Positions 1 to 64,000 of a DNA stretch of 64,000 nucleotides are shown in pieces. The stretch lies in the IMG/VR virus record IMGVR_UViG_3300018877_000002. The stretch is one strand, 5' to 3'. The translations under genes and the position numbers were made by a program. Under the pieces are notes generated by a model. It made no database searches. It worked only from the letters and a program-made list of their open reading frames with translations, and was not told where the DNA came from. Within the stretch, counting starts at the first letter, position 1. Each line of letters starts with the position of its first letter. Origin of the DNA: a virus.

Positions 1-1
1 T

Positions 2-205
2 GAACATGAGAATGATGTTCATGATGATCTTTATGCGACTTTGTTTTTAGCAACATCTATTAAAATTGCTAACATCAATCGTTTACGACAAATGATTGAT
101 GAAGCCATAGACAATGGTGACGAAAAAGCATTCATGAAATTATCTGCCGAACTTCAACAGCTTGAAGAGCAGGATGTTAACATGTGTGATTCTAACTATT
201 CATAA
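2..205 (+). CDS. 3-prime fragment of an ORF entering from upstream, IDEAL-motif-like C-terminus
   Basis: Frame 2 is open from the window edge to TAA at 203-205. Translation ends RLRQMIDEAIDNGDEKAFMKLSAELQQLEEQ. A terminator follows. Confidence 0.4.
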   Translation, partial: EHENDVHDDLYATLFLATSIKIANINRLRQMIDEAIDNGDEKAFMKLSAELQQLEEQDVNMCDSNYS

Positions 206-222
206 TATTCACTCGGGCAAAA

Positions 223-253
223 ATGGTAGGAGATAAGTCCTACCATTTTTTTA
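223..253 (+). terminator. rho-independent terminator
   Basis: Stem ATGGTAGGA / TCCTACCAT with a 6-nt loop, followed by a T7 run. Confidence 0.75.
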
Positions 254-265
254 TCTTCTGATGTA

Positions 266-294
266 TTGACAAATCCTCTAATTATTGCTAGACT
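266..294 (+). promoter_or_regulatory. sigma-A-type promoter of the first operon
   Basis: TTGACA, a 17-nt spacer AATCCTCTAATTATTGC, then TAGACT, 20 nt upstream of the MazG-like start. Confidence 0.55.
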
Positions 295-314
295 GTAGTT
301 AGAGGTGATACATT

Positions 315-878
315 ATGACGGTAAAGTCTTCCGTTACACTTGGGCAGATTCAGGAATATGTAAAAGAGGTTGAAGTAACAAAAAAATGGGATAAGCAAAT
401 TGGCTCTTTTGGTGGGCTTCTTCTGGTGGAAGAACTGACCGAAATTCAAGAGGCAATGGAGCTTCACTCCAATCTGAGCCAACGCATTGGTCGCGTAGCA
501 AAAGCAATTCGCAATCAGGAAGTCGGTCGCTTTGGTCATGACGAGATCAATAATAGCGATCAACAAAAACTTGAAGCTATTGGCGATGAATGTGCTGATG
601 TGCTTTTCGCTATTGTTAAGGTAGCTAACTACTATGGTCTTGACCTTGCAACTCATTATCATAGATTGCAATACAAAATTAAGGATAGATTTCCTGAATT
701 AAAAGAAAAAGATATGAAAGTCATTTTACTACAATGTGGAAATGTCAATGTTGTGAATTGTGTTTCTTGCAACAAAACTCACGTTGGCATTCCTTCTTTG
801 ATCGAAAACCGCGCTGATAAGGTTGGGTGGTTTGTATGTCCCGTCACTGGAAATAAAATTCTCATACCAAAGGATTGA
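315..878 (+). CDS. mazG: MazG-like nucleoside triphosphate pyrophosphohydrolase with Cys-rich C-terminal tail
   Basis: VEELTEIQEAM and IGDECADVLFAIVKVANYYGLDL match the paired EExxE / ExxD helices of all-alpha MazG NTP-PPases. The C-terminal 50 aa carry 4 Cys. Confidence 0.7.
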   Translation: MTVKSSVTLGQIQEYVKEVEVTKKWDKQIGSFGGLLLVEELTEIQEAMELHSNLSQRIGRVAKAIRNQEVGRFGHDEINNSDQQKLEAIGDECADVLFAIVKVANYYGLDLATHYHRLQYKIKDRFPELKEKDMKVILLQCGNVNVVNCVSCNKTHVGIPSLIENRADKVGWFVCPVTGNKILIPKD

Positions 879-939
879 TAAAACAGGAGTTCCAGTACGC
901 AACGCAGTTCTCGAAGCTAACGATAAACTTTAAAGGGAG

Positions 940-2454
940 ATGTCAAAAATGAAAACAATCTTTGAAATGATGCGTAAGCGCCAAAATAAAATTCTTCGTG
1001 TTGATGCCTATGGGTTTTCTCATAACATGTTGAAGATTGACACGTCTTTCGAGGTGTCGCACATGTACAATCGTCGCAGACCACAAATCCTCTTCTTATT
1101 TTCGCATTATGTCGCTGAGGCGTTTGGTACGCCTATCACGATGGAAGATGTTGATGAGGCGCACGAAATCGCAAAAGAAATGGGATTGGTCTTTCCGCGT
1201 CATATTTTTGAACGTGTTGTAAATGAATTCAAAGGGTATTTTCCTATCAAGGTAGAGGCGTTGCCTGATGGTTTCTATTGCCCTGTAGGTACACCCTTCT
1301 GTCAAATCTCTAATGTAGCTAAGGATTTTGATGATCTAAATGCATTCATTGCATGTCTTGGACACGCAGGTTTTGGTGAACTTGTCTCTTGGGATGAGGC
1401 ATATCTGATGAAAGCTTACTTTCCTGCCGCCGCCGCTACTCACGCATTCGAGATGAGGGAATATCTCGAACAACAATGCAAAGAACATGGGTACGATTGG
1501 GAGCAATTTAAGTGGCGTTTCCATTCTTTTGGCTATCGCGGACATGCTTCTGAGCAAAACGCGGCACTCGCTGGATTGGCTTGGAATATGTCTCTGTTCG
1601 GAACTGATGACATCCACACAAAACAATATTATCGTAAAGCTCCTGTTGGCTCTGTGGCGGCTTCTGCACACAAGGTTGTCCAGCAGTTCGATGATGAACT
1701 ACAGTCCTTCCTGTATGGTGTAGATGCTGTTGCAGAGGCGTTCCATCAGCGCGGTGAAGGTTCTCCCATCTTCCCTTTCCCTATCGACACATACAACGCG
1801 AATAATGTGATTCAAAATTACATTCCTGTTGTTGCGAAGTATGCGGCTGAAAAAGATGTTCGAATTACGCCTCGCCCTGATAGCGGCAATGTCATTCAAC
1901 AAGCAATCGACATCTATCATGTTGCGCAAGAGCATGGTCTGACTAATGTGAGTGTAATCATTGGCGAAGGAATGTCCTTTGAACAAGTCAAAAAGTATGA
2001 TGCTATCTTGCTCGAAAACAACGTTCCTTTGAACTTTGTGCTGTATGGCATTGGGGCAGGATTTTACACTCATCTTACTCGCGACTATTTGGGATGGGCG
2101 ATGAAAACTTCATTCTCTAACAAAGATAGCCGTATGAAGTTTTCTGAAGTTCCTATTAAACAATCAATTCCAGGAATTGTCAAGCTGTTTATTGACGAAG
2201 AGATGAACATGGTCGTTGATTATAGCAACGATGGAAAGTATGCTGGCGCTATCAATGCTGATAATGGATTGTATAATATCCTCTATCATTTTGATGGCTC
2301 TACAGACAAGCCCTTTGTCAAGGTCTTCACCATCGAAGAAAATCATATGCAGATCGAATCTCAGCGTGAAGCACGTGTAGCTGACACCATTGTCATTGCT
2401 CCTGCAATCAAGGAAGAGATTAAGCGCATTCGCGCATTACATGGGCTGTCCTAA
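940..2454 (+). CDS. nadV: nicotinamide phosphoribosyltransferase (NAMPT/NadV)
   Basis: 504 aa. HSFGYRGHAS, RPDSGNV and IIGEGMS are type II phosphoribosyltransferase/NAMPT motifs. The length is typical of NadV. Confidence 0.85.
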   Translation: MSKMKTIFEMMRKRQNKILRVDAYGFSHNMLKIDTSFEVSHMYNRRRPQILFLFSHYVAEAFGTPITMEDVDEAHEIAKEMGLVFPRHIFERVVNEFKGYFPIKVEALPDGFYCPVGTPFCQISNVAKDFDDLNAFIACLGHAGFGELVSWDEAYLMKAYFPAAAATHAFEMREYLEQQCKEHGYDWEQFKWRFHSFGYRGHASEQNAALAGLAWNMSLFGTDDIHTKQYYRKAPVGSVAASAHKVVQQFDDELQSFLYGVDAVAEAFHQRGEGSPIFPFPIDTYNANNVIQNYIPVVAKYAAEKDVRITPRPDSGNVIQQAIDIYHVAQEHGLTNVSVIIGEGMSFEQVKKYDAILLENNVPLNFVLYGIGAGFYTHLTRDYLGWAMKTSFSNKDSRMKFSEVPIKQSIPGIVKLFIDEEMNMVVDYSNDGKYAGAINADNGLYNILYHFDGSTDKPFVKVFTIEENHMQIESQREARVADTIVIAPAIKEEIKRIRALHGLS

Positions 2455-2556
2455 TATACCCATTTATGTTTAAACTCACTCCTGAACTTTTAAAAAGGCT
2501 CAGGAGTGGGGCAAATGCAAAGATCACCTATAGGATTTTGCCAAGGAGGGAAGGTA

Positions 2557-3180
2557 ATGGAAAAACAATTTAAAGCTGGCTTCATGGTTGGACGCTTCCA
2601 GCATATCCATAAAGGGCATCAGGAAATCATTGAGCGCGGCATCAATTCGTGCGAAAAGTTTGTGGTATTTGTAGGCTCCTCTCAGGAGAGTGAAACACGA
2701 CAAAACCCTTACAGTGCCGCTGAGCGCATTAAGCTTATCAAGAAGATTTATGGCGACCTTGTTGAAGTTATCCCATTGCCTGACATCACGACCCCTGATG
2801 ACATCAGCGAAGCATGGGGTAAATACGTAATGGAACAGGCGACAATGGCTCTTGGTGAACATCCTGACTACATGGTCACTGGTAGCGGTGACAGTCAAAG
2901 CCTATGGTTTACTGAAGATCAGTTGACCTTCCAAAAAGGCAGAGATATGGCAAGAATGTATTTTGACATCGTACCGCGAAGCAACACGCCCATCAGCGCA
3001 ACTGAAATGCGCCATTATCTGCTGACAGATAACTTCCAATCGTGGAAGCAGTTTGCAGACATTCGTATCCATTGCAAATTTGAGTGGCTTCGCCTGTTGC
3101 TTCTTATAGTCGAGTATCACAATTTGAGAAGAAAGCTTATCGTCAAAGACGAAAGTGAACTTGATGATGCTAATTTCTAA
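2557..3180 (+). CDS. nicotinamide-nucleotide adenylyltransferase (NMNAT, NadM/NadR-type)
   Basis: GRFQHIHKGH matches the (H/T)xGH nucleotidyltransferase motif and ISATEMR matches the ISxTxxR motif. Start moved to the ATG at 2557, behind AAGGAGGG. No Nudix box seen. Confidence 0.8.
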   Translation: MEKQFKAGFMVGRFQHIHKGHQEIIERGINSCEKFVVFVGSSQESETRQNPYSAAERIKLIKKIYGDLVEVIPLPDITTPDDISEAWGKYVMEQATMALGEHPDYMVTGSGDSQSLWFTEDQLTFQKGRDMARMYFDIVPRSNTPISATEMRHYLLTDNFQSWKQFADIRIHCKFEWLRLLLLIVEYHNLRRKLIVKDESELDDANF

Positions 3181-3204
3181 CTCATAGGAGGGTTATATAC
3201 AACA

Positions 3205-4122
3205 ATGGAACAAAAAGCATATATGGACATCGTTCGCCTTGGACACAAAACCACGCAAGGGATTCTGAACGATGGCGACCACATCGTGGTTCAAGAAAAG
3301 CTGGATGGCGCAAATGCATCCTTTTGTCTGAACCCTGCGAATGGCGACCTTGCGGTATTCTCTCGCCGCACAAAACTTGATGAGAGCAACACTCTTGGAG
3401 GCTTTTATGGATGGGTAATGGACAATATCGCTGGCAAAGTCCTTCGCCCTAACACGATCTACTTTGGCGAATGGCTGAATCCCCACAAGGTCAAATACCC
3501 TGAGAAGACATTCTACCTGTTTGACCTGTACGATGTAAGCACTCATCGTTACCTTCCCTTCGAAGAAGTCAGGAATGAGGCTCAGAGACTGCATCTGAAT
3601 TTGATTCCTGTTTTCTACGAGGGAGTATACCAAGGTTATGCTCATCTGGAGCAGTTCGTCGGCAAGACACTGATTGGCGGCAAGCTTGGCGAAGTGGAGC
3701 AGGGTGAAGGAATCGTTGTCAAAAATGTAACTTTCATCAACCAATTTGGCAGACAGATGTTTGTCAAAATGGTCACTGAGGCTTTTGCTGAGGTGCAAAA
3801 ACAAAAGTTGCCAAAAGACCCTAATAAACCAAAGAGCAAAGAACGTTTATTCGTAGACACTTACGTTACCAAGGCACGTGTTGAGAAGTTCCTGCACAAA
3901 CTTGTTGATGAGCAGGTATTGGATGCTCAATGGGGTATTGAAGATATGGGTGTCGTTCTCAAAGAGCTAAACCATCGTATTTATGATGATCTTATAAAAG
4001 AAGAAGCCGACTATCTGCCGAGTGTATACGACACCAGAGAGCTTCGCAAAAGCCTTAGCACAGTTATGCCAAATTTTGTCAAAGAAATTATCAAGGAGAG
4101 ACAAAAAGATGAAAATTGTTGA
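3205..4122 (+). CDS. ATP-dependent RNA ligase family protein
   Basis: Covalent nucleotidyltransferase motifs: I VQEKLDGAN, III YFGEW, IIIa FYLFDLY, IV EGIVVKN, V FVKMV. The KLDGxN form is typical of RNA ligases. Confidence 0.7.
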   Translation: MEQKAYMDIVRLGHKTTQGILNDGDHIVVQEKLDGANASFCLNPANGDLAVFSRRTKLDESNTLGGFYGWVMDNIAGKVLRPNTIYFGEWLNPHKVKYPEKTFYLFDLYDVSTHRYLPFEEVRNEAQRLHLNLIPVFYEGVYQGYAHLEQFVGKTLIGGKLGEVEQGEGIVVKNVTFINQFGRQMFVKMVTEAFAEVQKQKLPKDPNKPKSKERLFVDTYVTKARVEKFLHKLVDEQVLDAQWGIEDMGVVLKELNHRIYDDLIKEEADYLPSVYDTRELRKSLSTVMPNFVKEIIKERQKDENC

Positions 4123-4381
4123 TAAACGCGTAAACAATAAAAGGGCGAATTTCGGCTCCTTTGTTGTCCTAGACGATGAATCCTATCTATTCGTTACTAA
4201 CTACTCTTCCTTTGAAAAAGCTTATCCTGTCAAACTGTTCTCTATAGATTCTGGATTATTCGTAGAGGGTGTCGGTTCCCTTGATGAGCTTTACATTGGA
4301 AGGTGTATTGGCGACCACTTAATAAAAGATATTATAACATCGAGCGAAGCAACTCTTGTTATTGGGGAGGAGGGCGTTTAG
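4109..4381 (+). CDS. hypothetical protein
   Basis: ATG at 4109 behind AAGGAGAG. Overlaps the ligase stop. No recognisable motif. Confidence 0.5.
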   Translation: MKIVDKRVNNKRANFGSFVVLDDESYLFVTNYSSFEKAYPVKLFSIDSGLFVEGVGSLDELYIGRCIGDHLIKDIITSSEATLVIGEEGV

Positions 4382-4435
4382 CCCTCTCTTTCTCCAAAAG
4401 GTAAATGTATAAACTAAGGAGGTTGGAGAACATAA

Positions 4436-4864
4436 ATGAAAGAAATAATACAAGATTTGTTCTCTGTTGATGATTCTTATTTTTTAGCTCATTGTATTTC
4501 AGCAGATGCCCGCATGGGTGCGGGGATTGCAGTTGAATTTGTTAAACGTTTCCCTCAAATTACACGTCTACGTAATGATTGGCAGACCTATAATGCTGTG
4601 GGCACATGTCGAAAAATAGGAAGAGTATTTAATCTTATCACTAAATATAGAGCTTGGGATAAACCAACCTATGGAACTCTTACTCGCTCCTTGGAGGATA
4701 TGAAACTGAAAGCGATTGAGAAGGGTGTTGCGAAAATTGCGATGCCACGAATTGGCTGTGGTCTAGATGGTTTACAATGGCACATAGTGAGAAATGTTAT
4801 TGAAGATGTTTTTGACGACACTGAAATTGAAATACTTATTTGCAAACCAGAACAAGGGAGATGA
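4436..4864 (+). CDS. macro domain protein (ADP-ribose binding/hydrolase fold)
   Basis: FLAHCISADARMGAGIAVEF and IAMPRIGCGLDGLQW match Poa1p-like macro domains. Confidence 0.8.
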   Translation: MKEIIQDLFSVDDSYFLAHCISADARMGAGIAVEFVKRFPQITRLRNDWQTYNAVGTCRKIGRVFNLITKYRAWDKPTYGTLTRSLEDMKLKAIEKGVAKIAMPRIGCGLDGLQWHIVRNVIEDVFDDTEIEILICKPEQGR

Positions 4865-4868
4865 TACA

Positions 4869-5585
4869 ATGAGTGAATTTGAAAGAAATATCATTATCAG
4901 CGATCAGATTACACCTCAGTTGGCAGGTGATATTATTAAACGTATTCAAGATATCAATATCTTTGATTCTCAAGAAGAGGATGAAGTAGAAGCGAAACGT
5001 TCTATCTTGGCTGAACAGATTAAATCACGTACAACAGGCTCTGATGAAGAAGTGTATTCACTTGTGGATTTAATACTCCCTCCTTATCAACGCGAACCGA
5101 TAATTATTACCGTTAATTCCATTGGAGGCAATGCATACGATGGCTTTGCAATTATTGGTGCTATGGAGATGAGTGAGACTCCCATTTACACTGTTTGCAC
5201 TGGTTCCGCTATGAGTATGGCTCTATTGCTCTTTGTAGCTGGCGATGTGCGCTTTGCTCATAGAATGGCTACGTTCATGTATCACGACTCTAGCTGGGGC
5301 GGTGGAGGCACTAACACGCAAATGCAACGTCATATAAAGGAAATTGAGCGTTTAAATAAAGTATATGATAATTACTTGCTAGAGAATACTTCACTCCCAC
5401 AAGAGTTGCTTGACGATGTTCGCGGCAAGGTTGACAATCTATTTTTTGATGCTTATCAAGCGCAAGAGTATGGTGTTGCTGATGTTGTACTTCCAGATGA
5501 TAACACAGTAAATATCAAAGTAATTGCAGAGCAATTACTTGCAGAAGCCGAGGGGAGCGAAAAGAATGAAAAAAATGCTCTCTAG
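4869..5585 (+). CDS. clpP: ClpP-family serine protease
   Basis: ITVNSIGGNAYDGFAIIGAM and TGSAMSMALLLFVAGD (the ClpP Ser motif), then MYHDSSWG. Start at the ATG at 4869, behind AAGGGAG. Confidence 0.8.
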   Translation: MSEFERNIIISDQITPQLAGDIIKRIQDINIFDSQEEDEVEAKRSILAEQIKSRTTGSDEEVYSLVDLILPPYQREPIIITVNSIGGNAYDGFAIIGAMEMSETPIYTVCTGSAMSMALLLFVAGDVRFAHRMATFMYHDSSWGGGGTNTQMQRHIKEIERLNKVYDNYLLENTSLPQELLDDVRGKVDNLFFDAYQAQEYGVADVVLPDDNTVNIKVIAEQLLAEAEGSEKNEKNAL

Positions 5586-5669
5586 GTATGGACTCACTTA
5601 TCCTTTACCTCTTCTATTCAAAAAGTAACTTTTCGTGGAGAGAAACATCTGCTATATGCTAATTTGAGC

Positions 5670-5698
5670 TTGACAAAATAGAAGATTGATGTTAAAAT
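5670..5698 (+). promoter_or_regulatory. sigma-A-type promoter
   Basis: TTGACA, 17 nt, TAAAAT. Confidence 0.6.
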
Positions 5699-5764
5699 TA
5701 TTGATGTAGACCTCAATTGGAGGATGCGTCAAATGATGATGTTGCTTATACAATTTGTATCTCT

Positions 5765-5798
5765 TATAACCCCTTTCGCTTTAGCGCTAGGGGTTATA
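5765..5798 (+). promoter_or_regulatory. leader hairpin upstream of the RNase H gene
   Basis: 10-bp perfect stem TATAACCCCT / AGGGGTTATA enclosing a CGC-TTTA-GCG mini-hairpin. No T run follows. Confidence 0.5.
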
Positions 5799-5826
5799 GG
5801 GTACATATTGAAAATAGGGAGGGAAC

Positions 5827-6630
5827 ATGGAGAGAAAAAACGTCAAAGTTCTTGATAAATGGGTTGCCATTCGTGATTCAGTCAAAAAAGGAAATAACTT
5901 TTTTACTATTGGCAAAGACCTTCGAAAGCCCACTGCAAAAGGAAAAGATGAACCAGAAATCATTGCTGTTGTTAATCCGAGTGGGGATAACCCAATCCAT
6001 TTTGGCTTAGATGATCTTCTTTTTGGCCTTTCCCAGCTTTTTGGGAAAGAGGTTTTGGCAAAAATGCTTGATGTTCCCACTAATCCTGATATTATTGAAA
6101 GTAAAAAAGGAGATGGGAAAAAGCAAAGGGAAAATCCAGTATGGATTCCAGAGGTTAACCCTGATGTTATAACCATCTATTCTGATGGAGCAGTAAGCGG
6201 AAACGGCACACCTGATAGCTATGGTGGATGGGGCGCAGTAATGCTTTATAAAGGCAAGGAGAAAGAGGCGTATGGCTCTGTAAATGAACCTACCACTAAT
6301 CAACGAACTGAGCTTTTAGCCGCTATAATTCCTCTCGAAGAAATTAAAACAACTTCTATCCCAATCGAGGTATATACTGATAGTGCTTATCTCTACCATT
6401 GCTTTCAAAATGATTGGAGAGAAGTGTGGGAGAAGAATGGCTGGATAACTTCAGATAAGAAACCAGTAGCCAATCGTGATTTGTGGGAGCGACTGTTTGC
6501 CGCTATTGACAGACAGCGCAGAGTAAAGTTCTTTAAAGTCAAAGGCCACGCAGGAATCCCACTCAATGAGAGAGCAGATAAATTGGCTCTCAAAGGAAAA
6601 GAAGAGGCAAAACAAAAAAGGGGGTTATAA
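5827..6630 (+). CDS. rnhA: ribonuclease HI with an N-terminal extension of about 120 aa
   Basis: YSDGA, TNQRTELLA, YTDSAY and NERADKLA correspond to the RNase H DEDD motif positions. Confidence 0.85.
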   Translation: MERKNVKVLDKWVAIRDSVKKGNNFFTIGKDLRKPTAKGKDEPEIIAVVNPSGDNPIHFGLDDLLFGLSQLFGKEVLAKMLDVPTNPDIIESKKGDGKKQRENPVWIPEVNPDVITIYSDGAVSGNGTPDSYGGWGAVMLYKGKEKEAYGSVNEPTTNQRTELLAAIIPLEEIKTTSIPIEVYTDSAYLYHCFQNDWREVWEKNGWITSDKKPVANRDLWERLFAAIDRQRRVKFFKVKGHAGIPLNERADKLALKGKEEAKQKRGL

Positions 6631-6631
6631 T

Positions 6632-6892
6632 ATGTCTAAAAAAACTTGGACGACTATTGAGGTGAACGATGGTCAAGTCGAAGTATCCCCCAATCATGAT
6701 GAATCTTGGGAGGTATCAAGCAAGTATGTAGATTCTATCTGCTTGTATATCAACAACAAATTCTCAGAAACTTCATCAGGCATTGGGTTATCTGTAGAAG
6801 AGGCGTGTCAATTAGTAAAAGCTTTAAATTTTGCAATTGCCGCTGTTGAGCAATGGAAAACCTTCAATAGAAAGGATAGATTCGATGTTTAA
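6632..6892 (+). CDS. hypothetical protein
   Basis: ATG at 6632 directly after the rnhA stop. Open frame. Confidence 0.5.
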   Translation: MSKKTWTTIEVNDGQVEVSPNHDESWEVSSKYVDSICLYINNKFSETSSGIGLSVEEACQLVKALNFAIAAVEQWKTFNRKDRFDV

Positions 6893-7094
6893 GAAAATTG
6901 CTGAGAATATTCGAACAGCTATTAATTGGTTCATTATTGCTGTGGCTATTGTAATGCTTGTTGTCTTTGTGGCTAAGATGTTTACAGTGGCAGTTGCATT
7001 GATTGCTGTCATTATTACGGTAGTTTTTGCTGTATATTACACTGGCTACTTTGTGGGCTTCTACAAAGGTAAAAAGAAAGGGGTTAAAAAATAA
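6885..7094 (+). CDS. small membrane protein
   Basis: Internal ATG at 6885. Two hydrophobic segments (WFIIAVAIVMLVVFVA, VALIAVIITVVFAVYY). Confidence 0.5.
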   Translation: MFKKIAENIRTAINWFIIAVAIVMLVVFVAKMFTVAVALIAVIITVVFAVYYTGYFVGFYKGKKKGVKK

Positions 7095-7312
7095 TGAAAT
7101 TCTTCAATGTGTTTAACGAAAAATACGAGCAACATGCCCAAGCGCTTTGGGTGGGAGTAATTCCTGTCCTGATTGTTTTCTTCACCCTGTTCAGCCTCGT
7201 ACAATTCGTCCTATGGTGTGTTGGTGCAATAATCGTTTTGATTGTTCTGTATGCCGCTTCCGTTCACGTTGGTAGATGGCTGATTGCTATGTACCATAAG
7301 ATGGTGAAATGA
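7094..7312 (+). CDS. small membrane protein
   Basis: Two predicted TM helices. Start overlaps the previous stop (ATAATG). Confidence 0.55.
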   Translation: MKFFNVFNEKYEQHAQALWVGVIPVLIVFFTLFSLVQFVLWCVGAIIVLIVLYAASVHVGRWLIAMYHKMVK

Positions 7313-7313
7313 T

Positions 7314-7484
7314 ATGAAGGTTAAAAAGTGCATTTACTGTGATTCCAAGAATATTAAGTTCAATGCAAAATTGCAGGAGAACAATTGCAGTGATTGCGGT
7401 GATAGCTTTACCGCTGATGACATTAAGGTGGAGTCTGGTCAGAAATCTACCAGAAAACGTCTGAAGACTTCGAAAGGGTGGTAG
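7314..7484 (+). CDS. 56-aa zinc-ribbon protein (not in the ORF track)
   Basis: Hand translation MKVKKCIYCDS...NNCSDCGD gives CxxC-15-CxxC. Ends at the TAG at 7482-7484. Confidence 0.45.
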   Translation: MKVKKCIYCDSKNIKFNAKLQENNCSDCGDSFTADDIKVESGQKSTRKRLKTSKGW

Positions 7485-7487
7485 ACA

Positions 7488-7742
7488 TTGAATGCTAGTT
7501 TCATCTCGAAATTCGCACTTGTAGGCGAAATTACGTCTGGTTCGCTCTATAATCAAGTTACACGTACTATTGAGGTTTTTGATGAGAAGCCAACTGAGTC
7601 ACAAGTTGCTGAAGCCCTTCGTTTAGCAACCGAGATGCTAGATAGCAAAGGTTCGTGCATTCTCACAGCTCAAGTTTACCCAATCTATTATCGTAAAGGT
7701 ATAGAGAGTAACATTCTTTTAAGGGGTTGGGTAAGCTTTTAA
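7488..7742 (+). CDS. hypothetical protein
   Basis: Open frame with a TTG start, followed by a terminator. Confidence 0.4.
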   Translation: MNASFISKFALVGEITSGSLYNQVTRTIEVFDEKPTESQVAEALRLATEMLDSKGSCILTAQVYPIYYRKGIESNILLRGWVSF

Positions 7743-7749
7743 AAAAAAG

Positions 7750-7778
7750 AGCCTGATACATTATGTATCAGGCTTTTC
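7750..7778 (+). terminator. rho-independent terminator
   Basis: AGCCTGATACA / TGTATCAGGCT stem followed by TTTT. Confidence 0.75.
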
Positions 7779-7802
7779 CCAACTTAAATAGGGGGTAATC
7801 AA

Positions 7803-7964
7803 ATGAATATACCATATCAAATGTTTACTAGTATATTTTATTTATTATATAAGCGCGGAATAATAACAAAAGAAGAATATTTAGAGGTTGCAACGGCAGG
7901 AAAGCCACGTGGCTCTATGGAAGAATTCTACGAGAAAGTGTTCGAGATAGCAGATAGAGAGTAG
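7803..7964 (+). CDS. 53-aa hypothetical protein (not in the ORF track)
   Basis: ATG behind AGGGGG. Frame is open to the TAG at 7962-7964, immediately before the polymerase start. Confidence 0.35.
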   Translation: MNIPYQMFTSIFYLLYKRGIITKEEYLEVATAGKPRGSMEEFYEKVFEIADRE

Positions 7965-10900
7965 GTGATTATTCTGTCTAAGATTGATGAAAAACGTTAC
8001 GAGAATCAAATAAGCATAATGAAGCTCGTTAAGAGCAATCGTGAATGGCTATCTAAGACTAATTACGATATGCAACAATTTGATTCTAAGTTTAGCGAGT
8101 TAACCTCCATCTTCCGCGAGGTAATAACTGCTGAGGACGAAGAGATAGAGGAAACTATTTCTAAAAAATTAAAGGAAATGGCTAAGGATTACCTTGCTTC
8201 TATCCATCCCTACAGAAGATTCTCCAGTCTTCACAATCATACCAACCGAAGTTTACTGGATGCTATTGGTACGCCAGAGCAGATTGTGCAACAAGCTTAT
8301 GAGTTAGGGTTTAATGCTGTCGCTCTTACTGAGCATGGCAACATGTTCTCTATGATTGATGGTTACAAGAAGGCGAAGGAATTGGGTATTAAGTACATAT
8401 TCGGCTGTGAAATTTACGAATGTGACGATATGTACGATAAACGCCCTGAAGTGCTTTATGATAGATACCACTTGATTTTGCTTGCGAAGAACAAAACTGG
8501 TGTAGAAAATCTATTTAAAATCGTTACAGCAGGACAAACTGACGGCTTCTATGGTAAGCCGCGTGTTGATAGAAGGTTCCTTGCAGAACATTCTGAGGGG
8601 CTTGTCTGTTTGTCCGCTTGTTTAGCAAGTAGAATCTCACGCTTGCTAGTTAACGACAGATGCCCTTGTTGCCACGATAAGCCAGAAGAAGGCGGCGATT
8701 GTGTAAGCTTTGAACCTGATTGGGAGCAAGCTAAAAAGGAAGTTGAGATTTACAAGAGTATTTTTGGTGATGATTTTTATATTGAACTTCAAAATCATAG
8801 AAGCGATGCACAGCATCGTTCCAATAAAAGAAATCTGAAGCTGGCTCTTGAAACTAATACGGAATTTACCATTACATTTGACTCCCATATGTTGAACGAG
8901 AGCCAAATGAAGATGCATTCCACATTCGTTAAAATGGGGCAAGATAGAGAAGCGGGCGAAACTTATCTTGACTGTTGGCAGACAGACATTGATGGTATTC
9001 ACGCTATCATGGATGCACAAATTGGGCGTGAATACGTGCTACAAGCAATCGCCACCTCTGATAAAATTTCTGCCGAAGTCAACTTTGAGTACGAATTGCA
9101 TCAAGACCTTATGCCACACGTCAAAATTCCTTCCACTTTTAAGGACGACAGGCAATACTTGAAACACCTCATCAATGAGGGTTGCAAGAAGCGTGGTATT
9201 GACAAGCTTCCCGCTGACATTCGCAAGGTATGCTATGATCGTCTAAGATATGAATTTGAAGTTCTAGACTATTTGGACTACTGTTCATATTTCATCATGC
9301 TCAATCAGCTTGTGACAAAACTCAGAGAGCGTGAGGTTCCGCTTGGATATTCACGTGGCTCTGGCGGTAACTCTTACACTCTTTATGTGATTGGCGTTAC
9401 TGAGGTTGATTCGATCAAGTGGGATTTGGACTTCTCACGCTTCGGCAATAAAGGGCGTAAAGGTTCACCTGCTGACTATGATATGGACGTATCACAGCTT
9501 CGTAGAGGGGAGGCTATTGAGGTTGCGGCTGAATTGTTTGGCGAAGAAAACATTTGTCAGCTTGCAACCTTTAACTCTCTGACTCCTAAAGTTGCATTTA
9601 AGGATTTAGCAAAAGTATTCCATGCAGAGGGAGTCTATAACATTCCGTACAAAAAAGCAGAGGCTATTTCTAAGCTGATACCTGACGACCCTAGTAAAAA
9701 AATCCCTATTGCAGAAGCGCTAGAAATCAGCCCTCAGCTTGCGGCATACAAAGAGCAGTATCCTTTGATATTCGAGTACATTGAACAACTTCAATACGCC
9801 CCTAAGAGTGTTGGTTGTCATGCGGCGGCTGTTATCATTGCACCAAGACCTGTCGTAGAGTTCGCTCCATTGATGTACAACGAAAAAGGTAATATCATGA
9901 TGCAACTAGAGATGGGCAATGCAATGGATGACATTGGCTTGGTTAAAATGGACTTCCTTGGACTCGTCACTGTCGATGTTGTAGACTATACGCTAAAATT
10001 TGCTGGTCTAACATGGAAGGATATTGACCTCGCAACAATGGATTTGGATGACAAGGCTGTCTTCTCTGAGATTTATGGCAAAGGCAGAACGCTTGGTATT
10101 TTCCAAATGGAATCTAAAGTTGCACAAGAGATGTTCCGCAATATGCAACCTGATAACATTAACGACATTTTTGCTGTTAATGCCTTGAATCGTCCAGCTA
10201 TTCTTAATGTTGGTATGGATAAAATTTACATTCAAAATAAGCATGACAAAAATAAGATAAGGTATGCTCATCCTGATCTGGAGGAGCCATTCGCTCCAAC
10301 CTATGGTGTTATGTTATATCAAGAACAGGCACTAAAGGTATTCTCTATAGCTGGTTTTCCAGAGGATGAAACTGACCAAGCAAGACGTGCTATAGGCAAG
10401 AAAAAGCCGAAAGTCATGGCAAAGTTGTATGCTCAATTCAAAAGTGGTTTGGCAAAGCGTAATTGGACTGAGGAGGCTGTCAAAGAAATCTGGGATTTGA
10501 TTAAAGCTCAGGCTGACTATTCCTTTAACAAAGGTCACTCCACTGCCTATGGCTTGCTGTCATACGTCACAGCGTGGCTAAAATACTACTATCCAGTAGA
10601 GTTTATGTGCGCACTGTTGATATCTGAAATTGGCAACTATGAACAAATCACCAAGTATATCGACGAATGTAAAAAAATGGAGATTCCAGTACTTCCTCCT
10701 GATATCAATAAGTCTGAACGACATTTTTCTATCGTTGATGGCAAAATTCTGTTTGGACTTGAAGCGATTAAAGGTGTTGGAGCTAAGGCGACTGATCTGA
10801 TTCTCTTTGTCCGTGAGTCAATTGGAAGATTCGATAACCTTGAGCATTTCTATCACATTATGGAGGGAATCAATGATAACATTAATTTTCTCCAAAGGTT

Positions 10901-11645
10901 TAATTCGCGCAATGCTCCACTTGAAGCTATTAGTGCTGAGCTAGAAGAAGGTATACAGAAGATCAAGAAAATTGATTCTGGTACGATGATAGCTCTCATT
11001 AAGAGTGGTGCATTTGGCTCTAATATTGATGAAATTCTTATGGAATTTGCCCATCTTCAATTTCCAAAAAGACAATATAAGCCTGTGGTGGGACTTCCTA
11101 CTAAGAAAGTTTGCTTTGAAACTGGTCTTGCTACTTCTGAAGAAGAATGGAAGAAACATAAAGATGTAATTCTGGCACGTTACAACGCCAGAAGGGAGGA
11201 GGCGTTCATAGCAGAGCAAAATGAGCGCTTAGCCAAGCATCTTGAAGAGTTTGAAAGCAAATACATGGCAACGCCCGAAATGTATGAGTTTCAAACTTTG
11301 TCGATTTTCCTTAGTGGAAGTCCATTTGACCATGTGATGGAACGCTTTAAGGATTTTGACTTAGTTGACGATGGAGAGCCAATTACGATTGCTGGTACGA
11401 TTGCCACTCTTCAACGCAAGAAGAGTAAAAAGAAAGACGGCAAGCAATATGCTAGGCTTTCAATCCTGACTGTCAAAAATGGTGTCATCGAAGGCATTTG
11501 TTTCAATAAGCAGTATGTGATGTATCAGGATTTATTAGTCAAAGGCAATAACGTTGTTATTCTTGCCGAAAAAGATGGTGATGGCTTTAAAGTTAATAAG
11601 ATGAAGTCTTATGATGTCTGGAAGGCCGAAAAAGGCATCAAGTAA
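7965..11645 (+). CDS. dnaE: DNA polymerase III alpha subunit (DnaE-type, PHP domain)
   Basis: PHP motif LHNHTNRSLLDA...ALTEHGNMF. Palm motifs GYSRGSGGNSYTLYVIGVTEVD and PADYDMDVS. 1226 aa. Confidence 0.9.
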   Translation: MIILSKIDEKRYENQISIMKLVKSNREWLSKTNYDMQQFDSKFSELTSIFREVITAEDEEIEETISKKLKEMAKDYLASIHPYRRFSSLHNHTNRSLLDAIGTPEQIVQQAYELGFNAVALTEHGNMFSMIDGYKKAKELGIKYIFGCEIYECDDMYDKRPEVLYDRYHLILLAKNKTGVENLFKIVTAGQTDGFYGKPRVDRRFLAEHSEGLVCLSACLASRISRLLVNDRCPCCHDKPEEGGDCVSFEPDWEQAKKEVEIYKSIFGDDFYIELQNHRSDAQHRSNKRNLKLALETNTEFTITFDSHMLNESQMKMHSTFVKMGQDREAGETYLDCWQTDIDGIHAIMDAQIGREYVLQAIATSDKISAEVNFEYELHQDLMPHVKIPSTFKDDRQYLKHLINEGCKKRGIDKLPADIRKVCYDRLRYEFEVLDYLDYCSYFIMLNQLVTKLREREVPLGYSRGSGGNSYTLYVIGVTEVDSIKWDLDFSRFGNKGRKGSPADYDMDVSQLRRGEAIEVAAELFGEENICQLATFNSLTPKVAFKDLAKVFHAEGVYNIPYKKAEAISKLIPDDPSKKIPIAEALEISPQLAAYKEQYPLIFEYIEQLQYAPKSVGCHAAAVIIAPRPVVEFAPLMYNEKGNIMMQLEMGNAMDDIGLVKMDFLGLVTVDVVDYTLKFAGLTWKDIDLATMDLDDKAVFSEIYGKGRTLGIFQMESKVAQEMFRNMQPDNINDIFAVNALNRPAILNVGMDKIYIQNKHDKNKIRYAHPDLEEPFAPTYGVMLYQEQALKVFSIAGFPEDETDQARRAIGKKKPKVMAKLYAQFKSGLAKRNWTEEAVKEIWDLIKAQADYSFNKGHSTAYGLLSYVTAWLKYYYPVEFMCALLISEIGNYEQITKYIDECKKMEIPVLPPDINKSERHFSIVDGKILFGLEAIKGVGAKATDLILFVRESIGRFDNLEHFYHIMEGINDNINFLQRFNSRNAPLEAISAELEEGIQKIKKIDSGTMIALIKSGAFGSNIDEILMEFAHLQFPKRQYKPVVGLPTKKVCFETGLATSEEEWKKHKDVILARYNARREEAFIAEQNERLAKHLEEFESKYMATPEMYEFQTLSIFLSGSPFDHVMERFKDFDLVDDGEPITIAGTIATLQRKKSKKKDGKQYARLSILTVKNGVIEGICFNKQYVMYQDLLVKGNNVVILAEKDGDGFKVNKMKSYDVWKAEKGIK

Positions 11646-11648
11646 CCA

Positions 11649-11678
11649 TTGACAATCTACCGATAATTATGATAATAT
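11649..11678 (+). promoter_or_regulatory. promoter-like element
   Basis: TTGACA, 18 nt, then TG-A-TAATAT (extended -10 form). Overlaps the hairpin that follows, so its function is uncertain. Confidence 0.4.
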
Positions 11679-11680
11679 AA

Positions 11681-11711
11681 AAGGGAGGTCGGTCTTACTG
11701 ACTTCCCTTTT
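11681..11711 (+). terminator. hairpin/terminator after the polymerase gene
   Basis: 10-bp stem AAGGGAGGTC / GACTTCCCTT followed by a short T run. Confidence 0.5.
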
Positions 11712-11730
11712 AAAAGGAGGAGGTGAATTT

Positions 11731-12009
11731 ATGCATGTTAGCATAAGAGGAGAAGGAAGGGGCATTGAAGTAACCTATGTTCCTAATAGCGCAGAGATTG
11801 GGATTTTGAATACAATCAATGGGTTCGCTGACAAGGGTTTTACAAAAGATGTGAATGTTGAACTTTCAACTCTAGAACATAACGCCCTTTACAACCTGAA
11901 GTGTAACGGCTTTATTAAAAATGTATCTGACTCTATGTACAAAGAAGTATGGGTTTTGACACATCTTGGCAAGGCTATAATCACTCATCTTAATCAGGAG
12001 GCAAAATAA
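11731..12009 (+). CDS. hypothetical protein
   Basis: ATG behind AAGGAGGAGG. Confidence 0.5.
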   Translation: MHVSIRGEGRGIEVTYVPNSAEIGILNTINGFADKGFTKDVNVELSTLEHNALYNLKCNGFIKNVSDSMYKEVWVLTHLGKAIITHLNQEAK

Positions 12010-12273
12010 TTGAAAAAGACATTATCTTTGACTGCTTGTGTAGCTCTTCTGCTTTTCGGCTGTGGAACTACCACAGCAACGACAGAGGAAGCTTTGCGTT
12101 TTGCTGAGCTTTCTAAGTATGAACAGCCACAAATTATAACTGATACAGAAACAGGATGCGAATATCTTTATATTAAAGGCACTCATGAGGGTGGGCTTAC
12201 AATTTTACTTGATGAAAATGGAAATCCATCAGGATGTAAAGGATTACAAAAGTCAGGCGGTGAACAGAAATGA
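12010..12273 (+). CDS. phage-encoded lipoprotein
   Basis: MKKTLSLTACVALLLFGCGTT is a signal peptide with a lipobox (LLFGC). Confidence 0.65.
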   Translation: MKKTLSLTACVALLLFGCGTTTATTEEALRFAELSKYEQPQIITDTETGCEYLYIKGTHEGGLTILLDENGNPSGCKGLQKSGGEQK

Positions 12274-12623
12274 CTAATGAGCAACTTGAAAATTTGAAAA
12301 GGCTTGAAGCAAGCCTACCCAATGAACTTGTAGCGCAAACTTACTATAGCCAAGGTATGCAATGTTATTGTGTAATAGGCTATGCGCTTCATTATCAATG
12401 CAATGTTGACCTCGATAGATTGATGACAATGAATGATTGGATTGATACGTACAACAATTATTCAGGAATGCTCCAAGAGGTCTACGGCCTATCAATCGAA
12501 GAGTTGCGTGATCTCCAAGACATAAACGACCATTCTTACGAGAATGGCAAACATGAACGCGCTATAGCTGTTAAAGCATATCTTGCACGACTCATTAAAG
12601 AAAAGGAGGCTGAAATCCAATGA
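12270..12623 (+). CDS. hypothetical protein
   Basis: Open frame translationally coupled to its neighbours. Confidence 0.5.
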   Translation: MTNEQLENLKRLEASLPNELVAQTYYSQGMQCYCVIGYALHYQCNVDLDRLMTMNDWIDTYNNYSGMLQEVYGLSIEELRDLQDINDHSYENGKHERAIAVKAYLARLIKEKEAEIQ

Positions 12624-12802
12624 CACAACCAAATATGACGATTGTTGAATTCGCCAAAAATGTCCTTGGCTTCGATCTCACCGAAGAACAAGAAGCAAAA
12701 CTTGTTACTTTTGCAAAGGGTGGCACTGTTACCTTTTCAAAAGATGAAGATGGGGCAATGCTACTAGAGATCACTGCAAAATATCACAACTACAAAGGAT
12801 AA
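12620..12802 (+). CDS. hypothetical protein
   Basis: Open frame with an ATGA overlap to the previous gene. Confidence 0.5.
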   Translation: MTQPNMTIVEFAKNVLGFDLTEEQEAKLVTFAKGGTVTFSKDEDGAMLLEITAKYHNYKG

Positions 12803-12814
12803 GTGGTGGTATAA

Positions 12815-13084
12815 ATGTGGGATAATATCTTAAATGTACTTGGAAGGTGGAGTAAAAAGACTCCACCTATCTTTCTTCCTCTGTGGCTTTTCATAGGTAT
12901 CGTTACTGCTTTTGCTATTGTATTACCTATGTGGCTGATAGGGTTTTGGTCTTGCATCACTTGCAAAAGAATATTTTGGATGAAGTATAAAAGAAAACGA
13001 ATAGTCTATGATAGAAGTGATTGGGGTTTGGAAAATCCAAAATCTCAATGTGTCACTTGCCACTCTAAATATTCAAACAAATAA
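12815..13084 (+). CDS. membrane protein with CxxC pairs
   Basis: TM segment IFLPLWLFIGIVTAFAIVLPMWLIGFW, then CITC and CVTC. Confidence 0.5.
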   Translation: MWDNILNVLGRWSKKTPPIFLPLWLFIGIVTAFAIVLPMWLIGFWSCITCKRIFWMKYKRKRIVYDRSDWGLENPKSQCVTCHSKYSNK

Positions 13085-13102
13085 TCGGAAAGAGGGATGC
13101 GT

Positions 13103-13261
13103 ATGCTTCGATTTATCATTGGCATATTTTTAATGGTGCTATCCTTTGCATTGATTGAAGACATGGTAAGTGCAGGATGGGATGTCAAATTGTCAGCACT
13201 TATCTTTCTGCTTATTAACATGGTTGGCTGGAAAGTTGCTAAATCTGGCATAAGATTGTGA
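13103..13261 (+). CDS. 52-aa small membrane protein (not in the ORF track)
   Basis: ATG behind AAAGAGGGA. Hydrophobic MLRFIIGIFLMVLSFALI... Ends at the TGA at 13259-13261. Confidence 0.4.
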   Translation: MLRFIIGIFLMVLSFALIEDMVSAGWDVKLSALIFLLINMVGWKVAKSGIRL

Positions 13262-13287
13262 CAGAGATAAGTGCACTCTGTCACAAT
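13255..13287 (+). promoter_or_regulatory. 12-bp perfect hairpin
   Basis: ATTGTGACAGAG / CTCTGTCACAAT with a 9-nt loop. No T run. Overlaps the stop of the small ORF. Confidence 0.5.
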
Positions 13288-13310
13288 TCTGTCCAACAGG
13301 AGGAAGGAAA

Positions 13311-13757
13311 ATGGACATAAACAACATTGTTTACTTTGGCGAAAAAGCTGTAGAAGTGGATTCTTTACCAGATAACTCTGTGACTAAAGAACAATTCCAA
13401 TCAGCACGTATGAACAGCTATGCCTTTGAAAAGATTCTGCCGAAACTCAATAATGAAGCATTAAAATATGTGGTTGAGCATCACCTTGTAAATTGTAGAC
13501 GTGAACCTAGGTCTACTTATGACTGGAGTATGAAAACGAATCTGATCCCTGAGTTGTTGAGGAGAATGTCAACACCTAAGAAAGTGTGGATTGTTACGCA
13601 TGGAAACTACGAAGAACAAACTACTGAATTCATTTTGGGTAATAAAATAGAAGCAGATAAATTATATGAGATTCTAAGTAGTCAAAGTCACTATTATAAT
13701 ACTCCAGAAGAGCATGACCTATACAGTAAAGCTTCTGATGTTTTGGGCGAAATGTAA
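13311..13757 (+). CDS. hypothetical protein
   Basis: ATG behind AGGAGGAAGG. Confidence 0.5.
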   Translation: MDINNIVYFGEKAVEVDSLPDNSVTKEQFQSARMNSYAFEKILPKLNNEALKYVVEHHLVNCRREPRSTYDWSMKTNLIPELLRRMSTPKKVWIVTHGNYEEQTTEFILGNKIEADKLYEILSSQSHYYNTPEEHDLYSKASDVLGEM

Positions 13758-13774
13758 AAAAGGAGAGATTAAAT

Positions 13775-14038
13775 ATGAACGTACAGAAAGAATATCACGC
13801 TATGTTTTCCCTGTTAGATGCTAAAGTTCGCGAAAAAATGAAGGCTAACCTTTCCTCCCATGAAGCAGACTGCTTTTTGTACCTTATAAGTCATGGGGAG
13901 ATGACATTATCAAATGTCTATATTTTCCATAAGATTGCAAATTTTGCAAAAAGTGTTGGACTAGATGTTAGACAATCTACTAAACTTCTAGACGAAGAAG
14001 TAGAAGAAAGTGCAGTGCTTTTTCTCGAAATTGTCTAA
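13775..14038 (+). CDS. hypothetical protein
   Basis: ATG behind AAAGGAGAG. Confidence 0.5.
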   Translation: MNVQKEYHAMFSLLDAKVREKMKANLSSHEADCFLYLISHGEMTLSNVYIFHKIANFAKSVGLDVRQSTKLLDEEVEESAVLFLEIV

Positions 14039-14052
14039 TAGGCAATTTCGAG
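14024..14052 (+). promoter_or_regulatory. 10-bp hairpin overlapping a stop codon
   Basis: CTCGAAATTG / CAATTTCGAG. No U tract follows. Confidence 0.4.
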
Positions 14053-14086
14053 AAAACAAAACTTTTAGCGAAAGGAATAAAATTGC

Positions 14087-14335
14087 ATGAAAGCCAAGGG
14101 GACAACACTTTTAGACGATGATAAGCTTGCTGAGATCGCGAAAAAGTATGGGTACAGCGTTGCGGCTCATATTAAAGAGCTTGTAACTAAACGTATTACT
14201 GGAACTGATATTGACAAATGCCATTTCAACGTTATCAAGGCGTTAGATGAGTGCGAACTTCCTTATCGTATAATCAATAGATGTAGGATGGAGAAGTTCT
14301 TCATTGTTTTTGATAGCGATGAGACACCATTCTAA
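14087..14335 (+). CDS. hypothetical protein
   Basis: Open frame, no motif. Confidence 0.5.
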   Translation: MKAKGTTLLDDDKLAEIAKKYGYSVAAHIKELVTKRITGTDIDKCHFNVIKALDECELPYRIINRCRMEKFFIVFDSDETPF

Positions 14336-14456
14336 TTCTATAAAAGTGCCGTTTTAACGAGGAGAAGCGGCGAATGGACGATTGCGCGGCATTCCGTCTG
14401 CAATACTAGTTGCTGGCTTGCTTGTGTACTGGATAATTAATTAAGGAGGACTATAC

Positions 14457-14912
14457 ATGGACATCAAGAGTGGTTGCGGATACCCCTTATCTGCGCTGTC
14501 TAACTTTGCTCCACATCCGTTTGAGATTGATGGAGTTGAGTGTTACAGCATGGAAGGGTTCTTGCAAAGTTTGAAGTTTAAAAACATCGACATGCAAGAA
14601 CACGTCTGCAAACTTGTTGGTATTAAAGCCAAGATGAAGGGTAAGAACAAAACTTGGTGGAAGGAGCAGAAACTTTATTGGAGAGGTCAGGAAATTGACA
14701 GACACAGCCAAGAGTATCAGGATTTACTAAACAGAGCATACTTGGCTCTTGCGAAAAACATTGGTTTCCGCAAAGCTCTATTGGCAACTGGCAATGGTGT
14801 GTTGAAACATTCAATAGGGAAAAAAGATGCGCACCAAACAATCTTGACTCAGAAAGAGTTTTGTTCACGTCTTATGTGGATTCGCGATCTTTTGCAAAGG
14901 GGTGAGATATAA
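14457..14912 (+). CDS. NADAR (YbiA/DUF1768) family protein
   Basis: LSALSNFAPHPFEIDGVECYSMEGFLQSLKF matches the NADAR signature LSNF.P.PF..DG..Y.S.E...Q..KF. Confidence 0.75.
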   Translation: MDIKSGCGYPLSALSNFAPHPFEIDGVECYSMEGFLQSLKFKNIDMQEHVCKLVGIKAKMKGKNKTWWKEQKLYWRGQEIDRHSQEYQDLLNRAYLALAKNIGFRKALLATGNGVLKHSIGKKDAHQTILTQKEFCSRLMWIRDLLQRGEI

Positions 14913-15316
14913 TGCTTGACTACATAAAACAGGAAATAGATAAGCTTCCACAGGAAAAACGCAATGACCAACGACAAATCAAAAAAATTATAAACAAAGC
15001 TATAAAGAGAGAAAGGAAGCCTAGAATGAGTCAATCTACCATTGATTTTTTTGGTATGATGTCCATTTGTATTCTTGGCTTTGCCCTGTTAGTTGGATGC
15101 TTTATTATTGCCTCTAATTTCAAGGAGATTCCCATTTACTCCATTCAGTACACGCTTCCCACTGGAGAAGTCAAGTTCTATCATGCGGCGCAAGTATCAA
15201 GCGAAGATGGTACTTGGAGTTTCTATGACATGGATGCTAAGGAGTACATTTCTATTAGCGGAAGTGTTCAATCAAAGTATCTTGGTACGAAATTAGCCAG
15301 AGAGGTATTTGAGTAA
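14912..15316 (+). CDS. membrane protein
   Basis: Basic N-terminus, then a TM segment MMSICILGFALLVGCFIIA. Confidence 0.5.
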   Translation: MLDYIKQEIDKLPQEKRNDQRQIKKIINKAIKRERKPRMSQSTIDFFGMMSICILGFALLVGCFIIASNFKEIPIYSIQYTLPTGEVKFYHAAQVSSEDGTWSFYDMDAKEYISISGSVQSKYLGTKLAREVFE

Positions 15317-15585
15317 TGAAAAAATCGCACGTTTTGCTACTAGCTGTTGCAATTTGGCTAGTAGCATTTCTTGTTCTTGTCGAGGACTCTATGAAGACAA
15401 TTGTAAAAATTCAGCTTGCTCTTCAATTAATAGAGCTTGTGGGAGTTGGATTCCTAATTATCAGGGGTGTTATTGGTATGATTAGACACAAACAAGAGTA
15501 CAAGAAAATGTGGGAAGAAGATACAAAAAAATGGAGGGGAATGCAAAATGCAAAAAGCAATACAAAGTCTAATAAAAATTATTGA
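15316..15585 (+). CDS. membrane protein
   Basis: Two TM segments and a basic C-terminus. Confidence 0.5.
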   Translation: MKKSHVLLLAVAIWLVAFLVLVEDSMKTIVKIQLALQLIELVGVGFLIIRGVIGMIRHKQEYKKMWEEDTKKWRGMQNAKSNTKSNKNY

Positions 15586-15931
15586 TGCCAATAATCACTT
15601 AATTGAAAGTGATGTAGCTAAAGAAACTAGCGAGAGCATTGAAAAGCTTTTGCGATTTTTGTGGAATGCTATTAACCCTGATGAAATGAACGCTCTAATT
15701 CCGCTTTCCACACTTCGTAAATTTAAACATTGTCCCATGTGTGGCAAAGAGCACCCAATCTGTGATGATGGTGATTACAGAGTGCGCTTATATTGTGCCG
15801 ACTGCTGTGATGACGAAGGAGGATGGGAAGAAGACCTTCTGTTGTATGAAGAAGCTAACAGGCGACATAGTGGATTAGACTATCTGCAATTGACAGAATT
15901 TCTTTCCACATTTCGCAAATCTCAAAAATAA
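15548..15931 (+). CDS. Cys-rich hypothetical protein
   Basis: CPMCGKEHPICDDGDYRVRLYCADCCDD is zinc-binding-like. Confidence 0.45.
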   Translation: MQKAIQSLIKIIDANNHLIESDVAKETSESIEKLLRFLWNAINPDEMNALIPLSTLRKFKHCPMCGKEHPICDDGDYRVRLYCADCCDDEGGWEEDLLLYEEANRRHSGLDYLQLTEFLSTFRKSQK

Positions 15932-15944
15932 TCTTAATTTCTTC

Positions 15945-15973
15945 TTGACTTAGCTACATACTTAATGTATAAT
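15945..15973 (+). promoter_or_regulatory. sigma-A-type promoter
   Basis: TTGACT, 17 nt, TATAAT. Confidence 0.6.
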
Positions 15974-15993
15974 TAATAAAAGAGGTGATAAAA

Positions 15994-16140
15994 TTGATTC
16001 AAAAAAACACAAAGGTTCGAGGGAAGAGTGCAGAAGAGATGTATGAAGAGATTTATAGTAAAGATTATCCACGTCATATATCTAAGGAGCATTTAGAAAA
16101 GATACGTAACAAGTTCAAAGCTAGGTTAGATAGTAGGTGA
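15994..16140 (+). CDS. 48-aa hypothetical protein (not in the ORF track)
   Basis: TTG start behind AAGAGGTGA. Open to the TGA at 16138-16140. Confidence 0.35.
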   Translation: MIQKNTKVRGKSAEEMYEEIYSKDYPRHISKEHLEKIRNKFKARLDSR

Positions 16141-16146
16141 TAGGAA

Positions 16147-16320
16147 ATGTCGCAATCTAAGGCTAAAAGAAAACGCAACCACTTGAAGCGAAATGGCAAA
16201 GGCGACCCCGCTATAAAAAGAGGAGTTCGACCAATTATTAGTACGCATGTGCGTACAACAAAAACAAAGAAAGAGAAGCTAGATCAGATTAGAAAAAAAG
16301 AAAGGATAGATGAAAAATGA
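16147..16320 (+). CDS. 57-aa highly basic protein (not in the ORF track)
   Basis: MSQSKAKRKRNHLKRNGKGDP... Open to the TGA at 16318-16320. Confidence 0.35.
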   Translation: MSQSKAKRKRNHLKRNGKGDPAIKRGVRPIISTHVRTTKTKKEKLDQIRKKERIDEK

Positions 16321-16490
16321 CTTTTCTTCAAGCAACCTTTTACGTCATTGTATTTCTTTTCCTGATGATAAATGCTTATCTCATATTTGAAGTTAAGAAT
16401 CTCTTTATAAAAGCAATAGCGGTAATATCTCTTATACTTGTCTCAGGATGGCTTAGCCTAGATATTTTTCTAACGATATTCACATGGTAA
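16317..16490 (+). CDS. 57-aa small membrane protein (not in the ORF track)
   Basis: ATGA overlap with the previous ORF. Two hydrophobic stretches. Confidence 0.35.
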   Translation: MTFLQATFYVIVFLFLMINAYLIFEVKNLFIKAIAVISLILVSGWLSLDIFLTIFTW

Positions 16491-16598
16491 AATAAAGGAG
16501 ATGATTCACATGGAATTGAAGGATGATACATAGAGAAATATGTTGATCTAGCTCTTTTTGTCCTCTCATGGAAGGAGGAGGGTAAAGGAGCTGATTTA

Positions 16599-17192
16599 AT
16601 GTCGAAATTATTGAAAATGGTACTGCCACTTCCAGTGTCAATCAATGCACTATATATCAACCAAGCTACATACAACCCTAACAGCAAGAAATGGGTTCCA
16701 ACAGGCAAGCGCATCTTGTCCAAGGAAGGCGAAAAGGTAAAAAAAGACATCATCACACAAGCCAAATTACAAATGGCTAAAGATGAATACCAATGGGATT
16801 ACGAGTTCACGAAGGATAACTTTATTTATATGGACACCGTAATTTACTTTAACCGTAAAGGCAGGGACGACAACAATATCTACAAATTGCTCAATGATTC
16901 TCTAGAAAAGATTGTCTATGATAATGATTCTAGAGTTTTGGTGCGTACTCAGCGAATTCTTTATGATAAGAATAGCCCAAGGGTTGAGATTACCTTCCAT
17001 CCTGTAGACTACATAGGCGTATTTGATACACTGGAAGATTACAAAATTTTTCATGCAAAATGCCAAGGATGCAAGCGATTCAAACGCAACTGTTCTATTC
17101 TAAAAAATGCAACAGAGGCCGTAGTCCAAGAAGAGATAGTGAAATTAGCAGATGTTTTTGTCTGTTCAAAATATAATCCCATAAAGGAGTGA
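16599..17192 (+). CDS. rusA: RusA-family Holliday junction resolvase with Cys-rich C-terminal extension
   Basis: LPVSINALY, GRDDNNIYKLLNDSLEKIVYDNDSRV match RusA motifs. The tail carries CQGC and C..C. Confidence 0.75.
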   Translation: MSKLLKMVLPLPVSINALYINQATYNPNSKKWVPTGKRILSKEGEKVKKDIITQAKLQMAKDEYQWDYEFTKDNFIYMDTVIYFNRKGRDDNNIYKLLNDSLEKIVYDNDSRVLVRTQRILYDKNSPRVEITFHPVDYIGVFDTLEDYKIFHAKCQGCKRFKRNCSILKNATEAVVQEEIVKLADVFVCSKYNPIKE

Positions 17193-17196
17193 TAAA

Positions 17197-17466
17197 ATGG
17201 CACTTAAACCATCAGATATTATTCAAAAATTAAATAAGGAATATGAGGATATGGCAAATACCATTGAACGCTATATTGACCAAGAGTTAGAGAAACGTTA
17301 CATTGGTGGCTCAATTCATATCAGCATGAGTGCATTTCCTGACATTCCACCAAAGGTGCAAGAGAAGTTGGAAAAACTTTATCTGGACAATGAATGGAAG
17401 GTTGCTGAGTTTAAATATAGTTTCCAATATAACGAAACATACTGCTATTTCCATTTGTCTAGTTGA
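17197..17466 (+). CDS. hypothetical protein
   Basis: ATG behind AAAGGAGTG. Confidence 0.5.
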   Translation: MALKPSDIIQKLNKEYEDMANTIERYIDQELEKRYIGGSIHISMSAFPDIPPKVQEKLEKLYLDNEWKVAEFKYSFQYNETYCYFHLSS

Positions 17467-17491
17467 CAGATGCTAGACTCCGAGGTATAAT
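17463..17491 (+). promoter_or_regulatory. consensus sigma-A promoter
   Basis: TTGACA, 17 nt, TATAAT. Confidence 0.65.
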
Positions 17492-17510
17492 ATAGAAAAT
17501 ATATTGAGGA

Positions 17511-17702
17511 GTGTTAAATATGGAAACTTGGGGAGAGGTCAAAAAAGGGATCACTATTCTTTCACAGGAGAAGAAAGACCTGATTGAAAAAATAGCAAGC
17601 CTTGACGCAGAAGGCAAGTACGAAGAAGCAACGGCAATTCTCAAAGAGTTGGGTATCGAAAAAGAGTTTGCTAACATTCGTATGCTTCCTGACAGCAGAT
17701 GA
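17511..17702 (+). CDS. hypothetical protein
   Basis: Open frame behind GAGGAG. Confidence 0.45.
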   Translation: MLNMETWGEVKKGITILSQEKKDLIEKIASLDAEGKYEEATAILKELGIEKEFANIRMLPDSR

Positions 17703-17721
17703 AACAACCAGTAATTACCAC

Positions 17722-17750
17722 TTGTGCATTTCTGCTCATTGGGGTATAAT
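17722..17750 (+). promoter_or_regulatory. promoter-like element upstream of the SASP gene
   Basis: TTGTGC, 17 nt, TATAAT. Which sigma factor reads it cannot be decided by eye. Confidence 0.4.
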
Positions 17751-17782
17751 AGACTTATCCCCACCGAAGGGAGTTGACCACT

Positions 17783-17971
17783 ATGGCAAAGAGACTGCGA
17801 AGCATCCAATACCTGTACGATCAAATGAAGATAGAAGTGGCTCAGGAGATGGGTATTCAATTGGGCGCTAACACCTCTTCTCGTTTGAATGGAGTAGTTG
17901 GAGGAGAAGTCACTAAGCGCATGGTGGCAATCGCTGAGGCAGGGTTAATGGATGTCGCAAGAAGCTTATAG
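17783..17971 (+). CDS. ssp: alpha/beta-type small acid-soluble spore protein (SASP)
   Basis: [34 protein letters not shown] matches the two conserved alpha/beta SASP blocks (K.E.A.E.G..L and NG.VGGE.TKR.V). ATG at 17783 behind GAAGGGAG. Confidence 0.8.
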
Positions 17972-18011
17972 ACATCCTAAAATATTAAAGGGACAGCAGT
18001 ATTCCAATAAA

Positions 18012-18052
18012 AATAACCCCACTAGAGTTGTTATGCTAGTGGGGTTATTTTT
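18012..18052. terminator. bidirectional terminator at the convergence of the + and - blocks
   Basis: 14-bp stem AATAACCCCACTAG / CTAGTGGGGTTATT flanked by A and T runs. Confidence 0.75.
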
Positions 18053-18086
18053 GTAAGCTAGACAAGAAGACGATTTTATCCTACCC

Positions 18087-18395
18087 TTATTTTATACTTG
18101 GCAATTCAGGAAGATCATCCACTTGATGAGCCTCATCAATCATTGGATCATCTAGGGGCTGAGAAAATTTCATTTCTGGCAAAGCTGGTAAATTAGGTTC
18201 TGCTGGCATTTGTGGTATATTTGAACCACCTCCGCTAAATGTACTCCATACACCTCCACCAATAAGAATGAAAGTGATGATGTTTACAATATTTCCATAC
18301 ATAGTAGGATCGACTTCTACATACCTAGAAATAATTTGGTAAATCAAGCTAGCTACAGCCGCTAAGAAGATTGGGTTTTTCAATCTCTCTAACAT
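18087..18395 (-). CDS. holin (phage_holin_1-like)
   Basis: N-terminus LERLKNPIFLAAVASLIYQII plus a second TM segment. Lies immediately downstream of the endolysin. Confidence 0.6.
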   Translation of the reverse strand: MLERLKNPIFLAAVASLIYQIISRYVEVDPTMYGNIVNIITFILIGGGVWSTFSGGGSNIPQMPAEPNLPALPEMKFSQPLDDPMIDEAHQVDDLPELPSIK

Positions 18396-18397
18396 TA

Positions 18398-19858
18398 TTA
18401 TACGCCTCCTTTTAGTTTATTTGCCATATTGATAATTAACTGAGCAACCCATTTTCCCTCTGGAGTCTGACCTTCTCTGGCATAAGTCATCCAATAATCA
18501 GGGCTTGCAATTACTTGATTTTCTTGCAACACTTTAAGAGCAATAGCAATCTCATCAATTTGAAATTTCAAAAGGTCATTATAAATTTTTAGGATAAGAT
18601 CAGAATATCTAGAATTCATAGCCCAACGATTATTTAAATCCTCCCAATAGGGTGCTATGCCACGTTGAACATATTTAAATCTTGGATCAATAATCAATTC
18701 GTTAAATGGTAGCGGCTGTGCATTAGCATAAGCAAACAAATGCTGGATATGAGCTGTTATACCTTTTTCAATTGTCTCAAATGAAACCCCTATCTCACCT
18801 TTAGATGTCACTCCTAATCCGCAATAGTTGTGCTGTTCAGGCTTTACGGCAGTTCCGTCAGAAAATTTAAACCAACCAGTTTCCACAATTGCCTGACAAA
18901 AGGCGATATCTGAACGAATACCATATTTAGCACCTATAAGAGCATAAGCCTCAGCAATTTTGTAATCAAAAGAAGGATTTTTCTGTCTTGCAAAACAAGC
19001 CATTTGATAAGCACTTGCAATCGAATTTCCCATAATAGGAGTTTTTACGATAAGATGACTTGCGGGGTTTTCGTCTTGGTGTAGATGGAATGTATACTTG
19101 TACCCCTCTGGAGTTATCATGATAACATTTGCATTTCCATTATTATAGATATCCCACCCTGCTTTAACAGCGTTATCTTTTACGCTGTAGGCTCCTACCT
19201 GTTTATTAGCCACCAAGAGCCTGTATAACGCCTTTTGCGACTTTTGTGATACAGGCTGAGGGGTAGAGTTAGGGGTAAGGTTAAAACCAGCACAAATTGC
19301 CCTGTAGTGATACATAGCGAGCTTGTCCCACTCATTTGCCTCATCAAATTTTGCAATGTCTTCTGCATTATCAATGAATGCACTTTCAGTAATAACAGCA
19401 GGGCAAATAGTCTCTCTGATTACTGCAAAAGTTTTATTGGTTGACTTAACACCACGATTCACAAGCCCCTCTTCTCGTGCTAAAATATCGACAAGGGATT
19501 GTGCTACTTTGCGACCAATGCCCTGACCATTATAATCAAGAGCTTCTACTCCGTGAGCAGAGCCATTGAATGCATTAAAATGAATAGAAACCATCAAATC
19601 TGCACCAAAAGCATTCGCAATACTCGCTCTCGCTTTCAGCTCTCCTAGTGTATCACCTTCAAGATGCTTTGGAGCATAATCACCTTCTCTTGTCATAACA
19701 ACAGAGAAGCGACCATCTGCAAGTAAGAGCTTCTTTAGACGAATTGCGACAGCTAGAGTAAGGTCTTTTTCTTTAAGACCTGTTATTTTGTTGACTGCTC
19801 CAGCATCATAGCCACCATGACCTGCGTCAATACAAATTTTAATTGTCATTTTTTCCAT
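18398..19858 (-). CDS. endolysin: N-acetylmuramoyl-L-alanine amidase (Amidase_3) plus glucosaminidase domain
   Basis: IKICIDAGHGGYDAGAV...SIHFNA for Amidase_3. C-terminal FCQAIVETGWF...HNYCGLGV for the glucosaminidase. Confidence 0.85.
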   Translation of the reverse strand: MEKMTIKICIDAGHGGYDAGAVNKITGLKEKDLTLAVAIRLKKLLLADGRFSVVMTREGDYAPKHLEGDTLGELKARASIANAFGADLMVSIHFNAFNGSAHGVEALDYNGQGIGRKVAQSLVDILAREEGLVNRGVKSTNKTFAVIRETICPAVITESAFIDNAEDIAKFDEANEWDKLAMYHYRAICAGFNLTPNSTPQPVSQKSQKALYRLLVANKQVGAYSVKDNAVKAGWDIYNNGNANVIMITPEGYKYTFHLHQDENPASHLIVKTPIMGNSIASAYQMACFARQKNPSFDYKIAEAYALIGAKYGIRSDIAFCQAIVETGWFKFSDGTAVKPEQHNYCGLGVTSKGEIGVSFETIEKGITAHIQHLFAYANAQPLPFNELIIDPRFKYVQRGIAPYWEDLNNRWAMNSRYSDLILKIYNDLLKFQIDEIAIALKVLQENQVIASPDYWMTYAREGQTPEGKWVAQLIINMANKLKGGV

Positions 19859-20258
19859 CCTCCTTTACTCCGTATTTTCTTTCTAATTCGTTAATACGAA
19901 TAATCAACCCTTTGTTTTCTTCCTCTAGTGCTTGATATTTAGCTTTCCACTCTGCGTCTAGGGCATAATATTTCTTTTCCCATTCTTCCAGCTTCTGTTC
20001 TAAAGCTACGTTTCGTTTCTGCTCTAACAGAAACGATTCCTTTAGAATTCTCAACTCTTCTCGCAATTCATCATTCATTTCATTTTGCCTTTCCATGAAT
20101 TTGTCTTGCTCTTTAGCTAGTTGAGCTTGACGCTGAACAATAAGCTGATTATCAATTCTTTTTTTTGCTACAAGATAACCATAAAATCCAGTAATTAATG
20201 AAGTTACACCAACAACCACAGGCTCAGTGACTAGACTCGCCCAATCCATTAAAGTCAC
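19839..20258 (-). CDS. BhlA/UviB-like membrane-anchored coiled-coil protein (holin-like)
   Basis: One N-terminal TM segment followed by a long charged heptad region. Directly upstream of the endolysin. Confidence 0.45.
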   Translation of the reverse strand: MTLMDWASLVTEPVVVGVTSLITGFYGYLVAKKRIDNQLIVQRQAQLAKEQDKFMERQNEMNDELREELRILKESFLLEQKRNVALEQKLEEWEKKYYALDAEWKAKYQALEEENKGLIIRINELERKYGVKEDGKNDN

Positions 20259-20311
20259 CTCTTTTCATTTTAGTAGTATTTTATCTAACCACTCACTCAT
20301 TTATAGTTAGA

Positions 20312-20343
20312 TTATAAGAAAAGGGCAAGTTTTCTTGCCCTTT
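20312..20343 (-). terminator. rho-independent terminator
   Basis: AAGGGCAAG / CTTGCCCTT stem. On the minus strand it is followed by TTTTCTT. Confidence 0.65.
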
Positions 20344-20719
20344 AATTAACAGTGATAGGGGTATTCTCAATACCACGAACAAGTTTGACCTGAGTTGAAC
20401 TTTCGTACTTTATCCTAGATAAGAAAAGGTCTATTGCTACCTGTGGGTCAACTGTCTCACCACATGTGTAGCAATCTACAAGCATATCTCCACTTTCTAT
20501 ATCGTATCTACATGAGAAGTGACTTTCAGAAAGCAAAATAGAGAAAATAGTGATATATCTTCCATCTCTATTTTCATATGTATTAACTTCGCGACTGAGA
20601 ATAGTAGCACCAGCCTTCCGAACAGCTTGCACAGCATAGAGCATTAACCCCATGCTAGACTTTACACCTTTGATATCAACGATTACTTGCCGTCCATATG
20701 TTGAGTATTCTTGTTTCAA
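20342..20719 (-). CDS. speD: SpeD/AdoMetDC-fold pyruvoyl-dependent decarboxylase homolog
   Basis: GRQVIVDIKG, LLSESHFS (ES self-cleavage site) and VDCYTCGETVDP align by eye with Bacillus SpeD (GRHVISELWG, IISESHLT, IDVYTCGDLDP). Confidence 0.75.
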   Translation of the reverse strand: MKQEYSTYGRQVIVDIKGVKSSMGLMLYAVQAVRKAGATILSREVNTYENRDGRYITIFSILLSESHFSCRYDIESGDMLVDCYTCGETVDPQVAIDLFLSRIKYESSTQVKLVRGIENTPITVN

Positions 20720-20765
20720 TCTTTGTCATCTCCTTTGTTTATACACTTTGCACTTGGACGGCTAT

Positions 20766-20794
20766 ATTATAACATATTTTTACTGAAATGTCAA
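20766..20794 (-). promoter_or_regulatory. perfect consensus sigma-A promoter for the SpeD-like gene
   Basis: Minus strand reads TTGACA, 17 nt, TATAAT. Confidence 0.7.
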
Positions 20795-20804
20795 GTAGAT
20801 TATT

Positions 20805-20842
20805 AAAATAAAAAATGAGCCGCCTACTAAAAAGCGGCTCAT
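20805..20842 (-). terminator. rho-independent terminator
   Basis: ATGAGCCGC / GCGGCTCAT stem, then a T run on the minus strand. Confidence 0.65.
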
Positions 20843-20850
20843 TTAAAATT

Positions 20851-21270
20851 TTAGATTACATAAGACATAACTTCATCATATTCTTGCTGACTTAGCCAAC
20901 CATTAGCAAATGCTGTATTGATTTGACTTTCTGTAAGAAGTCTTGCTATAGACTGCTCGATAGTAGAATAAAAACCAGCTCTCACTCCGTCAAATCCATC
21001 ACGCTTGGTCAATCTATTTCTGCCATAAAGTGCGACCATGTAAGCCATAGTATCAGCATATTCATTATTTAAAAGCCAAGTCTTGGTTAATGCTCCTTCA
21101 ATTACACTTGCGTAAAAATTTAACGCCGCGTATTGTTTTACTGGCTCATGATATTCAAGTGGTATCCCTGAATATCCGTCACGTGCAGTAAATCGCTGTG
21201 TACCTTGACAATAAATTGTATTTGCGTAATTAGAAGTCATAAAAGAATAAATATCTGGTGTAATAGCCAA
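20851..21270 (-). CDS. hypothetical protein (tail-fibre accessory position)
   Basis: Open frame with an internal duplication (T/K)RDG(Y/F).G(I/V). Confidence 0.45.
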   Translation of the reverse strand: MAITPDIYSFMTSNYANTIYCQGTQRFTARDGYSGIPLEYHEPVKQYAALNFYASVIEGALTKTWLLNNEYADTMAYMVALYGRNRLTKRDGFDGVRAGFYSTIEQSIARLLTESQINTAFANGWLSQQEYDEVMSYVI

Positions 21271-21283
21271 TTTGATTCCCCCT

Positions 21284-21730
21284 TTAAATAATTCCTTTTT
21301 GTGCTAAGTATATAATCAATCCATCAACCGTATCTGATAGTGATTTGTTTGATGATTCTAAACTTTCGTTTTGTCCTGAAACCTCTGCAAACTTAGTATC
21401 TAACTCAACTTTTTCAGATTCTAATATTGAAACTCTTTCAATGAGTTGTTGTACTAATTGTTCTGCTGTTAGTGGAATATCCTCTACTTCATACCACATG
21501 TTAACATTTGTCTGCACAACGTTATAATCCACAGGGTAAGAGATTGTTGATGGGTCTACGAAAAGACCTGTTACACGTTTACCTTCCTCGAAGTCAGGCT
21601 CTGACGGAAGCGAATCAACGATTACTCCACCTTGCATTTCTTCCAGTGTTAGCATTTCAGGATAATTGTGGTAAAATGTCACTTTGAATTTTCCAGTTTC
21701 TACTTCACTCCAACGAATAAATACTGCCAT
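21284..21730 (-). CDS. hypothetical protein (tail-fibre accessory position)
   Basis: Open frame with a C-terminal coiled coil. Confidence 0.45.
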   Translation of the reverse strand: MAVFIRWSEVETGKFKVTFYHNYPEMLTLEEMQGGVIVDSLPSEPDFEEGKRVTGLFVDPSTISYPVDYNVVQTNVNMWYEVEDIPLTAEQLVQQLIERVSILESEKVELDTKFAEVSGQNESLESSNKSLSDTVDGLIIYLAQKGII

Positions 21731-21761
21731 AACTTAATACACTCTCCTTTTGTATGTATAT

Positions 21762-23240
21762 CTAGCCAGAAATTTGTATTTTCTCAAACACTCTTTTTGT
21801 AAAATATGAAGAAGCATAATAGCATCCTTCAACACTGTCGTAATAAAGGGCATTTGGAAAATCGCTTCCACCCCCACCTAATACGTCGCCAAATAGACCA
21901 GGGGTATGCCAGATTAAATTTCCCGCACTATTCAACTTGTATAGCGCACCAGTTCCATTATCAGACGCAGAAAAAACAACATCATTATTTGAAAAGACTT
22001 GCACAGGCCCAAACCAGTTTGCTCCAGTTGACGGACTATATTGCCATAACTTATTGAAATTTGCATCATATTTACCGCCTTGGAAATACAACGCGCCATC
22101 ATTGTAGATGCCAATAGACTTATTGCGTGAGTTGATAATTTTATTAGTCCATACGTCTGCCCCATTAGAGGTAAGGACTTTTTTAATGTAATTAGTGGAG
22201 CCGTTGGGCGTATTGTATTCAATGTATGCGTAAGTTCCTGTAGCTTTTTCAACAGCTATATACGCTCCATCATACCCACTAGGGATAGTCGTCGTGTTAG
22301 CCCAAACAATAGACAAGCTTGATGCATCTATTTTATAAGTCGAATCTAGTCCGACAACGTATATGTAGCCCCCTGCAATATCCATATCAGAGGGAGCAGA
22401 TAGTATAGTTTCTTTGACTTTCGTTCCTGTTGTAGCGTCCCATTTTTGAATATTGCTTGATCCACTGTTGATGATTATGATATAAATATCATTTCCAATA
22501 ATTATCATTTTTGAATTTGTAGTTATAGGATAGAACGAAAATGATGCTATCAACGCTCCTTTTTTAGTATATTTTCGTAAATAGCCGTCGAGCCAACACA
22601 TCCAAACGTAGCCAGAAGCGTCAACGCCTACTGCTGTGACATTATAGCTTCCTCGTGTTGGAAGCTGATCGAATGACACCATAGGCGGGCGATCCAATCC
22701 AAGGTTTTGATAAGTGATTGTGTCGCCTATCTTGTACTTGCCTACCTGAATCGAATTAACTCCATCTGCAAGCTGTTGAAATGTATAGGGAGCAGTTCCA
22801 GATACCGTGCCCCCTTTTCCAGTAATGGCGGTAGCTACTTGTGCCTTCCCACTACTTACAGAGCTGAAAAGCGTATCGTAATCACGTTGGTCAAGAATTT
22901 TTCTCCAAGGACTCCACGTTCCGCTAGCTTTTTGTCGTTCATACTTAGCTCCACCAGCGAAATCCCACATTGTTTGAGTAACCCAATTAGTCCCATTCGC
23001 ACTATGATTATGGACTACGCAATAACGCCAAGTATGATTCGTTTCACTAGGACATGCATTTGTCATATTTTGGCCATCATAAAATCCATTGGTTATAACA
23101 TTGTTCCAATCTCCAACGCTTGTAACGTTTTGTGTTCCTTTGATTGCATAATAAGAAGGTAACTGACCTCCTAGCTTGTCTGCATTAGCGGCATCAATTT
23201 CGATCCAAGTCCCATTTTTTAAAATTTTTCCCTTTGCCAT
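21762..23240 (-). CDS. tail fibre / receptor-binding protein with repeat-rich C-terminal half
   Basis: Start at the ATG at 23240 behind GAAAAGGAGGG. N-terminus MAKGKILKNGTWIEIDAANADKLGG is typical of fibre proteins. The C-terminus has repeated beta-strand-rich units. Confidence 0.55.
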   Translation of the reverse strand: MAKGKILKNGTWIEIDAANADKLGGQLPSYYAIKGTQNVTSVGDWNNVITNGFYDGQNMTNACPSETNHTWRYCVVHNHSANGTNWVTQTMWDFAGGAKYERQKASGTWSPWRKILDQRDYDTLFSSVSSGKAQVATAITGKGGTVSGTAPYTFQQLADGVNSIQVGKYKIGDTITYQNLGLDRPPMVSFDQLPTRGSYNVTAVGVDASGYVWMCWLDGYLRKYTKKGALIASFSFYPITTNSKMIIIGNDIYIIIINSGSSNIQKWDATTGTKVKETILSAPSDMDIAGGYIYVVGLDSTYKIDASSLSIVWANTTTIPSGYDGAYIAVEKATGTYAYIEYNTPNGSTNYIKKVLTSNGADVWTNKIINSRNKSIGIYNDGALYFQGGKYDANFNKLWQYSPSTGANWFGPVQVFSNNDVVFSASDNGTGALYKLNSAGNLIWHTPGLFGDVLGGGGSDFPNALYYDSVEGCYYASSYFTKRVFEKIQISG

Positions 23241-23256
23241 ACTTTTTCCCTCCTTT

Positions 23257-25227
23257 TCAATTGGTATCAAACCAAATATCATTCTCTTTTGGAGAAGATG
23301 GTGGAACAGCTCCTACTGTGATCTTTATTCCATTTATAAATTCGGAGTTAAGATTTGGAATCATTGTTTTTGATGTTATGACAAATGGGGCAGTACCATC
23401 AGCAACTGTAGAGGTAATTGTTCCAATAAATGTGGCATTATTAGAGCTATCAGATAATATATTATTTTTTGCATAAATCTTGCCATCGCCAACTACTGAT
23501 AATTGTAAATTTCCATTTTCAATTTCATTCTGAATATTGAATGTAGTACTGCCGTTACTAGTAAATCCAATGACTCCACTTCTGGTCATAGGTGAAGAAG
23601 CTCTAGCGAATAGACCAATATACACATGATCGTTTTCTCCATTAGCTTTTAAGTTTAAAGCATCAGCACCATTTAGAACACTTAAATTCTTTTCAATTGT
23701 TATGTTACCAGAAGAGCTAATGTGCATCCTTGTAGCTGGAGCTATTTCATCTGTTTCATCTGTTATCTGCAAGCTACCTGAGTTATTAGAATAAATACCA
23801 TATTTCCTACCAGTTGTAGCGGTTGTATTATTAAGAATAACCCCTGAAGCCCATCCAGAGCTTTCTCCTTCTAAGATTAAACCCGCTGTATTGGTTGCTT
23901 GTGTTACTTTAATCTGTCCAGTTAACACAAACCCACCATTGCTGTTTAGCTTTAGCAACTGATTTGCGTCAGTTCCAGCATTTACATCAATCGTTGGATT
24001 TTGAGCGGTTCCACCAACAATCACGTTGGGACTTGCCGCACTAACTCCTTGTACAGTGCCCATTCCATCAGCACCCTTGGATGCTACGAGTTGCCATAGA
24101 GGGCTAGTGTCAGGTTGATTCCCTAAGTTATCATCTGCTAAAGATTGATAGGTAGAACCATTGTAAAGAACAGTGTTCCTATTTGTGTAAGACACTGTGG
24201 AATCCCAAGTCCCTCTACTTACAAAGTTTGTTGTAATGAGATTAACTTCCGCTACAGCATTATTAGCCGCTGTCGTTGCTGTGATAGCATCATTGGTAGC
24301 TACAATGGCGTTATCTCTGGCTGTATTAGCCGCTATTGTTGCGGCATTAGCATTGGAAGTAGCTAAATCAGCCGCCTCTCTTGAGGCATTAGCCGCCGTT
24401 GTTGCTGTAATAGCGTTGTTAGTGGCTGTAACAGCTTCATTGGTCGCTGTTATAGCCTGATTAGTGGCTGTAACAGCCGCCTCGATTGTAGAGCTTGCGT
24501 CAAAAGATAATCTCCAATACAAGGTGTCCTCTAAAGGTGTTCCAATAGATGCATCTGCAATGCAGATGTATACCTTGTTATTGTAATGAACACTATTACC
24601 CTTTTTATAGGCTATTGACTCTGACCATTCCCCTTTAAATTCTAAATTAAGAATCGCATTATTGGTTGCTATAGTTGCTGTAATAGCATTTTCCGTTGCA
24701 ATAATAGCATTATCCTTGGCGACATTGGCAGAGTCAGCCGCATTATTGGCAGTTGTAGCCGCTGTATTTGCATTGGCTATTGCTATATTAGCTTGCTCAA
24801 TAGTTTGAGTTAACTGATTATTAGCTTCAATTGCCGTCTGCCCATTATCAATAATTTCTTGGATAGTAGTTACAATGTTATTTCCATCTTTTGTGTAAAT
24901 TCTTTCTGCTGGATAAAGTAAAATGCCTCTACCTTTATATGATTTAACAACAACTGTTTTACCTTCTTGCGAAGGGTCAAAGGTAATAATTCCATTTTGA
25001 TAATTGACAATAAATTTACTTGGGGAAACTGATTCTTTAGAAGGATCAAATATCTCTATGTAATCTTGAATAAAAACTCTTTCAAATTCATCTGGAACTT
25101 CTTGAAGCAGTATAGTTCCATTTAATATTTTATATGATTCATTTACCCTATCAGAAAAGGGATCATCCTCTGTTCCTGCCCTCCATGCAATAATCAATGG
25201 GTCATTATAAGTGAACACATTTATCAC
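23257..25227 (-). CDS. tail fibre protein with Ala/Thr/Asn coiled-coil repeats
   Basis: Two blocks of NAITAT-type heptads, each followed by a CBM5/12-like W..Y....V.YNG..Y....W.L motif. Confidence 0.65.
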   Translation of the reverse strand: MINVFTYNDPLIIAWRAGTEDDPFSDRVNESYKILNGTILLQEVPDEFERVFIQDYIEIFDPSKESVSPSKFIVNYQNGIITFDPSQEGKTVVVKSYKGRGILLYPAERIYTKDGNNIVTTIQEIIDNGQTAIEANNQLTQTIEQANIAIANANTAATTANNAADSANVAKDNAIIATENAITATIATNNAILNLEFKGEWSESIAYKKGNSVHYNNKVYICIADASIGTPLEDTLYWRLSFDASSTIEAAVTATNQAITATNEAVTATNNAITATTAANASREAADLATSNANAATIAANTARDNAIVATNDAITATTAANNAVAEVNLITTNFVSRGTWDSTVSYTNRNTVLYNGSTYQSLADDNLGNQPDTSPLWQLVASKGADGMGTVQGVSAASPNVIVGGTAQNPTIDVNAGTDANQLLKLNSNGGFVLTGQIKVTQATNTAGLILEGESSGWASGVILNNTTATTGRKYGIYSNNSGSLQITDETDEIAPATRMHISSSGNITIEKNLSVLNGADALNLKANGENDHVYIGLFARASSPMTRSGVIGFTSNGSTTFNIQNEIENGNLQLSVVGDGKIYAKNNILSDSSNNATFIGTITSTVADGTAPFVITSKTMIPNLNSEFINGIKITVGAVPPSSPKENDIWFDTN

Positions 25228-25274
25228 CCCTCAATTTTTATTATACCACATTGTAATTAAAATGTCAATACCAA

Positions 25275-25886
25275 TTACGAAATTGAATTTAACGAATCAC
25301 GCAATTGGTTCAATAAATATGCGTAAACAATTTGACCAGAAAATACTGGATTCGGAGGTAGAGTTGAAGGGTTCATGCTACTGATTGCACTTCTAGCTTC
25401 ATTAAACATTCCTGCTGTAAATTGCTCACCAGAGCTGACTCCAACATTATGACTCCAAGGATATCCAGAATTGAATTTGTAATAATAAAAATCATTAATT
25501 CTCTGAATGAAAGAAGCCCATTCGCTAGCTGTTAAGTTAAAGCTTCCTCCGCTTGTTTTTGCCGTAATCCATGACCAATTGCTAGGTCGTGGATTGCCCT
25601 TTGCTACTGCACTAGCAGGATTATTAGTCATTGGATACTCTGTTGCGGCTGGCGTGTATGTTGCATATCCATAAAAATCGTATGATTTATTTGGAGTTAG
25701 ATCATAAACACCAACAGAAGCTGACATGCTTCCAGTCGAAAATCCACTTGTAATTCGCCTAATAAACCCTGTATTATCATATACGTCCACTCTAAACCCG
25801 CTATAATCACTAGAAGGGTTAGATAGGTTGAGCGTCACAAAGACGCTCCCCACTGTTGCTCCTGTTACTGCTGAGATAGTCGCCAT
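25275..25886 (-). CDS. tail/baseplate-associated protein
   Basis: Assigned by position only. Confidence 0.35.
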   Translation of the reverse strand: MATISAVTGATVGSVFVTLNLSNPSSDYSGFRVDVYDNTGFIRRITSGFSTGSMSASVGVYDLTPNKSYDFYGYATYTPAATEYPMTNNPASAVAKGNPRPSNWSWITAKTSGGSFNLTASEWASFIQRINDFYYYKFNSGYPWSHNVGVSSGEQFTAGMFNEARSAISSMNPSTLPPNPVFSGQIVYAYLLNQLRDSLNSIS

Positions 25887-25898
25887 CTAAATCACCTC

Positions 25899-28859
25899 TT
25901 ACCCAAATACGGCTGGAACTGAAAGACCACTTACATTAGCGCTTGCAAAATCCCAATCACCAAATGCTGTAACTATACCTGCTGAAACCCCTATCGCTAA
26001 CTCTGCTCCAGTATTATCAAGCTGAACAATATTTCTATTTGTTGATGCATCTCTTAACTCAAACAATGTTTTGAATGAATTTTTAATAGCAAAATATCCA
26101 CCAGACACCATTTCAGCCCAAGAAGGAGATGGTTTTGTTTTAATTGTAACGCCTGTGATAGTTCCACCATTAATATAGTCAGCATTTATATACAAATTCC
26201 CGCCTGACATAAATAAACCTTGTAAAGAACCATTATTTGTCAGCGTATTGAATACTGCGGTTTGGTTATTCGCCACTGCTCCAACTTGTGATGCAGAAGG
26301 TGCATTTACATTGCTCCAAGAGATGGAGCCGCCATTCATGACGATATTGCCGCTAATTGAAACATTGCCATTTGTATCAACAGAAAATGTTGTTGTTCCT
26401 GAAGAGTTTTTTATATTAATACCTTTTAGCACACTTTCTTTTCCATTTATCACATTGAATCCTGTGAAGTCTATAGTTTTTGTACTTGCATCAATAAGAG
26501 TTTTTGGTGTTGCATCTCCTGTTTGGATTAATAAATTCTTGGTCGTCATGTTTTCGGCAATCAAATTACCATTCGCATCAACATAAAATTTTTTAACCCA
26601 TACTGGAGAATTTGCAGTTCCTGTATTTTGTTCAATTTTAATTCCATCTGTAGCATTTAAAGTAATTTTTGATTTGCTATCACTTTTTAATACCTCTAGC
26701 CCTTTTGTTGAATTAATTGAGACACCATTGCTACCACCAGTAATATTTAGTGTTGCTCCATTTATCTCAACTCCTGAAGAATTTACCTTAAATGTTTTTA
26801 CACCATTTGAATCACTCGCGTCAATAGTTAAGTCTTGACCAGCAATAATCGTTCCAATTATCCTCTCTCCCACAATTCCATCTGGAGTCATTGCATGTTT
26901 CCATGTATTCCCTCCATCTTTTGTTAATGCTATAATGCCATGTTGCATAACAACATATTTCAAAGGATCATTAGGGTCTTGAATTGTTATCCCTCTTGGG
27001 GAGATTGACACAGCTTCATTGATGCCAGCCATAATTGTTCGCTTATTAGCATCCCAAGCATTATTTAAAATTTGGCTGACTTGATTGTTAACGTTGTCAA
27101 TGCCATCCCATTTTAACTTGTTCATATCAACAGTAGTAGATGTAGAGATAGAGCCGTAAAGCAGTTTGATTATTTTTTCCTCATTTGTCTCTAAATCCTT
27201 TATGTTAGCAATAGTAAGCTTTACGCTTGCATCATCTTCGTTTGTTTCAATTTCAATAATTTTAGCTTCAATGTCAACGCCCATTCTATCATAGGTAATA
27301 GTGATTGTATCGCCTAGCACTAGCTTAGTCCAATCATTTTGGCATTCTACGATTTGCCTAAAGTCTACAATATCAATAGAGAATACTACTTGCGGCTTTT
27401 TTAGTTCTTCAAATTTCTTCAAGGCAGACTCATATAAATCCTTGGAGTTGGTATAAGCTGTATCAGTCCATTCTTTTTCAATGATAAAATTGTTTCTTTC
27501 TGCTATCTGTGCTTGGGTGAAATTATTTTCAACTTTAACTGTTTCTTGAAGCGCTACGATTTGTTGAGAGATACCATTAATCTGTTGCTGTTTGTTGTTT
27601 ATCTCCACTTTTTTCGCATCAATTTCTGTCTGTTTATTTGTTTTCAATGTCGAAAGTTTATCCCAATATGTTGAATTTGTTGGGCTATTGCCTGTTGTTA
27701 CTCCTTTTGCAATATACCCTGCCTCATTGTAGTAAACAAGTGCGCCTTTAGTGTATGTTCTGCTTGATTCGTAGGCTATTCTGGTAGCATTAATCGTATC
27801 AATGTTATCCTGAATAATGGCTAGGTCAGTTTCAAGTTTTGATAAACCATCTGTAGTGTTTGTTTGTAAGGCTAACAATTGTGCTTGAAGCGTACTCTTT
27901 TGACTTAGCAGATCATTAAATTGTCCAGTAATAGAATTTATCTTATCTTTGTAATCTAAGATCGCATGGGACAGGTCATCAGACATGTAATAAGAATGAC
28001 TGATGACATTTCTATTAGCATCTCTAGCAAACGGAAATAGGAAGTAAGAAAAGTCCTCCAAGTAATTTTGACCAGTGGGGTTATGTTCTTGGATGGAAAT
28101 ATCCTCACCGCCAAATACTTTTAGTCTTGTAACCATTTCATCTGCATCGCTCTCTTTGTTTAAGGTCTTCAGATAATGACCATAGCTTATCCTCAAACCT
28201 CTATTAACACCTATATTTTCTAAATTCTTTCCTGCATCCTTAATGAATATTTTACGATTCTCTGTATCCCAAACAATCAAACCTTTAACTTTCTCTGCAA
28301 CATCAAAAATAAAGTTCAAAACTGTTTGTGATGAGACTTCAAATGATCTATAAAGAATAGAAATTGTTGCGTCGATACCGCCAACAGTGTCAATTGTCCA
28401 GTTTGTTTCTGTAAGCGATAGAACCTCTTGTAAAGTTTCCAATATATTTTTTGGGGTTGTATTAGTCTCGCCTTCTACTGGCATATTTTTATAATTACGA
28501 AGAACTCTATCTCTTAGTTCATAAGCCAACAAGAAAGCTTGAACACTTTTCACATCTTCTGCGTCATCCATTGCTTCAGTCACTCTATTAATAATATACC
28601 ACTCGTGACTATTTCCAATTTGCACTTTTAACAAATATCTTTCTCTAAGATTATCTACGTTTGGATTTCTGACTAACTTGTGGTTAATATCTACCTCATA
28701 CGGAACCTTAAAGTTTAATTCATGGATTCCACCAAGTTTTAATTTTAAATTTTTACTGTAAGCCTCAGTCAACTTTCCAATGATCGTTTTGTCAGGTCTA
28801 GCTAGGAATAGCTCTATTTTCTCTGGAGATTTGTTAAAATCAATATCAATAAAAGTCAT
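25899..28859 (-). CDS. tail-associated protein (Tal-like, prophage tail endopeptidase family position)
   Basis: 986 aa, downstream of Dit and the tape measure. Has a central coiled coil and a CBM5/12-like motif (YTKGALVYYNEAGYIA...YWDKL). Confidence 0.55.
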   Translation of the reverse strand: MTFIDIDFNKSPEKIELFLARPDKTIIGKLTEAYSKNLKLKLGGIHELNFKVPYEVDINHKLVRNPNVDNLRERYLLKVQIGNSHEWYIINRVTEAMDDAEDVKSVQAFLLAYELRDRVLRNYKNMPVEGETNTTPKNILETLQEVLSLTETNWTIDTVGGIDATISILYRSFEVSSQTVLNFIFDVAEKVKGLIVWDTENRKIFIKDAGKNLENIGVNRGLRISYGHYLKTLNKESDADEMVTRLKVFGGEDISIQEHNPTGQNYLEDFSYFLFPFARDANRNVISHSYYMSDDLSHAILDYKDKINSITGQFNDLLSQKSTLQAQLLALQTNTTDGLSKLETDLAIIQDNIDTINATRIAYESSRTYTKGALVYYNEAGYIAKGVTTGNSPTNSTYWDKLSTLKTNKQTEIDAKKVEINNKQQQINGISQQIVALQETVKVENNFTQAQIAERNNFIIEKEWTDTAYTNSKDLYESALKKFEELKKPQVVFSIDIVDFRQIVECQNDWTKLVLGDTITITYDRMGVDIEAKIIEIETNEDDASVKLTIANIKDLETNEEKIIKLLYGSISTSTTVDMNKLKWDGIDNVNNQVSQILNNAWDANKRTIMAGINEAVSISPRGITIQDPNDPLKYVVMQHGIIALTKDGGNTWKHAMTPDGIVGERIIGTIIAGQDLTIDASDSNGVKTFKVNSSGVEINGATLNITGGSNGVSINSTKGLEVLKSDSKSKITLNATDGIKIEQNTGTANSPVWVKKFYVDANGNLIAENMTTKNLLIQTGDATPKTLIDASTKTIDFTGFNVINGKESVLKGINIKNSSGTTTFSVDTNGNVSISGNIVMNGGSISWSNVNAPSASQVGAVANNQTAVFNTLTNNGSLQGLFMSGGNLYINADYINGGTITGVTIKTKPSPSWAEMVSGGYFAIKNSFKTLFELRDASTNRNIVQLDNTGAELAIGVSAGIVTAFGDWDFASANVSGLSVPAVFG

Positions 28860-28875
28860 TTTCGACTCACCCTTT

Positions 28876-29646
28876 CTACCCTTGCAATGTCTTGAAGTAA
28901 TATCTAAATTGGAATTTTGCCTTCCCCTTTACCGTTAGATGATTTATACCTCTAACAAAATCCAAATAATTATTATTAAAGGAGTTGTAACGATATGTAG
29001 CTGGAAGAGAAGTTGTAATAATATGATTCTCACAATTCACTTTGACCTCTTCCCCATCTGCAAGCCCAATAAATTTAAACTCTTTCCCTGTCGTATGGTT
29101 TACAATAGAAAAATCACCAACTCCCACCTTTTGAATCCAAATTTCAGGCTTACAATTCACATCTCCATTGTTAATGAATGTAATTTCTGTTCCGCTAGTT
29201 GTATTTTCAGACATATCATAAACTACGGATTCAACAATTGGAGTATAAGTATAAGGTGAATCACATCTAAACTCTAAATCAATATACCCTTGTTTTAAGC
29301 CATTATGTAATAACTTAGGACTGGAGTTTAGTACGCAATACCAAATTCTATTAGGAGCATCCACTGTGTAAAATGGCTTATAATAATTTTGATCTAGCCA
29401 TCTTGCTACCTCTCTAATCTTTTGTTCGTTATAAGTATCTTTGAAAGCAAAAGATAAAGAAAGAATAAGGGGTGAACGAGTCACCCCTTGAAAATATGGC
29501 TTTTCTCTACCGCGAATTGTAACCTCTTCAATCTTTCGCTCTGACAAGAATGATTCTTCGTAAAGTCCCGAATTTAGTGTTACATTATACAATCCCATCT
29601 CTTCAGATGAGATTCCATTATAGTAAAAAGAAATGCTCTCTTTCAT
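28876..29646 (-). CDS. distal tail protein (Dit)
   Basis: 256 aa, immediately after the tape measure gene with an ATGA-type junction. Confidence 0.55.
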   Translation of the reverse strand: MKESISFYYNGISSEEMGLYNVTLNSGLYEESFLSERKIEEVTIRGREKPYFQGVTRSPLILSLSFAFKDTYNEQKIREVARWLDQNYYKPFYTVDAPNRIWYCVLNSSPKLLHNGLKQGYIDLEFRCDSPYTYTPIVESVVYDMSENTTSGTEITFINNGDVNCKPEIWIQKVGVGDFSIVNHTTGKEFKFIGLADGEEVKVNCENHIITTSLPATYRYNSFNNNYLDFVRGINHLTVKGKAKFQFRYYFKTLQG

Positions 29647-32600
29647 TAAATTGCTCCTCCTTTCTTTCTTACTTCTTTAACAAGTCTATTGAATGCTGTC
29701 ATGCCACCCTTTTCATCGCCTGTCAATTTTTCAATTTGCATAGTAATGTTGTAGGTAACGTTTGAAGAGCTTGTTTCGTTCGCTGGAATAAATTTAGATA
29801 TATTATGTACATTGCCAATAAATTCTCTTACCATTCCGACAATCTTTAACATATTTGAAGTGTCATCTTTATTTAAAACCAGCTCTTTTTGATGTAGCAG
29901 TGCAAGCCTACCATCATTTCCGCTCCAAGTACCAGTATATCCTCCAGTTTCGAAACCGAATGGCTGAATAAGCTTTTTAAGTTCAGGGTCTGCTTGCAAC
30001 TCTGCCAAAGTATAATCTTTGAAGCCCCATGTCTCTCTCATTCTATTATTAATTGTTGCCAAACGAGACATCTCTTCTGCATTCCCCTTTTGATTAGCTA
30101 AAATCCATCTAACTTTGTTTTGCACATAATCTTTAAAGGCTTCTCCTCTATACTTTTGCACCATCCATTGAAGCTTAGGATCATTAAAAAGCTCATCCTT
30201 TGTATAATCTTTGTAACCATATTGCTGACGAAACTTTTCGTTTTCTGTATTCAACGCTGTTCTACTGCTGTCATCTGCTGTTAGCCATTTAATTTTATTT
30301 CTAATATATGTTTCAAAAGAATTAACGTTCTCACCTTTACCTCTTGTATCACCATTCACAGAAGGTAGCATATCCATAGCATCTTGAAGCTTTTTGATAA
30401 TGTTTTGTTCAATAATTTTAGCAATCTCTTCTGTTTCTTTTTCTAATTTTGTTTTATACTCAGTTAGATATCCACCAAGCATTTTAATCGCTTCAGTATA
30501 ATTGCCTTGTAGAATTTCTTTTCTTCTATCTGCCCAATACTGGTCATTTTGCAGTAATTTTTCGGCCTCATCTTCAGCTCTTTTAATCGCTTCTTCGCTA
30601 GAACGTTTTTGCTCTTCAAGTTTCTTATCAGCCTTTTCCTTTTCAGATTCATTTATTTTTTTATTTGTTTCGTAAGTATTCTCTAGCTCTTCTTTGCGAT
30701 TCTCTCGCTCTCTATCTTTGATTAGATCGTCTAAGTTTTTTTGCTTGTCTTTTAGTTGTTTTTGCAACTCTTTCATTTGTTGTCTACCTTCGATAGAGTT
30801 GTCCATAGAGAGGATGTTTATTTTATTTTGAATTTCCGCTACTTCTTCTTGGGCTTTTTTCAGCTTATCAGCATACTCTTCATCTCTAGCTTCTTTGTCG
30901 ATGGCTTTAATTTGAGACTGGTATGTTTCTTCGATTTTTTTGGCTTCTTCATCTAGTTCGTCGATACGTTTTTTATGAGCTTCTTCGTTCTCTTTCTGCG
31001 TTTTTTCAATAGCTTTAATTTCCAAATCTCTTTTCTTTTCGATAGCTTCCTTCCAAGTTTCGATAATTTTATCTGCCGCTTCTTCAGCGGACTCCCTTTC
31101 TTTACTCGCAAGGTCTTTGTTGAACTTCTCGTATTCATCATTAAAGTCGCGTTGAGATTTTGTTGTTTGGTCAATAACCTGTTGTACGTCCCACCATTGG
31201 CTACCAAGATTTTTCAGCCTTTGGATATTCTCATCAGTCATCTTACCGTTTTCACGAATATAATTTGCTTCTTCATGCAGGTATTTTTGTTTATTCTTCA
31301 GATATTGAATTTGATTATTGTATTCATCATTAATGGATTTCACAGACTCTTTGTTCGTCCAACTTGTCTCTTCTAAATCTTGTCTATATTGGTTTATCCA
31401 TATAGAAGACCTTTTGACAATAAAATCAATATCTTGAATTTTTTCCTCCCATCCTTGCAAGAAGGAGTTAAAGATATCTTGTTCAAGTTGACTGATATCC
31501 TCTCTAGTCTTTATCAAATCTTGTTTCAAGCTAAGTTGCTTACTATAAACCTGAGCCTCAGAAGCGTCTTCGCTATTACCGCTAACAGTATACGTTCCAC
31601 CATTGCTGGCAACCTCGTTGTAAAACTTTTTAACCCCACTTACCCAATGGTTGTTTAGTCCATTAGGATCATTTCCAGCGCCAATTGGAGCATATTTTGC
31701 ACCAATCTGCTCAATTGTAGTTAGCCCTTTTTGGATATAATATTTCGAAATTTGACGTGCTAAATCGTTAATAGAGTCTTCAACGGTATTATAGTGCATC
31801 CAACCATCTGAAAACTTACCTGTGTAATCAGTCATACCAGCAATGTTTTTATTATTCCTAGCTAAAGCTGAACTACCTCTGCCAGATTCATGCATAGCAA
31901 TAGCCGCAATTAAAGCAGGGTCTACTCCATACTGTTTGCCAGCCGCTACAAATGCGCTTTCCTTGCCCGCTAAAACACCTTGTAAACCTTTAACGCCACT
32001 GGTAGATGTGGTTGTGCCACCGCTTGCATTGCGAGTTCCATATGTATAGTCAGTTGGATTATTCAACTCATTCTGGATTAGCCTTTGCTTTTCTTTTAGT
32101 AGATCAATTTGCTCCTGTAAAGCATCGCGATATTCTTGAGATGATTTTGGATATTCAGCAAGCTTTCTTTTTGACTCCTCCAGCTTCATGTTTAGATCAT
32201 CAATTGCTTTTGCAAATGCAGATACTTTATCGCTGTTTTTCTTCAACGGATCATCTGTTGATGTTTCGAAATTAAATCCAGAATTTACTGCCGACTTCAT
32301 TTCATTTAGACTTTCTTTAAGAGCGGCATACTCCTTTAGATTTTCTCCATATTGACTATATCTAGAAGAAGCAATTTGAGATTGACGCAACTGCGCTCTT
32401 GGGTCAGCGTTATCATCTACCGCCATGTCGTAAAGCTCATTAAGCTTCATTTGAGCCTGAGCGACAGTCTCAATCATCTCTACCTCTTTCAAGGTCATAC
32501 CAAGTTTTTGGGCAAGGAACTGTGCGCCTAGACGCATCTCCTCTTCTTTGGCTTTGATTTTATCCCTAGTCCCTTGAAGAGCTACATCCCGCTCTTTTAA

Positions 32601-35600
32601 TAAAGATTCAGTAGAAATAACAATTTGTCCGTTCAGTATCTTCCAAGATTTTTGCAGTTCTGGATGTGCTTTTGTTAACGAAATGACCTCATCATAGGTC
32701 AATTTCTGACCTCTTGTTTGTTTTTCAATTGCTTTATTAAGGTCTTTAACTTCGTCTGCTCCCTTTGTCATTTCTCCACGAAGATCATTCATAGCACCCT
32801 TGAAGTCAATAGTTGTGCTACCCGCTTCAATTGTTTTGCCCATATATTTATTTAGGATTTGATTAAACCAGTCTATTGATAAGCCAGCTTGCATAGCTGT
32901 ATCTTTTAGATTCATAATAAACTTCTCTTGTTCAACAAAAGCGTTATCCCCATATTTTTTAAGCCAGAATGAGGATTCCCCTACCTTCATGGTATCGTCG
33001 CCCTTCATTGCTTTTTCAATATTGATAGCGGCTTGCGCTAATTTGCGCATTTTCTCTTCTTGTTCAGCAAGCTCCTTTACATTGCCAATTTTTGCAATAT
33101 CATTGGCTTTGGCTACATTTTCGACATAACGCTTTGTTTCATTGGATAAACTCTTATAGCCATCCAATGCTTGGGCTTGACTTCTTAGGTGATCTCTCCA
33201 ATCGACATTAGCCTGTTGTAGAAGACCTTCGTACTTTGCAAGAGCCTGTAGCTTTTCAGCTTCAAGCTTGTTAGCGAGTCTCAGATTTCCTTCGCTATCA
33301 GGATTATTTTTGTAAACATCTGAGTTTTTAAATTTATCAATTGCTCTTTGCGCTTTGTCCAAATCTTCTTTTGCATTATCTAATTCTGCATTTCGTTTTT
33401 CAAAATTATTTCTAAATTTAGCAGAAGCTTCCTGTTCCTTAATTTTTGTTAATTTTTCAAGAATTTCTATTTCTTGTTTCATTACTTCAATGTTAACTAA
33501 TCGTTTTTTACCTTCTTCATCTACACCCTCTATAAACTGAGGCATTAGATCAATAAGTCTTTCTCTTGTTTTTGTATAGTCTTCTAACTCTTTTGTATCA
33601 AGTCCCTCTCCATTAGGATTGGTCTGCTCATATCTCTCTAGAGTTTGAATAAGTTTTTCAATCTCTGCACCATGCTCTGCATATGTAGCAGTCATATTTC
33701 TAGTGCGTTCTTCGATATCCTGCAAACGCTGTTCCGCTTCAGCACTTTTCCCAGCAAAATCAGCAATAAGTTCAATCACAGCAGTAATAGCAAATGCAAG
33801 TCCAAGAGTAACTGTAGCCTGAAATGCTCTAACAGCCCACGTTGCCGCTTTAGCGCCTAATCCTAATTTTTGGAAGCCCAATGTTAACGCGGCAATAGAT
33901 ACTTGGCCTTGGACAGTTGATGCCATCATAGCATTAAACCAAATCAAACCTGTTTTTGCAGTTTCGCTGAATTTGAAAATTGCCAATGTTGCAGGAATTA
34001 CAAACATAGGAATTGCACCAAACATGTTAATCATATCGTCAATAATATTAACAAGAACTGTCAGTAGGTCAATCGCGTTGCGAATACCCTGAGAGTTAAA
34101 TGTATCATGCCATACATTCTGACCTGCTGTTTTCAGCGCATTTAGGTGAGCTTCAGTACCTTGTAGCCACAAATTATATTTGCTTTGCGTTGTACCAGCC
34201 GCCTCAAGAGATTGTTTGTACAAGTCAACAGACTCAGCGTAACCTTCCATGATATTCAGGAAACGTGCTTGTTGATATGAACCAGCCACAGTAGTTGCAA
34301 GATATGCTTTTTCTCTATTGCTTAGAGTTACCCATTTAGCACCAAGCTCGTCCATTACTTGACCAAAGTTTCTAAAGTTGCCCTCTGCGTCCATTAGCTG
34401 AATGCCTACAGCACCAAGCGCTTTTGATACCATGTTAACGTCAGTTCCATCCTCTGAATCAAACCCTTGCTCTTTCATATTTTGGATACGTGCAATGATA
34501 GATTTTACAGAGTTACCAATTGTTTCGGCAGATTCACGTGTTTTGGAAGAAATAACTGCAATCCATGAAGCTACCTTCTCAAATTCGATTCCAAGCGCAC
34601 CAGCAGTACCACCAACTTTTTGGAATGCTCTACCAATCTCATCAGCGCCAGTTGCAGTTGCATCGCCCAAATAAGAAAAGACATCAGAAGCATGTTCAAT
34701 AGAGATATTCATAGAATTGACAGTAGCCGTCAGGATTTCAGTTGCCTCCTTGACATCCATAGCAGAAATTTTGGCGTACTGAGTTGTTGTCCTTAGCCTT
34801 TCTGCAACTTGTTCTTGATTTAAACCTTGACGATAAAATTCCGTTGCGCTTTTTGTTAACTCTAAAGTTGTGACGCGCATCTCTCCAGCAAGATCAGCAT
34901 ATTGTTGACCTAGCTTCTCTACACCAGCCTGAGATTGCCCTGTTACAATAGAAATCTCAGTTAAAGATTTGTTTAGCTCATTTACATAAGCGATGCCATC
35001 TGTAAAGAAATGTAAGGTTTGATAGAAGATAGTCATACCAGCCATCCACACAGGGATTTTCTGCATGGCTGTCCCTAGACTTTCAAAAAAGCCCATCTGC
35101 GCCTGAGTGTTGTTTCTTACTACAGAGCCATTCTGATACATGGAGTTAGTTAGCCTATCAATACTACCCTTGTAATTTGTAACAAGCTTACTTCCATCAT
35201 TCATGACTGCATTGTAGCGAATCATCTCTTGTTGTGTTTTAGAGTCCCATACACGTTCTAAAGAGACACTATTCGAATCAATAGCCTTTTTGCCTGTTAG
35301 GTCATGCTTCTTGTTTAGTTCATCAGCAATGCGCTGTCTAATAACTTCATCTCTGTTATAGTCAACCCCAGCCAAATCTGCAATCTTCTTATTTTGTAGA
35401 AACTTTTGCTTGTCAATTTCCGCATTCATTTTTAGAGCTTCTTTATGAAGACTCTCCATGATCTTTTGTTCTCGTTTTGCATTCTCTTGGATTGCCGTAT
35501 AATGAGCTTTATCCAACTCTTCTTGCTGTTTTTTCTTTTGATTGAATAGCTTGTTTTGCTCAATAGCTTCTTTTTGAATAGCATCCATGCGAGCTTTTTC

Positions 35601-36275
35601 AAACTTCTGATTTTCTTTTATAGCCTGAGCATGAATCTTGCCCATATCAGTAACATTTTTAAATTCTGATTCAAAGTCCTTTTTGTTGGAGCTATATGCA
35701 ATAGAAGTAGGGCTAATTTTCTCTAATCTTTTGCGAATTTTTAGAGCAGTCACGTCGTTAATTAACCCCATACTAACAGCGTCATTGATTCGTTTAGTCC
35801 ACGCCTTGCTATATTGCTCAAATTCGGCTTGTTTTCGTTTAATCTGCTCTAGGTTTTGAGTAACCCTATATCCAGTTGGCTTCATTTCAGCGTCATATGT
35901 AGTTTCTACAATTCTATTTTTGTTAATTCTTCTTTCTTTTCTACCAGTGAAATTCTTATCTCCATCAAAGCTATCGGAAATTTTACTTACTTCATCCCAT
36001 TGACGGAGTAATTTTTTTGTTTCTACATTAGCGCCTTGAATGATCTGATTTACACTCTTCCCAGCTCGACTCATATTAGCCATAGCTGTAACTGTTGCTT
36101 TATCTAGATCACCAATAACCTTGTTGAATTGCCTTAGTGTGTTTAGGACTTCTTTATCCATTTTAATTGTCAAGTCAATTTCTTTTAATCTATCTTGAAT
36201 TTGCTTAATTTGATTATCTATATCAGAAACATTAACTTTTGCTTGAATTAAAATACCTAATGGTTTTTTAGCCAC
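29646..36275 (-). CDS. tape measure protein with internal lytic transglycosylase domain
   Basis: 2209 aa. Has TM-like hydrophobic segments, long coiled coils, and GVDPALIAAIAMHESGRGSS (SLT catalytic E-S motif, about 31,650-31,960). Confidence 0.9.
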   Translation of the reverse strand: MAKKPLGILIQAKVNVSDIDNQIKQIQDRLKEIDLTIKMDKEVLNTLRQFNKVIGDLDKATVTAMANMSRAGKSVNQIIQGANVETKKLLRQWDEVSKISDSFDGDKNFTGRKERRINKNRIVETTYDAEMKPTGYRVTQNLEQIKRKQAEFEQYSKAWTKRINDAVSMGLINDVTALKIRKRLEKISPTSIAYSSNKKDFESEFKNVTDMGKIHAQAIKENQKFEKARMDAIQKEAIEQNKLFNQKKKQQEELDKAHYTAIQENAKREQKIMESLHKEALKMNAEIDKQKFLQNKKIADLAGVDYNRDEVIRQRIADELNKKHDLTGKKAIDSNSVSLERVWDSKTQQEMIRYNAVMNDGSKLVTNYKGSIDRLTNSMYQNGSVVRNNTQAQMGFFESLGTAMQKIPVWMAGMTIFYQTLHFFTDGIAYVNELNKSLTEISIVTGQSQAGVEKLGQQYADLAGEMRVTTLELTKSATEFYRQGLNQEQVAERLRTTTQYAKISAMDVKEATEILTATVNSMNISIEHASDVFSYLGDATATGADEIGRAFQKVGGTAGALGIEFEKVASWIAVISSKTRESAETIGNSVKSIIARIQNMKEQGFDSEDGTDVNMVSKALGAVGIQLMDAEGNFRNFGQVMDELGAKWVTLSNREKAYLATTVAGSYQQARFLNIMEGYAESVDLYKQSLEAAGTTQSKYNLWLQGTEAHLNALKTAGQNVWHDTFNSQGIRNAIDLLTVLVNIIDDMINMFGAIPMFVIPATLAIFKFSETAKTGLIWFNAMMASTVQGQVSIAALTLGFQKLGLGAKAATWAVRAFQATVTLGLAFAITAVIELIADFAGKSAEAEQRLQDIEERTRNMTATYAEHGAEIEKLIQTLERYEQTNPNGEGLDTKELEDYTKTRERLIDLMPQFIEGVDEEGKKRLVNIEVMKQEIEILEKLTKIKEQEASAKFRNNFEKRNAELDNAKEDLDKAQRAIDKFKNSDVYKNNPDSEGNLRLANKLEAEKLQALAKYEGLLQQANVDWRDHLRSQAQALDGYKSLSNETKRYVENVAKANDIAKIGNVKELAEQEEKMRKLAQAAINIEKAMKGDDTMKVGESSFWLKKYGDNAFVEQEKFIMNLKDTAMQAGLSIDWFNQILNKYMGKTIEAGSTTIDFKGAMNDLRGEMTKGADEVKDLNKAIEKQTRGQKLTYDEVISLTKAHPELQKSWKILNGQIVISTESLLKERDVALQGTRDKIKAKEEEMRLGAQFLAQKLGMTLKEVEMIETVAQAQMKLNELYDMAVDDNADPRAQLRQSQIASSRYSQYGENLKEYAALKESLNEMKSAVNSGFNFETSTDDPLKKNSDKVSAFAKAIDDLNMKLEESKRKLAEYPKSSQEYRDALQEQIDLLKEKQRLIQNELNNPTDYTYGTRNASGGTTTSTSGVKGLQGVLAGKESAFVAAGKQYGVDPALIAAIAMHESGRGSSALARNNKNIAGMTDYTGKFSDGWMHYNTVEDSINDLARQISKYYIQKGLTTIEQIGAKYAPIGAGNDPNGLNNHWVSGVKKFYNEVASNGGTYTVSGNSEDASEAQVYSKQLSLKQDLIKTREDISQLEQDIFNSFLQGWEEKIQDIDFIVKRSSIWINQYRQDLEETSWTNKESVKSINDEYNNQIQYLKNKQKYLHEEANYIRENGKMTDENIQRLKNLGSQWWDVQQVIDQTTKSQRDFNDEYEKFNKDLASKERESAEEAADKIIETWKEAIEKKRDLEIKAIEKTQKENEEAHKKRIDELDEEAKKIEETYQSQIKAIDKEARDEEYADKLKKAQEEVAEIQNKINILSMDNSIEGRQQMKELQKQLKDKQKNLDDLIKDRERENRKEELENTYETNKKINESEKEKADKKLEEQKRSSEEAIKRAEDEAEKLLQNDQYWADRRKEILQGNYTEAIKMLGGYLTEYKTKLEKETEEIAKIIEQNIIKKLQDAMDMLPSVNGDTRGKGENVNSFETYIRNKIKWLTADDSSRTALNTENEKFRQQYGYKDYTKDELFNDPKLQWMVQKYRGEAFKDYVQNKVRWILANQKGNAEEMSRLATINNRMRETWGFKDYTLAELQADPELKKLIQPFGFETGGYTGTWSGNDGRLALLHQKELVLNKDDTSNMLKIVGMVREFIGNVHNISKFIPANETSSSNVTYNITMQIEKLTGDEKGGMTAFNRLVKEVRKKGGAI

Positions 36276-36331
36276 GATTCGTCACTCCCCTTTTGCATTT
36301 ATATTTGGAGTGACAAAATCTGCACTCCATA

Positions 36332-36769
36332 CTACTCAGCGTAATTAGCTGTCTCCACAATGTCACAATAACGATCATAGTCAAATGCATCCTGACCACT
36401 AAATTTAATCTTTGTATTCAACACAGCATCTTTGACAGTTAAAAGCATGTCTTTTCGCTCTTCATTGTTGTCAATTATGCAGTCTTCGTTCATTAGAACT
36501 GCATACTCATTGGTAAACGCACCCATATCAGAAACTTGATAGGCACTGCCTCCATCTTCATTTGTAACAATAATTGGTGTTCCATCTTCATTTTTTTCAG
36601 CGTATTTTTGAACCATCTGAATACGCTCTTCTTCTATCATTTGCATTCTCTCTACAAGAATCTTAACAAGTCGAGTTCTCATTCGCGATTCTTTGCCTTC
36701 CAAGTCAAGTCTCATAAGAAATTGTACAAATCCATTAATTTCATGATTTTTTAATTTCATTTCGATCAC
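36332..36769 (-). CDS. tail assembly chaperone (by position)
   Basis: Acidic 145-aa protein directly upstream of the tape measure gene. Confidence 0.45.
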   Translation of the reverse strand: MIEMKLKNHEINGFVQFLMRLDLEGKESRMRTRLVKILVERMQMIEEERIQMVQKYAEKNEDGTPIIVTNEDGGSAYQVSDMGAFTNEYAVLMNEDCIIDNNEERKDMLLTVKDAVLNTKIKFSGQDAFDYDRYCDIVETANYAE

Positions 36770-36774
36770 TCCTT

Positions 36775-37749
36775 CTATTCTTCGTAAATTCCGTCAAAAT
36801 CCTCAACATCTTCAGAGACGATATAGATTTCTGTTGTAGTAGAACTTTCATGCCCTAAATGCTTTTGGATTTTCTTGATGTCTACCCCAGCCTCTTTCAT
36901 GTGTGTAGCACGAGTTGACCTGAACATATGAGGATGAACATGTCGTCCAATGATCTCGCCAAAAATCTTGCACCAGTTATTGAAAGAGCTTGGATGCAAT
37001 GGTTTTGGCTCTTTTGCTTTTGTATTAATGAACACATATGGGCAGCTATCTTCTCCTCTGACTTCTAGCCATTTTCTAATAGCGTCCATAACACGTTTAT
37101 CAATTGTAAACTTTCTAACCTTTCCTTCTCTACCTTTGCCTTTACATCTGATTTGATGTGTCATCCAAAGATTCTTTTCATTGCCTTCTTTATCCTTCAG
37201 CTTAGGATAGTTGACAACCTCTTTCAACAATTGCCCTGTCTCGCCACGTCTGCAACCAGTTACATAAACAAACTCTAGGTATGCTACCTTCTGCCAATCT
37301 TTTCTTTTTTTCATAGTCTCAATAAGTAGTTCATATTCGTCAACTGTCAATGGCTTTTTTTCTTTTTTGTTTGATTTTGCAGGATTTGGAATCTTCTTGC
37401 TGTAAATATTTCTAAATGTTTCGCATCCATCTTCATCAGAATAATAAACTTCAACATATCCACACAAGCTAGAAACGGCAGAACGCTTGAATCTAACCGC
37501 GCTTGGAGATAAACCAGCATCAATCAAAAAGTTTTGATACTGCAAAGCGTGTCTTGGTTTCAGTTTGTATAATTGTTTATTATCACATTCATCATAAACC
37601 CATTTAAAGAATTGTCTTAGTGCACTTTTATATTGCATAAGCGTCTGTGGAGACAAATGGCTTTGTTTTAGAAACTCTTCTACTAATTTTCTATTCCATT
37701 TGTCTACTAGCTCCCACTGCTCATCTGTAACCTCTGGTAATTTTGCCAT
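36775..37749 (-). CDS. tyrosine recombinase (phage integrase family), catalytic residues intact
   Basis: VTGCRRGE (Arg I), HPHMFRSTRATH (HxxR), LGHESSTTTEIYI (His and Tyr). Confidence 0.8.
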   Translation of the reverse strand: MAKLPEVTDEQWELVDKWNRKLVEEFLKQSHLSPQTLMQYKSALRQFFKWVYDECDNKQLYKLKPRHALQYQNFLIDAGLSPSAVRFKRSAVSSLCGYVEVYYSDEDGCETFRNIYSKKIPNPAKSNKKEKKPLTVDEYELLIETMKKRKDWQKVAYLEFVYVTGCRRGETGQLLKEVVNYPKLKDKEGNEKNLWMTHQIRCKGKGREGKVRKFTIDKRVMDAIRKWLEVRGEDSCPYVFINTKAKEPKPLHPSSFNNWCKIFGEIIGRHVHPHMFRSTRATHMKEAGVDIKKIQKHLGHESSTTTEIYIVSEDVEDFDGIYEE

Positions 37750-37764
37750 ATACTTTCACCTCCA

Positions 37765-38268
37765 TCACTTAGTCTCATAGCCAAGCCTCTGGAGTCCTTG
37801 CTTCATAGCCACTGCGTGAATCTCTGTGCGTTCAAGTTCATTAATCGTATTTTCGATAAATGGTCTAGGTTGCGTGTATTCCCAGCCGTATATACCATTA
37901 GGGAAGTCATACCCATATCCTAATACTTCCATACCGTAATCATGACCAAACTCTACTATGTCAGAAATAAACTTGCCTTTAGAGTTACCAATAGCACTAA
38001 CAGTTTCATTTACAACCTCAATCCCAATCCATCCATTAGCTCGCTTCGACTTGTACACTTTTAGATTATCAGGGTCTTTTAAGCCCCCTAGATATTCTCT
38101 GCGCTCATAAACTCTTGGGTTGTATTTGTCGTAAACATCTGTTTGAACGTGTTTTGCCTCTACTACTTTCACTGTATCAGCAACGTCTGTTGCAAGAATC
38201 TCCAAAGCTTGTCGCTCTAGAGCTTTTTGAAGATCGTCTAACGTCTGCTTAAAATTAGCTCTCGTCAC
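37765..38268 (-). CDS. hypothetical structural protein
   Basis: Assigned by position in the tail module. Confidence 0.35.
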   Translation of the reverse strand: MTRANFKQTLDDLQKALERQALEILATDVADTVKVVEAKHVQTDVYDKYNPRVYERREYLGGLKDPDNLKVYKSKRANGWIGIEVVNETVSAIGNSKGKFISDIVEFGHDYGMEVLGYGYDFPNGIYGWEYTQPRPFIENTINELERTEIHAVAMKQGLQRLGYETK

Positions 38269-38728
38269 CAGTATAACCCTCTTCCAAGAGCTGTTCTTGA
38301 TACGCCTCCTGCTCCTCTAGAACTTTCGTAGCATCCTCCAACCCTTTATTGGCTAGCGCCATAGCTTCTTGAATCTTCTTTAGCTCTTCCACATCAAACG
38401 CATCCATAATCTTCGTTAGATATCCCGCATCAACTAATGTATCAAGAGCAATAACTTGCTTATTGAAGTCATTTGGAATGTCCAAGTCGGAAAAATGTTT
38501 GATGATATAAAGAGATAGAAAACCAACAGGGTCTACGATAACACCCTTCTCATGGGAAACTAGAACCGCATTGTGCATATCAGAAATTACCTTGCTAACC
38601 TTTGTAGGCTTGAATTTAGTGTCAATGTTGACAACATACCCATCGCCTACATTCACCTCTTTACGCTCATCGTACACTTTTAATTGTTTCTTAGCCTCTG
38701 TAAGAGTTAGTTTCTTTTGTTTAGCCAT
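38255..38728 (-). CDS. hypothetical structural protein
   Basis: Start at MAKQKK (ATG at 38728), overlapping the upstream stop. Confidence 0.4.
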   Translation of the reverse strand: MAKQKKLTLTEAKKQLKVYDERKEVNVGDGYVVNIDTKFKPTKVSKVISDMHNAVLVSHEKGVIVDPVGFLSLYIIKHFSDLDIPNDFNKQVIALDTLVDAGYLTKIMDAFDVEELKKIQEAMALANKGLEDATKVLEEQEAYQEQLLEEGYTGDES

Positions 38729-39125
38729 TAATAATCTCCTCCTCAAATTTTATTTTTGGAACCTTTGTAAATCTAAAAAGCATATGATTAACTGATGGAT
38801 CATTTTGATCGCTACTAATTCGTATAGACCATAGGTTTTCACATTCTAAATCATCTATAATAATTGTTACCACGTGATCCTTTCCAGTCTTGTAATCTCT
38901 AGCAACCCCTTTACAGATAGCTTTAAGATTTTTATTATATCCCATATATTCAAGCAGTTTGCTGTCATATAATGAATCAGCGATATGAATACTGCCCTTT
39001 CTATCACCGCGCACTATTATGTTAAAAGTTTTCAGTGAATCTAATTTTGCAATAAAATTTCCGTAACTATCGAAAAATTCTACTTCAAAAATTTCTCTTA
39101 TTCCATACTTCATGTTTCTCACCAC
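38721..39125 (-). CDS. small tail-tube-like paralog
   Basis: N-terminus MKYGIREIFEVEFFD resembles the major tail protein N-terminus MARFGMKEVFNVSFLD. Confidence 0.35.
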   Translation of the reverse strand: MVRNMKYGIREIFEVEFFDSYGNFIAKLDSLKTFNIIVRGDRKGSIHIADSLYDSKLLEYMGYNKNLKAICKGVARDYKTGKDHVVTIIIDDLECENLWSIRISSDQNDPSVNHMLFRFTKVPKIKFEEEIING

Positions 39126-39377
39126 CTAGTAAGTTTCAATATACATTTTTTCGATAATTTGAATAATCCCTAGCAAGCCTTCTCTGTTTAGTTCTAAGGG
39201 GTATTGATTATCAATCTTTAATTCGTATTTATCAGGTGAAACATTGATAAGCGAAATCTGTTGCTCATTTTCTGTTTCTGCAACAAATATCTTTGGAACA
39301 AAATGAGATTTAATTCCGCAAGTGCAAGGTTTTCCATCAATTCCTATTCCTGTATTAGCACAACCTTTGCAAATCAT
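39126..39377 (-). CDS. hypothetical protein, CxxC...C.C N-terminus
   Basis: MICKGCANTGIGIDGKPCTCG. Confidence 0.4.
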   Translation of the reverse strand: MICKGCANTGIGIDGKPCTCGIKSHFVPKIFVAETENEQQISLINVSPDKYELKIDNQYPLELNREGLLGIIQIIEKMYIETY

Positions 39378-39416
39378 AGCAATACCTCCCCTCTCATTCT
39401 TACTAAAATCAATCTT

Positions 39417-39695
39417 TTATAGAGAGCTACCGCGTCTCTTGACCTCATCTACTAACTGCTTCAATTGCTCTCCAATCTCTTCTCCAATGTTAGCTGTACA
39501 TTCAGCAAGAGTAGCAACAGCCTCATTATGATTAATGAAACTTCCAGTAAAATTCGTTCCAGAACCAGTGATAGTACCAGACGTAATTTTGGTTGGCGCA
39601 ATAGTCGTAGTAAACTTAATCTCCATAGTCTTGACAAACTCCGCAATTTCTTGTGGCGTACCATATATACAAATACCATTATAAACTGCCATCAT
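39417..39695 (-). CDS. hypothetical protein
   Basis: Open frame in the operon. Confidence 0.4.
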   Translation of the reverse strand: MMAVYNGICIYGTPQEIAEFVKTMEIKFTTTIAPTKITSGTITGSGTNFTGSFINHNEAVATLAECTANIGEEIGEQLKQLVDEVKRRGSSL

Positions 39696-39701
39696 ATTGT
39701 T

Positions 39702-39989
39702 TCACCTCCAGTAGCTTCCACGATGTAGACAAATATCTAACATCTCAACAATATCTTCTCTGTTGCCTAGATATATTGCCTGTGTACAACCAGCACCTCG
39801 CAACTGAGCAATATTTTCAAGAATACATTTAACTTCTACCTCTTCTGAAATTAACTTAAATTCATCCTTCCATCGTCTACTAAAATCGAATGAAAATCTC
39901 TTCGTTAAAAATTCGAAAACTTCACTGATCTTATCTTGTGAGTCGCATACAATAAGAAGCTTTTTCATATTCAACACCACTCTTTTCAT
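39702..39989 (-). CDS. hypothetical protein
   Basis: Open frame in the operon. Confidence 0.4.
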   Translation of the reverse strand: MKRVVLNMKKLLIVCDSQDKISEVFEFLTKRFSFDFSRRWKDEFKLISEEVEVKCILENIAQLRGAGCTQAIYLGNREDIVEMLDICLHRGSYWR

Positions 39990-40053
39990 CTTTTATCGAA
40001 CATCATACGCCAAAAAGAAAAGAGGGCGAACTTATGTCCACCCTATCTTTTTA

Positions 40054-40800
40054 TTAATACTTAATCATTTGAACCATTGTATTGTCAGCAGTTTTCAGAA
40101 CTTCAATGTTCATATCGAAAACAACAGGCTGACCATCAGCAGACAAGTTCAACGCAAAAGTTGGAAGCAATTTCGCTTTTGGAATAACAAGTTGCAAAGC
40201 TTCGTCAACGCCTGTAGCTTCATTACGAACCAGAGTATCGCCAATTACCATATAGGTGCTTGGATATTTATTGCCAGAAATCGTGAACAATGTTGCATTT
40301 GTTCCAGACTGATAAAAATAGGTTACAATTACCTTTTCACCCACTGCAATTTCTGTATTGTCAAATTCCATATCAGAACCAACCAATGTATAGGCAACAG
40401 TATCCCCTCTCTCATAGCCATCAGTCGTTTTAACAACTTTTACAGTGTTAGCCGTTGGAGTATTAGCTAGGGTAACTTCTGTTTTACCTGCTGTTGAACT
40501 AGCAATAGCAGTAAGGACTTCACGCTTGTAAACTTGCGCCGCACCAGAAACTGCCTCATTGCCAGTTTGCATAGACAAAGATTTTGGGTTTAGCAAAGCA
40601 TCTTGTAGGCTAAATGTAACTGTGTGATTGTAGTCCCAGCCGATTAAACGACCATTGCCTTGTCCACCTTGCGCATAAACCTGTTCTGCGTTATTTTCTA
40701 GATTAGACATTTTTAGAGTATCTAGATACAGAACTTCTTCTTTAGTATTCACGTCAAGAAAAGAGACATTGAACACTTCCTTCATACCGAAACGTGCCAT
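40054..40800 (-). CDS. major tail (tube) protein
   Basis: 248 aa, strong RBS, positioned between the head-tail joining genes and the chaperone/tape measure. No sheath-sized gene is present, so the phage is siphovirus-like. Confidence 0.6.
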   Translation of the reverse strand: MARFGMKEVFNVSFLDVNTKEEVLYLDTLKMSNLENNAEQVYAQGGQGNGRLIGWDYNHTVTFSLQDALLNPKSLSMQTGNEAVSGAAQVYKREVLTAIASSTAGKTEVTLANTPTANTVKVVKTTDGYERGDTVAYTLVGSDMEFDNTEIAVGEKVIVTYFYQSGTNATLFTISGNKYPSTYMVIGDTLVRNEATGVDEALQLVIPKAKLLPTFALNLSADGQPVVFDMNIEVLKTADNTMVQMIKY

Positions 40801-40859
40801 TAAATAACTCCTCCTTTATAAATATAATTTTTTATATACAAACCTTGCGGTTTGAAACC

Positions 40860-41600
40860 TTAATCAGACTTCACCTTTGAAGACCAATGTGTTATCTCTA
40901 TACCTGATGCCCCTGCCATCGTAGCTTTAATTGCTACTTCATATTCGTCAATCATCCTCAGTCTGCTAAACTCATCGTACAATTGATAAATTGTCAAATT
41001 CCACACATCATGCTTCCCAATAACATTTGATCTAGTAGATACTGCGGAAATTATGTCAACAAAATCAGGTTGTTCTGCGTCAACTCCTTTGAGTTTATTG
41101 ACAATTTTTCTTGTCTCTTCCATTTTTTTAATCAACAATCTTGCTCTTTCATCTTTTGGATTGTATTGATTCCTTGCCTTATTAGGATCAGAAATATAAT
41201 TCTGATATTCTATAACCTCTTTTACTTTTACAAAAATGTCATGATTGATAACTCTATTACCATCACCAAATACAAGATTGTGAAACTCAGGAAAATACTC
41301 AGCCTCTTCCACTTGAAAAAAGAATTTGATTGCATCAACAAAATGAGCTATGAAACTTTCCTCAGAACTCAAAAGCAAATCAAACAAATTAAGCTTCGTT
41401 CCATCGTCACTTGTTATTTCCTCACCAAATAAATCTTCGATATTTGTCGTTAAAGTGTTAAGATGTTTTAGGTATGTAGCATAGCCATGCTTTGCAATAT
41501 ATCTAAGCGTAAGAGGTTTTAGGTAGCCCGCACCTTCAATGTAAATTGGCTCACCAGACAATAGCTTTAATCTTAGATCAATGTTTTCTAATGACGACAT
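40860..41600 (-). CDS. hypothetical structural protein
   Basis: Assigned by position. Confidence 0.35.
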   Translation of the reverse strand: MSSLENIDLRLKLLSGEPIYIEGAGYLKPLTLRYIAKHGYATYLKHLNTLTTNIEDLFGEEITSDDGTKLNLFDLLLSSEESFIAHFVDAIKFFFQVEEAEYFPEFHNLVFGDGNRVINHDIFVKVKEVIEYQNYISDPNKARNQYNPKDERARLLIKKMEETRKIVNKLKGVDAEQPDFVDIISAVSTRSNVIGKHDVWNLTIYQLYDEFSRLRMIDEYEVAIKATMAGASGIEITHWSSKVKSD

Positions 41601-42085
41601 TAGCTTTCACTTCCGTTAAAAGAAATCATTCTAGCATATAAGCGAACAGCATCAAACTGTTCGTTTACCCACATGTGCTTCATTCTTTGAAAATCTAAAG
41701 TCCCAACAGTCTGTATGCTTTTTCCTTGCAAAGTATTTATAATCTCTTGCGCTATTGCATAAGGACGAACCGCTGGCTTCCCATTGTTAATTAACCAGAG
41801 CTTCTTAGCTACAACAACATCAAAGATTAAAACACAGTCATCAACATTTTTGTCAATATCAATATCTAAATAATATACTCTAACTTGTGAACAATCTGCA
41901 ATTGCTGTATTGAATGGCGATGGTGCAAGCAGTCCAGATTCCGTAAGAACACTTGGATTTTGCACAATTGGATTAAGAAGTGGATTTTCGTCATTATAAA
42001 AAATATATTTTACAAAATTAGCATTCTTTTTCAACTCATTAAGCAAAAGAAGTAAATTTTGTGATAAAAGTTCAAACTTTACCAA
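41600..42085 (-). CDS. head-tail joining / tail completion protein (by position)
   Basis: Assigned by position. Confidence 0.35.
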   Translation of the reverse strand: MVKFELLSQNLLLLLNELKKNANFVKYIFYNDENPLLNPIVQNPSVLTESGLLAPSPFNTAIADCSQVRVYYLDIDIDKNVDDCVLIFDVVVAKKLWLINNGKPAVRPYAIAQEIINTLQGKSIQTVGTLDFQRMKHMWVNEQFDAVRLYARMISFNGSES

Positions 42086-42702
42086 CCTGTGCCACCTCCA
42101 TTGTTAGGTATATCATTATTAATTGGAGCTGGATTCGTTGTAACATCCAATGTTAAACTAATGATACCTTTGTATGTTAATTTATCTATACCCTTGACCT
42201 TGTATCTCACTCCACCAATCATAAACAAATCGCCAAGAGCAATTTGTTCAGTATCAGTATTTGCTTGCACACTGAGAAGTGCCGTTCCGTTTGGAACAGA
42301 TATAATTTGCTGAACATCCATTGCGAATAAAATATGATTTACTACGCAAGGATAACTGTTGCCGTTCACATCTATCGAATAGTTACACTCAGAAATTTTA
42401 GCTTTTTTAAAAGGCTCTTCATCAAAGAATTCTGTTACCAGCCATTGAACAGAATCAATGAATGCTATAGAGCCTCCCTTAACGCTTGTGTTATCAGGCT
42501 TTAAAAGTAGCATTTTTAAGTTTGCCTTCTTTGTGTCCTGTTGAACGATCCTTGTTTCAGTATCAATTCCATCAATTTGAATTACCTTGTAATAAGGAGA
42601 ATCGGCAAAAGATGCGTTAATTTTATGGATAGTTGAGTTCTTTAACACATTAGCATTGTTGCCTCTTATATTCATTCGCGCCCTAAATAGATCGTAACTC
42701 AA
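42079..42702 (-). CDS. head-tail joining protein (by position)
   Basis: Assigned by position. Confidence 0.35.
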   Translation of the reverse strand: MSYDLFRARMNIRGNNANVLKNSTIHKINASFADSPYYKVIQIDGIDTETRIVQQDTKKANLKMLLLKPDNTSVKGGSIAFIDSVQWLVTEFFDEEPFKKAKISECNYSIDVNGNSYPCVVNHILFAMDVQQIISVPNGTALLSVQANTDTEQIALGDLFMIGGVRYKVKGIDKLTYKGIISLTLDVTTNPAPINNDIPNNGGGTGW

Positions 42703-42715
42703 CTAGCCCACCTCC

Positions 42716-43015
42716 TTATTGCAAAGACTTAATCATAGAGATACATTCAAACACCTTGCTTCTAAAAGTAGTAAAATCATCAATCTTAGTGATGCTTTCT
42801 AGTGATGCCAGCAAGCTTACAAACTCTGCTTTGTCAGTAATGACTTCGAACAATTCTTTGAATCCAGTCAGTTCATACATCAGCGATTCGTGATACTTGT
42901 TCAATGTGTCATTCCCCTCTTCTCTTAATGGTAGGAGCTTGAAAACCTTGCCGATCAACCTGTCAACATACTCTTTAATAAATGAATTATCAATATCGTG
43001 ATATTTTGATCGCAT
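42716..43015 (-). CDS. hypothetical head-tail protein
   Basis: Assigned by position. Confidence 0.35.
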   Translation of the reverse strand: MRSKYHDIDNSFIKEYVDRLIGKVFKLLPLREEGNDTLNKYHESLMYELTGFKELFEVITDKAEFVSLLASLESITKIDDFTTFRSKVFECISMIKSLQ

Positions 43016-43434
43016 TAAAAATCCTCCAATCCATTATAAGAATATGAAGAGATCATTTTCTGAACTTCAACATGAATAGATTCTTTCAGAGCCATTAGAC
43101 CTTTTAAATGATTTGCTTGACTCGTAATTTGAAAATCTCTATCCGTCATCTGTTGTTTGATAAGTAGCGCATCAGAAATTTGTGGCTCAATCCATTCAAG
43201 TACCATTGCTCTCGCCAGAATTTGCTTCTCCTCATTGGTGAGATTGACATTAAACTGTTTCAAGGTATCATCTCTGCTGAATAAATCTTGCTGACAGGCT
43301 TTAAATCTAACACATGCCCCATCCAGAAAGTTTATAAAAATTTCATCAAGTTGTTCATCAGTATAAGATGCCAAAGTGTAATCAGAGATTTTACCAAGAA
43401 AAATATTGAAAACATCTTGGTATGGAGTAGCCAT
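43015..43434 (-). CDS. head-tail connector protein (by position)
   Basis: Assigned by position. Confidence 0.35.
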   Translation of the reverse strand: MATPYQDVFNIFLGKISDYTLASYTDEQLDEIFINFLDGACVRFKACQQDLFSRDDTLKQFNVNLTNEEKQILARAMVLEWIEPQISDALLIKQQMTDRDFQITSQANHLKGLMALKESIHVEVQKMISSYSYNGLEDF

Positions 43435-43448
43435 CAGTCACCACTCCC

Positions 43449-44018
43449 TTAATCTGCCATTAGTTCTTTAAATACTGCAACGCCGAATGCTTCCTTGATT
43501 GCTCTAGCCTTGCGAATAGTCATTCTGTCATCTTCAGCATCTGCAAGTTCGATAGCCTTGTTGATAACAAGCTCCTTGCAACCAACAGGTAGTTTGCGAA
43601 TTTTTTCAACAAATTCTAGATCATTCAATTCAAAAATACCAGAAAGGCTTTCTGGATGAATAACATTCTCGTATAGCTTAGTCAAGCCAAGAAAGTCAAC
43701 AACCTCTGGGTCATTAATCATCAGCCAAGGGCTTGTAAGTATTTTTGAGTGAGAATTTTTAATTGAACGTAATTGACCAACAGAGATAAAGTCAGTATCT
43801 CCATATCTTGTGAACGTCCAAGTTTCTCCAGTCTTTTTATCTTCAACAACTAGAATGCCATTTGTTCCGTTGTAAACTTCAACAAGGGAATCCATGTCGA
43901 TTTCTTTCTTCTTAGGTCTTTCCTTGATAACAGGCTCAGATGTAGATTGTGCAACAACTTCTTTTTCTACCTTAGCCTCTTGCGCTTTAGAATCACCAGT
44001 ATTTTTTACATTTGCCAT
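43449..44018 (-). CDS. hypothetical head protein
   Basis: Start moved to the ATG at 44018, behind GAGGGTGG. Confidence 0.4.
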   Translation of the reverse strand: MANVKNTGDSKAQEAKVEKEVVAQSTSEPVIKERPKKKEIDMDSLVEVYNGTNGILVVEDKKTGETWTFTRYGDTDFISVGQLRSIKNSHSKILTSPWLMINDPEVVDFLGLTKLYENVIHPESLSGIFELNDLEFVEKIRKLPVGCKELVINKAIELADAEDDRMTIRKARAIKEAFGVAVFKELMAD

Positions 44019-44091
44019 ATTTATAACCACCCTCTCATTCATGATTTTATTTTAATTTAAAGAGAAAGGGGTATTTCTACCCCTTTAACTT

Positions 44092-45063
44092 TTAAGCCAT
44101 ACGATAAATACCGTATTTACGAGCAAATAGAAGACCAATACCTGACTTCTTCTTGAACATGTAGTCCATAGTCTCATCTTTTTGGCTCTTAGTCTCCTCA
44201 ATGCGACCTTCGCCCTCTAGAACCATCTTAACAATTTTCTCGCCACCCTTTGGAATGACCATAAGGAAATTGTCATCAATGGCAAATACATCAGAGTTAT
44301 ACTTATGGAATTGTTTAATTTCACGCATTTCCGTACCTCTGAACACTCCATAGTGCCCAAGCTCATTTTTCTTGTCAATCATATTTTGAGAAACTTGTGC
44401 TGGAGCGATCTTTCCAAGTGCAAATTTAGTACCAAGAATTACGGCCTCAGAATTTGTAGCCGCCTCTACGTGTTGAACCAATGTAGCCAATGCATCTTCA
44501 GTGAAAGCACCAGAAACAGCGTATGTAGTGCTTAGGTTAGTGTAGCTATTATAAATTGCCGTGTAGATTGCTGTAGCAATGTGCAAAGAATAAGAGCGGG
44601 CTACACGATTAACAAGATCAGACCAGTTTGCACGACCTTGCAGATAACGTTGAATTTCCTCGTATACTGCAACGCCTCTCCAAACAGTGTCGATCATGAA
44701 GTCGCCTTGGTCTAAACGTCTACGTCTAATGCTGTTGTTCGCATCAGAAATGATAGCCACAGGGAACAGGTCTTCTTGGTCTACATGGAAGCGGAAGATG
44801 TCACCTTCAGCAATAGTTTGAATTTCAACAAAGTCATCAAATTGATCGTATAGTTGTTGACCAAGGATGATGTCAATAGCCTGTTCTACGATAGCAAAGA
44901 CTTCGTTTTCATGTCTGCGAAATTCTCGATAGGTAAAAGTAGATTTACCGCCATTTACAGCGATCAGCTTTTCACGCAAAGCTTCTTCCATTGCGTCAGT
45001 GCTGTACATATCATATGTACGACCATTATATAGGTCAACCGCTAGTTTAACTAGTTCATTCAT
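44092..45063 (-). CDS. major capsid protein
   Basis: 323 aa, positioned after the protease/scaffold gene. Confidence 0.65.
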   Translation of the reverse strand: MNELVKLAVDLYNGRTYDMYSTDAMEEALREKLIAVNGGKSTFTYREFRRHENEVFAIVEQAIDIILGQQLYDQFDDFVEIQTIAEGDIFRFHVDQEDLFPVAIISDANNSIRRRRLDQGDFMIDTVWRGVAVYEEIQRYLQGRANWSDLVNRVARSYSLHIATAIYTAIYNSYTNLSTTYAVSGAFTEDALATLVQHVEAATNSEAVILGTKFALGKIAPAQVSQNMIDKKNELGHYGVFRGTEMREIKQFHKYNSDVFAIDDNFLMVIPKGGEKIVKMVLEGEGRIEETKSQKDETMDYMFKKKSGIGLLFARKYGIYRMA

Positions 45064-45090
45064 TTTATTTCCCCCTTTGTATAAATTGAT

Positions 45091-45615
45091 TTAAGCCTTA
45101 ATAACTTCGAATGTGGTAGACGCTACATTCTTGTAGCCAATTGTGCCAAGCTCAGTAATTTCTGCAACAAAACGTGGATTGTAAGTATTAGCACCAATAG
45201 TAATTGTTGGAGTATCAGAAACTTTTAGCTTTAAAGAACCAACCTCTGGAACAAGATACTTGCCTTTAACGGGAGTCCCCGTAATAGCATCGTTAGACAA
45301 AGTGATAATATCGCCTTCAACCATATAGTAGAAACGAGCCGCTTCGCCAGCTTTAACCACAAATTGGTCACGACCAGCTTGATTGTAAATCTTAACAATC
45401 TCTGGAGTGTTGTGGATAAGAATTGGACGAATTTCCAAGTCTGCCTCAGTAACAACCTTTAGTTTTCTTAGCTCTGTAGAAAAAGTACCATTAAATTCAC
45501 CATCAGCATAGTCACCCAACATACCAACGCGACCTTGTTCAAGATCAGCAGTGTGAACAACGCTCTCTAGGTGAGTGACAAATTTTTTGTCAAAATTAAT
45601 TAGAGAATATGCCAT
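45091..45615 (-). CDS. hypothetical head protein (decoration/scaffold position)
   Basis: Assigned by position. Confidence 0.35.
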   Translation of the reverse strand: MAYSLINFDKKFVTHLESVVHTADLEQGRVGMLGDYADGEFNGTFSTELRKLKVVTEADLEIRPILIHNTPEIVKIYNQAGRDQFVVKAGEAARFYYMVEGDIITLSNDAITGTPVKGKYLVPEVGSLKLKVSDTPTITIGANTYNPRFVAEITELGTIGYKNVASTTFEVIKA

Positions 45616-45645
45616 TTAAAATTTCCCCCTTTATTATTATTATGA

Positions 45646-46929
45646 TTAATTACCTTCTAAAAGATGTGCCCAAGCAGGTTCCCCTGTCTTAGACTTGACA
45701 TTAAAGTCAATCTTTAGCTTGTTAGGTTCACTTTTGTCATTCTTGCTAAAGTTTGTCGCCGCAACCTTTTTTCCAACAAGAGCAAATAGTTGAACTTCAA
45801 TTTCTTCAATTGTCATCTCAGAAGCGGCTTCTTTTACAGAAGCCATCTCTTCAATGGTAAGCTGTTTCTCAAATTTAGAAAAGACAGCATCCTCAGAGGC
45901 TTTACGCTCCTCAGTAATTTTACTTGCTTTAAACTCACGAAGCTCTTTAACTTCATTTTCAAGACTTGTGAATTTTTCTTGAATTTGTTCTTTTTCGGAT
46001 TTTACAGCTTCAAACTGAGTTGTCACTTCCTCTAGCTTACTATTAGCATCTCTTGTGGTAGCCTCTAGTGCCGTAAACTGCTCTTTTGCTGTATTCAACT
46101 CTGTCTCTAAGTTAGAGTATTTCTCTGCTGAAAATTCAGCAAGTTTAACAAGGAGGTCTTCTACAGAAATTTCTTCAAAATTTACCCCTCTTGCTTCGAT
46201 CTCCTCTTTAGAGGTAGAGAACAGCTTGATTAGATTTTCCTTATTCACTGTACCTATTCCTCCTTTATCTAAGATAATATCTGAACGACTATGAAAGGCT
46301 AAGTTAAATTCATCAACTTTTCTCTTAAAAGTTTCCCAATCAACATAAGTAAATTTTAAGGCTATATTAGCGTCATACATCGCTGGGTTAACATCAAATC
46401 CCAAGGCGCAAGCGCCATTAAATTTAAATTTAGAGAAATGAAACAATTTAGTTTCATCATTCCAGTAGCCTTCATAGTCGCTTGATAATTCCATGCTTTG
46501 AGATTTCACTAAGTCCCTATTAAATATATTAGTAGAATCTTCAAATTTAGTCCAAAGCAATCCATCTACAACAAGGTATTCTCTTTCAACGCCATCAGAA
46601 CCTGTTCTTACTTCGAACCTAGCATTATTATTCTCAGGAATAACACCGTAAGCAGAGCCTAGATATTTTAAAGTCCATTCACCATCAACTTTTTCTAAGC
46701 CTACTCTATGATCCGAAAAGTCTTCTTGGTGTTGAGAGTTTGGCTCAATATAACCAAGGATTGGAGTGTTTGCTAGAGTTGGCAATGCTTTAAGTACAAC
46801 CTCTTTTGAGAAAAAAGAGCCATTGTAGTTTTCTCCAAGATGCATCAATGTGATAGTAACTTTTAGAAATCTTTCATCCAATTGCTCTGTAACCTCAAAA
46901 TTAACAGGGATTTTAGTAGCTACATCCAT
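45646..46929 (-). CDS. prohead protease (XkdF-like) fused to a coiled-coil scaffold region
   Basis: Positioned after the portal gene. The N-terminal 200 aa are globular. The C-terminal region is E/K-rich coiled coil. Confidence 0.5.
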   Translation of the reverse strand: MDVATKIPVNFEVTEQLDERFLKVTITLMHLGENYNGSFFSKEVVLKALPTLANTPILGYIEPNSQHQEDFSDHRVGLEKVDGEWTLKYLGSAYGVIPENNNARFEVRTGSDGVEREYLVVDGLLWTKFEDSTNIFNRDLVKSQSMELSSDYEGYWNDETKLFHFSKFKFNGACALGFDVNPAMYDANIALKFTYVDWETFKRKVDEFNLAFHSRSDIILDKGGIGTVNKENLIKLFSTSKEEIEARGVNFEEISVEDLLVKLAEFSAEKYSNLETELNTAKEQFTALEATTRDANSKLEEVTTQFEAVKSEKEQIQEKFTSLENEVKELREFKASKITEERKASEDAVFSKFEKQLTIEEMASVKEAASEMTIEEIEVQLFALVGKKVAATNFSKNDKSEPNKLKIDFNVKSKTGEPAWAHLLEGN

Positions 46930-46946
46930 CTCATCTCACCTCCTCT

Positions 46947-48422
46947 CTATTTGGCTCTGTTTGGATTTTTCTGATTATCCCTTGTTTTTTCCCCTTCGCC
47001 TGAGAGTTTTTCTGTTTTCTTCTCTGGTCTGCCTCCTTCGTTTGTTTGTGTATGAGAGCTTACCAAAGGAATCATTTTGTCATCAAGCCCTAAAATGTCA
47101 TGCTCTAATGTTAACATATTAACCATATCATTTGGCGACATCCCAAGGCTTGCCGCAACAAGCAATCTAGAAAATCCAAATTGAGCGGCTTTTAGATACT
47201 TCTCAAATTCATCATCTCTATTGTAGATTGTCAAGTTAGGAAAAATTACTTTGAAACGATATTTGCCGCCTACAGTTTTAATTTTTTTATTAACCCAACG
47301 TTCAATCTGCCTCAAAAGAGCAAACATCATACTTTCATCAGCTTTAATAGAAAATGTCAAACCGACAGCGCCCATTTTTTCTGAATTAAACAAAGACTCT
47401 GATACACCAGCACTACGCATATAACTAGTGTAAGCTTCCGCGACTGCATCAGAAGATGTAGCTGAATCTTTATCAAAGCTTACAGGCTCAATATCCATTG
47501 GAGATGTAAGAATACCTATTTCATCTGGTAAAACTTGGGCAATTCGATTGTGAAAATGCATAACAGACTTCAGTGTTATTGCAAAGTCATCATTATCAGT
47601 GCTATCTTGACGAACTGGTATTTTCTGAACCAAAAATTTGTAATTGCCAAGTTTCTCTCTTGCTTTTCTTAGTTGCTTAAACTCTTGAAGATCAATTAAA
47701 TCCTCAAATGTGCCACCAAAAACAGGAACTGGAAATGGAAAATCTTCATTCACCTTAAAGCATACTGTGTTTTTAGAATCTAATTCTTGCCATCTCATTT
47801 TCGTCCTATCTTTAAGATAGGCGTTATATTTAGATTTGAATTCCGATGGAAAAATTTCAAGCTTTTCAGGGTTTCTGTCAAAGAAAGAAAAGTCGAATGC
47901 ATAATTGTAAATGCCATCTTCTATGGAAGAGATCATACAATAGTCAGCATCCATCTTTTGGATGAAGTAAGAATCCTTGCCCATATGCTCGTATCCATAG
48001 AAAACATCTTCTCGAATAGCAACAGTTACAGCCTTTAGCATTTCGTGCTTTAAGTTCATCACCTCTAAAAGATTAAGAACTTTCTTGTAAGCTGTAGTGG
48101 CTGTCTTAATGTTGATTTTTTCTAAATTTCCACCTTCATATGGTAGGCAAATATAATCAAAAGTAAGCATACTAGAAAAGTAGCTGACAAGTCGCCTATA
48201 GTGTGAATTTGAGAAGTAAAGACCAATCGACACATTTCTTAGTTCTTTGCTAAACAGCATTGGATCATTTAGGTATTTTCTAATATCTTCTTTAGAGTAT
48301 TTATTTGATACTACTTTATTCTTTAACATAGAAGAAGAATCGCTAACTGTCCCAAGTAACATTTTAGACAAAGATGCAAAGTCGATTAAAACTGATCTTC
48401 GTTCTACAGTATTATCACTCAT
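46947..48422 (-). CDS. portal protein
   Basis: 491 aa, directly downstream of the large terminase. Confidence 0.7.
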   Translation of the reverse strand: MSDNTVERRSVLIDFASLSKMLLGTVSDSSSMLKNKVVSNKYSKEDIRKYLNDPMLFSKELRNVSIGLYFSNSHYRRLVSYFSSMLTFDYICLPYEGGNLEKINIKTATTAYKKVLNLLEVMNLKHEMLKAVTVAIREDVFYGYEHMGKDSYFIQKMDADYCMISSIEDGIYNYAFDFSFFDRNPEKLEIFPSEFKSKYNAYLKDRTKMRWQELDSKNTVCFKVNEDFPFPVPVFGGTFEDLIDLQEFKQLRKAREKLGNYKFLVQKIPVRQDSTDNDDFAITLKSVMHFHNRIAQVLPDEIGILTSPMDIEPVSFDKDSATSSDAVAEAYTSYMRSAGVSESLFNSEKMGAVGLTFSIKADESMMFALLRQIERWVNKKIKTVGGKYRFKVIFPNLTIYNRDDEFEKYLKAAQFGFSRLLVAASLGMSPNDMVNMLTLEHDILGLDDKMIPLVSSHTQTNEGGRPEKKTEKLSGEGEKTRDNQKNPNRAK

Positions 48423-48440
48423 ATTTACTCACCACCTTTT

Positions 48441-50207
48441 CTAGTATCCTTTTGGACTTCTGAACATCAAGAATTCACTAATCTCCTCAATGGATTCACG
48501 CTTCTTAATGTTTTTGTCCTCCAACCCTTTTAAATACCATAAGCCGTATTCTAGAGCAGAAAATTTATCTTTTTGAATTTTACGATTAATTCTTTTTAAT
48601 TGTACATTCTTATTATCCTCGTTTTGTTGCTGAAGATTTAACATCTCTTCTTTTAAAACAGAAGTATGAATGAATGGAGCTAACCATTCTGCAATCTCAT
48701 CTGCTGGCATCTCCCTACCTTTTTTGGTTGCAAGAAGTTTTGCCTTCGCTGTCATTTCATCAACAAGAAATTTAACTCTGCCAGAACTAATTTGTGATAA
48801 GCAATTAATATGTATTGACGAACTATTCCCTACTGTGGCTTTAACATTAAACAACAGAGGTAAAGAATCCCTCGTCTTAAATTGTGTATAATGTCCTTCC
48901 TCATCATTTGTTACAGAGTATGGCGGGAATATTTCGCCAGTAGCATCATCTACGTTCTCCTTGACTAGATAGTCAACAAGTCCTACGCCAGCTCCATTTG
49001 CATCAACGATCAGTTGTCTCGCGGAGTATTGCTGTACAATCTTTTTTAGTTTAATTGATTGAATTTCAAAGTGCGTACCATGAAATATATACATATTAAC
49101 TATTTCTTTATGAAAAACTCCGTTAGCTCTAGGAGTAACCTTGATAATTAACGCCGCTGTATCTGCATTTTGCTTACCTTGAACACGCGCAACGTCTGCC
49201 GATACAATATACCATGATTTGCCTTTTTTGTCAGGCTCCCATTCAGGATTAATAAGAGTTCTATGTTTATCAATCAAATCTGCATTAAAGAAAGCATCCT
49301 CGCTCGTGCCACTCCAAATGCTATCGTACTCTCTTGCAAAGGATAACTCGTTATAAGTACCATCCTCTTTTAGTTCTTCTACAAAGTTTTCGTCAAGCAG
49401 TTTATGCATGACTGGAATTCTCCAATCGCCACCAAATACAAAAGAATTATCTTTCAGAACCATCCACACAAGAAGTTGTACCATCTTCTGATAAGCAAAT
49501 GTGTTCTTGTACCCTGCTGTTGTGACGTAGATTTGAGCTTTATGTTGCTCATGTGGGTCTACATCACCACATTTAGCACGTCTATCAACGTTCATCAGTG
49601 GCAGGATAACCTCAGATAGCTTTTGACCATCAATTAGAATAACTTCCTCCATCAATCCTGCATGTCTACGACCACCACGTGTACTGTTTTGAACAGCAAC
49701 AATGTCAAGCTTACTACCATTCTGGAACACAAGCTTAGCGTAGTCCTTTGAAAATTGATGATACTTAATCTCTCTTTGTAGAATTGGGAATAAGTCCCAA
49801 AGTTCTTCGATCTTTTCTTTCGCAATGTTAGCGGCTTGCTCTTTACCGCCAGAGCAAACGAAAAGCTTGATATTAGGATAAAAAATACACTTTAAATAAA
49901 GAATAAGAATACTCAGAAAGCTCTTCGAAAATGCCCTTGTAAATGTAGCATACATATATCTATGCCTCATTGCCGCCCTCAGGAACACACGCTGATAGAA
50001 GAACAATTTAAATTTGCTATCAGTTGGGGTAATCATATCAATAAAGATATCAGGATACTCACGGAAGAAGCTTGCATATTGCAAGAAGGTTGGCTTTACT
50101 TTTTCGAATTTAGAAAGTTTTTCATCTTCTTTTTCAAAACTGTTGCCAGCAGGATTGTAAATGTCTTTAGTATTCTTGTATTTAGCATTATCATTCTGGA
50201 ACGCCAT
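48441..50207 (-). CDS. terL: terminase large subunit
   Basis: 588 aa with an N-terminal ATPase region and a C-terminal nuclease-like region. Position supports the call. Confidence 0.75.
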   Translation of the reverse strand: MAFQNDNAKYKNTKDIYNPAGNSFEKEDEKLSKFEKVKPTFLQYASFFREYPDIFIDMITPTDSKFKLFFYQRVFLRAAMRHRYMYATFTRAFSKSFLSILILYLKCIFYPNIKLFVCSGGKEQAANIAKEKIEELWDLFPILQREIKYHQFSKDYAKLVFQNGSKLDIVAVQNSTRGGRRHAGLMEEVILIDGQKLSEVILPLMNVDRRAKCGDVDPHEQHKAQIYVTTAGYKNTFAYQKMVQLLVWMVLKDNSFVFGGDWRIPVMHKLLDENFVEELKEDGTYNELSFAREYDSIWSGTSEDAFFNADLIDKHRTLINPEWEPDKKGKSWYIVSADVARVQGKQNADTAALIIKVTPRANGVFHKEIVNMYIFHGTHFEIQSIKLKKIVQQYSARQLIVDANGAGVGLVDYLVKENVDDATGEIFPPYSVTNDEEGHYTQFKTRDSLPLLFNVKATVGNSSSIHINCLSQISSGRVKFLVDEMTAKAKLLATKKGREMPADEIAEWLAPFIHTSVLKEEMLNLQQQNEDNKNVQLKRINRKIQKDKFSALEYGLWYLKGLEDKNIKKRESIEEISEFLMFRSPKGY

Positions 50208-51132
50208 CTAGACCATCTCCAATATCCCAATATCCTTCTTCTTCTTCAATTTCAATCTCTTTAATCTCTTCTTCTACTTGTTCTCCTGCGCTCATTTTCT
50301 TTAATGTTTCATCTACAATTTTACCAATGTTAGGGTCGCCTAAAACAAGGTTTCGTGTCCAATTCTTGATGTTAGCAAGAGTATTGTCTACAATATCTTG
50401 TGGCTCATCCATATGATACTTCGGAATGAAACCTTCTTTCTCCATATATTCATAAAACTCAGAAAAAGTATTAAGGCCGCCTGTACGATCAGCCGCTGTT
50501 CTTTGAACAGCAGTAAACTTTGCCGACTTCATCAGGTCGTCATAGTTTTTGGATAGCTTTGCATAACTTGTAATATCATTTACTTCTAAAGCTCTATCCA
50601 TTTGCAAGGAAGTCTTACAAATCTTCTTTAAATAGTCCATGTGGGCGGCTGTTTCAATCGTGTAGTCTCTACACATGCTGTCGTAGAAATCTTCCAATCT
50701 TTCATACTCATCCACACTGTAATTCTTGCCCCATTTGCGGACAATATCTGGAGTAACTTTAAATTCAGTATCAAAATCATAAACCTGTGTGTTCGCTACT
50801 TTAGGCTCATCTCTTACATCTCCATCTTTCCAAGTCATAGACTTGTACTGAGGGAGAGAATTAATTTGTCTAAAGTAATTCCCAACTGGATTAGCACCAA
50901 TAGAACATTGACTCCAAACAGCATCTACAAATGGCTTGTCAATCTGCATTAGGACTGCTTTAAGAGTGCCTACATCATCTTCATTAACTAAACTAGTAAT
51001 ACATGTTTTGCAAAGGGGGACTTTACCATCTTTGAACATGATACTATTCGAATTATAGTAAGAAGACATAACCTGATCTTTTCCGCAGTTAACGCATACT
51101 TTTTTAGGTTGCTTAGCTGGTCTTCCTGCCAT
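50191..51132 (-). CDS. putative terminase small subunit with N-terminal zinc ribbon
   Basis: CVNCGK...CKTC. First gene of the packaging operon. Confidence 0.4.
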   Translation of the reverse strand: MAGRPAKQPKKVCVNCGKDQVMSSYYNSNSIMFKDGKVPLCKTCITSLVNEDDVGTLKAVLMQIDKPFVDAVWSQCSIGANPVGNYFRQINSLPQYKSMTWKDGDVRDEPKVANTQVYDFDTEFKVTPDIVRKWGKNYSVDEYERLEDFYDSMCRDYTIETAAHMDYLKKICKTSLQMDRALEVNDITSYAKLSKNYDDLMKSAKFTAVQRTAADRTGGLNTFSEFYEYMEKEGFIPKYHMDEPQDIVDNTLANIKNWTRNLVLGDPNIGKIVDETLKKMSAGEQVEEEIKEIEIEEEEGYWDIGDGLDGVPE

Positions 51133-51182
51133 TTGACAAGCACCTCCTTTGATTCATCATATTAATAGTAAAATACAAAAAA

Positions 51183-51228
51183 CCCTACCACAATTAGAAA
51201 CTTTCGTTCAATGTGTGGTAAGGTTTTT
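51183..51228. terminator. bidirectional terminator ending the tRNA array
   Basis: CCCTACCACA / TGTGGTAAGG stem flanked by A6 and T5. Confidence 0.6.
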
Positions 51229-51233
51229 AACTA

Positions 51234-51309
51234 TGGTGCTGGAGACAAGACTTGAACTCGCAACCTTTCGCTTACAAGGCGACTGCACTGCCAATTGTGC
51301 TACTCCAGC
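51234..51309 (-). tRNA. tRNA-Thr (UGU)
   Basis: Hand fold: acceptor GCTGGAG/CTCCAGC, A73, encoded CCA. Anticodon loop CTTGTAA. Confidence 0.75.
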
Positions 51310-51312
51310 ATA

Positions 51313-51401
51313 TGGTATGGGCAGTAGGATTCGAACCTACGAGGGCTTGCGCCACTTGCGTCCAAAGCAAGACCGCTACCAAGCTACGGAACTATACCCA
51401 T
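51313..51401 (-). tRNA. atypical 89-nt tRNA with a long variable arm; anticodon loop TTTGGAC (UGG)
   Basis: T arm GTAGG-TTCGAAT-CCTAC. Acceptor ATGGGTA/TGCCCAT. Variable arm GGC-GCAA-GCC. Five nt lie between the acceptor and D stem instead of 2. Confidence 0.55.
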
Positions 51402-51402
51402 A

Positions 51403-51478
51403 TGGTTGCGCGAGGTTGGAATCGAACCAACTATTTCCTGATAATGAGTCAGGCGACTTACCATTTGTCCTCTCCGCA
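51403..51478 (-). tRNA. tRNA-Met/Ile2-type (CAU) with a bulged acceptor stem
   Basis: Anticodon arm CCTGA-CTCATTA-TCAGG. T arm GTTGG-TTCGATT-CCAAC. Acceptor TGCGGAG pairs with CTC(G)CGCA only if one G is bulged. Confidence 0.6.
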
Positions 51479-51673
51479 ATAATTAACTAGGCACAGCAAT
51501 TTAAAAGTGTGAAGCAAACAACATTCATCAATGTAAGTTAATAATTTTATCCTTTAGATAATTGTAGGTTGCTGTATGTGCCTAAATTCTAGACGCGCCA
51601 ATCATTTTAATATTAATCACCAATTATTTGAATAGCGTAAGATTTATGATTTGCTGTAAGCGTCTAAAAAGGT

Positions 51674-51751
51674 TGGTGGGCGATAGGAGAGTCGAACTCC
51701 TAAAACTCGCGGTCTAAACGCGATACGTATGCCAAATTCCGTCAACCGCCC
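51674..51751 (-). tRNA. class I (short variable arm) tRNA with anticodon UAG
   Basis: Acceptor GGGCGGT/ATCGCCC, A73, CCA. Anticodon arm TCGCG-TTTAGAC-CGCGA. Variable region is only GTTTT. Confidence 0.6.
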
Positions 51752-52269
51752 TTGTTATTTTTTCCTGCATAGGTATCAGTTTGACTATGACAATTAGGAC
51801 ATAAAAACCTAAGATTCTCAAGTCTATTATCATTATTGATTCCATTTGCATGATCTAACTGTAAAGACAATGGCTTTCCATTCCATTCTCCAGTATTACC
51901 GCAATCGTTGCATTTGTAATCCATAACTCCCTCTGATACGAGTCTCTTTTTAAGAGTAGCAATATTAACATACGATGAATTTTCTATGAGAATTTCCTCT
52001 AGAGTGTATCTGATATTATTAGATACAGATTTTTTCTTATTTGCATTAAAATGGGAAATGTCAATTCCATCTTCTTCAATTCGCTTCTTGAAACAATCTC
52101 TCGTATGTTTAGCTCTAGGATTGGTATAGCCAATATTTCTGATAGCATCTGTTATAGAGAAGCTACTTTTCACTATCTCTCTTAATTCATCAGTTGAAAT
52201 TGAGAGTATAATTGATTTATTTGCTATATTATCACATCCTTCGGATTTTGGGGTGATGCAGGGAATCAA
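51742..52269 (-). CDS. HNH homing endonuclease nested in the tRNA array
   Basis: CNDCGNTGEW...LQLDHANGINNDNRLENLRFLCPNCH is an HNH motif. The start is uncertain because the TTG at 52269 lies inside the T loop of tRNA-His. Confidence 0.75.
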   Translation of the reverse strand: MIPCITPKSEGCDNIANKSIILSISTDELREIVKSSFSITDAIRNIGYTNPRAKHTRDCFKKRIEEDGIDISHFNANKKKSVSNNIRYTLEEILIENSSYVNIATLKKRLVSEGVMDYKCNDCGNTGEWNGKPLSLQLDHANGINNDNRLENLRFLCPNCHSQTDTYAGKNNKGG

Positions 52270-52322
52270 ACCCTAGTCTTCTGATTCACAGTCAGACGTG
52301 TTATCACTACACCATCATCACC
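52251..52322 (-). tRNA. tRNA-His (GUG), CCA not encoded
   Basis: Acceptor GGTGATG/CATCACC, C73. Anticodon arm TCTGA-CTGTGAA-TCAGA. No encoded G-1. Confidence 0.75.
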
Positions 52323-52327
52323 ATACT

Positions 52328-52402
52328 TGGCAACAGGTCAGAGAATCGAACTCTGTCTACAGGGGTCAAAGTCCTGTGTGCTTGCCTTTACACTAACCTG
52401 CA
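52328..52402 (-). tRNA. tRNA-Gln (UUG)
   Basis: U1 start, G73, CCA. Anticodon loop CTTTGAC. T arm CAGAG-TTCGATT-CTCTG. Confidence 0.7.
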
Positions 52403-52513
52403 ATATGGGAGTTTTGCTACAATGTAGCCTTTTGAATGACTTAAACTCCAAAAGCCATTGTGTCATTTGTTTTTTTAAAAGGTTCTCTTAACGACAGCTA
52501 AATTCTCCTTTTT

Positions 52514-52590
52514 TGGTGACGTGTAAGGGGTTCGAACCCTTGAATAGTAGATAGAAAGTCTACTGGCTTAGACCACTTGCCGAACACGCC
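52514..52590 (-). tRNA. tRNA-Glu (UUC)
   Basis: Acceptor GGCGTGT/ACACGTC. Anticodon arm GTAGA-CTTTCTA-TCTAC. Confidence 0.7.
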
Positions 52591-52593
52591 ATA

Positions 52594-52669
52594 TGGCTAC
52601 AGGAGCGGGATTCGAACCCACGACCACGTGATTAACAGTCACGCGCTCTACCTGCTGAGCTACCCTGTA
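52594..52669 (-). tRNA. tRNA-Asn (GUU)
   Basis: Canonical cloverleaf. D arm GCTC-AGCAGGTA-GAGC. Anticodon loop CTGTTAA. G73, CCA. Confidence 0.85.
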
Positions 52670-52733
52670 ATGTTGAGGCTATTTACACTTCTATCTAGCT
52701 AATGCGCACTCGCTGTATGATGTAAATAGCTTT

Positions 52734-52808
52734 TGGTGGTTCCTAATGGATTCGAACCATTGACCGCACGATTATCAGTCGTGTACTCTACCTCTGAGTT
52801 AAAGAACC
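52734..52808 (-). tRNA. tRNA-Ile (GAU)
   Basis: Canonical cloverleaf. Anticodon arm CACGA-CTGATAA-TCGTG. Confidence 0.85.
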
Positions 52809-52810
52809 AT

Positions 52811-52884
52811 TGGCGGCTTATACGAGGCTCGAACTCGTTACTCTCGCGTGACAGGCGAGTATGTTACCCATATACCAATAAGCC
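52811..52884 (-). tRNA. tRNA-Asp (GUC)
   Basis: Acceptor GGCTTAT/ATAAGCC, G73. Anticodon arm CTCGC-CTGTCAC-GCGAG. Confidence 0.85.
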
Positions 52885-52908
52885 ATTATTTGTTAACCTC
52901 TTGACTAT

Positions 52909-52937
52909 ATATTACCATATCTCGGTCTAATTGTCAA
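52909..52937 (-). promoter_or_regulatory. internal sigma-A promoter of the tRNA array (P2)
   Basis: Minus strand reads TTGACA, 17 nt, TAATAT. Confidence 0.6.
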
Positions 52938-52965
52938 CATGTTAACTAAAATTTTTCGAGATTTG

Positions 52966-53040
52966 TGGTGGCTCCCATTGGTAACGATCCAATCTCCTTC
53001 GCTTTTCAGGCGAATGCTAATCCATCTCAGCTAGAGAGCC
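52966..53040 (-). tRNA. tRNA-Phe (GAA) with a non-canonical T loop
   Basis: Anticodon arm TTCGC-CTGAAAA-GCGAA. The T loop is ATCGTTA instead of TTCGAAT. Confidence 0.75.
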
Positions 53041-53044
53041 ATAA

Positions 53045-53117
53045 ACCACATTGATGGAATCGAACCATCAGCTAGAGCTACCATCGACTTTTGCTCTGTT
53101 GCCTGAGCCAGATGTGG
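53045..53117 (-). pseudogene. tRNA-like element / probable pseudo-tRNA
   Basis: Good acceptor (CCACATC/AATGTGG), D arm (GCTC-AGGCAACA-GAGC) and T arm (GATGG-TTCGATT-CCATC). No anticodon stem can be paired. No CCA. Confidence 0.45.
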
Positions 53118-53121
53118 TTAT

Positions 53122-53197
53122 TGGTGGAGCGTAGCGGACTCGAACCGCTCACCTTTGCAGTGCAAATGCAACGTTCTACCAGATGAACTAACGCCCC
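53122..53197 (-). tRNA. tRNA-Ala (UGC)
   Basis: Canonical cloverleaf with the G3:U70 pair. Anticodon arm TTGCA-TTTGCAC-TGCAA. Confidence 0.85.
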
Positions 53198-53275
53198 ATT
53201 TATCAGTGTCAGGTGGGAGGATGCTAAACACCATGTCCCTCACTTCGAGTATTTGACACTGAGTATGGTTGAGCA

Positions 53276-53350
53276 TGGTTGAGCATGAGGGAATTGAACC
53301 CCCGCCTCCAACTTGTAAGGATGGCGTACTCCCATTATACAGAATGCTCA
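53276..53350 (-). tRNA. tRNA-Val (UAC)
   Basis: Acceptor TGAGCAT/ATGCTCA. Anticodon loop CTTACAA. One T:T mismatch in the anticodon stem. Confidence 0.65.
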
Positions 53351-53355
53351 ATAAT

Positions 53356-53440
53356 TGGTGGGTGAGGAGGGATTCGAACCCCCTAAGCCTAAGCAATGGA
53401 TTTACAGTCCACCGTAACTCGCCATCGTTACCGCTCACCC
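53356..53440 (-). tRNA. tRNA-Tyr (GUA), class II
   Basis: Acceptor GGGTGAG/CTCACCC. Anticodon arm GTGGA-CTGTAAA-TCCAT. Long variable arm. Confidence 0.85.
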
Positions 53441-53527
53441 AAGTCAGGGTATTGCTACCAACAATACCCTGAAAATCTAAATAAGAAATCCAACAATTAA
53501 GGTGTGGTTCAAGCACCTCTTGACTAT

Positions 53528-53556
53528 AATATATCATACATGATACATATTGTCAA
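53528..53556 (-). promoter_or_regulatory. sigma-A promoter of the tRNA array (P1)
   Basis: Minus strand reads TTGACA, 17 nt, TATATT. Confidence 0.65.
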
Positions 53557-53573
53557 TACCTAAACTAAAAAAT

Positions 53574-53786
53574 CTACTTCATGGTTTCAACAAATTCAAA
53601 ATAACAAGCATACACTGCAATAGGGGCAGTATGTTTTTTATGGATCACATAATAAGCTTCCTTGTCCTTCCCAACAAAGGAGGCAACAAGATTAAATTGT
53701 TCTCCTTTTTTAAAGGAGAAATCATGACCATCAATTAAAACCATGCCAAAATCTTTTATGACTTCTACCTTAGTATTGTTCATCAA
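53574..53786 (-). CDS. hypothetical protein
   Basis: Open frame. Confidence 0.45.
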   Translation of the reverse strand: MMNNTKVEVIKDFGMVLIDGHDFSFKKGEQFNLVASFVGKDKEAYYVIHKKHTAPIAVYACYFEFVETMK

Positions 53787-53799
53787 TTTTCGCTCACCC

Positions 53800-53988
53800 C
53801 TATTCTATCGAATCTGGCTCAGTATCTTCTCCAATAGAGATCGAAATTGTTGAGCCATTCAATGATGCAAGGACTTCTCTCAGGTTGTATACACCTTTAA
53901 CGTTCCCATCTTTATCGTACTCAGTGATGGTTTCTGTTGCATCATCGTATTCACCTTTGAACGCCCATTTCTGACTATATTTAGCCAT
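53800..53988 (-). CDS. hypothetical protein
   Basis: Open frame. Confidence 0.45.
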   Translation of the reverse strand: MAKYSQKWAFKGEYDDATETITEYDKDGNVKGVYNLREVLASLNGSTISISIGEDTEPDSIE

Positions 53989-54008
53989 TCACAATCACCA
54001 CTTTCATC

Positions 54009-55292
54009 CTACATGTCTGCAAAGACCTTGGAAGCTTCAGAGCGAACATCGTCAGGAAGAACCACAATACCAACCAAAGGGTTGCCTTTAAGCTTATCAA
54101 TCATCTTCAGCAATCCATTGTCGTATAGGTATTTTCCTTCAGCCTGTTTATAATCACCTGAAAAAACAATGGCTGAATTCACCGCTAAACGAGTGCCAAT
54201 CAGCTTCAACGTCTTTACATCAAGGTCTTCTGCTTCATCAACAATAATGAATGCTTCTGGAATTGAAAGTCCTTTCATATAGAAAGGAATCTCGCATTCT
54301 AGCTGACCTCTTTGCGTCATTTCAGCTAGTTCAAACTCGCCTCTATCCAGATATTGAACAATTGGCCTGAAGAAGTCGCCAATCTTTTCGCTTTTATCGC
54401 CTGGAAGAAAACCAATTTCTTCACCTGATCCAATTGGGTTGCGAACTGCAACAATCTTCGCATATGTGCCTTTTTCTCTCACATGATGCAACCCTGCCTT
54501 CATAGCTAGAAATGTTTTCCCTGAACCATATGTTCCAGCAATAATCTTAATAGGGATATTCTTATTCATTAGCAAGTCAATTGCACAATCCTGATAAATT
54601 GTCTTCCCTTTCAGATTCTTTGGCGGTTTCAAAAGCTTTTCAAAGCTTTGACCTGTCCAACGAAAAACGTCAATCATCTTGTAATCAATCCTACCTGTTA
54701 TCTCATTGATAAATTTTTCTCTTGTGTCTTTAAGAATCAGATATTGATTATTTAAAAGATTCAAAGGATTGTTGCCTTCATAAATAGAAGCAAGAATGAT
54801 TTTATCTTCTTCTAGGTCAAGATTTAACAGCAATTCTTCAACGCCTGTATATCTGATATAATCATCGTTGTTATTTGCTTCGATGACCCATTCGTCCAAT
54901 AGTGCATTTACTTCATTTTCACTTAAACCTTTAAGCCATCCACGTTCAGTAAAATATTCTCTGAACTTCGCTTTAGATTTTAGTTGCATTAAGAAATCGC
55001 CAGTAACAATCCCTGTCTCATGTTCTACGGCAAATTGAACAATGCTATCATCATTGTTTTCAATCCATCCTGCCGAAACATGCCCTAGTCCATATTCAAC
55101 ACTTGACAGAGATTTTAGCTTCCGCACAGCATTCCTAGCTTTGAATCCACGCTCTGTATTAAACTCAGATTTGATTTTGTCCAGTTCCTTCAAGACTGTC
55201 AGAGGGATGAAAATAGTACCATCAACCTCTTCTAAGTAGTGAGGGTTGTGCAGTAGTGCATTGGTGTCAAATAAAAACTTATGTGGTTTCAT
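54009..55292 (-). CDS. phoH: PIN domain - PhoH-like ATPase fusion (YlaK-like)
   Basis: N-terminal FLFDTNALL (PIN). GTYGSGKTFLA (Walker A). IIVDEAEDL (Walker B). Confidence 0.8.
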   Translation of the reverse strand: MKPHKFLFDTNALLHNPHYLEEVDGTIFIPLTVLKELDKIKSEFNTERGFKARNAVRKLKSLSSVEYGLGHVSAGWIENNDDSIVQFAVEHETGIVTGDFLMQLKSKAKFREYFTERGWLKGLSENEVNALLDEWVIEANNNDDYIRYTGVEELLLNLDLEEDKIILASIYEGNNPLNLLNNQYLILKDTREKFINEITGRIDYKMIDVFRWTGQSFEKLLKPPKNLKGKTIYQDCAIDLLMNKNIPIKIIAGTYGSGKTFLAMKAGLHHVREKGTYAKIVAVRNPIGSGEEIGFLPGDKSEKIGDFFRPIVQYLDRGEFELAEMTQRGQLECEIPFYMKGLSIPEAFIIVDEAEDLDVKTLKLIGTRLAVNSAIVFSGDYKQAEGKYLYDNGLLKMIDKLKGNPLVGIVVLPDDVRSEASKVFADM

Positions 55293-55375
55293 TTAAACAC
55301 ACCCCCAAGCTAGATTTTGGTGTAAGTAGTAGAAAGCGCTCACACGAATGTAAGCGCTTTCATTTGAATCAAAAA

Positions 55376-55699
55376 TTATTCAGCGTCTTCGGTAGAACCA
55401 GAAATTTCGCCAGTTTCAGCCGCACGCTTCAGTTTTGCTTTTGCGGAAGCTTTAACCTTAATCTTTTCAGGTACATTGACAGACTCGCCAGTCTTAGGAT
55501 TGCGACCAACATATGCTTCTACTACTTTCAACTCAGTAGCAAGATAGCCATTTAGGTTAACTTCCTTACGTTGTGCAGTTAGATGCTCTAGAGTCAGAAG
55601 AAACGCATCCACAGCCTCACCAGCCGCCTTCTTTGTCATTCCATTCAGTTCTGCCATTGCCGCGATAAAATCCTTTTTGTTTGCTTTAATAAATTCCAT
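55376..55699 (-). CDS. hup: HU/IHF-family DNA-binding protein
   Basis: FIAAMAE...GRNPKTGESVNVPEKIKVK matches the HU arm (R.GRNP.TGE.I.I....V.F). Confidence 0.85.
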   Translation of the reverse strand: MEFIKANKKDFIAAMAELNGMTKKAAGEAVDAFLLTLEHLTAQRKEVNLNGYLATELKVVEAYVGRNPKTGESVNVPEKIKVKASAKAKLKRAAETGEISGSTEDAE

Positions 55700-55749
55700 T
55701 ACAAATCATCTCCTTTAGATCATCTTATGTGTGATATATTTCAGGCGAG

Positions 55750-56592
55750 TTATACTCGCTTGATTAATGTGTGTACTATTTCTTCGATATTCATATCGAA
55801 GAAATGAATATCTTCATCTGCGAGAATTACTAGAATCATATCCATTTCACATTCATTGTCCTTGCCTACCTTGTATTGCTTGACAGACTTGTCTATTTCA
55901 TAGACGGCTCCTTGAAATATGAATCTATTGTCAGTGTCAACGCGACACCATTCTGCTTTAGAAGCAGATCGGTCAAATCCTTGGTTGCCACCAATTGTTG
56001 TCTTTTCATCAATAAAAACTGCTTGACCAAAAACATTTGTAACTACATTGCCTTCATTGTCCTTGACTCTTTTCAATTTGTATGTGGTAATCTCTGGAGT
56101 GGAGAAAAGCTTGTATAGCTTGCGAGTTTTTGAAGTTTTCCATCTCCCAACTCTTTTAGCTTCTTTCTCCTGCTCCTTTCGAAGCTGGCTATCACTTATC
56201 TTTGATAAGTCGATTGAAGGCTCTTGTGTTGTAAGCGTAACACTCGCATATCCAGATGCATTATCTGCGCTTGGATTGTACTCGCCATAAATTAGATTCT
56301 GCGCGGTATCATTTGCATTAGACGCTGGAATCTCTTTTGAGTTTACCTTGTCAATCTTGTAGCTGGTTAGAATGCCAGCATTTTTAGATTGACCTAGCAA
56401 GATAAATGTCGCACATCTATCAAGAATCTGCTTGATAGTATTGCTACTTAGCCAGTAGTTTTTAAAGGACTCTTCCCAGCGATTTAAGATATGCTCTTCA
56501 ACTAAACTCATTTTTTCTTCTATTGAAGTTTCGCGATTATACCTCATAATCTTTGTATGTCCATCTGGCATCTTGATCTTAAACATCGTCAT
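55750..56592 (-). CDS. hypothetical protein
   Basis: 280-aa open frame, no motif recognised. Confidence 0.5.
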   Translation of the reverse strand: MTMFKIKMPDGHTKIMRYNRETSIEEKMSLVEEHILNRWEESFKNYWLSSNTIKQILDRCATFILLGQSKNAGILTSYKIDKVNSKEIPASNANDTAQNLIYGEYNPSADNASGYASVTLTTQEPSIDLSKISDSQLRKEQEKEAKRVGRWKTSKTRKLYKLFSTPEITTYKLKRVKDNEGNVVTNVFGQAVFIDEKTTIGGNQGFDRSASKAEWCRVDTDNRFIFQGAVYEIDKSVKQYKVGKDNECEMDMILVILADEDIHFFDMNIEEIVHTLIKRV

Positions 56593-56642
56593 CTATCGTT
56601 CCACCTACTTTCATTCCGCAAGGTGCGAGTCTTTTATCGACT

Positions 56643-57218
56643 CTATTTCGTGGATGATTTCGAAGAAGATTCGCATACCTTGCAAATACCTTTTAAACCA
56701 TCCTTGTTTCGCTTATCGTTACCATAAAACTCTGCAATCGCTGGCTTCGATTCTTCGCACTTATTGCATCTTTTATAGCTCCAAGGTGCTTTAAGGTTAT
56801 TCATAAACATATATTCGTATTTCCATGAAAAATCATGTTTGGCTTTAATCTTAGCGCATATCAGATTGAATGTTCTATTGATACCACTTACATCCTGCCC
56901 AAAATGATCGGCAACATCCTGCTCTGAATTTCCCTGCATTAAGAGTCTAATGATTTCCAATTGTTTTTCACTAAAATTACATCTCTTAATAAGGTTATCC
57001 AAGTCGATGTATGTAACAATAAGTTCGGCATTCATAGGTTTTACATCTCCTGCTGAATTATAATTCCTGTTGAAGCCTATACCTTGATAAGTGTCAATCA
57101 TCCATCTGTATTTAATTAAGCCCTTGATGCAGTCAACATCACTAAAGCTAATACATTCGAACTGTCGTTCTGCTTTATGAGTGTCGATTTTTACTAGCCC
57201 CATAGTCAACACCCCCAA
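56643..57218 (-). CDS. sigma-70 region-4-like HTH regulator with C-terminal zinc ribbon
   Basis: FSEKQLEIIRLLMQGNSEQDVADHFGQDVSGINRTF (LuxR/sigma r4-type HTH). C-terminal CNKC...CKVC. Confidence 0.55.
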   Translation of the reverse strand: MGVLTMGLVKIDTHKAERQFECISFSDVDCIKGLIKYRWMIDTYQGIGFNRNYNSAGDVKPMNAELIVTYIDLDNLIKRCNFSEKQLEIIRLLMQGNSEQDVADHFGQDVSGINRTFNLICAKIKAKHDFSWKYEYMFMNNLKAPWSYKRCNKCEESKPAIAEFYGNDKRNKDGLKGICKVCESSSKSSTK

Positions 57219-57247
57219 TCGTTCATGTGAAGATAGTTAATATCTTG

Positions 57248-57276
57248 ACTATATCACAATATTCACCTCCCGTCAA
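57248..57276 (-). promoter_or_regulatory. sigma-A-type promoter (proximal)
   Basis: Minus strand reads TTGACG, 17 nt, TATAGT. Confidence 0.5.
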
Positions 57277-57346
57277 CTAGTTCTATCAACAATTCTGTGA
57301 TTAAACTAAGTTGGCGGGAGTGAAATGTATTCATGTCATTACCTTA

Positions 57347-57375
57347 ATAATAGCATGAATTGAACGATTTGTCAA
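57347..57375 (-). promoter_or_regulatory. sigma-A-type promoter (distal)
   Basis: Minus strand reads TTGACA, 17 nt, TATTAT. Confidence 0.5.
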
Positions 57376-57378
57376 TAT

Positions 57379-59613
57379 CTAATTTTTCAAAAATTCACAA
57401 AGGAATGTATTACGTGTGAGATTGACGTTTTTCCTCATCGCGGAGTTAATTACATCTGCCTGACATAAACCACGCAAGAATTTCTTTGCACGAGTCCAAG
57501 CAGTGTAAAGAAGATTTGCGTTTAATTGCCATTTGTGAGCTTTGTCAGCAAGCACAATGACCGCACTAAATCCAGAGCCTTGTGATTTATGAATGGTAAG
57601 GCAATACGAATGAAGTATAGTTTCAAGCTGGATGTAATACGTTCTGATAATATCGAAGCCATAGTCGATGAGGATATATTTCTCTATGTCGTTAATTTCG
57701 ACAATTACGCCAGTATCACCATTATAAACAACAGTCGTGCACTCTTCTTCGTCTGCCCCTTTGAGAAGTTTGTAGTGAATCAAAGCTTTGTAGTTATTTT
57801 TGATATTAATAACTCTGTCACCTTCTCTAAAGATAACATTGTGAAAATTGACTTCTCGTTTGTTGTCTGCTGGAGGGTTTACAATAGACTGGATAGTTTT
57901 GTTAACAGCCTCTGTCCCAAGCTCTCCTGCTTTGCGCGGTGATAGGATGATAATATCATCCACTTTATATCCAGCTTCCAAGGCTTGCTTGTAGCAGTAC
58001 GTATAACCATTTACCATTTTCTCTTGTGGAACACACCAGATAACGGTATCAGAGCCAAACTCTGCTTTGCCAAGGAAATTGGTACTGATAAATTTTTGCT
58101 TCAAACGTGTTTTGGTTGCGATATCAAGGATACCCCCATCTTCTTGACGGAATACCTTTGTGAGCTTAGTAACCAAAAATGCATTACTTTCGATGCAGTC
58201 ATGCAAGAAATTCCCTACTCCTACAGATGGAATTTGGAAGTCGTCACCAACGATCAAAATACGGACATTTGGATTCTTTAATGCTTTAAAAAGCATTCTC
58301 AAAATATAAATGTCAGCCATAGATGCCTCGTCAAGAATGATAAAGTCAGCAATGATATCTTTAACCTCATCGAATCCTTCAATGTATCCAACCGCACGAT
58401 GAATTGTTGATGCATCTCTACCAGTGTATCCTTCCATCACCTTAGCGGCTTTACCTGTAGGAGCCAATAAAAGAACATGCTTTTTCATTTTATCCATTAG
58501 ATTCAAGATCATTTTTTGCAAAAAAGATTTCCCACAACCAGCGTACCCCACAAGAAAGTTCACTCTATTCTTTTTAAGGTTGTAGAAAATCTGCTTCTGT
58601 TCATCTGTAAGAGTGATGTTGTACTTCTTCATCTGCTCTTCGATAAAAGCATCTGCATCATAATCTAGCTCAGTACTAGAGTCGCGCATTTTGAGCAATG
58701 TTTCGGCAATGAACTTCTCTGCTTTAAAGGCTTTCTCTAAAGCAAAGCGTTCGTTGCCTCCGTCACCATCATGAAGTTCAACAACTCCTTCGATATCGAA
58801 GGCATGTTTTTCAACATCCGCTCTAGAAAGACGAGTATTATCTTGGACACCTTGTATTACTTCGTCCCTCTCCATCCAAGAATGTCCGTCTTTGCTGTTT
58901 TGCATAAGAACGTATTTAATACATTCTTTTACACGAAAAGGGCTTTTCATATCGAACCCCATACCTTGTGCAATTTCATCAGCTTTTAAGAAACCAATGC
59001 CACTAATCTTACACAGTTCATAAGGATTTTCTTTGATACGCTGAACTGCGTTTGCCCCAAAGAGTGCGACAGCTTTCTTCATCTGAAGTGGTGTAATGCC
59101 AAACTCTCCAAGTTCTATAATAATATCCTTCATATATTCATTTTCTTTTACTTTCTCATACAAAAGATTGAAGCGATGACTGCCCATTCCCTTAATGTAA
59201 TTTGTATCCACTTCTTTGTTGAGAATCTTTTCGATAACACCAGCGCCATAGTGTTCGATTAATTGATTGACAATAGAAGGCTCACAAAATTCCATAAGAA
59301 AAGCCTTAGCACTGGCAACAGTATCAAATTTCGCCTGAACAATTTGCACTTTGTACTGCTTTCCGTATCTTGGATGGTCTTCAAGGACACAATACATGCT
59401 GTACTCTTCGCCAGCGTGGAATTTTTTTTCAAAATTTCCCTTTACTTTCGTCACAAACGAACTGCCGTAGAAAGGAAGTTCATCTTTAGGCAAAATATCT
59501 CCAATATTAAAAACCTCCACCTCATAAACGGCGTAACCACTTCCATCATGTGTCATGAAAGTGTCTCTAATAATTTGTACGTCTAGACGAATCAATTCCT
59601 CTTTCTTAGACAA
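57379..59613 (-). CDS. recD: RecD2-like SF1 helicase
   Basis: GYAGCGKSF, LLLAPTGKAAKVM, ILDEASM, LIVGDDFQIPSVGVGNF, TIHKSQGS. Start set at the TTG at 59613, behind AAGGAGGAGGAG. Confidence 0.85.
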   Translation of the reverse strand: MSKKEELIRLDVQIIRDTFMTHDGSGYAVYEVEVFNIGDILPKDELPFYGSSFVTKVKGNFEKKFHAGEEYSMYCVLEDHPRYGKQYKVQIVQAKFDTVASAKAFLMEFCEPSIVNQLIEHYGAGVIEKILNKEVDTNYIKGMGSHRFNLLYEKVKENEYMKDIIIELGEFGITPLQMKKAVALFGANAVQRIKENPYELCKISGIGFLKADEIAQGMGFDMKSPFRVKECIKYVLMQNSKDGHSWMERDEVIQGVQDNTRLSRADVEKHAFDIEGVVELHDGDGGNERFALEKAFKAEKFIAETLLKMRDSSTELDYDADAFIEEQMKKYNITLTDEQKQIFYNLKKNRVNFLVGYAGCGKSFLQKMILNLMDKMKKHVLLLAPTGKAAKVMEGYTGRDASTIHRAVGYIEGFDEVKDIIADFIILDEASMADIYILRMLFKALKNPNVRILIVGDDFQIPSVGVGNFLHDCIESNAFLVTKLTKVFRQEDGGILDIATKTRLKQKFISTNFLGKAEFGSDTVIWCVPQEKMVNGYTYCYKQALEAGYKVDDIIILSPRKAGELGTEAVNKTIQSIVNPPADNKREVNFHNVIFREGDRVINIKNNYKALIHYKLLKGADEEECTTVVYNGDTGVIVEINDIEKYILIDYGFDIIRTYYIQLETILHSYCLTIHKSQGSGFSAVIVLADKAHKWQLNANLLYTAWTRAKKFLRGLCQADVINSAMRKNVNLTRNTFLCEFLKN

Positions 59614-59652
59614 GTAAACTCCTCCTCCTTGCGTTCCAATATCGCTTATTCT

Positions 59653-59681
59653 ACTATACCAATAATTAGAGGAATAGTCAA
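59653..59681 (-). promoter_or_regulatory. sigma-A-type promoter of the helicase operon
   Basis: Minus strand reads TTGACT, spacer ATTCCTCTAATTATTGG, TATAGT. The spacer is 15/17 identical to the promoter spacer at 266-294. Confidence 0.6.
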
Positions 59682-59711
59682 GATGAATAAAAATTTTTCC
59701 TTGGAGGATGT

Positions 59712-59740
59712 TTACAATCGGGTGCAAATGTCATATAATC
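59712..59740 (+). promoter_or_regulatory. promoter-like element for the recombinase-fold gene
   Basis: TTACAA, 16 nt, TATAAT. Overlapped by the 8-bp inverted repeat AAATGTCA / TGACATTT (59726-33 and 59751-58). Confidence 0.4.
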
Positions 59741-59792
59741 AATCCAAGGGTGACATTTCGATCATAGCATGATGTGAAAGGACGGATAACTA

Positions 59793-60827
59793 ATGACAGC
59801 TATTGGAAGTAGGGTTGTAAAGCTTCATTCTGGTGTGCGCGATGTGGGAAGCATGATTGAGGTTTTCCTTAATGATAAGCGCATCAACTCAGAACGGACG
59901 GCGGTTTCTTATGAGGGGGATATTCGCCAGTTCTTCCGCTATATGTGCCGCAAAGAACTTCATGAACTCACTGTAGATGACATCAAAACAGGTGAAGGCG
60001 GCATTTTGCACAGCGACATTCTTCAATACAAAAACGAGCTTGTAGAGTGCTATGCCGCAAGCACTGTCAATCACAAAATGTCTGTAGTGAGGCAAGTATT
60101 TGGACATTTGGCAAAAGACTTCCCTACGCTAATCCATCTTCCCATTTTTGATGTAGAGACAGTCAAAGGCGAAAGTAAGCCTATTGGTTGGCTCACATGG
60201 GATGAAGTCGAAAAAATGATTGAACTTGCCAAGTCACTTCCAAGCGGTGAACAAAAGAGTCTTGCCATCGAATTGGCGGCTAGAACTGGCATTCGCTTGG
60301 AAGCATTGCACAAGCTCACTATTGACAACTTCACTCAACATGAGGGGTATGTCTTGATAACAGTTTTAGACAAAGGGAAGAAGAAAGATGAAAAACCCAT
60401 CCCTTACAACGTATTTGAAAAGGTTGTCCAACTCACAAAAAGGTTTGACGGCAAGTTGTTTAAAATTTGCAAACGGACACTTCAAAGAGCAGTTACTGAT
60501 GAGCTTGTCCCGCTAATGGGGATCGAAGAAGAGCGTGAAATCAGCTTCCACTCCATTAAGAAGATGGGTGTTATGTGGGTTCTGGAAGAAACTGGCGATT
60601 TGCAAAAGGCGGCTATTCATGGCAATCACTCAAACATCCAAACAACTTGGAAGTATTATGTAGAAAAGCACAAAAATCACATTACATTTGCCGCGCTACA
60701 AATGGGACGCAAGGTAGACTTGTCGCCGTTGGAACACCTGTCCAGAGAGGAACTGCTTGCACTCATACAAAACGCAAGCAGAGGAACACAAATCGAATTG
60801 CTGAGTAAAGTGGGGGTATTAGAATGA
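59793..60827 (+). CDS. tyrosine-recombinase-fold protein with a degenerate HxxR motif
   Basis: ARTGIRLEAL (Arg I) and HGNHSNIQTTWKYY (His/Tyr) are present, but the HxxR box reads FHSIKKMG (R replaced by K). N-terminal SAM-like core-binding region. Confidence 0.7.
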   Translation: MTAIGSRVVKLHSGVRDVGSMIEVFLNDKRINSERTAVSYEGDIRQFFRYMCRKELHELTVDDIKTGEGGILHSDILQYKNELVECYAASTVNHKMSVVRQVFGHLAKDFPTLIHLPIFDVETVKGESKPIGWLTWDEVEKMIELAKSLPSGEQKSLAIELAARTGIRLEALHKLTIDNFTQHEGYVLITVLDKGKKKDEKPIPYNVFEKVVQLTKRFDGKLFKICKRTLQRAVTDELVPLMGIEEEREISFHSIKKMGVMWVLEETGDLQKAAIHGNHSNIQTTWKYYVEKHKNHITFAALQMGRKVDLSPLEHLSREELLALIQNASRGTQIELLSKVGVLE

Positions 60828-61051
60828 GAAATCATCTGTATACAATAGGGTACAGTTATCAATTAAGTAGCGATGATCCAAACCTTATCCGAAGTGGATT
60901 TGATTTTGTTCCATGTTATGATCTAAAAGAGTTTAACCATTATTTTTGGGTTATCATTGAAGAAGGGAGTGAAATTATTTATATTGACATGCTCATTGAC
61001 AACAAAGTTGTTGTAATTTATGATAAAGAAAAGGCTAGCCTAATAGGTTAG
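60824..61051 (+). CDS. hypothetical protein
   Basis: ATGA-coupled to the upstream gene. Confidence 0.45.
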   Translation: MRNHLYTIGYSYQLSSDDPNLIRSGFDFVPCYDLKEFNHYFWVIIEEGSEIIYIDMLIDNKVVVIYDKEKASLIG

Positions 61052-61060
61052 CCTTTAATT
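61031..61060. terminator. bidirectional terminator at convergent gene ends
   Basis: AAGGCTAGCC / GGTTAGCCTT stem flanked by A4 and T-rich tracts. Overlaps both stop codons. Confidence 0.6.
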
Positions 61061-61928
61061 TTTCTAGCAACCTTATATAATCTTTTGACAAAACCACCTC
61101 AACTTGAAGCTTAAATTCATCTCCCTTTTTCTTTACAAAGTCTAATCGTCTCTCATCTTCTGTAACAAAGATAATAAGTGGAAAACCTGCTTCTTTTAAT
61201 CGTTTGAACCATCCTTCTTTCATCCAATGTCCTGATTGCCTAAATTTTCTGTATTTATTTAATTTCTCCTCAATCATGGGAAAATTCTTAGAATTTCCTC
61301 TATCCTCTGTTCCTGTGTCATACTCCACAAATGAAATCAATGGCTTTTTCCCTATGCCCATAATCATAAAAACATCAGGTGAAAGTTTAATATTTTCTTT
61401 ATTGTACATAAATTTTCTTGCAACCTCTATATCCCATCTGACTAACTTCCATTCATTCTTAATGCAAAATCTTATAGTATCCACTTCTAGTTGATTGACA
61501 CCATTTACATGAAAGAATTGAATGGGCACTTCTCGTTTATGAACATGGATATTTCCACCTTTAACTGTCTTGTGTTGTTTAATACGCCTATTAAACCTCA
61601 CTCCAAGAATGATAGCCCCAGCTCTGTCTAATGCTACAATACATGGTTTATTTCCTTCCTTATATCCTGTTTGCTCATGCACTTTGTCAATGCACATTTT
61701 TTCGAAAAGCTTACGAATGGAGCGATTAAGCACAATCGCTCCATTCGGGATGTCTCTGTAAGCGGGATGGATAACCTCTAAATGGTCACGCCGTACATAC
61801 TTCCTCTTGTGAATGATTCTTAGCAATTCCATCTCTCTATCTGTAATGTTATTACAATTGAGCTTTACCCAATCAGATGTAATCCTCGCTTGTTCCACGC
61901 GCTCGTACCAACCCTTTTTCTTGGTCAT
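61035..61928 (-). CDS. replication-relaxation (Replic_Relax)-like protein
   Basis: N-terminal winged-helix-like ITDREMELLRIIHKRKYVRRDHLEVIH, as in the plasmid Replic_Relax family. Coupled to the upstream ATPase. Confidence 0.4.
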   Translation of the reverse strand: MTKKKGWYERVEQARITSDWVKLNCNNITDREMELLRIIHKRKYVRRDHLEVIHPAYRDIPNGAIVLNRSIRKLFEKMCIDKVHEQTGYKEGNKPCIVALDRAGAIILGVRFNRRIKQHKTVKGGNIHVHKREVPIQFFHVNGVNQLEVDTIRFCIKNEWKLVRWDIEVARKFMYNKENIKLSPDVFMIMGIGKKPLISFVEYDTGTEDRGNSKNFPMIEEKLNKYRKFRQSGHWMKEGWFKRLKEAGFPLIIFVTEDERRLDFVKKKGDEFKLQVEVVLSKDYIRLLEKLKANLLG

Positions 61929-63958
61929 GCTACATCCTCCTCACCCAAGGAATCAATATCTTGACCATCCTCCATTTCTACTTGATTGTAATTCTTGATG
62001 CTGTTCTTCGCCATATCCTTAATTCTGTTGAGAATATCCTTACGAACATCTTCTCTGTCTCTGCTGTACTTCGAAGCAAGACTTGCCAGATTATTCAGCT
62101 CCATATTATCGTATTTTTTCATATATGCTTCTGTCATCTTCGGCAAGTGCGCTTGGAAGTTGTGCGTCTTCCCCTTCCATCTGATAGAGAAGATGCCGCA
62201 ATGCTCCATCTTCATGAGATTGTTAAAATCCGCCATTGTATAAGGTTCAAGAATCTCTTCAAATTCACTAAACATATCACTACCGCCTTGCAAGAAGATG
62301 AGATTACAACCATTCTCCATGATTGACTTTTTAATTGCACTTGCATCATTTCTTCCAGCAGACGCAAGAGAAGACCAACCATGAAGAGTAAAAGTGTATC
62401 GACCAGAATATTTTCTAACCTCTTTAAAGATGTCCAGTAATACACGTACAACAATTGGGATATGAACAATTTGATGTAATTCATCCACAACCACAAGGGT
62501 TTCAGGTCTATACTCACGACCAGCGAAGCCCTTCTCCCTTGAAAGAAGAACATTCCATATTTTTACGAAGTAGTGAGCAAAGGTGAAGTGTCTAAATTGT
62601 TCCGTTACTCCACTCTTAGGGATATAGATGAGAACAAGATATGCGCCATCCTCATCACCATCCATCCACTTCCTCCAATTCATCTCGCACTTTCCGTTTT
62701 CGTCTCTTATTGGTCTTTGAGCAATGCACTGCCATAACTTCTTGTCTTTACGAAGCTGGTTAAGTCTATTCTGTATAGCATTTACAACGATCTTATTTTT
62801 ACCTTCACTTGCCATTTCATTGTATGTCTCCAAAGTCATTTGAAGCTCTTCGTCAGTGATGCTTGTTGCAATTTGCTCTCTGAAATCGTTGTCTACAAGT
62901 ATACGAATAGCCTCTGGAAGCCCATAATCTTTATCAGCGATATGAGCGCATTGCAAAGCCCAAGGAAGCCAGTTCTGTACGTTGATTGATTTTTCTCCTA
63001 CTACTGCATCTTCAATTAGCTTCATTTCCATTTCAGCAAGTTCAAAGGCAAAGTCAGGGTCTTGCAATACCTCCTTGTTAAATTCCTCAATATCAGCAAA
63101 GTTAAGTGGTATAGGTCTTGCATGATTAGAATGATTGAGTATAATAACCCTGTCCCTAAGCCACTCAGGGATTAGATTCCACACGTCAGTTATAATTTGA
63201 CCATCTGCAACATCAAATGCTACCACGCTTTTGCTTCGAATCTTCCATTCCTCGCGATTCTTTGCATCAGCGGCGAACGTATGCAAAATCTGCGTTTTTA
63301 ACCATTCTGATTTACCAGAGCCTTTTTTACCAGAAACAACGTTTATTTCACATCTGTCATCTAGAGCTTGTTTGCTAAGTGCCTTACGCCCCTTCTCAGT
63401 CCACCATTCACGCTCATAGCCGCCGAAATAGAGCGTTTTAGGCTGTTTATCAAGAGTGATTGCGAATGGTATAGCATCTTTATTAGAGTCAAAGAAGTCG
63501 TTGTCAACTTCCGCTCTGGTATGTCCATCTTGGTCAATAACTTTTTTGTATTCCTTCAGCAATTTGCGATTAGGCAAAGTGAGCATCTTGTTCATTTCGC
63601 CTTCAAAGAACAGATTCGAAGGCTTCATAAGCACAGGCTTGTTTTCCTCAACTGCTTTGATTGTCACTTTGATGCCATTTTGAGTCTTGATCTCTTTACA
63701 TACAAAGCTGTTGTCTCCATTTAATTGTTCGAAAGCAGTTTGGACTCCCTTGAGAATGTGCTTTGATTTTCTGCTATCTTTGGATTCTGCAACAACTCTG
63801 ATCTGAGTTTTGAATCCATGTGTATCTTGCTTGATCTTATGATCTGAATACTGTATTTCAAATGGTTGCTCGTCCTTTTTCTCTTCCACCTCCTCATTTG
63901 TGGCAAAGCTTTCTACGAGCTTTGTTGTCTCTTCCATGATAACAACCAGCGTGTCCAT
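61925..63958 (-). CDS. P-loop NTPase (FtsK/HerA/TraG-like)
   Basis: VVSGKKGSGKSEW (Walker A) and TLVVVDELHQIV (Walker B). 677 aa. Confidence 0.55.
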   Translation of the reverse strand: MDTLVVIMEETTKLVESFATNEEVEEKKDEQPFEIQYSDHKIKQDTHGFKTQIRVVAESKDSRKSKHILKGVQTAFEQLNGDNSFVCKEIKTQNGIKVTIKAVEENKPVLMKPSNLFFEGEMNKMLTLPNRKLLKEYKKVIDQDGHTRAEVDNDFFDSNKDAIPFAITLDKQPKTLYFGGYEREWWTEKGRKALSKQALDDRCEINVVSGKKGSGKSEWLKTQILHTFAADAKNREEWKIRSKSVVAFDVADGQIITDVWNLIPEWLRDRVIILNHSNHARPIPLNFADIEEFNKEVLQDPDFAFELAEMEMKLIEDAVVGEKSINVQNWLPWALQCAHIADKDYGLPEAIRILVDNDFREQIATSITDEELQMTLETYNEMASEGKNKIVVNAIQNRLNQLRKDKKLWQCIAQRPIRDENGKCEMNWRKWMDGDEDGAYLVLIYIPKSGVTEQFRHFTFAHYFVKIWNVLLSREKGFAGREYRPETLVVVDELHQIVHIPIVVRVLLDIFKEVRKYSGRYTFTLHGWSSLASAGRNDASAIKKSIMENGCNLIFLQGGSDMFSEFEEILEPYTMADFNNLMKMEHCGIFSIRWKGKTHNFQAHLPKMTEAYMKKYDNMELNNLASLASKYSRDREDVRKDILNRIKDMAKNSIKNYNQVEMEDGQDIDSLGEEDVA

Positions 63959-64000
63959 TATTTTATATAAAGCTACATGAAAAGGTGTGGTAGCTCGTCT

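Follow-up and report, generated by a model that had tools for sequence, protein, structure and literature searches.

A phage gene row joining NAD+ rebuilding and ADP-ribose removal to replication-arm neighbors: known kinds of gene in a one-off combination

Does a closely packed row of seven phage genes act as a single device against bacterial immunity, or is it a local mix of genes that act independently? The row occupies positions 266 to 5,585 of a 64,000-nt stretch of viral DNA (IMG/VR record IMGVR_UViG_3300018877_000002), which I will call the window. The phage, uncultured and about 158 kb long, infects Bacillus-like bacteria (Bacilli), carries 14 tRNAs, and possesses a head module common to Tsamsa-, SPβ- and 949-like phages. 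The original prediction held that the seven genes, together with a NADAR gene farther downstream, form one coordinated, multi-pronged counter-defence operon. Separate injuries of abortive infection would be undone by it: depletion of NAD+, ADP-ribosylation, cleavage of tRNA, nucleotide signals and, through ClpP or a 90-aa protein, some unknown injury. What the analysis shows directly is which genes are there, to which families they belong, which catalytic motifs they keep and which of them are linked in relatives. Family scores were taken from Pfam and PHROG profile searches, with NCBIfam and PDB comparisons added.

The row, its limits and its surroundings

All seven plus-strand open reading frames, described beforehand as co-directional and tightly spaced, are present, with intergenic distances of -14 to 102 nt and a GGAGG-like ribosome-binding site of the Gram-positive type ahead of each, the 90-aa ORF included. 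Three starts were refined (NAMPT to 949 in place of 940, NMNAT to 2557 and ClpP to 4869) from the spacing of Shine-Dalgarno sites and from the genes called independently on metagenome contigs that are nearly identical to the window (99.8-100% over its first 12 kb).

The terminator expected ahead of the row was recovered as an intrinsic-terminator-like hairpin followed by a T-run (219..250, + strand), closing the upstream transcription unit. Its 13-bp stem (-18.3 kcal/mol, z = -4.88) was matched by none of 200 shuffles. The 3' end of a ReoY/YpiB-like gene (UPF0302 plus IDEAL; 41..205, + strand) provides the upstream context, outside the operon; this fragment scores 44 bits for the IDEAL domain, and the full gene in locus L011 (8691-9257) scores 78.7 bits for UPF0302 and 40.8 bits for IDEAL. 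A gene for a calcineurin-like phosphoesterase (Metallophos) lies 2.5 kb upstream of the row.

Both expected promoters were also found, as sigma-A-type promoter-like sites on the plus strand at 266..294 (TTGACA, 17-nt spacer, TG-extended TAGACT; 10 of 12 matches) and, upstream of the RNase H gene, at 5670..5698 (11 of 12 matches, TG-extended). They are two of the three top-scoring matches, and each falls in one of the intergenic gaps at either end of the row; as a class, promoter-like matches are not enriched (19 found versus 16.5 ± 3.6 expected). Between ClpP and the second promoter there is no terminator-like structure (5580-5680 folded, z = +0.42), and the row runs on into the RNase H and PolIIIα genes. 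The shared promoter and tight packing fit the claim of one operon, with no boundary seen at its 3' end. Since the row is embedded in a long array, with RNR, dUTPase, thioredoxin, ThyA and DHFR genes directly ahead of it and RNase H and PolIIIα after it, the word "island" overstates its discreteness.

Genes for NAD+ rebuilding and ADP-ribose removal

Pfam and PHROG searches bore out the families proposed for NAMPT, NMNAT, RNA ligase, macro protein and ClpP. The nicotinamide phosphoribosyltransferase of the NadV/Nampt type (NAMPT; 949..2454, + strand; PF04095 46.5 bits, phrog_448 163 bits) has 171 homologues of 40-50% identity in Paenibacillus/Brevibacillus genomes and contigs of 130-170 kb. The NMN adenylyltransferase of the archaeal/NadM type (NMNAT; 2557..3180, + strand; CTP_transf_like 46.3 bits, TIGR01527 61.5 bits, PDB 1f9a E 1.6e-12) is a stand-alone protein of about 200 aa with the motif GRFQxxHxGH, and no Nudix domain was detected in it by Pfam, NCBIfam or PDB comparisons. 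By gene content the two match enzymes 1 and 2 of the published NAD+ reconstitution pathway NARP2, an experimentally validated phage counter-defence against NAD+-depleting immunity; Nmnat is also present in 94% of Nampt-carrying phages (bioRxiv 10.1101/2024.02.11.579819). The predicted resynthesis of NAD+ against its depletion agrees with this assignment. The PRPS-like Adps, an enzyme of NARP1, was not found in the window plus 9 kb upstream (73 kb of the ~158-kb genome).

The Tsamsa-like phage Kirov has, some 5 kb away from its early ClpP gene, genes for a PRPP-synthetase-like protein and a nicotinate/nicotinamide phosphoribosyltransferase, a set that is NARP1-like by annotation. FADO, the NARP1 model phage (bioRxiv 10.1101/2024.02.11.579819), also carries a homologue of the row's ClpP. 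Such phages thus commonly carry an NAD+ rebuilding module near these genes.

The macro protein (142 aa; 4436..4864, + strand) is an orphan macrodomain of the TARG1/DarG type and a predicted ADP-ribosyl hydrolase. Its only Pfam match is to the general Macro family (PF01661, 25.5 bits), not to the Poa1p-type Macro_2. It matches human TARG1 (PDB 4j5r; E 5.5e-33, ~47% identity) and the DarG macrodomain of Thermus aquaticus (PDB 5m31/5m3e; E 2.3e-5), as well as the DarG models of NCBIfam (50.5 bits) and PADLOC (55.9 bits), the match being confined to the macro part in both cases. Lys70 and Asp111, equivalent to the catalytic K84 and D125 of TARG1, are invariant; the catalytic lysine is common to DarG and TARG1 (PMC5179494). 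TARG1 reverses DarT damage and strips ADP-ribose from phosphorylated nucleic-acid ends (PMC9411070), and phage orphan macrodomains (AdfM, anti-DarT2 factor) counter DarTG2 (PMC13309987). Judged by its sequence, then, the protein is a de-ADP-ribosylase of the TARG1/DarG type with catalytic residues intact. Its substrate may be DNA, RNA, protein or a small molecule, among which the sequence does not discriminate; in place of DarT2-modified DNA it could act on protein, RNA ends or O-acyl-ADP-ribose.

The NADAR gene was found where predicted (14457..14912, + strand; PF08010 189 bits), 9 kb downstream of the row in the same co-directional array. It encodes a homologue of T4 gp30.3, the anti-DarT1 protein AdfN (PMC11825919), with the equivalents of AdfN E36 and K43 conserved. 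The collection holds 1,510 records of gp30.3 homologues, mostly from T4-like phages of Gram-negative hosts. Identity is 38-40% to gp30.3 of T6 and 60-65% to that of KVP40-like Vibrio phages and Klebsiella T4-like phages, and the latter value suggests lateral transfer. The predicted removal of ADP-ribose accords with the AdfM-like macro protein and the AdfN homologue alike.

The RNA ligase, the MazG-like protein, the 90-aa ORF and ClpP

The ATP-dependent RNA ligase (3205..4122, + strand) belongs to the PF09414 (Rnl2-like) family (88 bits; phrog_548 218 bits) and retains motif I (KLDG), motif IV (EGIVVK) and the lysine of motif V. No sequence in PDB matches it. Ligases of Tsamsa-like phages, Brevibacillus phage Jenst and Bacillus phage B4 share 51-58% identity with it, and where other Firmicute phages have a homologue, the neighboring genes serve replication and recombination. 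It had been proposed to seal cuts made by anticodon nucleases. Against this, no kinase/phosphatase partner that might heal the ends was found in the 73 kb scanned.

The first gene (315..878, + strand; 187 aa) encodes what is probably a divergent, all-alpha MazG-like NTP pyrophosphohydrolase with a Cys-rich, zinc-ribbon-like C-terminal tail. The metal-binding motifs EExxExxE and DExxD, read by eye, favor the predicted assignment, but the PF03819 score (20.9 bits) falls just below the gathering cut-off of 22. TIGR00444 matches with E 6e-4, and the weak PDB matches are all of the MazG type (5ie9, 2gta, 1vmg, 2q73). Among 5.8 billion proteins it has no homologue but itself, and its AlphaFold2 model (pLDDT 38) is unusable.

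The 90-aa ORF (4109..4381, + strand), whose start overlaps the stop of the ligase gene (4109 versus 4122), has a good Shine-Dalgarno site and is predicted to be all-beta; its AlphaFold2 model has a pLDDT of 43. Listed as unknown beforehand, it is an orphan: Pfam and PHROG assign it no family, and two protein searches matched only itself, apart from a faint similarity to Big_2 Ig-like repeats (the weak matches being Big_2 repeat proteins).

The last gene (4869..5585, + strand) encodes a serine peptidase of the ClpP family (S14; 238 aa; PF00574 86.5 bits, model positions 45-179 only), which scores under every NCBIfam cut-off. The motifs of the Ser-His-Asp catalytic triad are present, the N-terminal axial-loop segment (the gate) is absent, and there is a charged, mostly acidic insertion of about 30 aa. 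Identity to the early ClpP of Tsamsa-like Bacillus phages is 34-39%, and the slot between DHFR and PolIIIα is that of the early ClpP in those phages, the order DHFR-ClpP-...-PolIIIα being common to the window phage, Kirov and Thrax2. Singled out beforehand as a leading candidate for a new anti-defence function, the gene is, by sequence and position, the equivalent of the Tsamsa-like early ClpP and not a variable island gene. It might instead be a prohead protease whose gene lies outside the head module, as is suggested by the name "head maturation protease" given to the family by PHROG and RefSeq, by a homologue directly upstream of the large terminase gene in Alicyclobacillus phage MMB025, and by the missing gate, which I infer to be typical of phage ClpP-like prohead proteases. 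I regard this as unlikely: some 40 kb separate ClpP from the portal, scaffold and capsid genes, which are read from the other strand; the slot after the portal gene in the head module is filled by a 427-aa protein, Tsamsa-like homologues of which were named "prohead protease" by their depositors; the NCBIfam model of ClpP-related head maturation gives 59.7 against a cut-off of 120; and Thrax2 has two such early ClpPs among its replication genes.

Conservation, alternative readings and known systems

Linkage was surveyed in 19 loci anchored on NAMPT, 80 on RNA ligase and 37 on the macro gene. The seven-gene combination recurs in none of these ~140 loci, and the conserved co-occurrence anticipated among relatives is confined to a single pair: in 16 of 19 related viral loci NAMPT is immediately followed by a homologue of NMNAT, and the two are adjacent in three of four further loci (L039-L041), the corresponding gene in locus L038 encoding 199 aa with no family on record. 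Other genes of the row almost never appear in the ligase- and macro-anchored loci. Ligase and macro are linked in one locus of 80, where they are 9 kb apart, and macro and NAMPT in one of the 19 NAMPT-anchored and about one of the 37 macro-anchored loci. The combination had been thought undescribed, but its counter-defence components are already described (NARP2, AdfM, AdfN and NADAR beside NadV/NadM; PMC9503650).

I conclude that the row brings genes of known types together in a one-off way, serves counter-defence in part and is not a conserved new system; somewhat more tentatively, it is probably a mosaic particular to this lineage, built of accessory genes that each act on their own, in the nucleotide-metabolism/replication arm. 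When the genes are expressed, what the enzymes do and how any of them counters defence are inferred, as follows. The row would be transcribed from a host sigma-A-type promoter. NAMPT would join nicotinamide and PRPP to form NMN, which the stand-alone NMNAT would adenylate to NAD+, refilling the pool drained by TIR, SIR2 or SEFIR effectors. The macro protein would most likely hydrolyze ADP-ribose from DNA (DarT2-like thymine adducts) or from other ADP-ribosylated targets, and NADAR would do likewise for guanine adducts. The ligase, the MazG-like protein, the 90-aa protein and the ClpP-like protein would be co-transcribed neighbors with no demonstrated functional tie to these modules.

Tight spacing, one strong promoter and the overlap of ligase and 90-aa ORF would also suit an operon whose genes are coupled in function. 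Of the eight genes, moreover, at least three are of validated counter-defence kinds (NARP2, macro/AdfM-like, AdfN), and in other phages NADAR genes adjoin NadV/NadM and MazG adjoins tRNA ligase genes (Iyer et al., PMC9503650). The failure of the block to recur does not disprove joint counter-defence use, since anti-defence islands are variable by nature. Nonetheless, with a ligase that has no healing partner in 73 kb and homologues among replication genes, a positionally conserved ClpP, a sub-threshold MazG and a row that continues into RNase H and PolIIIα, I judge coordinated action of the seven genes and NADAR distinctly unlikely; what survives of the multi-pronged island is NARP2, macro and NADAR. 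A little less unlikely is that the row extends the nucleotide-synthesis module and is not aimed at immunity, extra NAD(P) feeding RNR/thioredoxin, ThyA/DHFR and the NAD+-dependent host ligase while MazG cleans the dNTP pool and the macro protein clears ADP-ribose by-products. The position of the row agrees with this, and NARP2 makes NAD+ in excess even in cells that have no defence system, so that a purely metabolic role is possible; yet NARP2 rescues phages from Thoeris and other NAD+ depleters (both, bioRxiv 10.1101/2024.02.11.579819), and neither TARG1/DarG-type macro nor AdfN-type NADAR has a known role in nucleotide synthesis, their closest characterized relatives reversing toxin-made ADP-ribosylation (PMC5179494, PMC11825919, PMC13309987).

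Least probable is that the ligase, macro protein, MazG-like protein and upstream phosphoesterase mend cleaved tRNA or mRNA by healing and sealing it, with the macro protein processing ADP-ribose-1''-phosphate or de-ADP-ribosylating RNA ends and NARP2 supplying NAD+. Phage neighborhoods with tRNA ligase, MazG, calcineurin-like phosphoesterase and an NAD+-using enzyme are known (Iyer et al., PMC9503650), and the phosphoesterase gene, the action of TARG1 on phosphorylated ends (PMC9411070) and the 14 tRNAs would accord with such a pathway. However, the scan of window ORFs turned up no KptA/Tpt1, sirtuin, 2H phosphoesterase or polynucleotide kinase, the ligase is Rnl2-like and not a T4 Rnl1-type tRNA ligase, the macro protein resembles TARG1 and not the Poa1p type, and ligase and macro are hardly ever linked.

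The mosaic I favor is made of parts that can be set beside known systems. As in NARP2, whose prototype is NadV/NatV of Vibrio phage KVP40, the row has a NadV-type NAMPT with an NMN adenylyltransferase immediately after it, and Adps was not found here; the NMNAT of the row differs in being stand-alone and archaeal-type, with no Nudix domain detected, and its activity is predicted. Cultured phages have NAMPTs no more than 27% identical to this one, whose closest relatives (45-49%) are proteins of Paenibacillus/Brevibacillus and uncultured phages. NARP1-AP (Adps, the macro phosphatase Adpp and Namat), which counters aRES (bioRxiv 10.64898/2026.01.28.702374), also combines a macrodomain gene and an NAD+ rebuilding pathway in one operon, but in this phage the rebuilding pathway is of the NARP2 kind, and the macro protein, which resembles TARG1 and not Poa1p, is separated from NMNAT by two genes. 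Because NARP2 does not use ADP-ribose, an ADPR-1''-phosphate phosphatase would not feed it. With AdfM, the DarG2 macrodomain and TARG1 (OARD1) the macro protein shares its subclass and the catalytic Lys and Asp, and with AdfM the lack of a toxin-binding domain; it is nearer TARG1 than bacterial DarG2 (by the E-values above), and, unlike AdfM, comes from a phage that has a Firmicute host and does not form a nucleus. NADAR differs from AdfN in belonging to a Firmicute-type phage. The ligase keeps the nucleotidyltransferase motifs of PF09414 ligases of Herelleviridae/Tsamsa-like phages and of T4 Rnl2, though scoring under the NCBIfam Rnl2 equivalog cut-off (28.5 versus 197); T4 repairs tRNA with an Rnl1/Pnkp pair and Thrax2 has a separate Rnl1-like and Pnk pair, whereas no such partner was seen here in 73 kb. 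ClpP, for which a literature search found no published function in any Tsamsa-like phage, resembles the early ClpPs of the Andregratiavirinae (Kirov, Thrax2, FADO) in its truncated N-terminus and replication-arm position, and differs from them in its charged insertion and in the seven further genes (one ReoY-like and six of the row) that separate it from DHFR.

The gene row and its genomic setting

Calling of open reading frames bore out the original prediction of seven co-directional plus-strand genes, encoding a MazG-like protein (start at 315), NAMPT (949), NMNAT (2557), an RNA ligase (3205), the 90-aa protein orf90 (4109), a macro protein (4436) and a ClpP-like protein (4869). The starts were fixed by ribosome-binding-site spacing and by independent gene calls on metagenome contigs that are 99.8-100% identical to the window over its first 12 kb. 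All seven genes, orf90 included, are preceded by Shine-Dalgarno sequences of the GGAGG type, which is typical of Firmicutes.

The row had also been described as a bounded operon, and here the evidence is good on one side only. Upstream lies a terminator-like 13-bp hairpin with a T-run (219-250; -18.3 kcal/mol, z = -4.9), followed directly by a promoter-like site, a TG-extended TTGACA-17-TAGACT (266-294). A second promoter-like site, at 5670-5698, scores better than the first, and between the ClpP gene and that site there is no terminator-like structure (fold z = +0.42). The start of the transcription unit is therefore well marked and its end is not. Taken as a class, promoter-like matches are no more frequent here than in shuffled sequence.

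The source phage, of about 158 kb, has been recovered repeatedly from metagenomes (Logan SRR5855429/432, JGI 3300018719/3300018875). The row is preceded on the same strand by genes for RNR, dUTPase, thioredoxin, a calcineurin-like phosphoesterase, ThyA, DHFR and a ReoY-like protein, and it is followed by RNase H, small ORFs and the PolIIIα gene (7965-11645). The minus strand encodes the late functions (large terminase, portal, capsid, tail, lysis) and, in one cluster, 14 tRNAs. A Megablast comparison of the row with 50,697 phage records gave no matches. The RNA ligase, the ClpP-like protein and a 427-aa protein encoded beside the portal gene link the phage distantly to Tsamsa-like Bacillus, SPβ-like and Lactococcus 949-like phages. 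Since, in addition, the nearest relatives of the NAMPT are found in Paenibacillus and Brevibacillus genomes, the host most likely belongs to the Bacilli.

Several other features of the genome deserve mention. The 427-aa protein (45646-46929, minus strand), directly after the portal gene, has an N-terminal phrog_3313 domain and a coiled-coil tail; its homologues are labelled "prohead protease" in Thrax phages and "structural protein" in Lactococcus 949-like phages, and it is probably a protease/scaffold fusion common to Tsamsa-, SPβ- and 949-like phages. Genes for an HU-like DNA-binding protein (55376-55699, minus strand; PF00216, 61 bits) and for a YonK-like protein of the SPβ family (53800-53988, minus strand) are consistent with an SPβ/Tsamsa-type ancestry. 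The tRNA cluster (51234-53440, minus strand) contains a tRNA predicted to have a four-base anticodon (53044-53118) and an ORF resembling HNH endonucleases (51742-52269). A tyrosine-integrase-like ORF (59793-60827, plus strand; phrog_1, 95 bits), in a phage of about 158 kb, lies between genes for an exonuclease V/Dda-like helicase (57379-59727) and for a nicking-type replication initiator (61035-61928). Finally, in L015, a further contig of this phage, the leftmost gene is a PRA-PH gene of the MazG superfamily (59-721), just upstream of shared small ORFs, and the equivalent position of L011, the near-identical contig that extends the window 9 kb upstream, holds a dUTPase/dCD-like gene instead (L011:3770-4426). 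Judged by gene order only, and at a contig end, one nucleotide-pyrophosphatase gene may have replaced the other between strains.

Predicted NAD+ rebuilding and the conservation of the row

The NAMPT is recognized by PF04095 (46.5 bits, gathering cut-off 20.8), phrog_448 (163 bits) and PRK09198 (158 bits) and falls slightly short of the cut-off for NAMPT_N (23.1 against 25). By these profile searches it is a phosphoribosyltransferase of the NadV/Nampt type found in NARP2, the pathway that rebuilds NAD+ by means of Nampt and Nmnat. The study that defined NARP2 showed that it overcomes Thoeris as well as further NAD+-depleting systems (bioRxiv 10.1101/2024.02.11.579819). Scans of IMG/VR with the NAMPT as single query found nothing close. 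The second element of NARP2, an NMN adenylyltransferase gene next to Nampt in the same phage, is supplied by the NMNAT (2557-3180), a stand-alone protein of the archaeal/NadM type (TIGR01527, 61.5 bits; PDB 1f9a, E = 1.6e-12) with the motif GRFQHIHKGH (GRFQxxHxGH). The Adps-like (PRPP-synthetase-like) protein of the Tsamsa-like Bacillus phage Kirov, used as a tblastn query for the alternative pathway NARP1, had no match in the window and the 9 kb upstream of it (out of a genome of about 158 kb). The NAD+ module of this phage is predicted to be of the NARP2 type.

A module for rebuilding NAD+ appears to be common in this genome arm among such phages, because Kirov carries genes for a PRPP-synthetase-like protein and a nicotinate/nicotinamide phosphoribosyltransferase about 5 kb from its early ClpP gene (NARP1-looking by annotation), and FADO, which also bears a homologue of the ClpP considered here, is the model phage for NARP1.

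Is the row as a whole kept together in relatives? Linkage had been put forward as a test of its unity, and only one pair of genes passes. Of 19 viral loci anchored on NAMPT, 16 have NMNAT as the next gene downstream, two have a ClpP homologue within 10 kb and one has a macro gene of another type next to NAMPT; none of the 19 contains the RNA ligase, the MazG-like gene or orf90. Four further loci with NAMPT homologues show the same adjacency in three cases, one of which also has a separate Nudix gene close by, and in the fourth (L038) the downstream gene encodes a 199-aa protein with no family on record. Metagenome loci anchored on the RNA ligase (80 in number, 39 of at least 8 kb) yielded ClpP in three, NAMPT in three, NMNAT in one and a macro gene in one, 9 kb away, with orf90 and the MazG-like gene in none. 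Viral loci anchored on the macro gene (n = 37) include essentially none with NAMPT, NMNAT, RNA ligase, ClpP or NADAR, and several have PolIIIα nearby. From these counts NAMPT-NMNAT is the only conserved unit, and the combination of seven genes, not being conserved, defines no new class.

Predicted removal of ADP-ribose

The closest homologue of the macro protein is human TARG1/OARD1 (PDB 4j5r, E = 5.5e-33, about 47% identity). The DarG macrodomain of Thermus aquaticus is more distant (PDB 5m31, E = 2.3e-5), PADLOC's DarG model scores 55.9 bits, and the sole Pfam match is PF01661; the protein has the fold of the TARG1/DarG subclass. Its Lys70 (ITK motif; K84 of TARG1, K80 of DarG) and Asp111 (GCGLD motif; D125 of TARG1) are invariant across the phage homologues and TARG1. 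DarG and TARG1 have their fold and catalytic lysine in common (PMC5179494), damage done by DarT is reversed by TARG1, which is active on several ADP-ribose linkages (PMC9411070), and orphan phage macrodomains, AdfM, counter DarTG2 (PMC13309987). A full-length DarG antitoxin can be rejected. The protein has only 142 aa and lacks the C-terminal DarT-binding domain, it covers just the macro portion of the DarG models (positions 26-150 of 338 in NCBIfam, 27-147 of 329 in PADLOC), its NCBIfam score is 50.5 where 250 is required, and there is no darT gene near it. In cultured phages, TARG1-like macro genes have hypothetical genes or replication genes as neighbours.

NARP1 exists in a form joined to a macro phosphatase that counters aRES (bioRxiv 10.64898/2026.01.28.702374), and I considered whether the macro protein might similarly be an ADPR-1''-phosphate phosphatase (Adpp, Poa1p-like) that feeds NAD+ rebuilding. 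This identity was rejected because NARP2 makes no use of ADP-ribose, so that the logic of the NARP1 phosphatase does not carry over, because no Adps gene was found in the window and 9 kb upstream, and because the protein resembles TARG1. In a 244-kb IMG/VR contig (L033) a different macro gene (9516-9956) lies directly upstream of NAMPT; judged by eye, with no alignment, it appears to have other residues at the motifs of the catalytic Lys and Asp of TARG1 and may represent a different macro subtype.

The presence of a NADAR gene some 9 kb downstream of the row had also been predicted, correctly: the gene at 14457-14912 encodes a strong member of the gp30.3 family (PF08010, 189 bits), whose E33 and K40 align with E36 and K43 of T6 gp30.3. 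It thus has both the domain and the catalytic Glu/Lys pair of AdfN, the gp30.3 NADARs that counter DarTG1 (PMC11825919). Counterparts of the protein in KVP40-like Vibrio phages and in Klebsiella T4-like phages show 60-65% identity to it. Such similarity to proteins of Gram-negative phages, in a phage that looks Firmicute-infecting, suggests that the gene was recently transferred between very different phage lineages.

The remaining genes and a possible Clp connection

The RNA ligase (PF09414, 88 bits; phrog_548, 218 bits) has the motifs of a covalent nucleotidyltransferase, with KLDG (motif I), EGIVVK (motif IV) and the lysine of FVKMV (motif V) invariant in an alignment of four sequences, and homologues 51-58% identical. 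It scores under the Rnl2 equivalog cut-off and has no sequence match in PDB. In cultured phages its gene, too, sits among hypothetical or replication genes. Repair of tRNA in the manner of T4 (Rnl1 with Pnkp) was considered and set aside, as no kinase/phosphatase partner was found in the window or L011: queries with the Pnk and Rnl1-like proteins of Thrax2, another Tsamsa-like Bacillus phage, found no match in either, and concatenated Pfam scans of about 35 other ORFs of the window detected no Pnkp, KptA, 2H phosphoesterase or sirtuin domain.

The MazG-like protein scores 20.9 bits against PF03819 (gathering threshold 22). Its matches to MazG models and structures are weak and mutually consistent, metal-binding EExxE and ExxD motifs can be picked out by eye, and no homologues were detected other than its own copies; a single-sequence AlphaFold2 model (pLDDT 38) was unusable. 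The product of orf90 (4109-4381) is an orphan, for word-index and full HMMER searches returned only itself and borderline matches to Big_2 Ig-like repeats. It is predicted, with low confidence, to be all-beta (AlphaFold2 pLDDT 43).

The ClpP-like protein matches PF00574 (86.5 bits) over model positions 45-179 only. The triad of S14 peptidases is represented by the invariant Ser116 and His139 and by an Asp aligned to the catalytic Asp region. Set against a B. subtilis ClpP sequence, the protein appears to lack the first 23 or so residues of cellular ClpP, and it contains a charged, mostly acidic, insertion of about 30 aa. The N-terminal segment of cellular ClpP forms the axial gate and is needed for coupling to ClpX, ClpC or ClpA. 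With this gate missing and all NCBIfam ClpP cut-offs missed (74.8 against 228), a plain ATP-dependent ClpP of the cellular type is rejected. That the protein is instead a prohead protease, encoded at a distance from the genes it serves, is quite unlikely: it scores 59.7 bits against the ClpP-related head maturation protease model NF045542 (cut-off 120), and its gene lies in the replication arm, outside the head module and on the strand opposite to the head genes.

Nor is ClpP a free-floating gene of an island, as its inclusion in the original prediction implied. Kirov and Thrax2 share the order ThyA, hypothetical gene, DHFR, ClpP ... PolIIIα, and so keep ClpP in the same slot; the phage considered here differs from them by seven extra genes between DHFR and ClpP. 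A search of the literature found no publication on early ClpP encoded by phages. The replication arm of Thrax2 itself encodes two early ClpP paralogues (L036, 74109-87412), one flanked by an Rnl1-like RNA ligase and polynucleotide kinase, with DNA ligase on the other side, a second and independent case of ClpP near genes of nucleic-acid ligation.

Immediately upstream of the row terminator, ending at position 205, is a homologue of ReoY/YpiB (full gene L011:8691-9257; UPF0302, 78.7 bits; IDEAL, 40.8 bits), 4.7 kb upstream of the gate-less ClpP gene. In Bacilli, ReoY binds ClpC and ClpP and is needed for ClpCP-dependent degradation of MurA (PMC7286690). The two genes suggest a possible manipulation of host Clp proteolysis. 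In its strongest form, the gate-less ClpP, possibly with the ReoY-like protein, would be a device to hijack or bypass ClpC-dependent proteolysis of the host, a protease-based takeover or counter-defence of a kind not yet known from phages; it might act as an unregulated open-pore protease or by re-targeting ClpCP to destroy host or defence proteins, and the Ig-like orf90 might serve as a binder or inhibitor. I consider this a long shot, because no other phage was found to have ReoY-like and ClpP genes together; the ReoY-like gene is itself rare in phages (11 records, none of them Tsamsa-like).

Readings of the row and known systems

The reading I regard as probable is a mixed one. The genes would be transcribed from a sigma-A-type promoter, presumably early or midway through infection; NAMPT and NMNAT would restore the NAD+ pool, starting from nicotinamide, PRPP and ATP; the macro protein would strip ADP-ribose from thymine-modified DNA and the NADAR protein from guanine-modified DNA, or each from other targets; and the RNA ligase, the MazG-like protein, orf90 and ClpP would act independently. 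Pure metabolic support, in which the genes would have no part in counter-defence, is unlikely, and it is harder still to credit a fully coordinated counter-defence operon. What survives of the latter proposal is that NAMPT/NMNAT, the macro protein and NADAR match known kinds of counter-defence; the conserved seven-gene unit does not. An NAD+-linked RNA-repair set, the ligase then acting in concert with the NAD+ genes, is highly improbable.

If the activities deduced from sequence hold, this phage would combine, within 15 kb, three strategies of counter-defence already in the literature (rebuilding of NAD+, and de-ADP-ribosylation by a macro protein and by a NADAR). This would make it a useful natural case of a Firmicute phage that evades defence in layers; it could also supply a stand-alone-NMNAT variant of NARP2 and, as a candidate AdfM to be tested in Bacillus, a TARG1-like protein. 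Functionally least explained are the early gate-less ClpP kept in such phages, the rare phage homologue of ReoY and the orphan 90-aa protein.

The macro protein differs from Adpp of NARP1-AP, which is Poa1p-like and lies inside an Adps-Namat operon, whereas here it is TARG1-like and no Adps was found in the window and the 9 kb upstream. NARP2, AdfM and AdfN are already published, so the counter-defence readings of NAMPT/NMNAT, macro and NADAR rest on known kinds. NADAR genes beside NadV/NadM, and MazG beside tRNA ligase genes, have likewise been noted in phages (Iyer et al., PMC9503650), and the novelty of the present combination is one of assortment only.

Follow-up and report, generated by a model that had tools for sequence, protein, structure and literature searches.

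The window, by which we mean the whole 64,000-nt stretch of viral DNA analysed here, derives from a large (~158-kb) uncultured phage that we place roughly among the SPbeta- or Geobacillus-virus-E3-like phages, with a Bacillus-like or other Bacillales bacterium as its host. Its TerL shares 70% identity with the Geobacillus virus E3 protein, and YonK, YonG and YonF-like genes were found. A megablast of window positions 300–6700 against phage records gave zero matches. All ORFs described in the original prediction were found, each on the plus strand, and the two genes of interest—a predicted nicotinamide phosphoribosyltransferase (NAMPT) and a predicted NMN adenylyltransferase (NMNAT)—sit in an early nucleotide-metabolism/replication module together with RNR, dUTPase, ThyA, DHFR and Pol III alpha. 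The features of the locus are:

219..294, plus strand: terminator-like hairpin (219–250), then a promoter-like site (266–294), from a consensus scan
315..878, plus strand: orphan MazG-like ORF (187 aa) of the all-alpha NTP pyrophosphohydrolase type, its C-terminal tail rich in Cys
949..2454, plus strand: NAMPT-family nicotinamide phosphoribosyltransferase, 501 aa, from PHROG, NCBIfam, Pfam and PDB matches and conserved residues
2475..2510, plus strand: stable hairpin of 11 bp in the NAMPT–NMNAT spacer, lacking a U-tract, from folding against shuffles
2557..3180, plus strand: stand-alone NMN adenylyltransferase of the archaeal/NadM N-domain type, 207 aa, without a Nudix domain
3205..4122, plus strand: Rnl2-like RNA ligase (Pfam RNA_ligase, 1e-24; PHROG 548, 3e-64)
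4436..4864, plus strand: Macro-domain protein (Poa1p-like 'phosphatase'/DarG-like), 142 aa

The signals at 219–294 apparently mark the start of a unit running from the MazG-like ORF to ClpP, in a region where promoter- and terminator-like sites are no more numerous than in shuffled sequence, and the MazG-like ORF probably opens the transcription unit that also contains the NAD+ pair. The NMNAT gene begins 102 nt downstream of the NAMPT gene on the same strand, and each gene has a ribosome-binding site of its own. Between them, the segment 2455–2560 folds at −30.2 kcal/mol (z = −2.6 against shuffles), and the spacer hairpin has no Rfam match. An Rfam scan of positions 1–7000 for NAD+ riboswitches found none, its sole match being a spurious miRNA.

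The NAMPT ORF opens at 940 and ends at 2454, with translation likely starting at the ATG at 949, 9 nt past a GGGAG ribosome-binding site; the resulting length of 501 aa agrees with public gene calls, and the protein is identical to database entry P0011. Profile matches to PHROG 448 'nicotinamide phosphoribosyl transferase' (1.9e-47), NCBIfam PRK09198 (2e-46; 158.7 bits, far under the equivalog cutoff of 405 bits) and Pfam NAPRTase (5e-12) and NAMPT_N (9e-5), together with matches to human NAMPT structures (~1e-16), bear out the family call made in the original prediction, as do the conserved active-site residues. The phage protein keeps the equivalents of human D16, Y18, F193, R196, D219, H247, R311, D313 and R392, and has Glu at the position of human D354. 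Throughout the clade, D223 (human D219), H244 (human H247), R200, R312, D314 and R381 do not vary, and the nicotinamide- and PRPP-binding residues and the autophosphorylated His are invariant in 29 clade members.

The call of a 207-aa NMNAT holds up equally well. Starting at the ATG at 2557 behind an AAGGAGG site, and the same as database entry P0001, the protein matches Pfam CTP_transf_like (6e-12), the M. jannaschii NMNAT structure (PDB 1f9a; 2e-12) and the NCBIfam archaeal NMNAT model TIGR01527 (8.6e-17), the last at 61.2 bits and so short of the equivalog cutoff of 181.2. The phage subfamily is related to, and distinct from, the archaeal-type stand-alone NMNATs of TIGR01527. GRFQxxHxGH and ISATxxR motifs are invariant across the family (HKGH and ISATEMR in the phage copy), and the NMN site retains its D and W. 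An AlphaFold2 model (pLDDT 84) has as its top Foldseek matches the NadM NMNAT domain (2qjo) and archaeal NMNATs, with TM scores of 0.72–0.78 on target. At E ≤ 1e-10, the family numbers 289 cluster representatives, most of them 170–230 aa long, and among the best 150 clusters only five exceed 330 aa. Stand-alone NMNATs are common, and already annotated in isolated phages.

What might this pair do? We consider it probable, at roughly three chances in four, that the two genes form a phage-borne NAD+ salvage cassette of the NadV–NadM type that is functionally NARP2. The evidence for this consists of homology, conservation of catalytic residues, fold and synteny, and from it we infer the enzyme activities, the substrate choice and the role in counter-defence. 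In the proposed pathway, the 501-aa NAMPT would convert nicotinamide and host PRPP to NMN, and the 207-aa stand-alone NMNAT would turn NMN and ATP into NAD+, such that the cassette would sustain NAD+ levels in the infected cell, also in the face of host NADase defences that set nicotinamide free. The counter-defence part of this scheme is proposed by analogy only, with the NARP2 of phage KVP40, which overcomes NAD+-depleting defences and consists of the Nampt NadV and the bifunctional NMNAT/Nudix enzyme NatV (Lee 2017, Osterman 2024). NARP2 was defined by its authors as Nampt plus Nmnat, with Nudix not required. The NARP2-like, two-step salvage originally predicted from this DNA therefore stands as far as composition goes; the enzymes themselves are far from NadV and NatV of KVP40.

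The two systems share the same pair of predicted reactions, the same two enzyme superfamilies, a phage location and, over the ~79 kb of the window phage genome that was searched, the lack of an associated Adps. Their proteins are not close kin: aligned with KVP40-type NadV, as the original prediction had proposed, the window NAMPT shares 23.6% identity with NadV of ValKK3, which belongs to the KVP40 genus. Its clade is 22–27% identical to both the KVP40-type Nampts and the Namats of NARP1, and the best among ~50,000 deposited phage genomes is 27%. A neighbour-joining tree (four reference sequences, no support values) puts the clade outside both the Nampt and the Namat groups, the two that have been characterised in phages, such that it appears to be a separate, deeply branching outgroup. 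Further differences concern architecture and host. The window NMNAT carries the archaeal-type domain of NadM and NatV with its HxGH and ISxTxxR motifs, but lacks their C-terminal Nudix domain and Nudix box, measuring 207 aa as against ~350 aa for the NatV fusion, and the window locus holds no Nudix gene. Moreover, the window genes are adjacent, whereas the annotation of ValKK3 shows no NMNAT closer than 4 kb to NadV, and KVP40 infects Vibrio as opposed to Bacillales.

Closer counterparts are found in bacterial chromosomes. In Paenibacillus methanolicus, a NAMPT–NMNAT pair lies beside an NrtR-type regulator (Nudix + WHD_NrtR) in a plainly chromosomal context. The Paenibacillus NrtR–NAMPT–NMNAT locus L007 has the same gene order and stand-alone architecture as the window, with proteins 46% (NAMPT) and 31% (NMNAT) identical to ours, and equally lacks an ADP-ribose pyrophosphatase Nudix gene. 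It differs in being cellular and in having an NrtR-type regulator (Nudix plus winged helix) directly upstream, while the window copy is without NrtR and shares its early phage operon with the MazG-like ORF and the genes for RNA ligase, Macro protein and ClpP. These comparisons suggest a cassette lineage shared with the chromosomal, NrtR-linked nadV–nadM operons of Paenibacillus, not with KVP40. The same NAMPT clade (40–49% identity) also includes NAMPT–NMNAT–Nudix triplets of uncultured large Bacillota phages and phage-like elements, in which a short NMNAT likewise follows NAMPT directly; there, a 176–204-aa Nudix gene with a canonical box comes right after the NMNAT, in the place where the window phage has its RNA ligase. 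Examples of such triplets are L011 (Brevibacillus laterosporus), L012 and L014–L022. Most likely, then, the window encodes enzymes of an unusually divergent, bacterial-like form that would rebuild NAD+ from nicotinamide, and no Nudix gene accompanies them at the locus. If so, NARP2-type NAD+ reconstitution extends into SPbeta/E3-like phages of Bacillales, and a known type of phage pathway is served by a divergent enzyme lineage shared with host chromosomal salvage operons, one that NARP2 surveys seeded solely with KVP40 proteins may under-count. The known chemistry is unchanged by this and the impact incremental.

That the NMNAT carries no Nudix box, as was claimed from the letters alone, is corroborated. 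A Pfam scan of the ORF gave the nucleotidyltransferase domain alone and no NUDIX match, a clade-specific Nudix HMM was negative on the phage sequence, and a Nudix box regular expression that was positive on control loci returned nothing in the six frames of the window. Hence, the Nudix domain that a profile search might have revealed in this ORF was looked for and not found; the ~45 residues past the ISATEMR motif are modelled by AlphaFold2 as one helix. Searches for a Nudix gene, and for a Prs/Adps-like gene, covered ~79 kb of the 158-kb phage genome (window plus flanks) and found neither. A truncated or frameshifted NadM fusion was considered as well and rejected, because the genes are separate clade-wide and the RNA ligase has its own start 24 nt past the NMNAT stop.

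Within the NAMPT clade, which counts roughly 170 members, a short NMNAT follows NAMPT in 19 of the 24 lineages examined and a stand-alone Nudix gene comes next in 15 of those 19, with no NMNAT–Nudix fusion in the clade. An adjacent Nudix gene is missing from the window phage, from two other phage lineages and from the chromosomal operon of Paenibacillus, that is, from L010, L126 and L007 besides the window. Since the NMNAT is always stand-alone in the clade, and Nudix a separate gene downstream, the ancestral state was split and not a fusion that was later truncated. The description of the locus as a salvage pathway without the Nudix half is thus right in that no Nudix gene was found in the ~79 kb searched, and needs recasting in that NMNAT and Nudix are separate genes throughout the clade. 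We regard the Nudix gene as simply absent from this locus; in this lineage, the gene context marks it as a separate, dispensable accessory, presumably an ADP-ribose pyrophosphatase, although it is fused in the textbook enzymes NadM and NatV.

Could the NAMPT-like enzyme instead be a Namat, acting in NARP1 with an Adps encoded outside the ~79 kb examined? Like NARP1 of Staphylococcus phage G1 and Escherichia phage alia, the window has a NAMPT-superfamily TIM-barrel enzyme with the active-site residues. The catalytic residues checked are conserved in Namats too and therefore do not discriminate between the two enzymes, the clade is equidistant from both, KVP40 Nampt itself has some activity with ADPR-PP, and the Adps search extended over half of the genome. 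Against this, a Prs-like Adps gene lies directly upstream of the NAMPT-like gene in NARP1 phages and none is found at the window locus; no Prs/Adps-like ORF was detected in window, flanks and the first related loci even at E 10, nor in later-added related loci at E 0.01, and no Prs-like gene lies within 6–10 kb of the scanned clade loci. Furthermore, an NMNAT, for which NARP1 has no use, is present in the window phage and follows the clade NAMPT in those 19 of 24 lineages, and the chromosomal version is linked to NrtR. The phage NAMPT aligns full-length (residues 10–417) with NARP2-type Nampts, as compared to residues 99–393 only, at ~22% identity, with Namats, and resembles Nampts in retaining the third GxGxG-loop glycine, which is F/Y in the two Namats examined. 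The related suggestion that the 207-aa protein is some other nucleotidyltransferase, either NaMN-specific or PPAT-like, draws on PPATs being the next-best structural matches to the model; the best sequence and structure matches, however, are all NMNATs, and the NMN-site D and W are conserved. Taken together, either departure from the Nampt–Nmnat assignment strikes us as quite improbable. The position of the clade as an outgroup to Nampts and Namats alike counts against a firm assignment, and the phage enzyme is therefore only predicted to prefer PRPP over ADPR-PP.

The upstream MazG-type pyrophosphatase, put forward in the original prediction as a possible replacement for Nudix, fared less well. 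An ORF is indeed present; its assignment is weak and sub-threshold, at 20.9 bits (E 4e-4) to Pfam MazG PF03819 against a gathering score of 22, with weak NCBIfam MazG matches and MazG-like proteins as the best PDB matches (E 0.05–0.5). No homologue other than itself was found among 5.8 billion proteins, tblastn against phages gave nothing significant, PHROG gave no match, and a single-sequence AlphaFold2 model was unusable (pLDDT 38). A PADLOC match to Cas13d was dismissed as spurious. For this ORF to substitute for Nudix, it would have to hydrolyse ADP-ribose or NAD(H). Its adjacency to the pair, the apparently shared transcription unit and the EELTEIQE and DECAD motifs (EExxE/ExxD, metal-binding) fit such a role, but the ORF is an orphan and a MazG-like gene flanks NAMPT in no relative, be it with Nudix or among the Nudix-less L010, L126 and L007. 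MazG enzymes, moreover, act on (d)NTPs and are often carried in such phage nucleotide-metabolism modules. We therefore give this substitution hardly any credence.

For an accessory role, the Macro gene and the RNA ligase offer a better lead than the MazG-like ORF. The ligase lies 24 nt downstream of the NMNAT, occupying the Nudix position of the related triplets. The Macro gene matches PHROG 335 (3e-32) and DarG in NCBIfam (1.7e-13) and PADLOC (1e-15), its phage homologues are annotated Poa1p-like, and its product, which would handle ADP-ribose derivatives, might be a functional partner of the NAMPT–NMNAT pair. As the ADP-ribose-handling accessory of cassettes without a Nudix gene, it could dephosphorylate the ADPR-1''-phosphate of RES-type NADases or remove ADP-ribose adducts. 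In line with such a function, a Poa1p-like Macro protein (Adpp) is a proven NARP1 accessory against aRES, and the Macro family occurs beside NAMPT only in two lineages without an adjacent Nudix gene, the window phage and L126/L034 (where the homologue is directly upstream of NAMPT), as compared to 0 of 15 lineages with one. Two lineages are, however, a small basis, and L034 has a Nudix gene ~7.6 kb upstream anyway. NARP2 needs no ADPR, KVP40 NARP2 alone already cancels aRES, and the Macro and Nudix reactions differ. In addition, the family is widespread in phages devoid of NAMPT (1336 records), and a DarG-like action against DarT would fit just as well. We thus consider the Macro protein an unlikely candidate for such an accessory. 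More doubtful still is a wider reading, wherein the Nudix-less NadV–NadM cassette, the Poa1p-like Macro and the RNA ligase make up a distinct module that ties NAD+ resynthesis to the clearing of ADP-ribose-phosphate by-products of NAD+-consuming RNA repair or of RES-type NADases, and in which the enzymes would come from a divergent NAMPT clade that may prefer either PRPP or ADPR-PP.

Alternatively, the pair may mainly be a metabolic booster, supplying NAD+ for RNA repair or ADP-ribose chemistry tied to the neighbouring RNA ligase and Macro genes, or for general redox demand, with counter-defence secondary; the chemistry would be the same and the selective purpose different. This is possible, if still the less probable account of why the phage carries these genes. 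The pair's place among nucleotide-metabolism and replication genes speaks in its favour, as do the transcript it apparently shares with the RNA ligase and Poa1p-like Macro genes and the rise in NAD+ that KVP40 NARP2 brings about also where no defence system is present; NAD+-dependent RNA repair has been described in phages (PMC9503650). Conversely, a Pfam scan of ten further early ORFs found no KptA/Tpt1 or 2H phosphoesterase (nor any Nudix or Prs), and a booster is compatible with counter-defence and does not exclude it. Recurrent Macro and RNA-ligase neighbours provide a lead for NAD+ supply being linked to ADP-ribose or RNA-repair chemistry: L126, whose NAMPT is the closest relative of ours, has an RtcB ligase 5 kb downstream in addition to its upstream Macro gene, and the Macro–NAMPT–NMNAT arrangement, with RtcB nearby, occurs independently of the window phage in a 244-kb jumbo-phage contig.

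What do the two genes encode? Gene calls on identical public contigs give the following order of features:

315-878 (+), MazG-like ORF, 187 aa
940/949-2454 (+), NAMPT ORF, 504/501 aa
2557-3180 (+), NMNAT ORF, 207 aa
3205-4122 (+), RNA ligase (Rnl2-like)
4109-4381 (+), 90-aa ORF (orf90)
4436-4864 (+), Macro-domain protein
4869-5585 (+), ClpP
5827-6630 (+), RNase H
7965-11645 (+), Pol III alpha

Translation of the NAMPT gene most likely starts at ATG 949: This codon has a GGGAG ribosome-binding site 9 nt before it, whereas ATG 940 abuts the GGGAG. Judged by sequence, the resulting 501-aa product is a NAMPT-family protein: It matches PHROG 448 (1.9e-47), NCBIfam PRK09198 (2e-46; at 158.7 bits well under the 405-bit cutoff), Pfam NAPRTase and NAMPT_N, and NAMPT structures, human and others, at about 1e-16. 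Residues were mapped with a HMMER alignment to the PDB NAMPT chain 6tac and a MAFFT alignment, with the human enzyme as numbering reference. D22/Y24, F197/R200, R312/D314, and R381 occupy the positions of human D16/Y18, F193/R196, R311/D313, and R392; D223 aligns with D219, the nicotinamide-specificity residue, and H244 with H247, the autophosphorylated His. Glu is found at the position of human D354. The mapped key positions are invariant or nearly so among 29 members of the deep NAMPT clade that holds the window protein and its relatives.

The NMNAT gene starts at ATG 2557, with AAGGAGG ending 7 nt before, and yields the 207-aa product originally reported. This protein is, on sequence and predicted fold, an archaeal/NadM-type NMNAT. 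It matches TIGR01527 (8.6e-17) and the NMNAT of M. jannaschii (1f9a, 2e-12), its GRFQxxHxGH and ISATxxR motifs are invariant in the family, and an invariant D and W align with those of the archaeal KDI...W segment. An AlphaFold2 model from a 10-sequence alignment (pLDDT 84, pTM 0.82) finds its best PDB matches in the Synechocystis NadM NMNAT domain (2qjo) and archaeal NMNATs (TM 0.72–0.78 on target), with PPATs ranking next. Stand-alone length is the norm in this subfamily, only 5 of the best 150 cluster representatives exceeding 330 aa, and existing annotations of Acinetobacter phage ME3 and Sinorhizobium phage Phosso include short NMNATs. The NAMPT-NMNAT pair is present as first noted.

NAMPT would convert nicotinamide and PRPP to NMN, and NMNAT would join NMN and ATP to give NAD+, with the host as the source of PRPP and ATP. 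Osterman et al. define NARP2 as Nampt plus Nmnat, without mention of a Nudix domain, and the window pair shares both this composition and the predicted chemistry. As the Nudix domain of KVP40/NadM enzymes hydrolyses ADP-ribose or NAD+ outside the synthetic route (PMC9503650), the pathway would remain intact without it. KVP40 NARP2 cancels Thoeris, and it does the same to aRES, a defence against which NARP1 fails (Osterman et al.). Of the original prediction, a NARP2-like two-step salvage, the composition stands, and homology, residues, fold, and synteny support the identity of both enzymes; their activities, the preference for PRPP, and a counter-defence role are inferred.

The pair appears to be a sequence-divergent form of the known NARP2-type kind. 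Among 50,697 deposited phage genomes, no close relative of the NAMPT was found, the best match reaching 27% identity. NadV of Vibrio phage ValKK3 (NARP2; KVP40's genus) is 23.6% identical over residues 10-391 and Nampt of Xanthomonas phage XaC1 (NARP2-like) 26.8% over residues 15-417, while the NARP1 Namats of Staphylococcus phage G1 and Escherichia phage alia reach about 22% over residues 99-393 and 99-362 only. These four references, 31.5–40% identical among themselves, form one group in an NJ tree, and the window NAMPT forms another with its relatives (40–50% identity to it). Among the latter are proteins encoded on the chromosomes of Paenibacillus, Brevibacillus, and Bacillus methanolicus, and others from a Nitrososphaerota MAG and numerous large metagenomic contigs; IMG/VR holds 23 loci of the clade.

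The NMNAT had been described as lacking the Nudix half, and this was borne out: Pfam detects CTP_transf_like alone, and the tail past ISATEMR is about 45 residues, modelled as one helix. Strict, relaxed, and minimal regexes, which detect the box in control loci, found no Nudix box when all frames of the 64-kb window and of the 7.4 kb upstream were searched. With an HMM trained on 14 Nudix proteins from related loci, scores in the window did not exceed 4.8 bits, compared to 150–228 bits on relatives; the HMM still detects Paenibacillus NrtR, and it matches the 364-aa fused 'cytidyltransferase' of XaC1, in line with what the classic NadM type would lead one to expect. The 7.9 kb past the window end likewise contained no Nudix. 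"Nudix-less" is thus shown only for the locus and roughly half of the ~158-kb genome.

Across 24 lineages of the clade, a short NMNAT (178–213 aa in gene calls; 189–260 aa in unrefined ORF calls of IMG/VR loci) directly follows NAMPT in 19. In 15 of these a separate Nudix gene (176–204 aa, canonical box) comes next, in some cases overlapping the stop codon of NMNAT; no adjacent Nudix is present in the window phage, a phage-like contig (L010), a 244-kb jumbo-phage contig (L126/L034), or the chromosome of Paenibacillus methanolicus. The last carries an NrtR-type regulator, NAMPT, and NMNAT in this order, its NMNAT being 31% identical to that of the window (E 4e-36). An NMNAT-Nudix fusion occurs in none of the 19, so that the "missing half", though indeed not at the locus, is more aptly seen as an accessory gene that is lacking here. 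While NARP1 phages encode Adps directly upstream of Namat, no clade locus scanned has a Prs/Adps-like ORF. In one relative (L018:11423-14168), PnuC-like and NadR-like ORFs, read from the sequences, and a Nudix accompany NAMPT in place of NMNAT, so that components of the NARP2 and NARP3 types occur together. In the Nudix-less L010 (8113-9934), the pair is followed by two Amidoligase_2 genes.

Could a neighbour take over the Nudix function? The upstream MazG-like pyrophosphatase had been proposed as a replacement, which we now consider very improbable: The ORF is only marginally MazG-like, has no homologue detectable anywhere, and adjoins NAMPT in no relative, other Nudix-less ones included. It borders a dUTPase-ThyA-DHFR nucleotide module, and phage MazG-like genes are commonly found in such surroundings. 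The Macro gene and the RNA ligase are conceivably a better lead to a functional partner. The Macro protein, of the Poa1p-like 'phosphatase'/DarG-like family, is encoded three genes 3′ of NMNAT, and a homologous gene lies directly upstream of NAMPT in the jumbo-phage contig (L126:5537-5977; L034:9516-9956), an otherwise unrelated phage whose NAMPT is the nearest neighbour of the window NAMPT in the NJ tree; none of the 15 clade loci with an adjacent Nudix has a member of this family. Since Adpp, a Poa1p-like Macro, is proven to assist NARP1 against aRES (Osterman et al.), a link to the NAD+ pair is conceivable by analogy. However, this support comes from two lineages, Macro genes of this family occur very widely, and L034 does have a Nudix, about 7.6 kb upstream. 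The RNA ligase begins 24 nt past the NMNAT stop codon, and L126 carries an RtcB ligase 5 kb downstream of NAMPT (12436-13425); such neighbours may tie the supply of NAD+ to the repair of RNA. Among the ORFs scanned, none encodes KptA or a 2H protein.

The MazG-like ORF ends in a Cys-rich tail (residues about 140-187; CGNVNVVNCVSCNKTH...FVCPVTG) that may be a zinc ribbon, as it forms small beta-hairpins in a low-confidence model. In the nucleotide-metabolism region, one variant contig of the window phage has a 220-aa PRA-PH (all-alpha NTP pyrophosphatase) gene (L005:59-721) where others have a 218-aa dUTPase/DCD gene (L001:2162-2818), which looks like a module swap.

At 219-294 (+), 5′ of the MazG-like ORF, a terminator-like 13-bp hairpin with T-run is immediately followed by a TTGACA-17-TAGACT promoter-like site. 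As the next strong site, the best of the region (11/12 matches, TG-extended), lies only at 5670-5698 (+), 5′ of RNase H, the consensus scan suggests a single transcription unit from MazG-like ORF through NAMPT, NMNAT, RNA ligase, orf90, and Macro to ClpP. The 102-nt NAMPT-NMNAT spacer contains a stable 11-bp hairpin without U-tract (2475-2510, +; region fold z = -2.6 vs shuffles; no Rfam match), which could serve in mRNA processing or stability or act as a partial terminator. The ClpP-family protease gene (4869-5585, +) sits in this early, non-structural module and seems to share a transcript with the NAD+, RNA-ligase, and Macro genes, not with head genes.

Geobacillus virus E3 (TerL 70% identical) and Alicyclobacillus phage KKP_3916 are relatives of the phage, and SPbeta-like phages are more distant ones; a Bacillales host is also indicated by a ReoY/IDEAL protein encoded upstream. 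This SPbeta/E3-like phage encodes a strong T4 gp30.3 homologue at 14457-14912 (+) (Pfam Phage_30_3, 3e-56). A tyrosine integrase and a Replic_Relax protein are encoded at 59793-60827 (+) and 61035-61928 (-), and a tubulin-family (TubZ/PhuZ-like) gene just past the window end (L044:4349-5476); the phage may be temperate or kept as a phage-plasmid.

Follow-up and report, generated by a model that had tools for sequence, protein, structure and literature searches.

A SpeD-like gene of a large siphovirus retains the pyruvoyl side of the S-adenosylmethionine decarboxylase active site and lacks the opposite side

The window analysed here (the whole stretch of phage DNA, 64 kb in length) carries at 20342..20719 on the minus strand a real and intact phage gene of the SpeD family with the class-1b AdoMetDC fold, as established by profile matches and a predicted structure. 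Its product is predicted not to be an autonomous, orthodox SAM decarboxylase, because the side of the active site that comprises His68, Pro71 and F-x-P-x-G/Ser55 is lost, while the pyruvoyl side is kept. We tentatively propose, as the likeliest of the explanations considered but one that may well prove wrong, that the phage protein is a captured SpeD, carried as a unit of its own, which would serve as an incomplete "half-site" subunit and, in a hybrid with the host's chain, re-set AdoMetDC activity.

Results

Coding sequence, family and predicted fold

The reading frame encodes 125 amino acids and begins at a TTG codon, which is also the start used in the ENA and JGI gene calls; a ribosome binding site read from the sequence (AAAGGAG, 20730..20736, minus strand) lies 10 nt 5' of this codon, and the N-terminus MKQEYSTYGRQ aligns with the MEYSTYGRH of homologues. 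In profile HMM searches the protein passed the cut-off of Pfam PF02675 (AdoMet_dc; 37.7 bits as compared to a cut-off of 25) and matched PHROG 3125, "S-adenosylmethionine decarboxylase" (1e-10), and T. maritima AdoMetDC (1tlu/1vr7) was its top match by sequence among solved structures. An AF2 model (pLDDT 87, pTM 0.80) was matched by Foldseek to 1vr7, 1tlu, 1tmi and 2iii with TM scores of 0.75-0.80 and rmsd of 2.0-2.5 Å, the value for 1vr7 and 1tlu being 2.0 Å. These matches bear out the SpeD/AdoMetDC fold that the initial annotation had proposed. On the other hand, the protein failed the equivalog model NCBIfam TIGR03330 (SAM_DCase_Bsu) with 50.0 bits as compared to a cut-off of 75.65, whereas the canonical relatives P0003 and P0016 scored 141.9 and 112.1 bits, respectively.

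Eight contigs, which come from several metagenome samples, encode the identical protein, and the flanks of the gene in one strain were 99.0% identical. Since the protein recurs on these contigs, and since the AGA codon of Arg71, which takes the place of a His (see below), is at least two base changes away from any His codon, the ORF is not an artefact.

As compared to class-1b SpeD/SpeH proteins (e.g., T. maritima TM0655, PDB 1tlu/1vr7), the phage protein shares the fold (at the TM scores given above), is of similar size and has in common the Glu-Ser pair with the next His, Thr-Cys-Gly, Asp79, Pro89 and Arg-Gly112/113. It differs from them in falling under the NCBIfam equivalog cut-off, in a stretch joining strand 1 to helix 1 that is 5 residues shorter by alignment, in a replaced F-x-P-x-G/Ser55 loop that is 3-4 residues longer, in the substitutions described below, and in its setting, as a stand-alone phage gene rather than a member of a polyamine operon.

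Active-site residues kept and lost

Residues in the family comparison were numbered as in T. maritima AdoMetDC. The phage protein keeps Glu65-Ser66-His67 (motif LLSESH), which correspond to E62, S63 and H64, and Thr85-Cys86-Gly87 (motif YTCGE), which correspond to T82, C83 and G84; all six residues were kept in every tabulated homologue as well, and E72 is also kept in the phage protein. The Glu-Ser self-processing site and the catalytic Cys that had been read from the sequence initially thus stand, with Ser66 aligning to S63 and Cys86 to C83, as does the replacement of the segment following the cleavage site, which in an ungapped alignment reads FSCRYDIE in the phage protein and xSIHTYPE in its relatives. 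Within this segment Arg71 (codon AGA) replaces His68 and Ile74 replaces Pro71, while Gln11 replaces His7 near the N-terminus. Position 68 was His in 104 of the 108 motif-bearing sequences, and the SpeD-like protein was the only one with Arg.

The altered segment matters because the substitutions remove both His68, which takes part in processing, and the Pro of bona fide AdoMetDCs. Self-processing and catalysis require S63, H68 and C83, and bona fide AdoMetDCs show complete conservation of the Pro in the H-T-W/Y-P-E segment (PMC10407285); the essential role of H68 is also drawn from PMC1282579. Moreover, all of F49, P51, G53, S/T55, H68 and P71, each of which is 63-95% conserved in the family, are changed. 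Y, N, I and I are aligned with F49, P51, G53 and Ser55, in a register that is uncertain throughout loop 44-60 due to an insertion of 3-4 residues in the SpeD-like protein. Overall, this pattern of residues suggests that the SpeD-like protein is probably no ordinary SAM decarboxylase.

An orthodox AdoMetDC, which would convert SAM to decarboxylated SAM and raise spermidine for replication or DNA packaging, as the SpeD of cyanophages and of a Thermus phage, would agree with the matches to PF02675 and PHROG 3125 (both of which denote SAM decarboxylase) and with the retention of E62, S63, C83 and E72. There is also ample precedent, as approx. 150 deposited phage genomes carry speD and several phage SpeDs restore spermidine synthesis (PMC9992855). 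We nevertheless consider this function very unlikely, as both His68 and the Pro, the latter invariant in bona fide AdoMetDCs, are absent, TIGR03330 is missed by 25 bits, and no speE was found in the window, which represents 40% of the phage genome.

Comparison with phage decarboxylases of changed substrate

The SpeD-like protein shares with the phage SpeD homologues on record (PHROG 3125; Li et al., PNAS 2023, JBC 2023) a class-1b type, a phage-borne gene of the auxiliary metabolic kind and a large genome; the published cases, however, are mostly from marine or freshwater phages. Activity as arginine decarboxylase (ADC; SpeDA) or ornithine decarboxylase (ODC; SpeDC) has been documented for some of these homologues (PMC9992855), and what chiefly sets ADCs apart from bona fide AdoMetDCs in the published work is that the Pro is lost (PMC10407285). 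As the Pro is also lost here, as in the ADC group of phage homologues, the gene could encode an autonomous, neofunctionalised pyruvoyl-dependent decarboxylase (for Arg, Orn or another amino acid) that would have an alternative mode of self-processing and would supply or redirect polyamine synthesis in the host. None of three diverged phage variants (the SpeD-like protein and two others described below) departs from the pyruvoyl Ser and the catalytic Cys, which suggests that the chemistry is still under selection. However, SpeDA has lost the AdoMetDC-specific Pro and retained S63, H68 and C83, and the characterised phage SpeDs keep His68 according to their authors (PMC10407285); the SpeD-like protein does not match this pattern, as it has lost the Pro and retained S63 and C83, but has also lost H68, with Arg in its place. 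The occurrence of Arg once and Tyr twice at position 68 among the three variants looks like released constraint rather than like a defined replacement catalyst. In addition, the closest relatives are of the Paenibacillaceae AdoMetDC type, which argues against membership of the single SpeDC clade, whose enzymes are marked by four diagnostic residues (Gln, Thr, Phe and Tyr); the protein appears to stem from the AdoMetDC clade of Bacillota instead. On balance, a change of substrate seems to us a rather unlikely explanation.

Other phage and cellular proteins that bear on the active-site pattern

Two other phage proteins, P0015 and P0081, carry Tyr at position 68 and show the same pattern of kept and lost residues as the SpeD-like protein. 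Their genes also adjoin lysis genes, and they are located inside late operons and have no promoter or terminators of their own. The phage SpeDs that keep His68, on the other hand, are located in early or metabolic modules; vB_BcoS-136, the only deposited Bacillus phage with speD, encodes a 357-aa fusion in its early region. The three His68-less phage proteins are 30-37% identical to one another, and they did not form a supported clade in a neighbour-joining tree (11% bootstrap for the trio, with values of 11-29% bearing on their monophyly).

We also considered a non-catalytic protein with the SpeD fold, i.e., a pseudoenzyme that is left unprocessed and serves to bind SAM or some other ligand, or a protein with an unrelated late role near the lysis genes. 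Near-invariant positions have been lost jointly (H7Q, P51N, G53, S/T55, H68R and P71I) and the TIGR03330 equivalog cut-off is missed, while E62 and E72, the acidic contacts to adenine and ribose in AdoMetDC, are kept. SpeD domains that do not process, as well as the trypanosome prozyme (PMC5201418), are already known, and the His68-less variants adjoin lysis genes in all three phages. Yet Ser63, His64 and Cys83 are intact in three lineages at 30-37% identity, which would be unexpected for a pure binder, and none of our results indicates a ligand or partner. This makes a non-catalytic role improbable in our view.

A cellular two-domain SpeD, P0093, shows a division of the active site within one protein: of the two sides, only that of His68 is kept in domain 1 and only that of Ser/Cys in domain 2. 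For the prokaryotic proteins we take Ser55 and His68 to be contributed by the opposite chain, presumably as the counterparts of Ser229 and His243 in the human enzyme, which stand against Ser68 and Cys82. This assignment also draws on the eukaryotic AdoMetDC, in which one half of the sandwich contributes the pyruvoyl Ser and the Cys, and the other half the processing His together with the ribose-binding Glu, while in the prokaryotic AdoMetDC the sandwich is built from two identical chains (PMC1282579).

Relatives, origin and rate of change

The nearest proteins, at 44-47% identity, are chromosomal SpeDs of Paenibacillus, Cohnella and Brevibacillus. The gene of one of these nearest relatives adjoins a CN_hydrolase gene; the CN_hydrolase family includes N-carbamoylputrescine amidohydrolase. 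For every outgroup used, the SpeD-like protein was 11-17 identity points more distant than the Paenibacillaceae-type relatives. Among 1.84 billion representatives, 106 matched at E <= 1e-3 and none of these exceeded 40% identity, and no protein between 47% and 100% identity was found among these representatives or among 5.8 billion protein clusters. The other contigs that carry the gene were 99-100% identical, with zero differences within the gene itself. Judging from these comparisons, the SpeD-like gene is a fast-evolving singleton derived from a captured speD of the Paenibacillaceae type.

The long branch, the loss of residues on the catalytic side, and the singleton status (nothing at 47-100% identity in the 5.8 billion clusters) would also be expected of a relic, i.e., a decaying passenger gene left from a captured host speD and without function. 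Several observations speak against decay, however: the ORF is full-length and its fold is confidently predicted, a perfect promoter, a ribosome binding site and terminators are present (see below), the gene is identical across strains with a 1% difference in their flanks, and the same pattern of kept and lost residues is repeated in two other phages. The GC content (0.378), GC3 and codon usage of the gene resemble those of neighbouring genes and fit the phage, so that it is most readily seen as a long-term resident; recent horizontal acquisition, evaluated by composition, was rejected on the same grounds. We thus give little credence to a functionless relic.

A predicted transcription unit between tail-fibre and lysis genes

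The position of the gene between tail-fibre and lysis genes, noted from the outset, was confirmed. One flank is represented by a YomF-like tail-fibre gene and three ORFs without assigned function (20851-21270, 21284-21730 and 21762-23282). Downstream of the SpeD-like gene, also on the minus strand, is the lysis cassette (18087..20258), which consists of genes for a hol-like coiled-coil membrane protein, an endolysin with Amidase_3 and Glucosaminidase domains, and a 102-aa ORF.

The promoter and the two terminators that the initial annotation had described were likewise recovered. The promoter (TTGACA-17-TATAAT, 20794..20766, minus strand) is of the sigma-A type, matches the consensus at 12 of 12 positions, has an extended -10 element (TGnTATAAT) and lies approx. 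45 nt 5' of the start codon; the window contains 3 perfect sites of this class, as compared to 0.05 expected by chance. Upstream of it, an intrinsic terminator (20844..20813, minus strand) with a 13-bp stem and a T-run, and with an A-run on the other side, closes the tail-fibre operon; its fold has a predicted energy of -20.2 kcal/mol (z = -6.8) and it was also recovered as inverted repeat I1. Downstream, a terminator-like hairpin (AAAGGGCAAG-UUUU loop-CUUGCCCUUU; 20320..20343, or more widely 20310..20343, minus strand) begins at the stop codon. This hairpin, with -14.5 kcal/mol (z = -4.7), was recovered as inverted repeat I2; its U-tract is interrupted (UUUUCUUAU), and it was missed by a simple scan for terminators. 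Overall, the order terminator, promoter, gene, terminator predicts that the SpeD-like gene constitutes a sigma-A transcription unit of its own. A search around the cassette for riboswitches or other RNA elements yielded only sub-threshold Rfam noise, and a search for insertion repeats yielded only chance repeats.

A second perfect extended sigma-A promoter (25240..25268, minus strand) is located directly 5' of the YomF-like tail-fibre gene, and its spacer has 11 of 17 bases in common with that of the SpeD-like promoter. A longer stretch shared among the 3 perfect promoters, which could represent an operator, was sought; nothing was common to them outside the core and spacer.

Prophage expression and the carrier phage

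The arrangement had initially been taken as typical of a gene that a repressed prophage would express. Like morons and lysogenic-conversion cassettes, the SpeD-like gene has a consensus promoter and flanking terminators, which by sequence matches would insulate it from the late operon, and it is located at the junction of tail and lysis genes, the usual position of such cargo. It is unlike established morons in that a promoter of the same class drives structural genes in the carrier phage, and in that the homologous genes lie within late operons in the two other phages. As an equally perfect promoter precedes the tail-fibre operon, a perfect sigma-A promoter is no marker of lysogenic expression here. 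Moreover, a scan between the terminator of the SpeD-like gene and the lysis cassette found no promoter-like site; since the lysis genes have no such site of their own, late transcription probably crosses both terminators, and this read-through would then probably include the SpeD-like gene. The window is phage DNA throughout (with, e.g., a DNA pol III alpha-like gene, NAMPT/NMNAT, 14 tRNAs, terminase, portal and tape measure genes), and the contigs that carry the gene (approx. 158.5-159.2 kb) are phage-only, with no host flank seen. Expression from a repressed prophage is not supported by these observations. A temperate lifestyle of the carrier is possible, because genes for two tyrosine recombinases are present in the window and there are temperate phages, such as Tsamsa, among the distant relatives. 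Nothing in these results speaks for or against the further suggestion that such a protein could deplete SAM, with relevance to restriction or BREX-type defences.

The carrier is a SPbeta/Tsamsa-like siphovirus of approx. 159 kb with a putative spore-forming Bacillota host. It had no megablast match among GenBank phages; the neighbouring 148-aa gene had no relative in IMG/VR, the endolysin had only partial or low-identity (31-59%) matches there, and no relative of the portal protein was found in GTDB (185,579 reference genomes). The comparison with empty sites rests on two distant phages, Tsamsa and KKP_3916; Tsamsa has no SpeD-like gene at its junction of tail and lysis genes.

Discussion

We hypothesize that the phage protein is one half of an active site that would be completed by another chain. 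The SpeD-like protein retains the "pyruvoyl side", i.e., Glu-Ser-His, of which the Ser would become the pyruvoyl cofactor, and Thr-Cys-Gly, which would provide the proton donor. The side that is lost (His68 to Arg, Pro71 to Ile, and the degraded F-x-P-x-G/Ser55 loop) would correspond to the residues contributed by the other chain of the homodimer, and a homodimer of the SpeD-like protein would thus be without the base required for self-processing. With a complete SpeD chain as its partner, for which that of the host is the most plausible candidate, it may form a hybrid dimer in which one active site is complete and the other crippled, and such a dimer would re-set host AdoMetDC activity, and hence the balance of spermidine and SAM, in infection. 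The analysis shows the fold, the residues kept and lost, the promoter and terminators, the phage context and the recurrence in other phages; that another chain would provide the lost residues in trans and that a heterodimer would form are inferred, as is the direction of any effect on metabolism.

By analogy, the split domains of P0093 and the degraded SpeD domains of fusion proteins, which do not self-cleave, may provide a precedent for such divided labour. Partial loss of the active site on the AdoMetDC fold is likewise found in the trypanosomatid prozyme, a dead AdoMetDC paralogue (PMC5201418), in the degraded SpeD domain at the C-terminus of Victivallis vadensis fusions, and in the C-terminal half of eukaryotic AdoMetDC, and the SpeD-like protein would share with paralogues of the prozyme type an expected inability to complete an active site alone. 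The polarity is opposite, however, as these paralogues have lost the Ser/Cys side or all catalytic residues, whereas the SpeD-like protein has lost the His68 side; the latter is also free-standing and viral.

Several considerations count against the half-site hypothesis. As the nearest cellular SpeDs are 44-47% identical, the fit of the dimer interface is uncertain, and a simple count of one good site for each host chain in the hybrid predicts no obvious change of activity, up or down, unless kinetics or regulation shift. Arg in the SpeD-like protein, Tyr in the other two phage proteins, or another residue, might serve as a replacement base. The three His68-less proteins, as judged from the 11% bootstrap value, form no supported clade. 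No second SpeD-fold ORF that could serve as a partner was found in the window, and a gene for a partner chain, or speE, could be located in the remaining approx. 95 kb of the phage genome. In its wider form, the hypothesis would hold that large siphoviruses of Bacillota carry, beside their lysis genes, a set of SpeD-derived "half-site" proteins which pair with host SpeD, are either trans-activated by it or cripple it, and in this way control the balance of spermidine and SAM; we regard this extension as speculative and on the unlikely side.

Among auxiliary metabolic genes, phage speD is an accepted class, and the recent surprise has been that many of its members have switched substrate; the gene described here adds a His68-less variant to this class. 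The self-processing triad (Ser, His and Cys) has been assumed to be kept in all characterised cases, and three phage proteins break this rule in a patterned way, in that the residues of one chain of the dimer are kept while the contribution of the other chain is lost. Should the protein prove to be a weak ordinary decarboxylase, it would represent a routine auxiliary gene. If the three proteins are active, a pyruvoyl enzyme of the AdoMetDC fold would be able to mature without the canonical His. If they are inactive alone, they would provide a simple natural model for the origin of the eukaryotic two-half enzyme and of regulation of the "prozyme" type, and possibly a new route by which a virus takes over a host enzyme.

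Fold and residue pattern of the SpeD-like protein

The initial annotation had placed the 125-aa product of the minus-strand CDS at 20342..20719 (TTG start, with a ribosome-binding site, AAAGGAG, found by sequence inspection 10 nt upstream) in the SpeD/AdoMetDC fold, and this assignment was borne out. The protein scored 37.7 bits against Pfam PF02675 (AdoMet_dc; cut-off 25), matched the profile of PHROG 3125 ("S-adenosylmethionine decarboxylase") and aligned at the sequence level with T. maritima AdoMetDC (1tlu/1vr7); its AlphaFold2 model (pLDDT 87, pTM 0.80) superposed on 1vr7, 1tlu and 2iii with TM scores of 0.75-0.80 and an rmsd of approx. 2 Å. With the NCBIfam SpeD equivalog model, on the other hand, it reached 50.0 bits, below the cut-off of 75.65, as compared to 112-142 for canonical relatives. 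The protein is a member of the fold family, yet lies outside the definition of AdoMetDC, and an orthodox AdoMetDC appears improbable.

Self-processing and catalysis need S63, H68 and C83 (T. maritima numbering), which are expected to be conserved in AdoMetDCs and their arginine- and ornithine-decarboxylase derivatives, and bona fide AdoMetDCs invariably have the Pro of the H-T-W-P-E segment (PMC10407285). In an ungapped alignment of SESHFSCRYDIE with SESHxSIHTYPE, the SpeD-like protein has Arg at His68 and Ile at Pro71. The Arg codon, AGA, is at least two base changes away from any His codon; His68 is kept in 104 of 108 motif-bearing sequences, and Arg occurs at this position only here. Compared to 104 aligned family members, the protein further departs at His7 (Gln), Phe49 (Tyr), Pro51 (Asn), Gly53 and Ser/Thr55, although a 3-4 residue insertion makes the register of the Phe49-Ser/Thr55 loop uncertain. 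E62, S63, H64, T82, C83 and G84, around the pyruvoyl-forming Ser and the proton-donor Cys, are intact; F49, P51, G53, S/T55, H68 and P71 are changed, E72 alone remaining of that set.

Transcription signals

The perfect promoter, the terminators on both sides and the location between tail-fibre and lysis genes, all previously described for this gene, proved real in every element. The promoter (TTGACA-17-TATAAT, minus strand) carries an extended -10; the upstream terminator (20844..20813, minus strand) is strong (-20.2 kcal/mol, z = -6.8), and the downstream hairpin on the same strand, beginning at the stop codon, is at -14.5 kcal/mol (z = -4.7) with an interrupted U-tract. The window contains three perfect TTGACA-17-TATAAT sites, where chance alone would give 0.05. 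The second, also extended (25240-25268, minus strand), directly precedes the YomF-like tail-fibre gene or operon and has 11 of 17 spacer bases in common with the SpeD-like promoter, while downstream of the third (17463-17491, plus strand) come a 60-aa ORF and then a SASP gene (approx. 17783-17971, plus strand), whose presence points to a spore-forming host.

A sequence scan found no sigma-A-like promoter between the SpeD-like terminator and the lysis cassette (hol-like gene, endolysin and 102-aa ORF; 18087-20258, minus strand), which implies either that transcription runs through the terminator or that late promoters of an unrecognised type are in use. Late transcription probably passes both terminators and covers the SpeD-like gene. 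The unit looks autonomous in its signals, but expression from a repressed prophage, as initially proposed, is made less likely by the equally perfect promoter at the tail-fibre operon, by the lack of a promoter-like site at the lysis genes and by two phage homologues located inside late or lysis operons. Lysogeny is possible: the window encodes a pair of tyrosine recombinases as well as Replic_Relax, and Tsamsa has been reported to be temperate (PMC3903500). No prophage junction was seen.

Phage context and origin of the gene

The entire 64-kb window is phage DNA, encoding a DNA pol III alpha-like polymerase, NAMPT and an NMNAT-like gene, RNA ligase, RNase H, PhoH and a RecD-like helicase, as well as terminase, portal, a 2209-aa tape measure, YomG/YomF-like tail proteins and an Amidase_3/Glucosaminidase endolysin. 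Eight metagenome contigs encode an identical SpeD-like protein; 7 of them are in the 50-200 kb class (reported lengths 158,528, 159,239 and 159,240 bp), and the window is identical to one carrying contig over the 20 kb compared. A tail protein shares approx. 37% identity with its counterparts in Tsamsa-like and other large Bacillus, Brevibacillus and Alicyclobacillus siphoviruses. Searches of GenBank phages, IMG/VR and GTDB reference genomes gave no close relative of the carrier phage.

Tyrosine recombinase (Phage_integrase) genes lie at 36775-37749 (minus strand) and 59793-60827 (plus strand), one of them oddly placed within the tail module, immediately upstream of the gene for the tape measure, and the Replic_Relax gene lies at 61035-61928 (minus strand). 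Adjoining NAMPT and NMNAT-like cytidylyltransferase genes, followed by RNA ligase and a Macro-domain ORF (940-3180, 3205-4122 and 4436-4864, plus strand), resemble, by their predicted products, an NAD+ salvage and repair toolkit; such toolkits have been linked to countering NAD-depleting defences. A cluster of 14 tRNA genes (51234-53440, minus strand) is split by an HNH endonuclease ORF (51742-52269), and ARAGORN gave one tRNA (53044-53118) a four-base anticodon with no amino acid assigned.

The SpeD-like protein is closest to SpeDs encoded on the chromosomes of Paenibacillus, Cohnella and Brevibacillus (44-47% identity), one of which adjoins a gene of the CN_hydrolase family, a family that includes N-carbamoylputrescine amidohydrolase. 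No relatives between 47% and 100% identity were present in 5.8 billion clusters, and only 106 of 1.84 billion representatives matched at E <= 1e-3. As the protein is 11-17 identity points further from common outgroups than its Paenibacillaceae-type relatives, it sits on a long branch. A decaying passenger gene would be compatible with this branch and with the lost residues; with a full-length ORF, a perfect promoter and terminators, and a gene identical in strains whose flanks differ by 1%, we regard decay as very unlikely. GC, GC3 and codon usage match those of neighbouring phage genes, from which it follows that the capture is old.

Related proteins and possible function

The pattern of kept and lost residues recurs in two other phage proteins, P0015 and P0081, which have Tyr at position 68 and a degraded F-x-P-x-G loop. 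The P0015 gene (5802-6176 of locus L031) lies between tail fibre and holin genes, and that of P0081 (8001-8369 of locus L035) directly follows an Amidase_2 endolysin gene on a 96.6-kb SPbeta-like contig; neither showed promoter or terminator signals of its own. Phage SpeDs with His68, in a small sample, occupy early or metabolic modules beside PhoH, replication genes or guanylate kinase. A neighbour-joining tree did not show whether the three His68-less phage proteins form a single lineage.

In the human enzyme, Ser229/His243 belong to the set of residues changed here and Ser68/Cys82 to the intact set. In the eukaryotic enzyme these sets sit in different halves of a sandwich that the prokaryotic enzyme makes from two identical chains (PMC1282579), so that two phage chains paired with each other would be without the processing base at both sites. 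Our tentative proposal is a half-site subunit that is incomplete and either depends on or disturbs a complete SpeD chain, for which the host's is the most plausible candidate. The two chains would form a heterodimer in which residues of the complete chain act in trans, in the arrangement taken from the literature, and which may alter metabolism. In the cellular 215-aa protein P0093 (3650-4297 of locus L042), apparently a natural dimer with split functions, two SpeD domains show complementary losses: F..PQGVTG and HTWPE (the His68/Pro/Glu side) remain in domain 1, which is without Glu-Ser or Cys, and SESH and FTCGE remain in domain 2, with HYDRQ as a degenerate His-side segment. Fusion proteins with degraded SpeD domains incapable of self-cleavage have also been described; a non-catalytic binder or moonlighting protein, for which they offer a parallel, seems unlikely in a chain that keeps the pyruvoyl-forming Ser and proton-donor Cys.

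Approx. 150 deposited phage genomes, mostly cyanophages, carry speD, and both bona fide and substrate-switched phage SpeDs have been characterised (PMC9992855). An autonomous substrate-switched pyruvoyl decarboxylase has these precedents; it would have to mature without His68, which leaves it rather doubtful. The only deposited Bacillus phage with speD is vB_BcoS-136, whose speH (6767-7840 of locus L009), in the early-gene region, encodes a 357-aa protein with a canonical SpeD domain and N- and C-terminal extensions. Within this known class of auxiliary genes, the gene described here is a novel variant; it encodes a putative half-site form without His68 and Pro, in an insulated unit at the tail/lysis junction. 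Its residue pattern challenges the assumed invariance of the SpeD family triad, and the half-site subunit proposed here should be cleanly testable.
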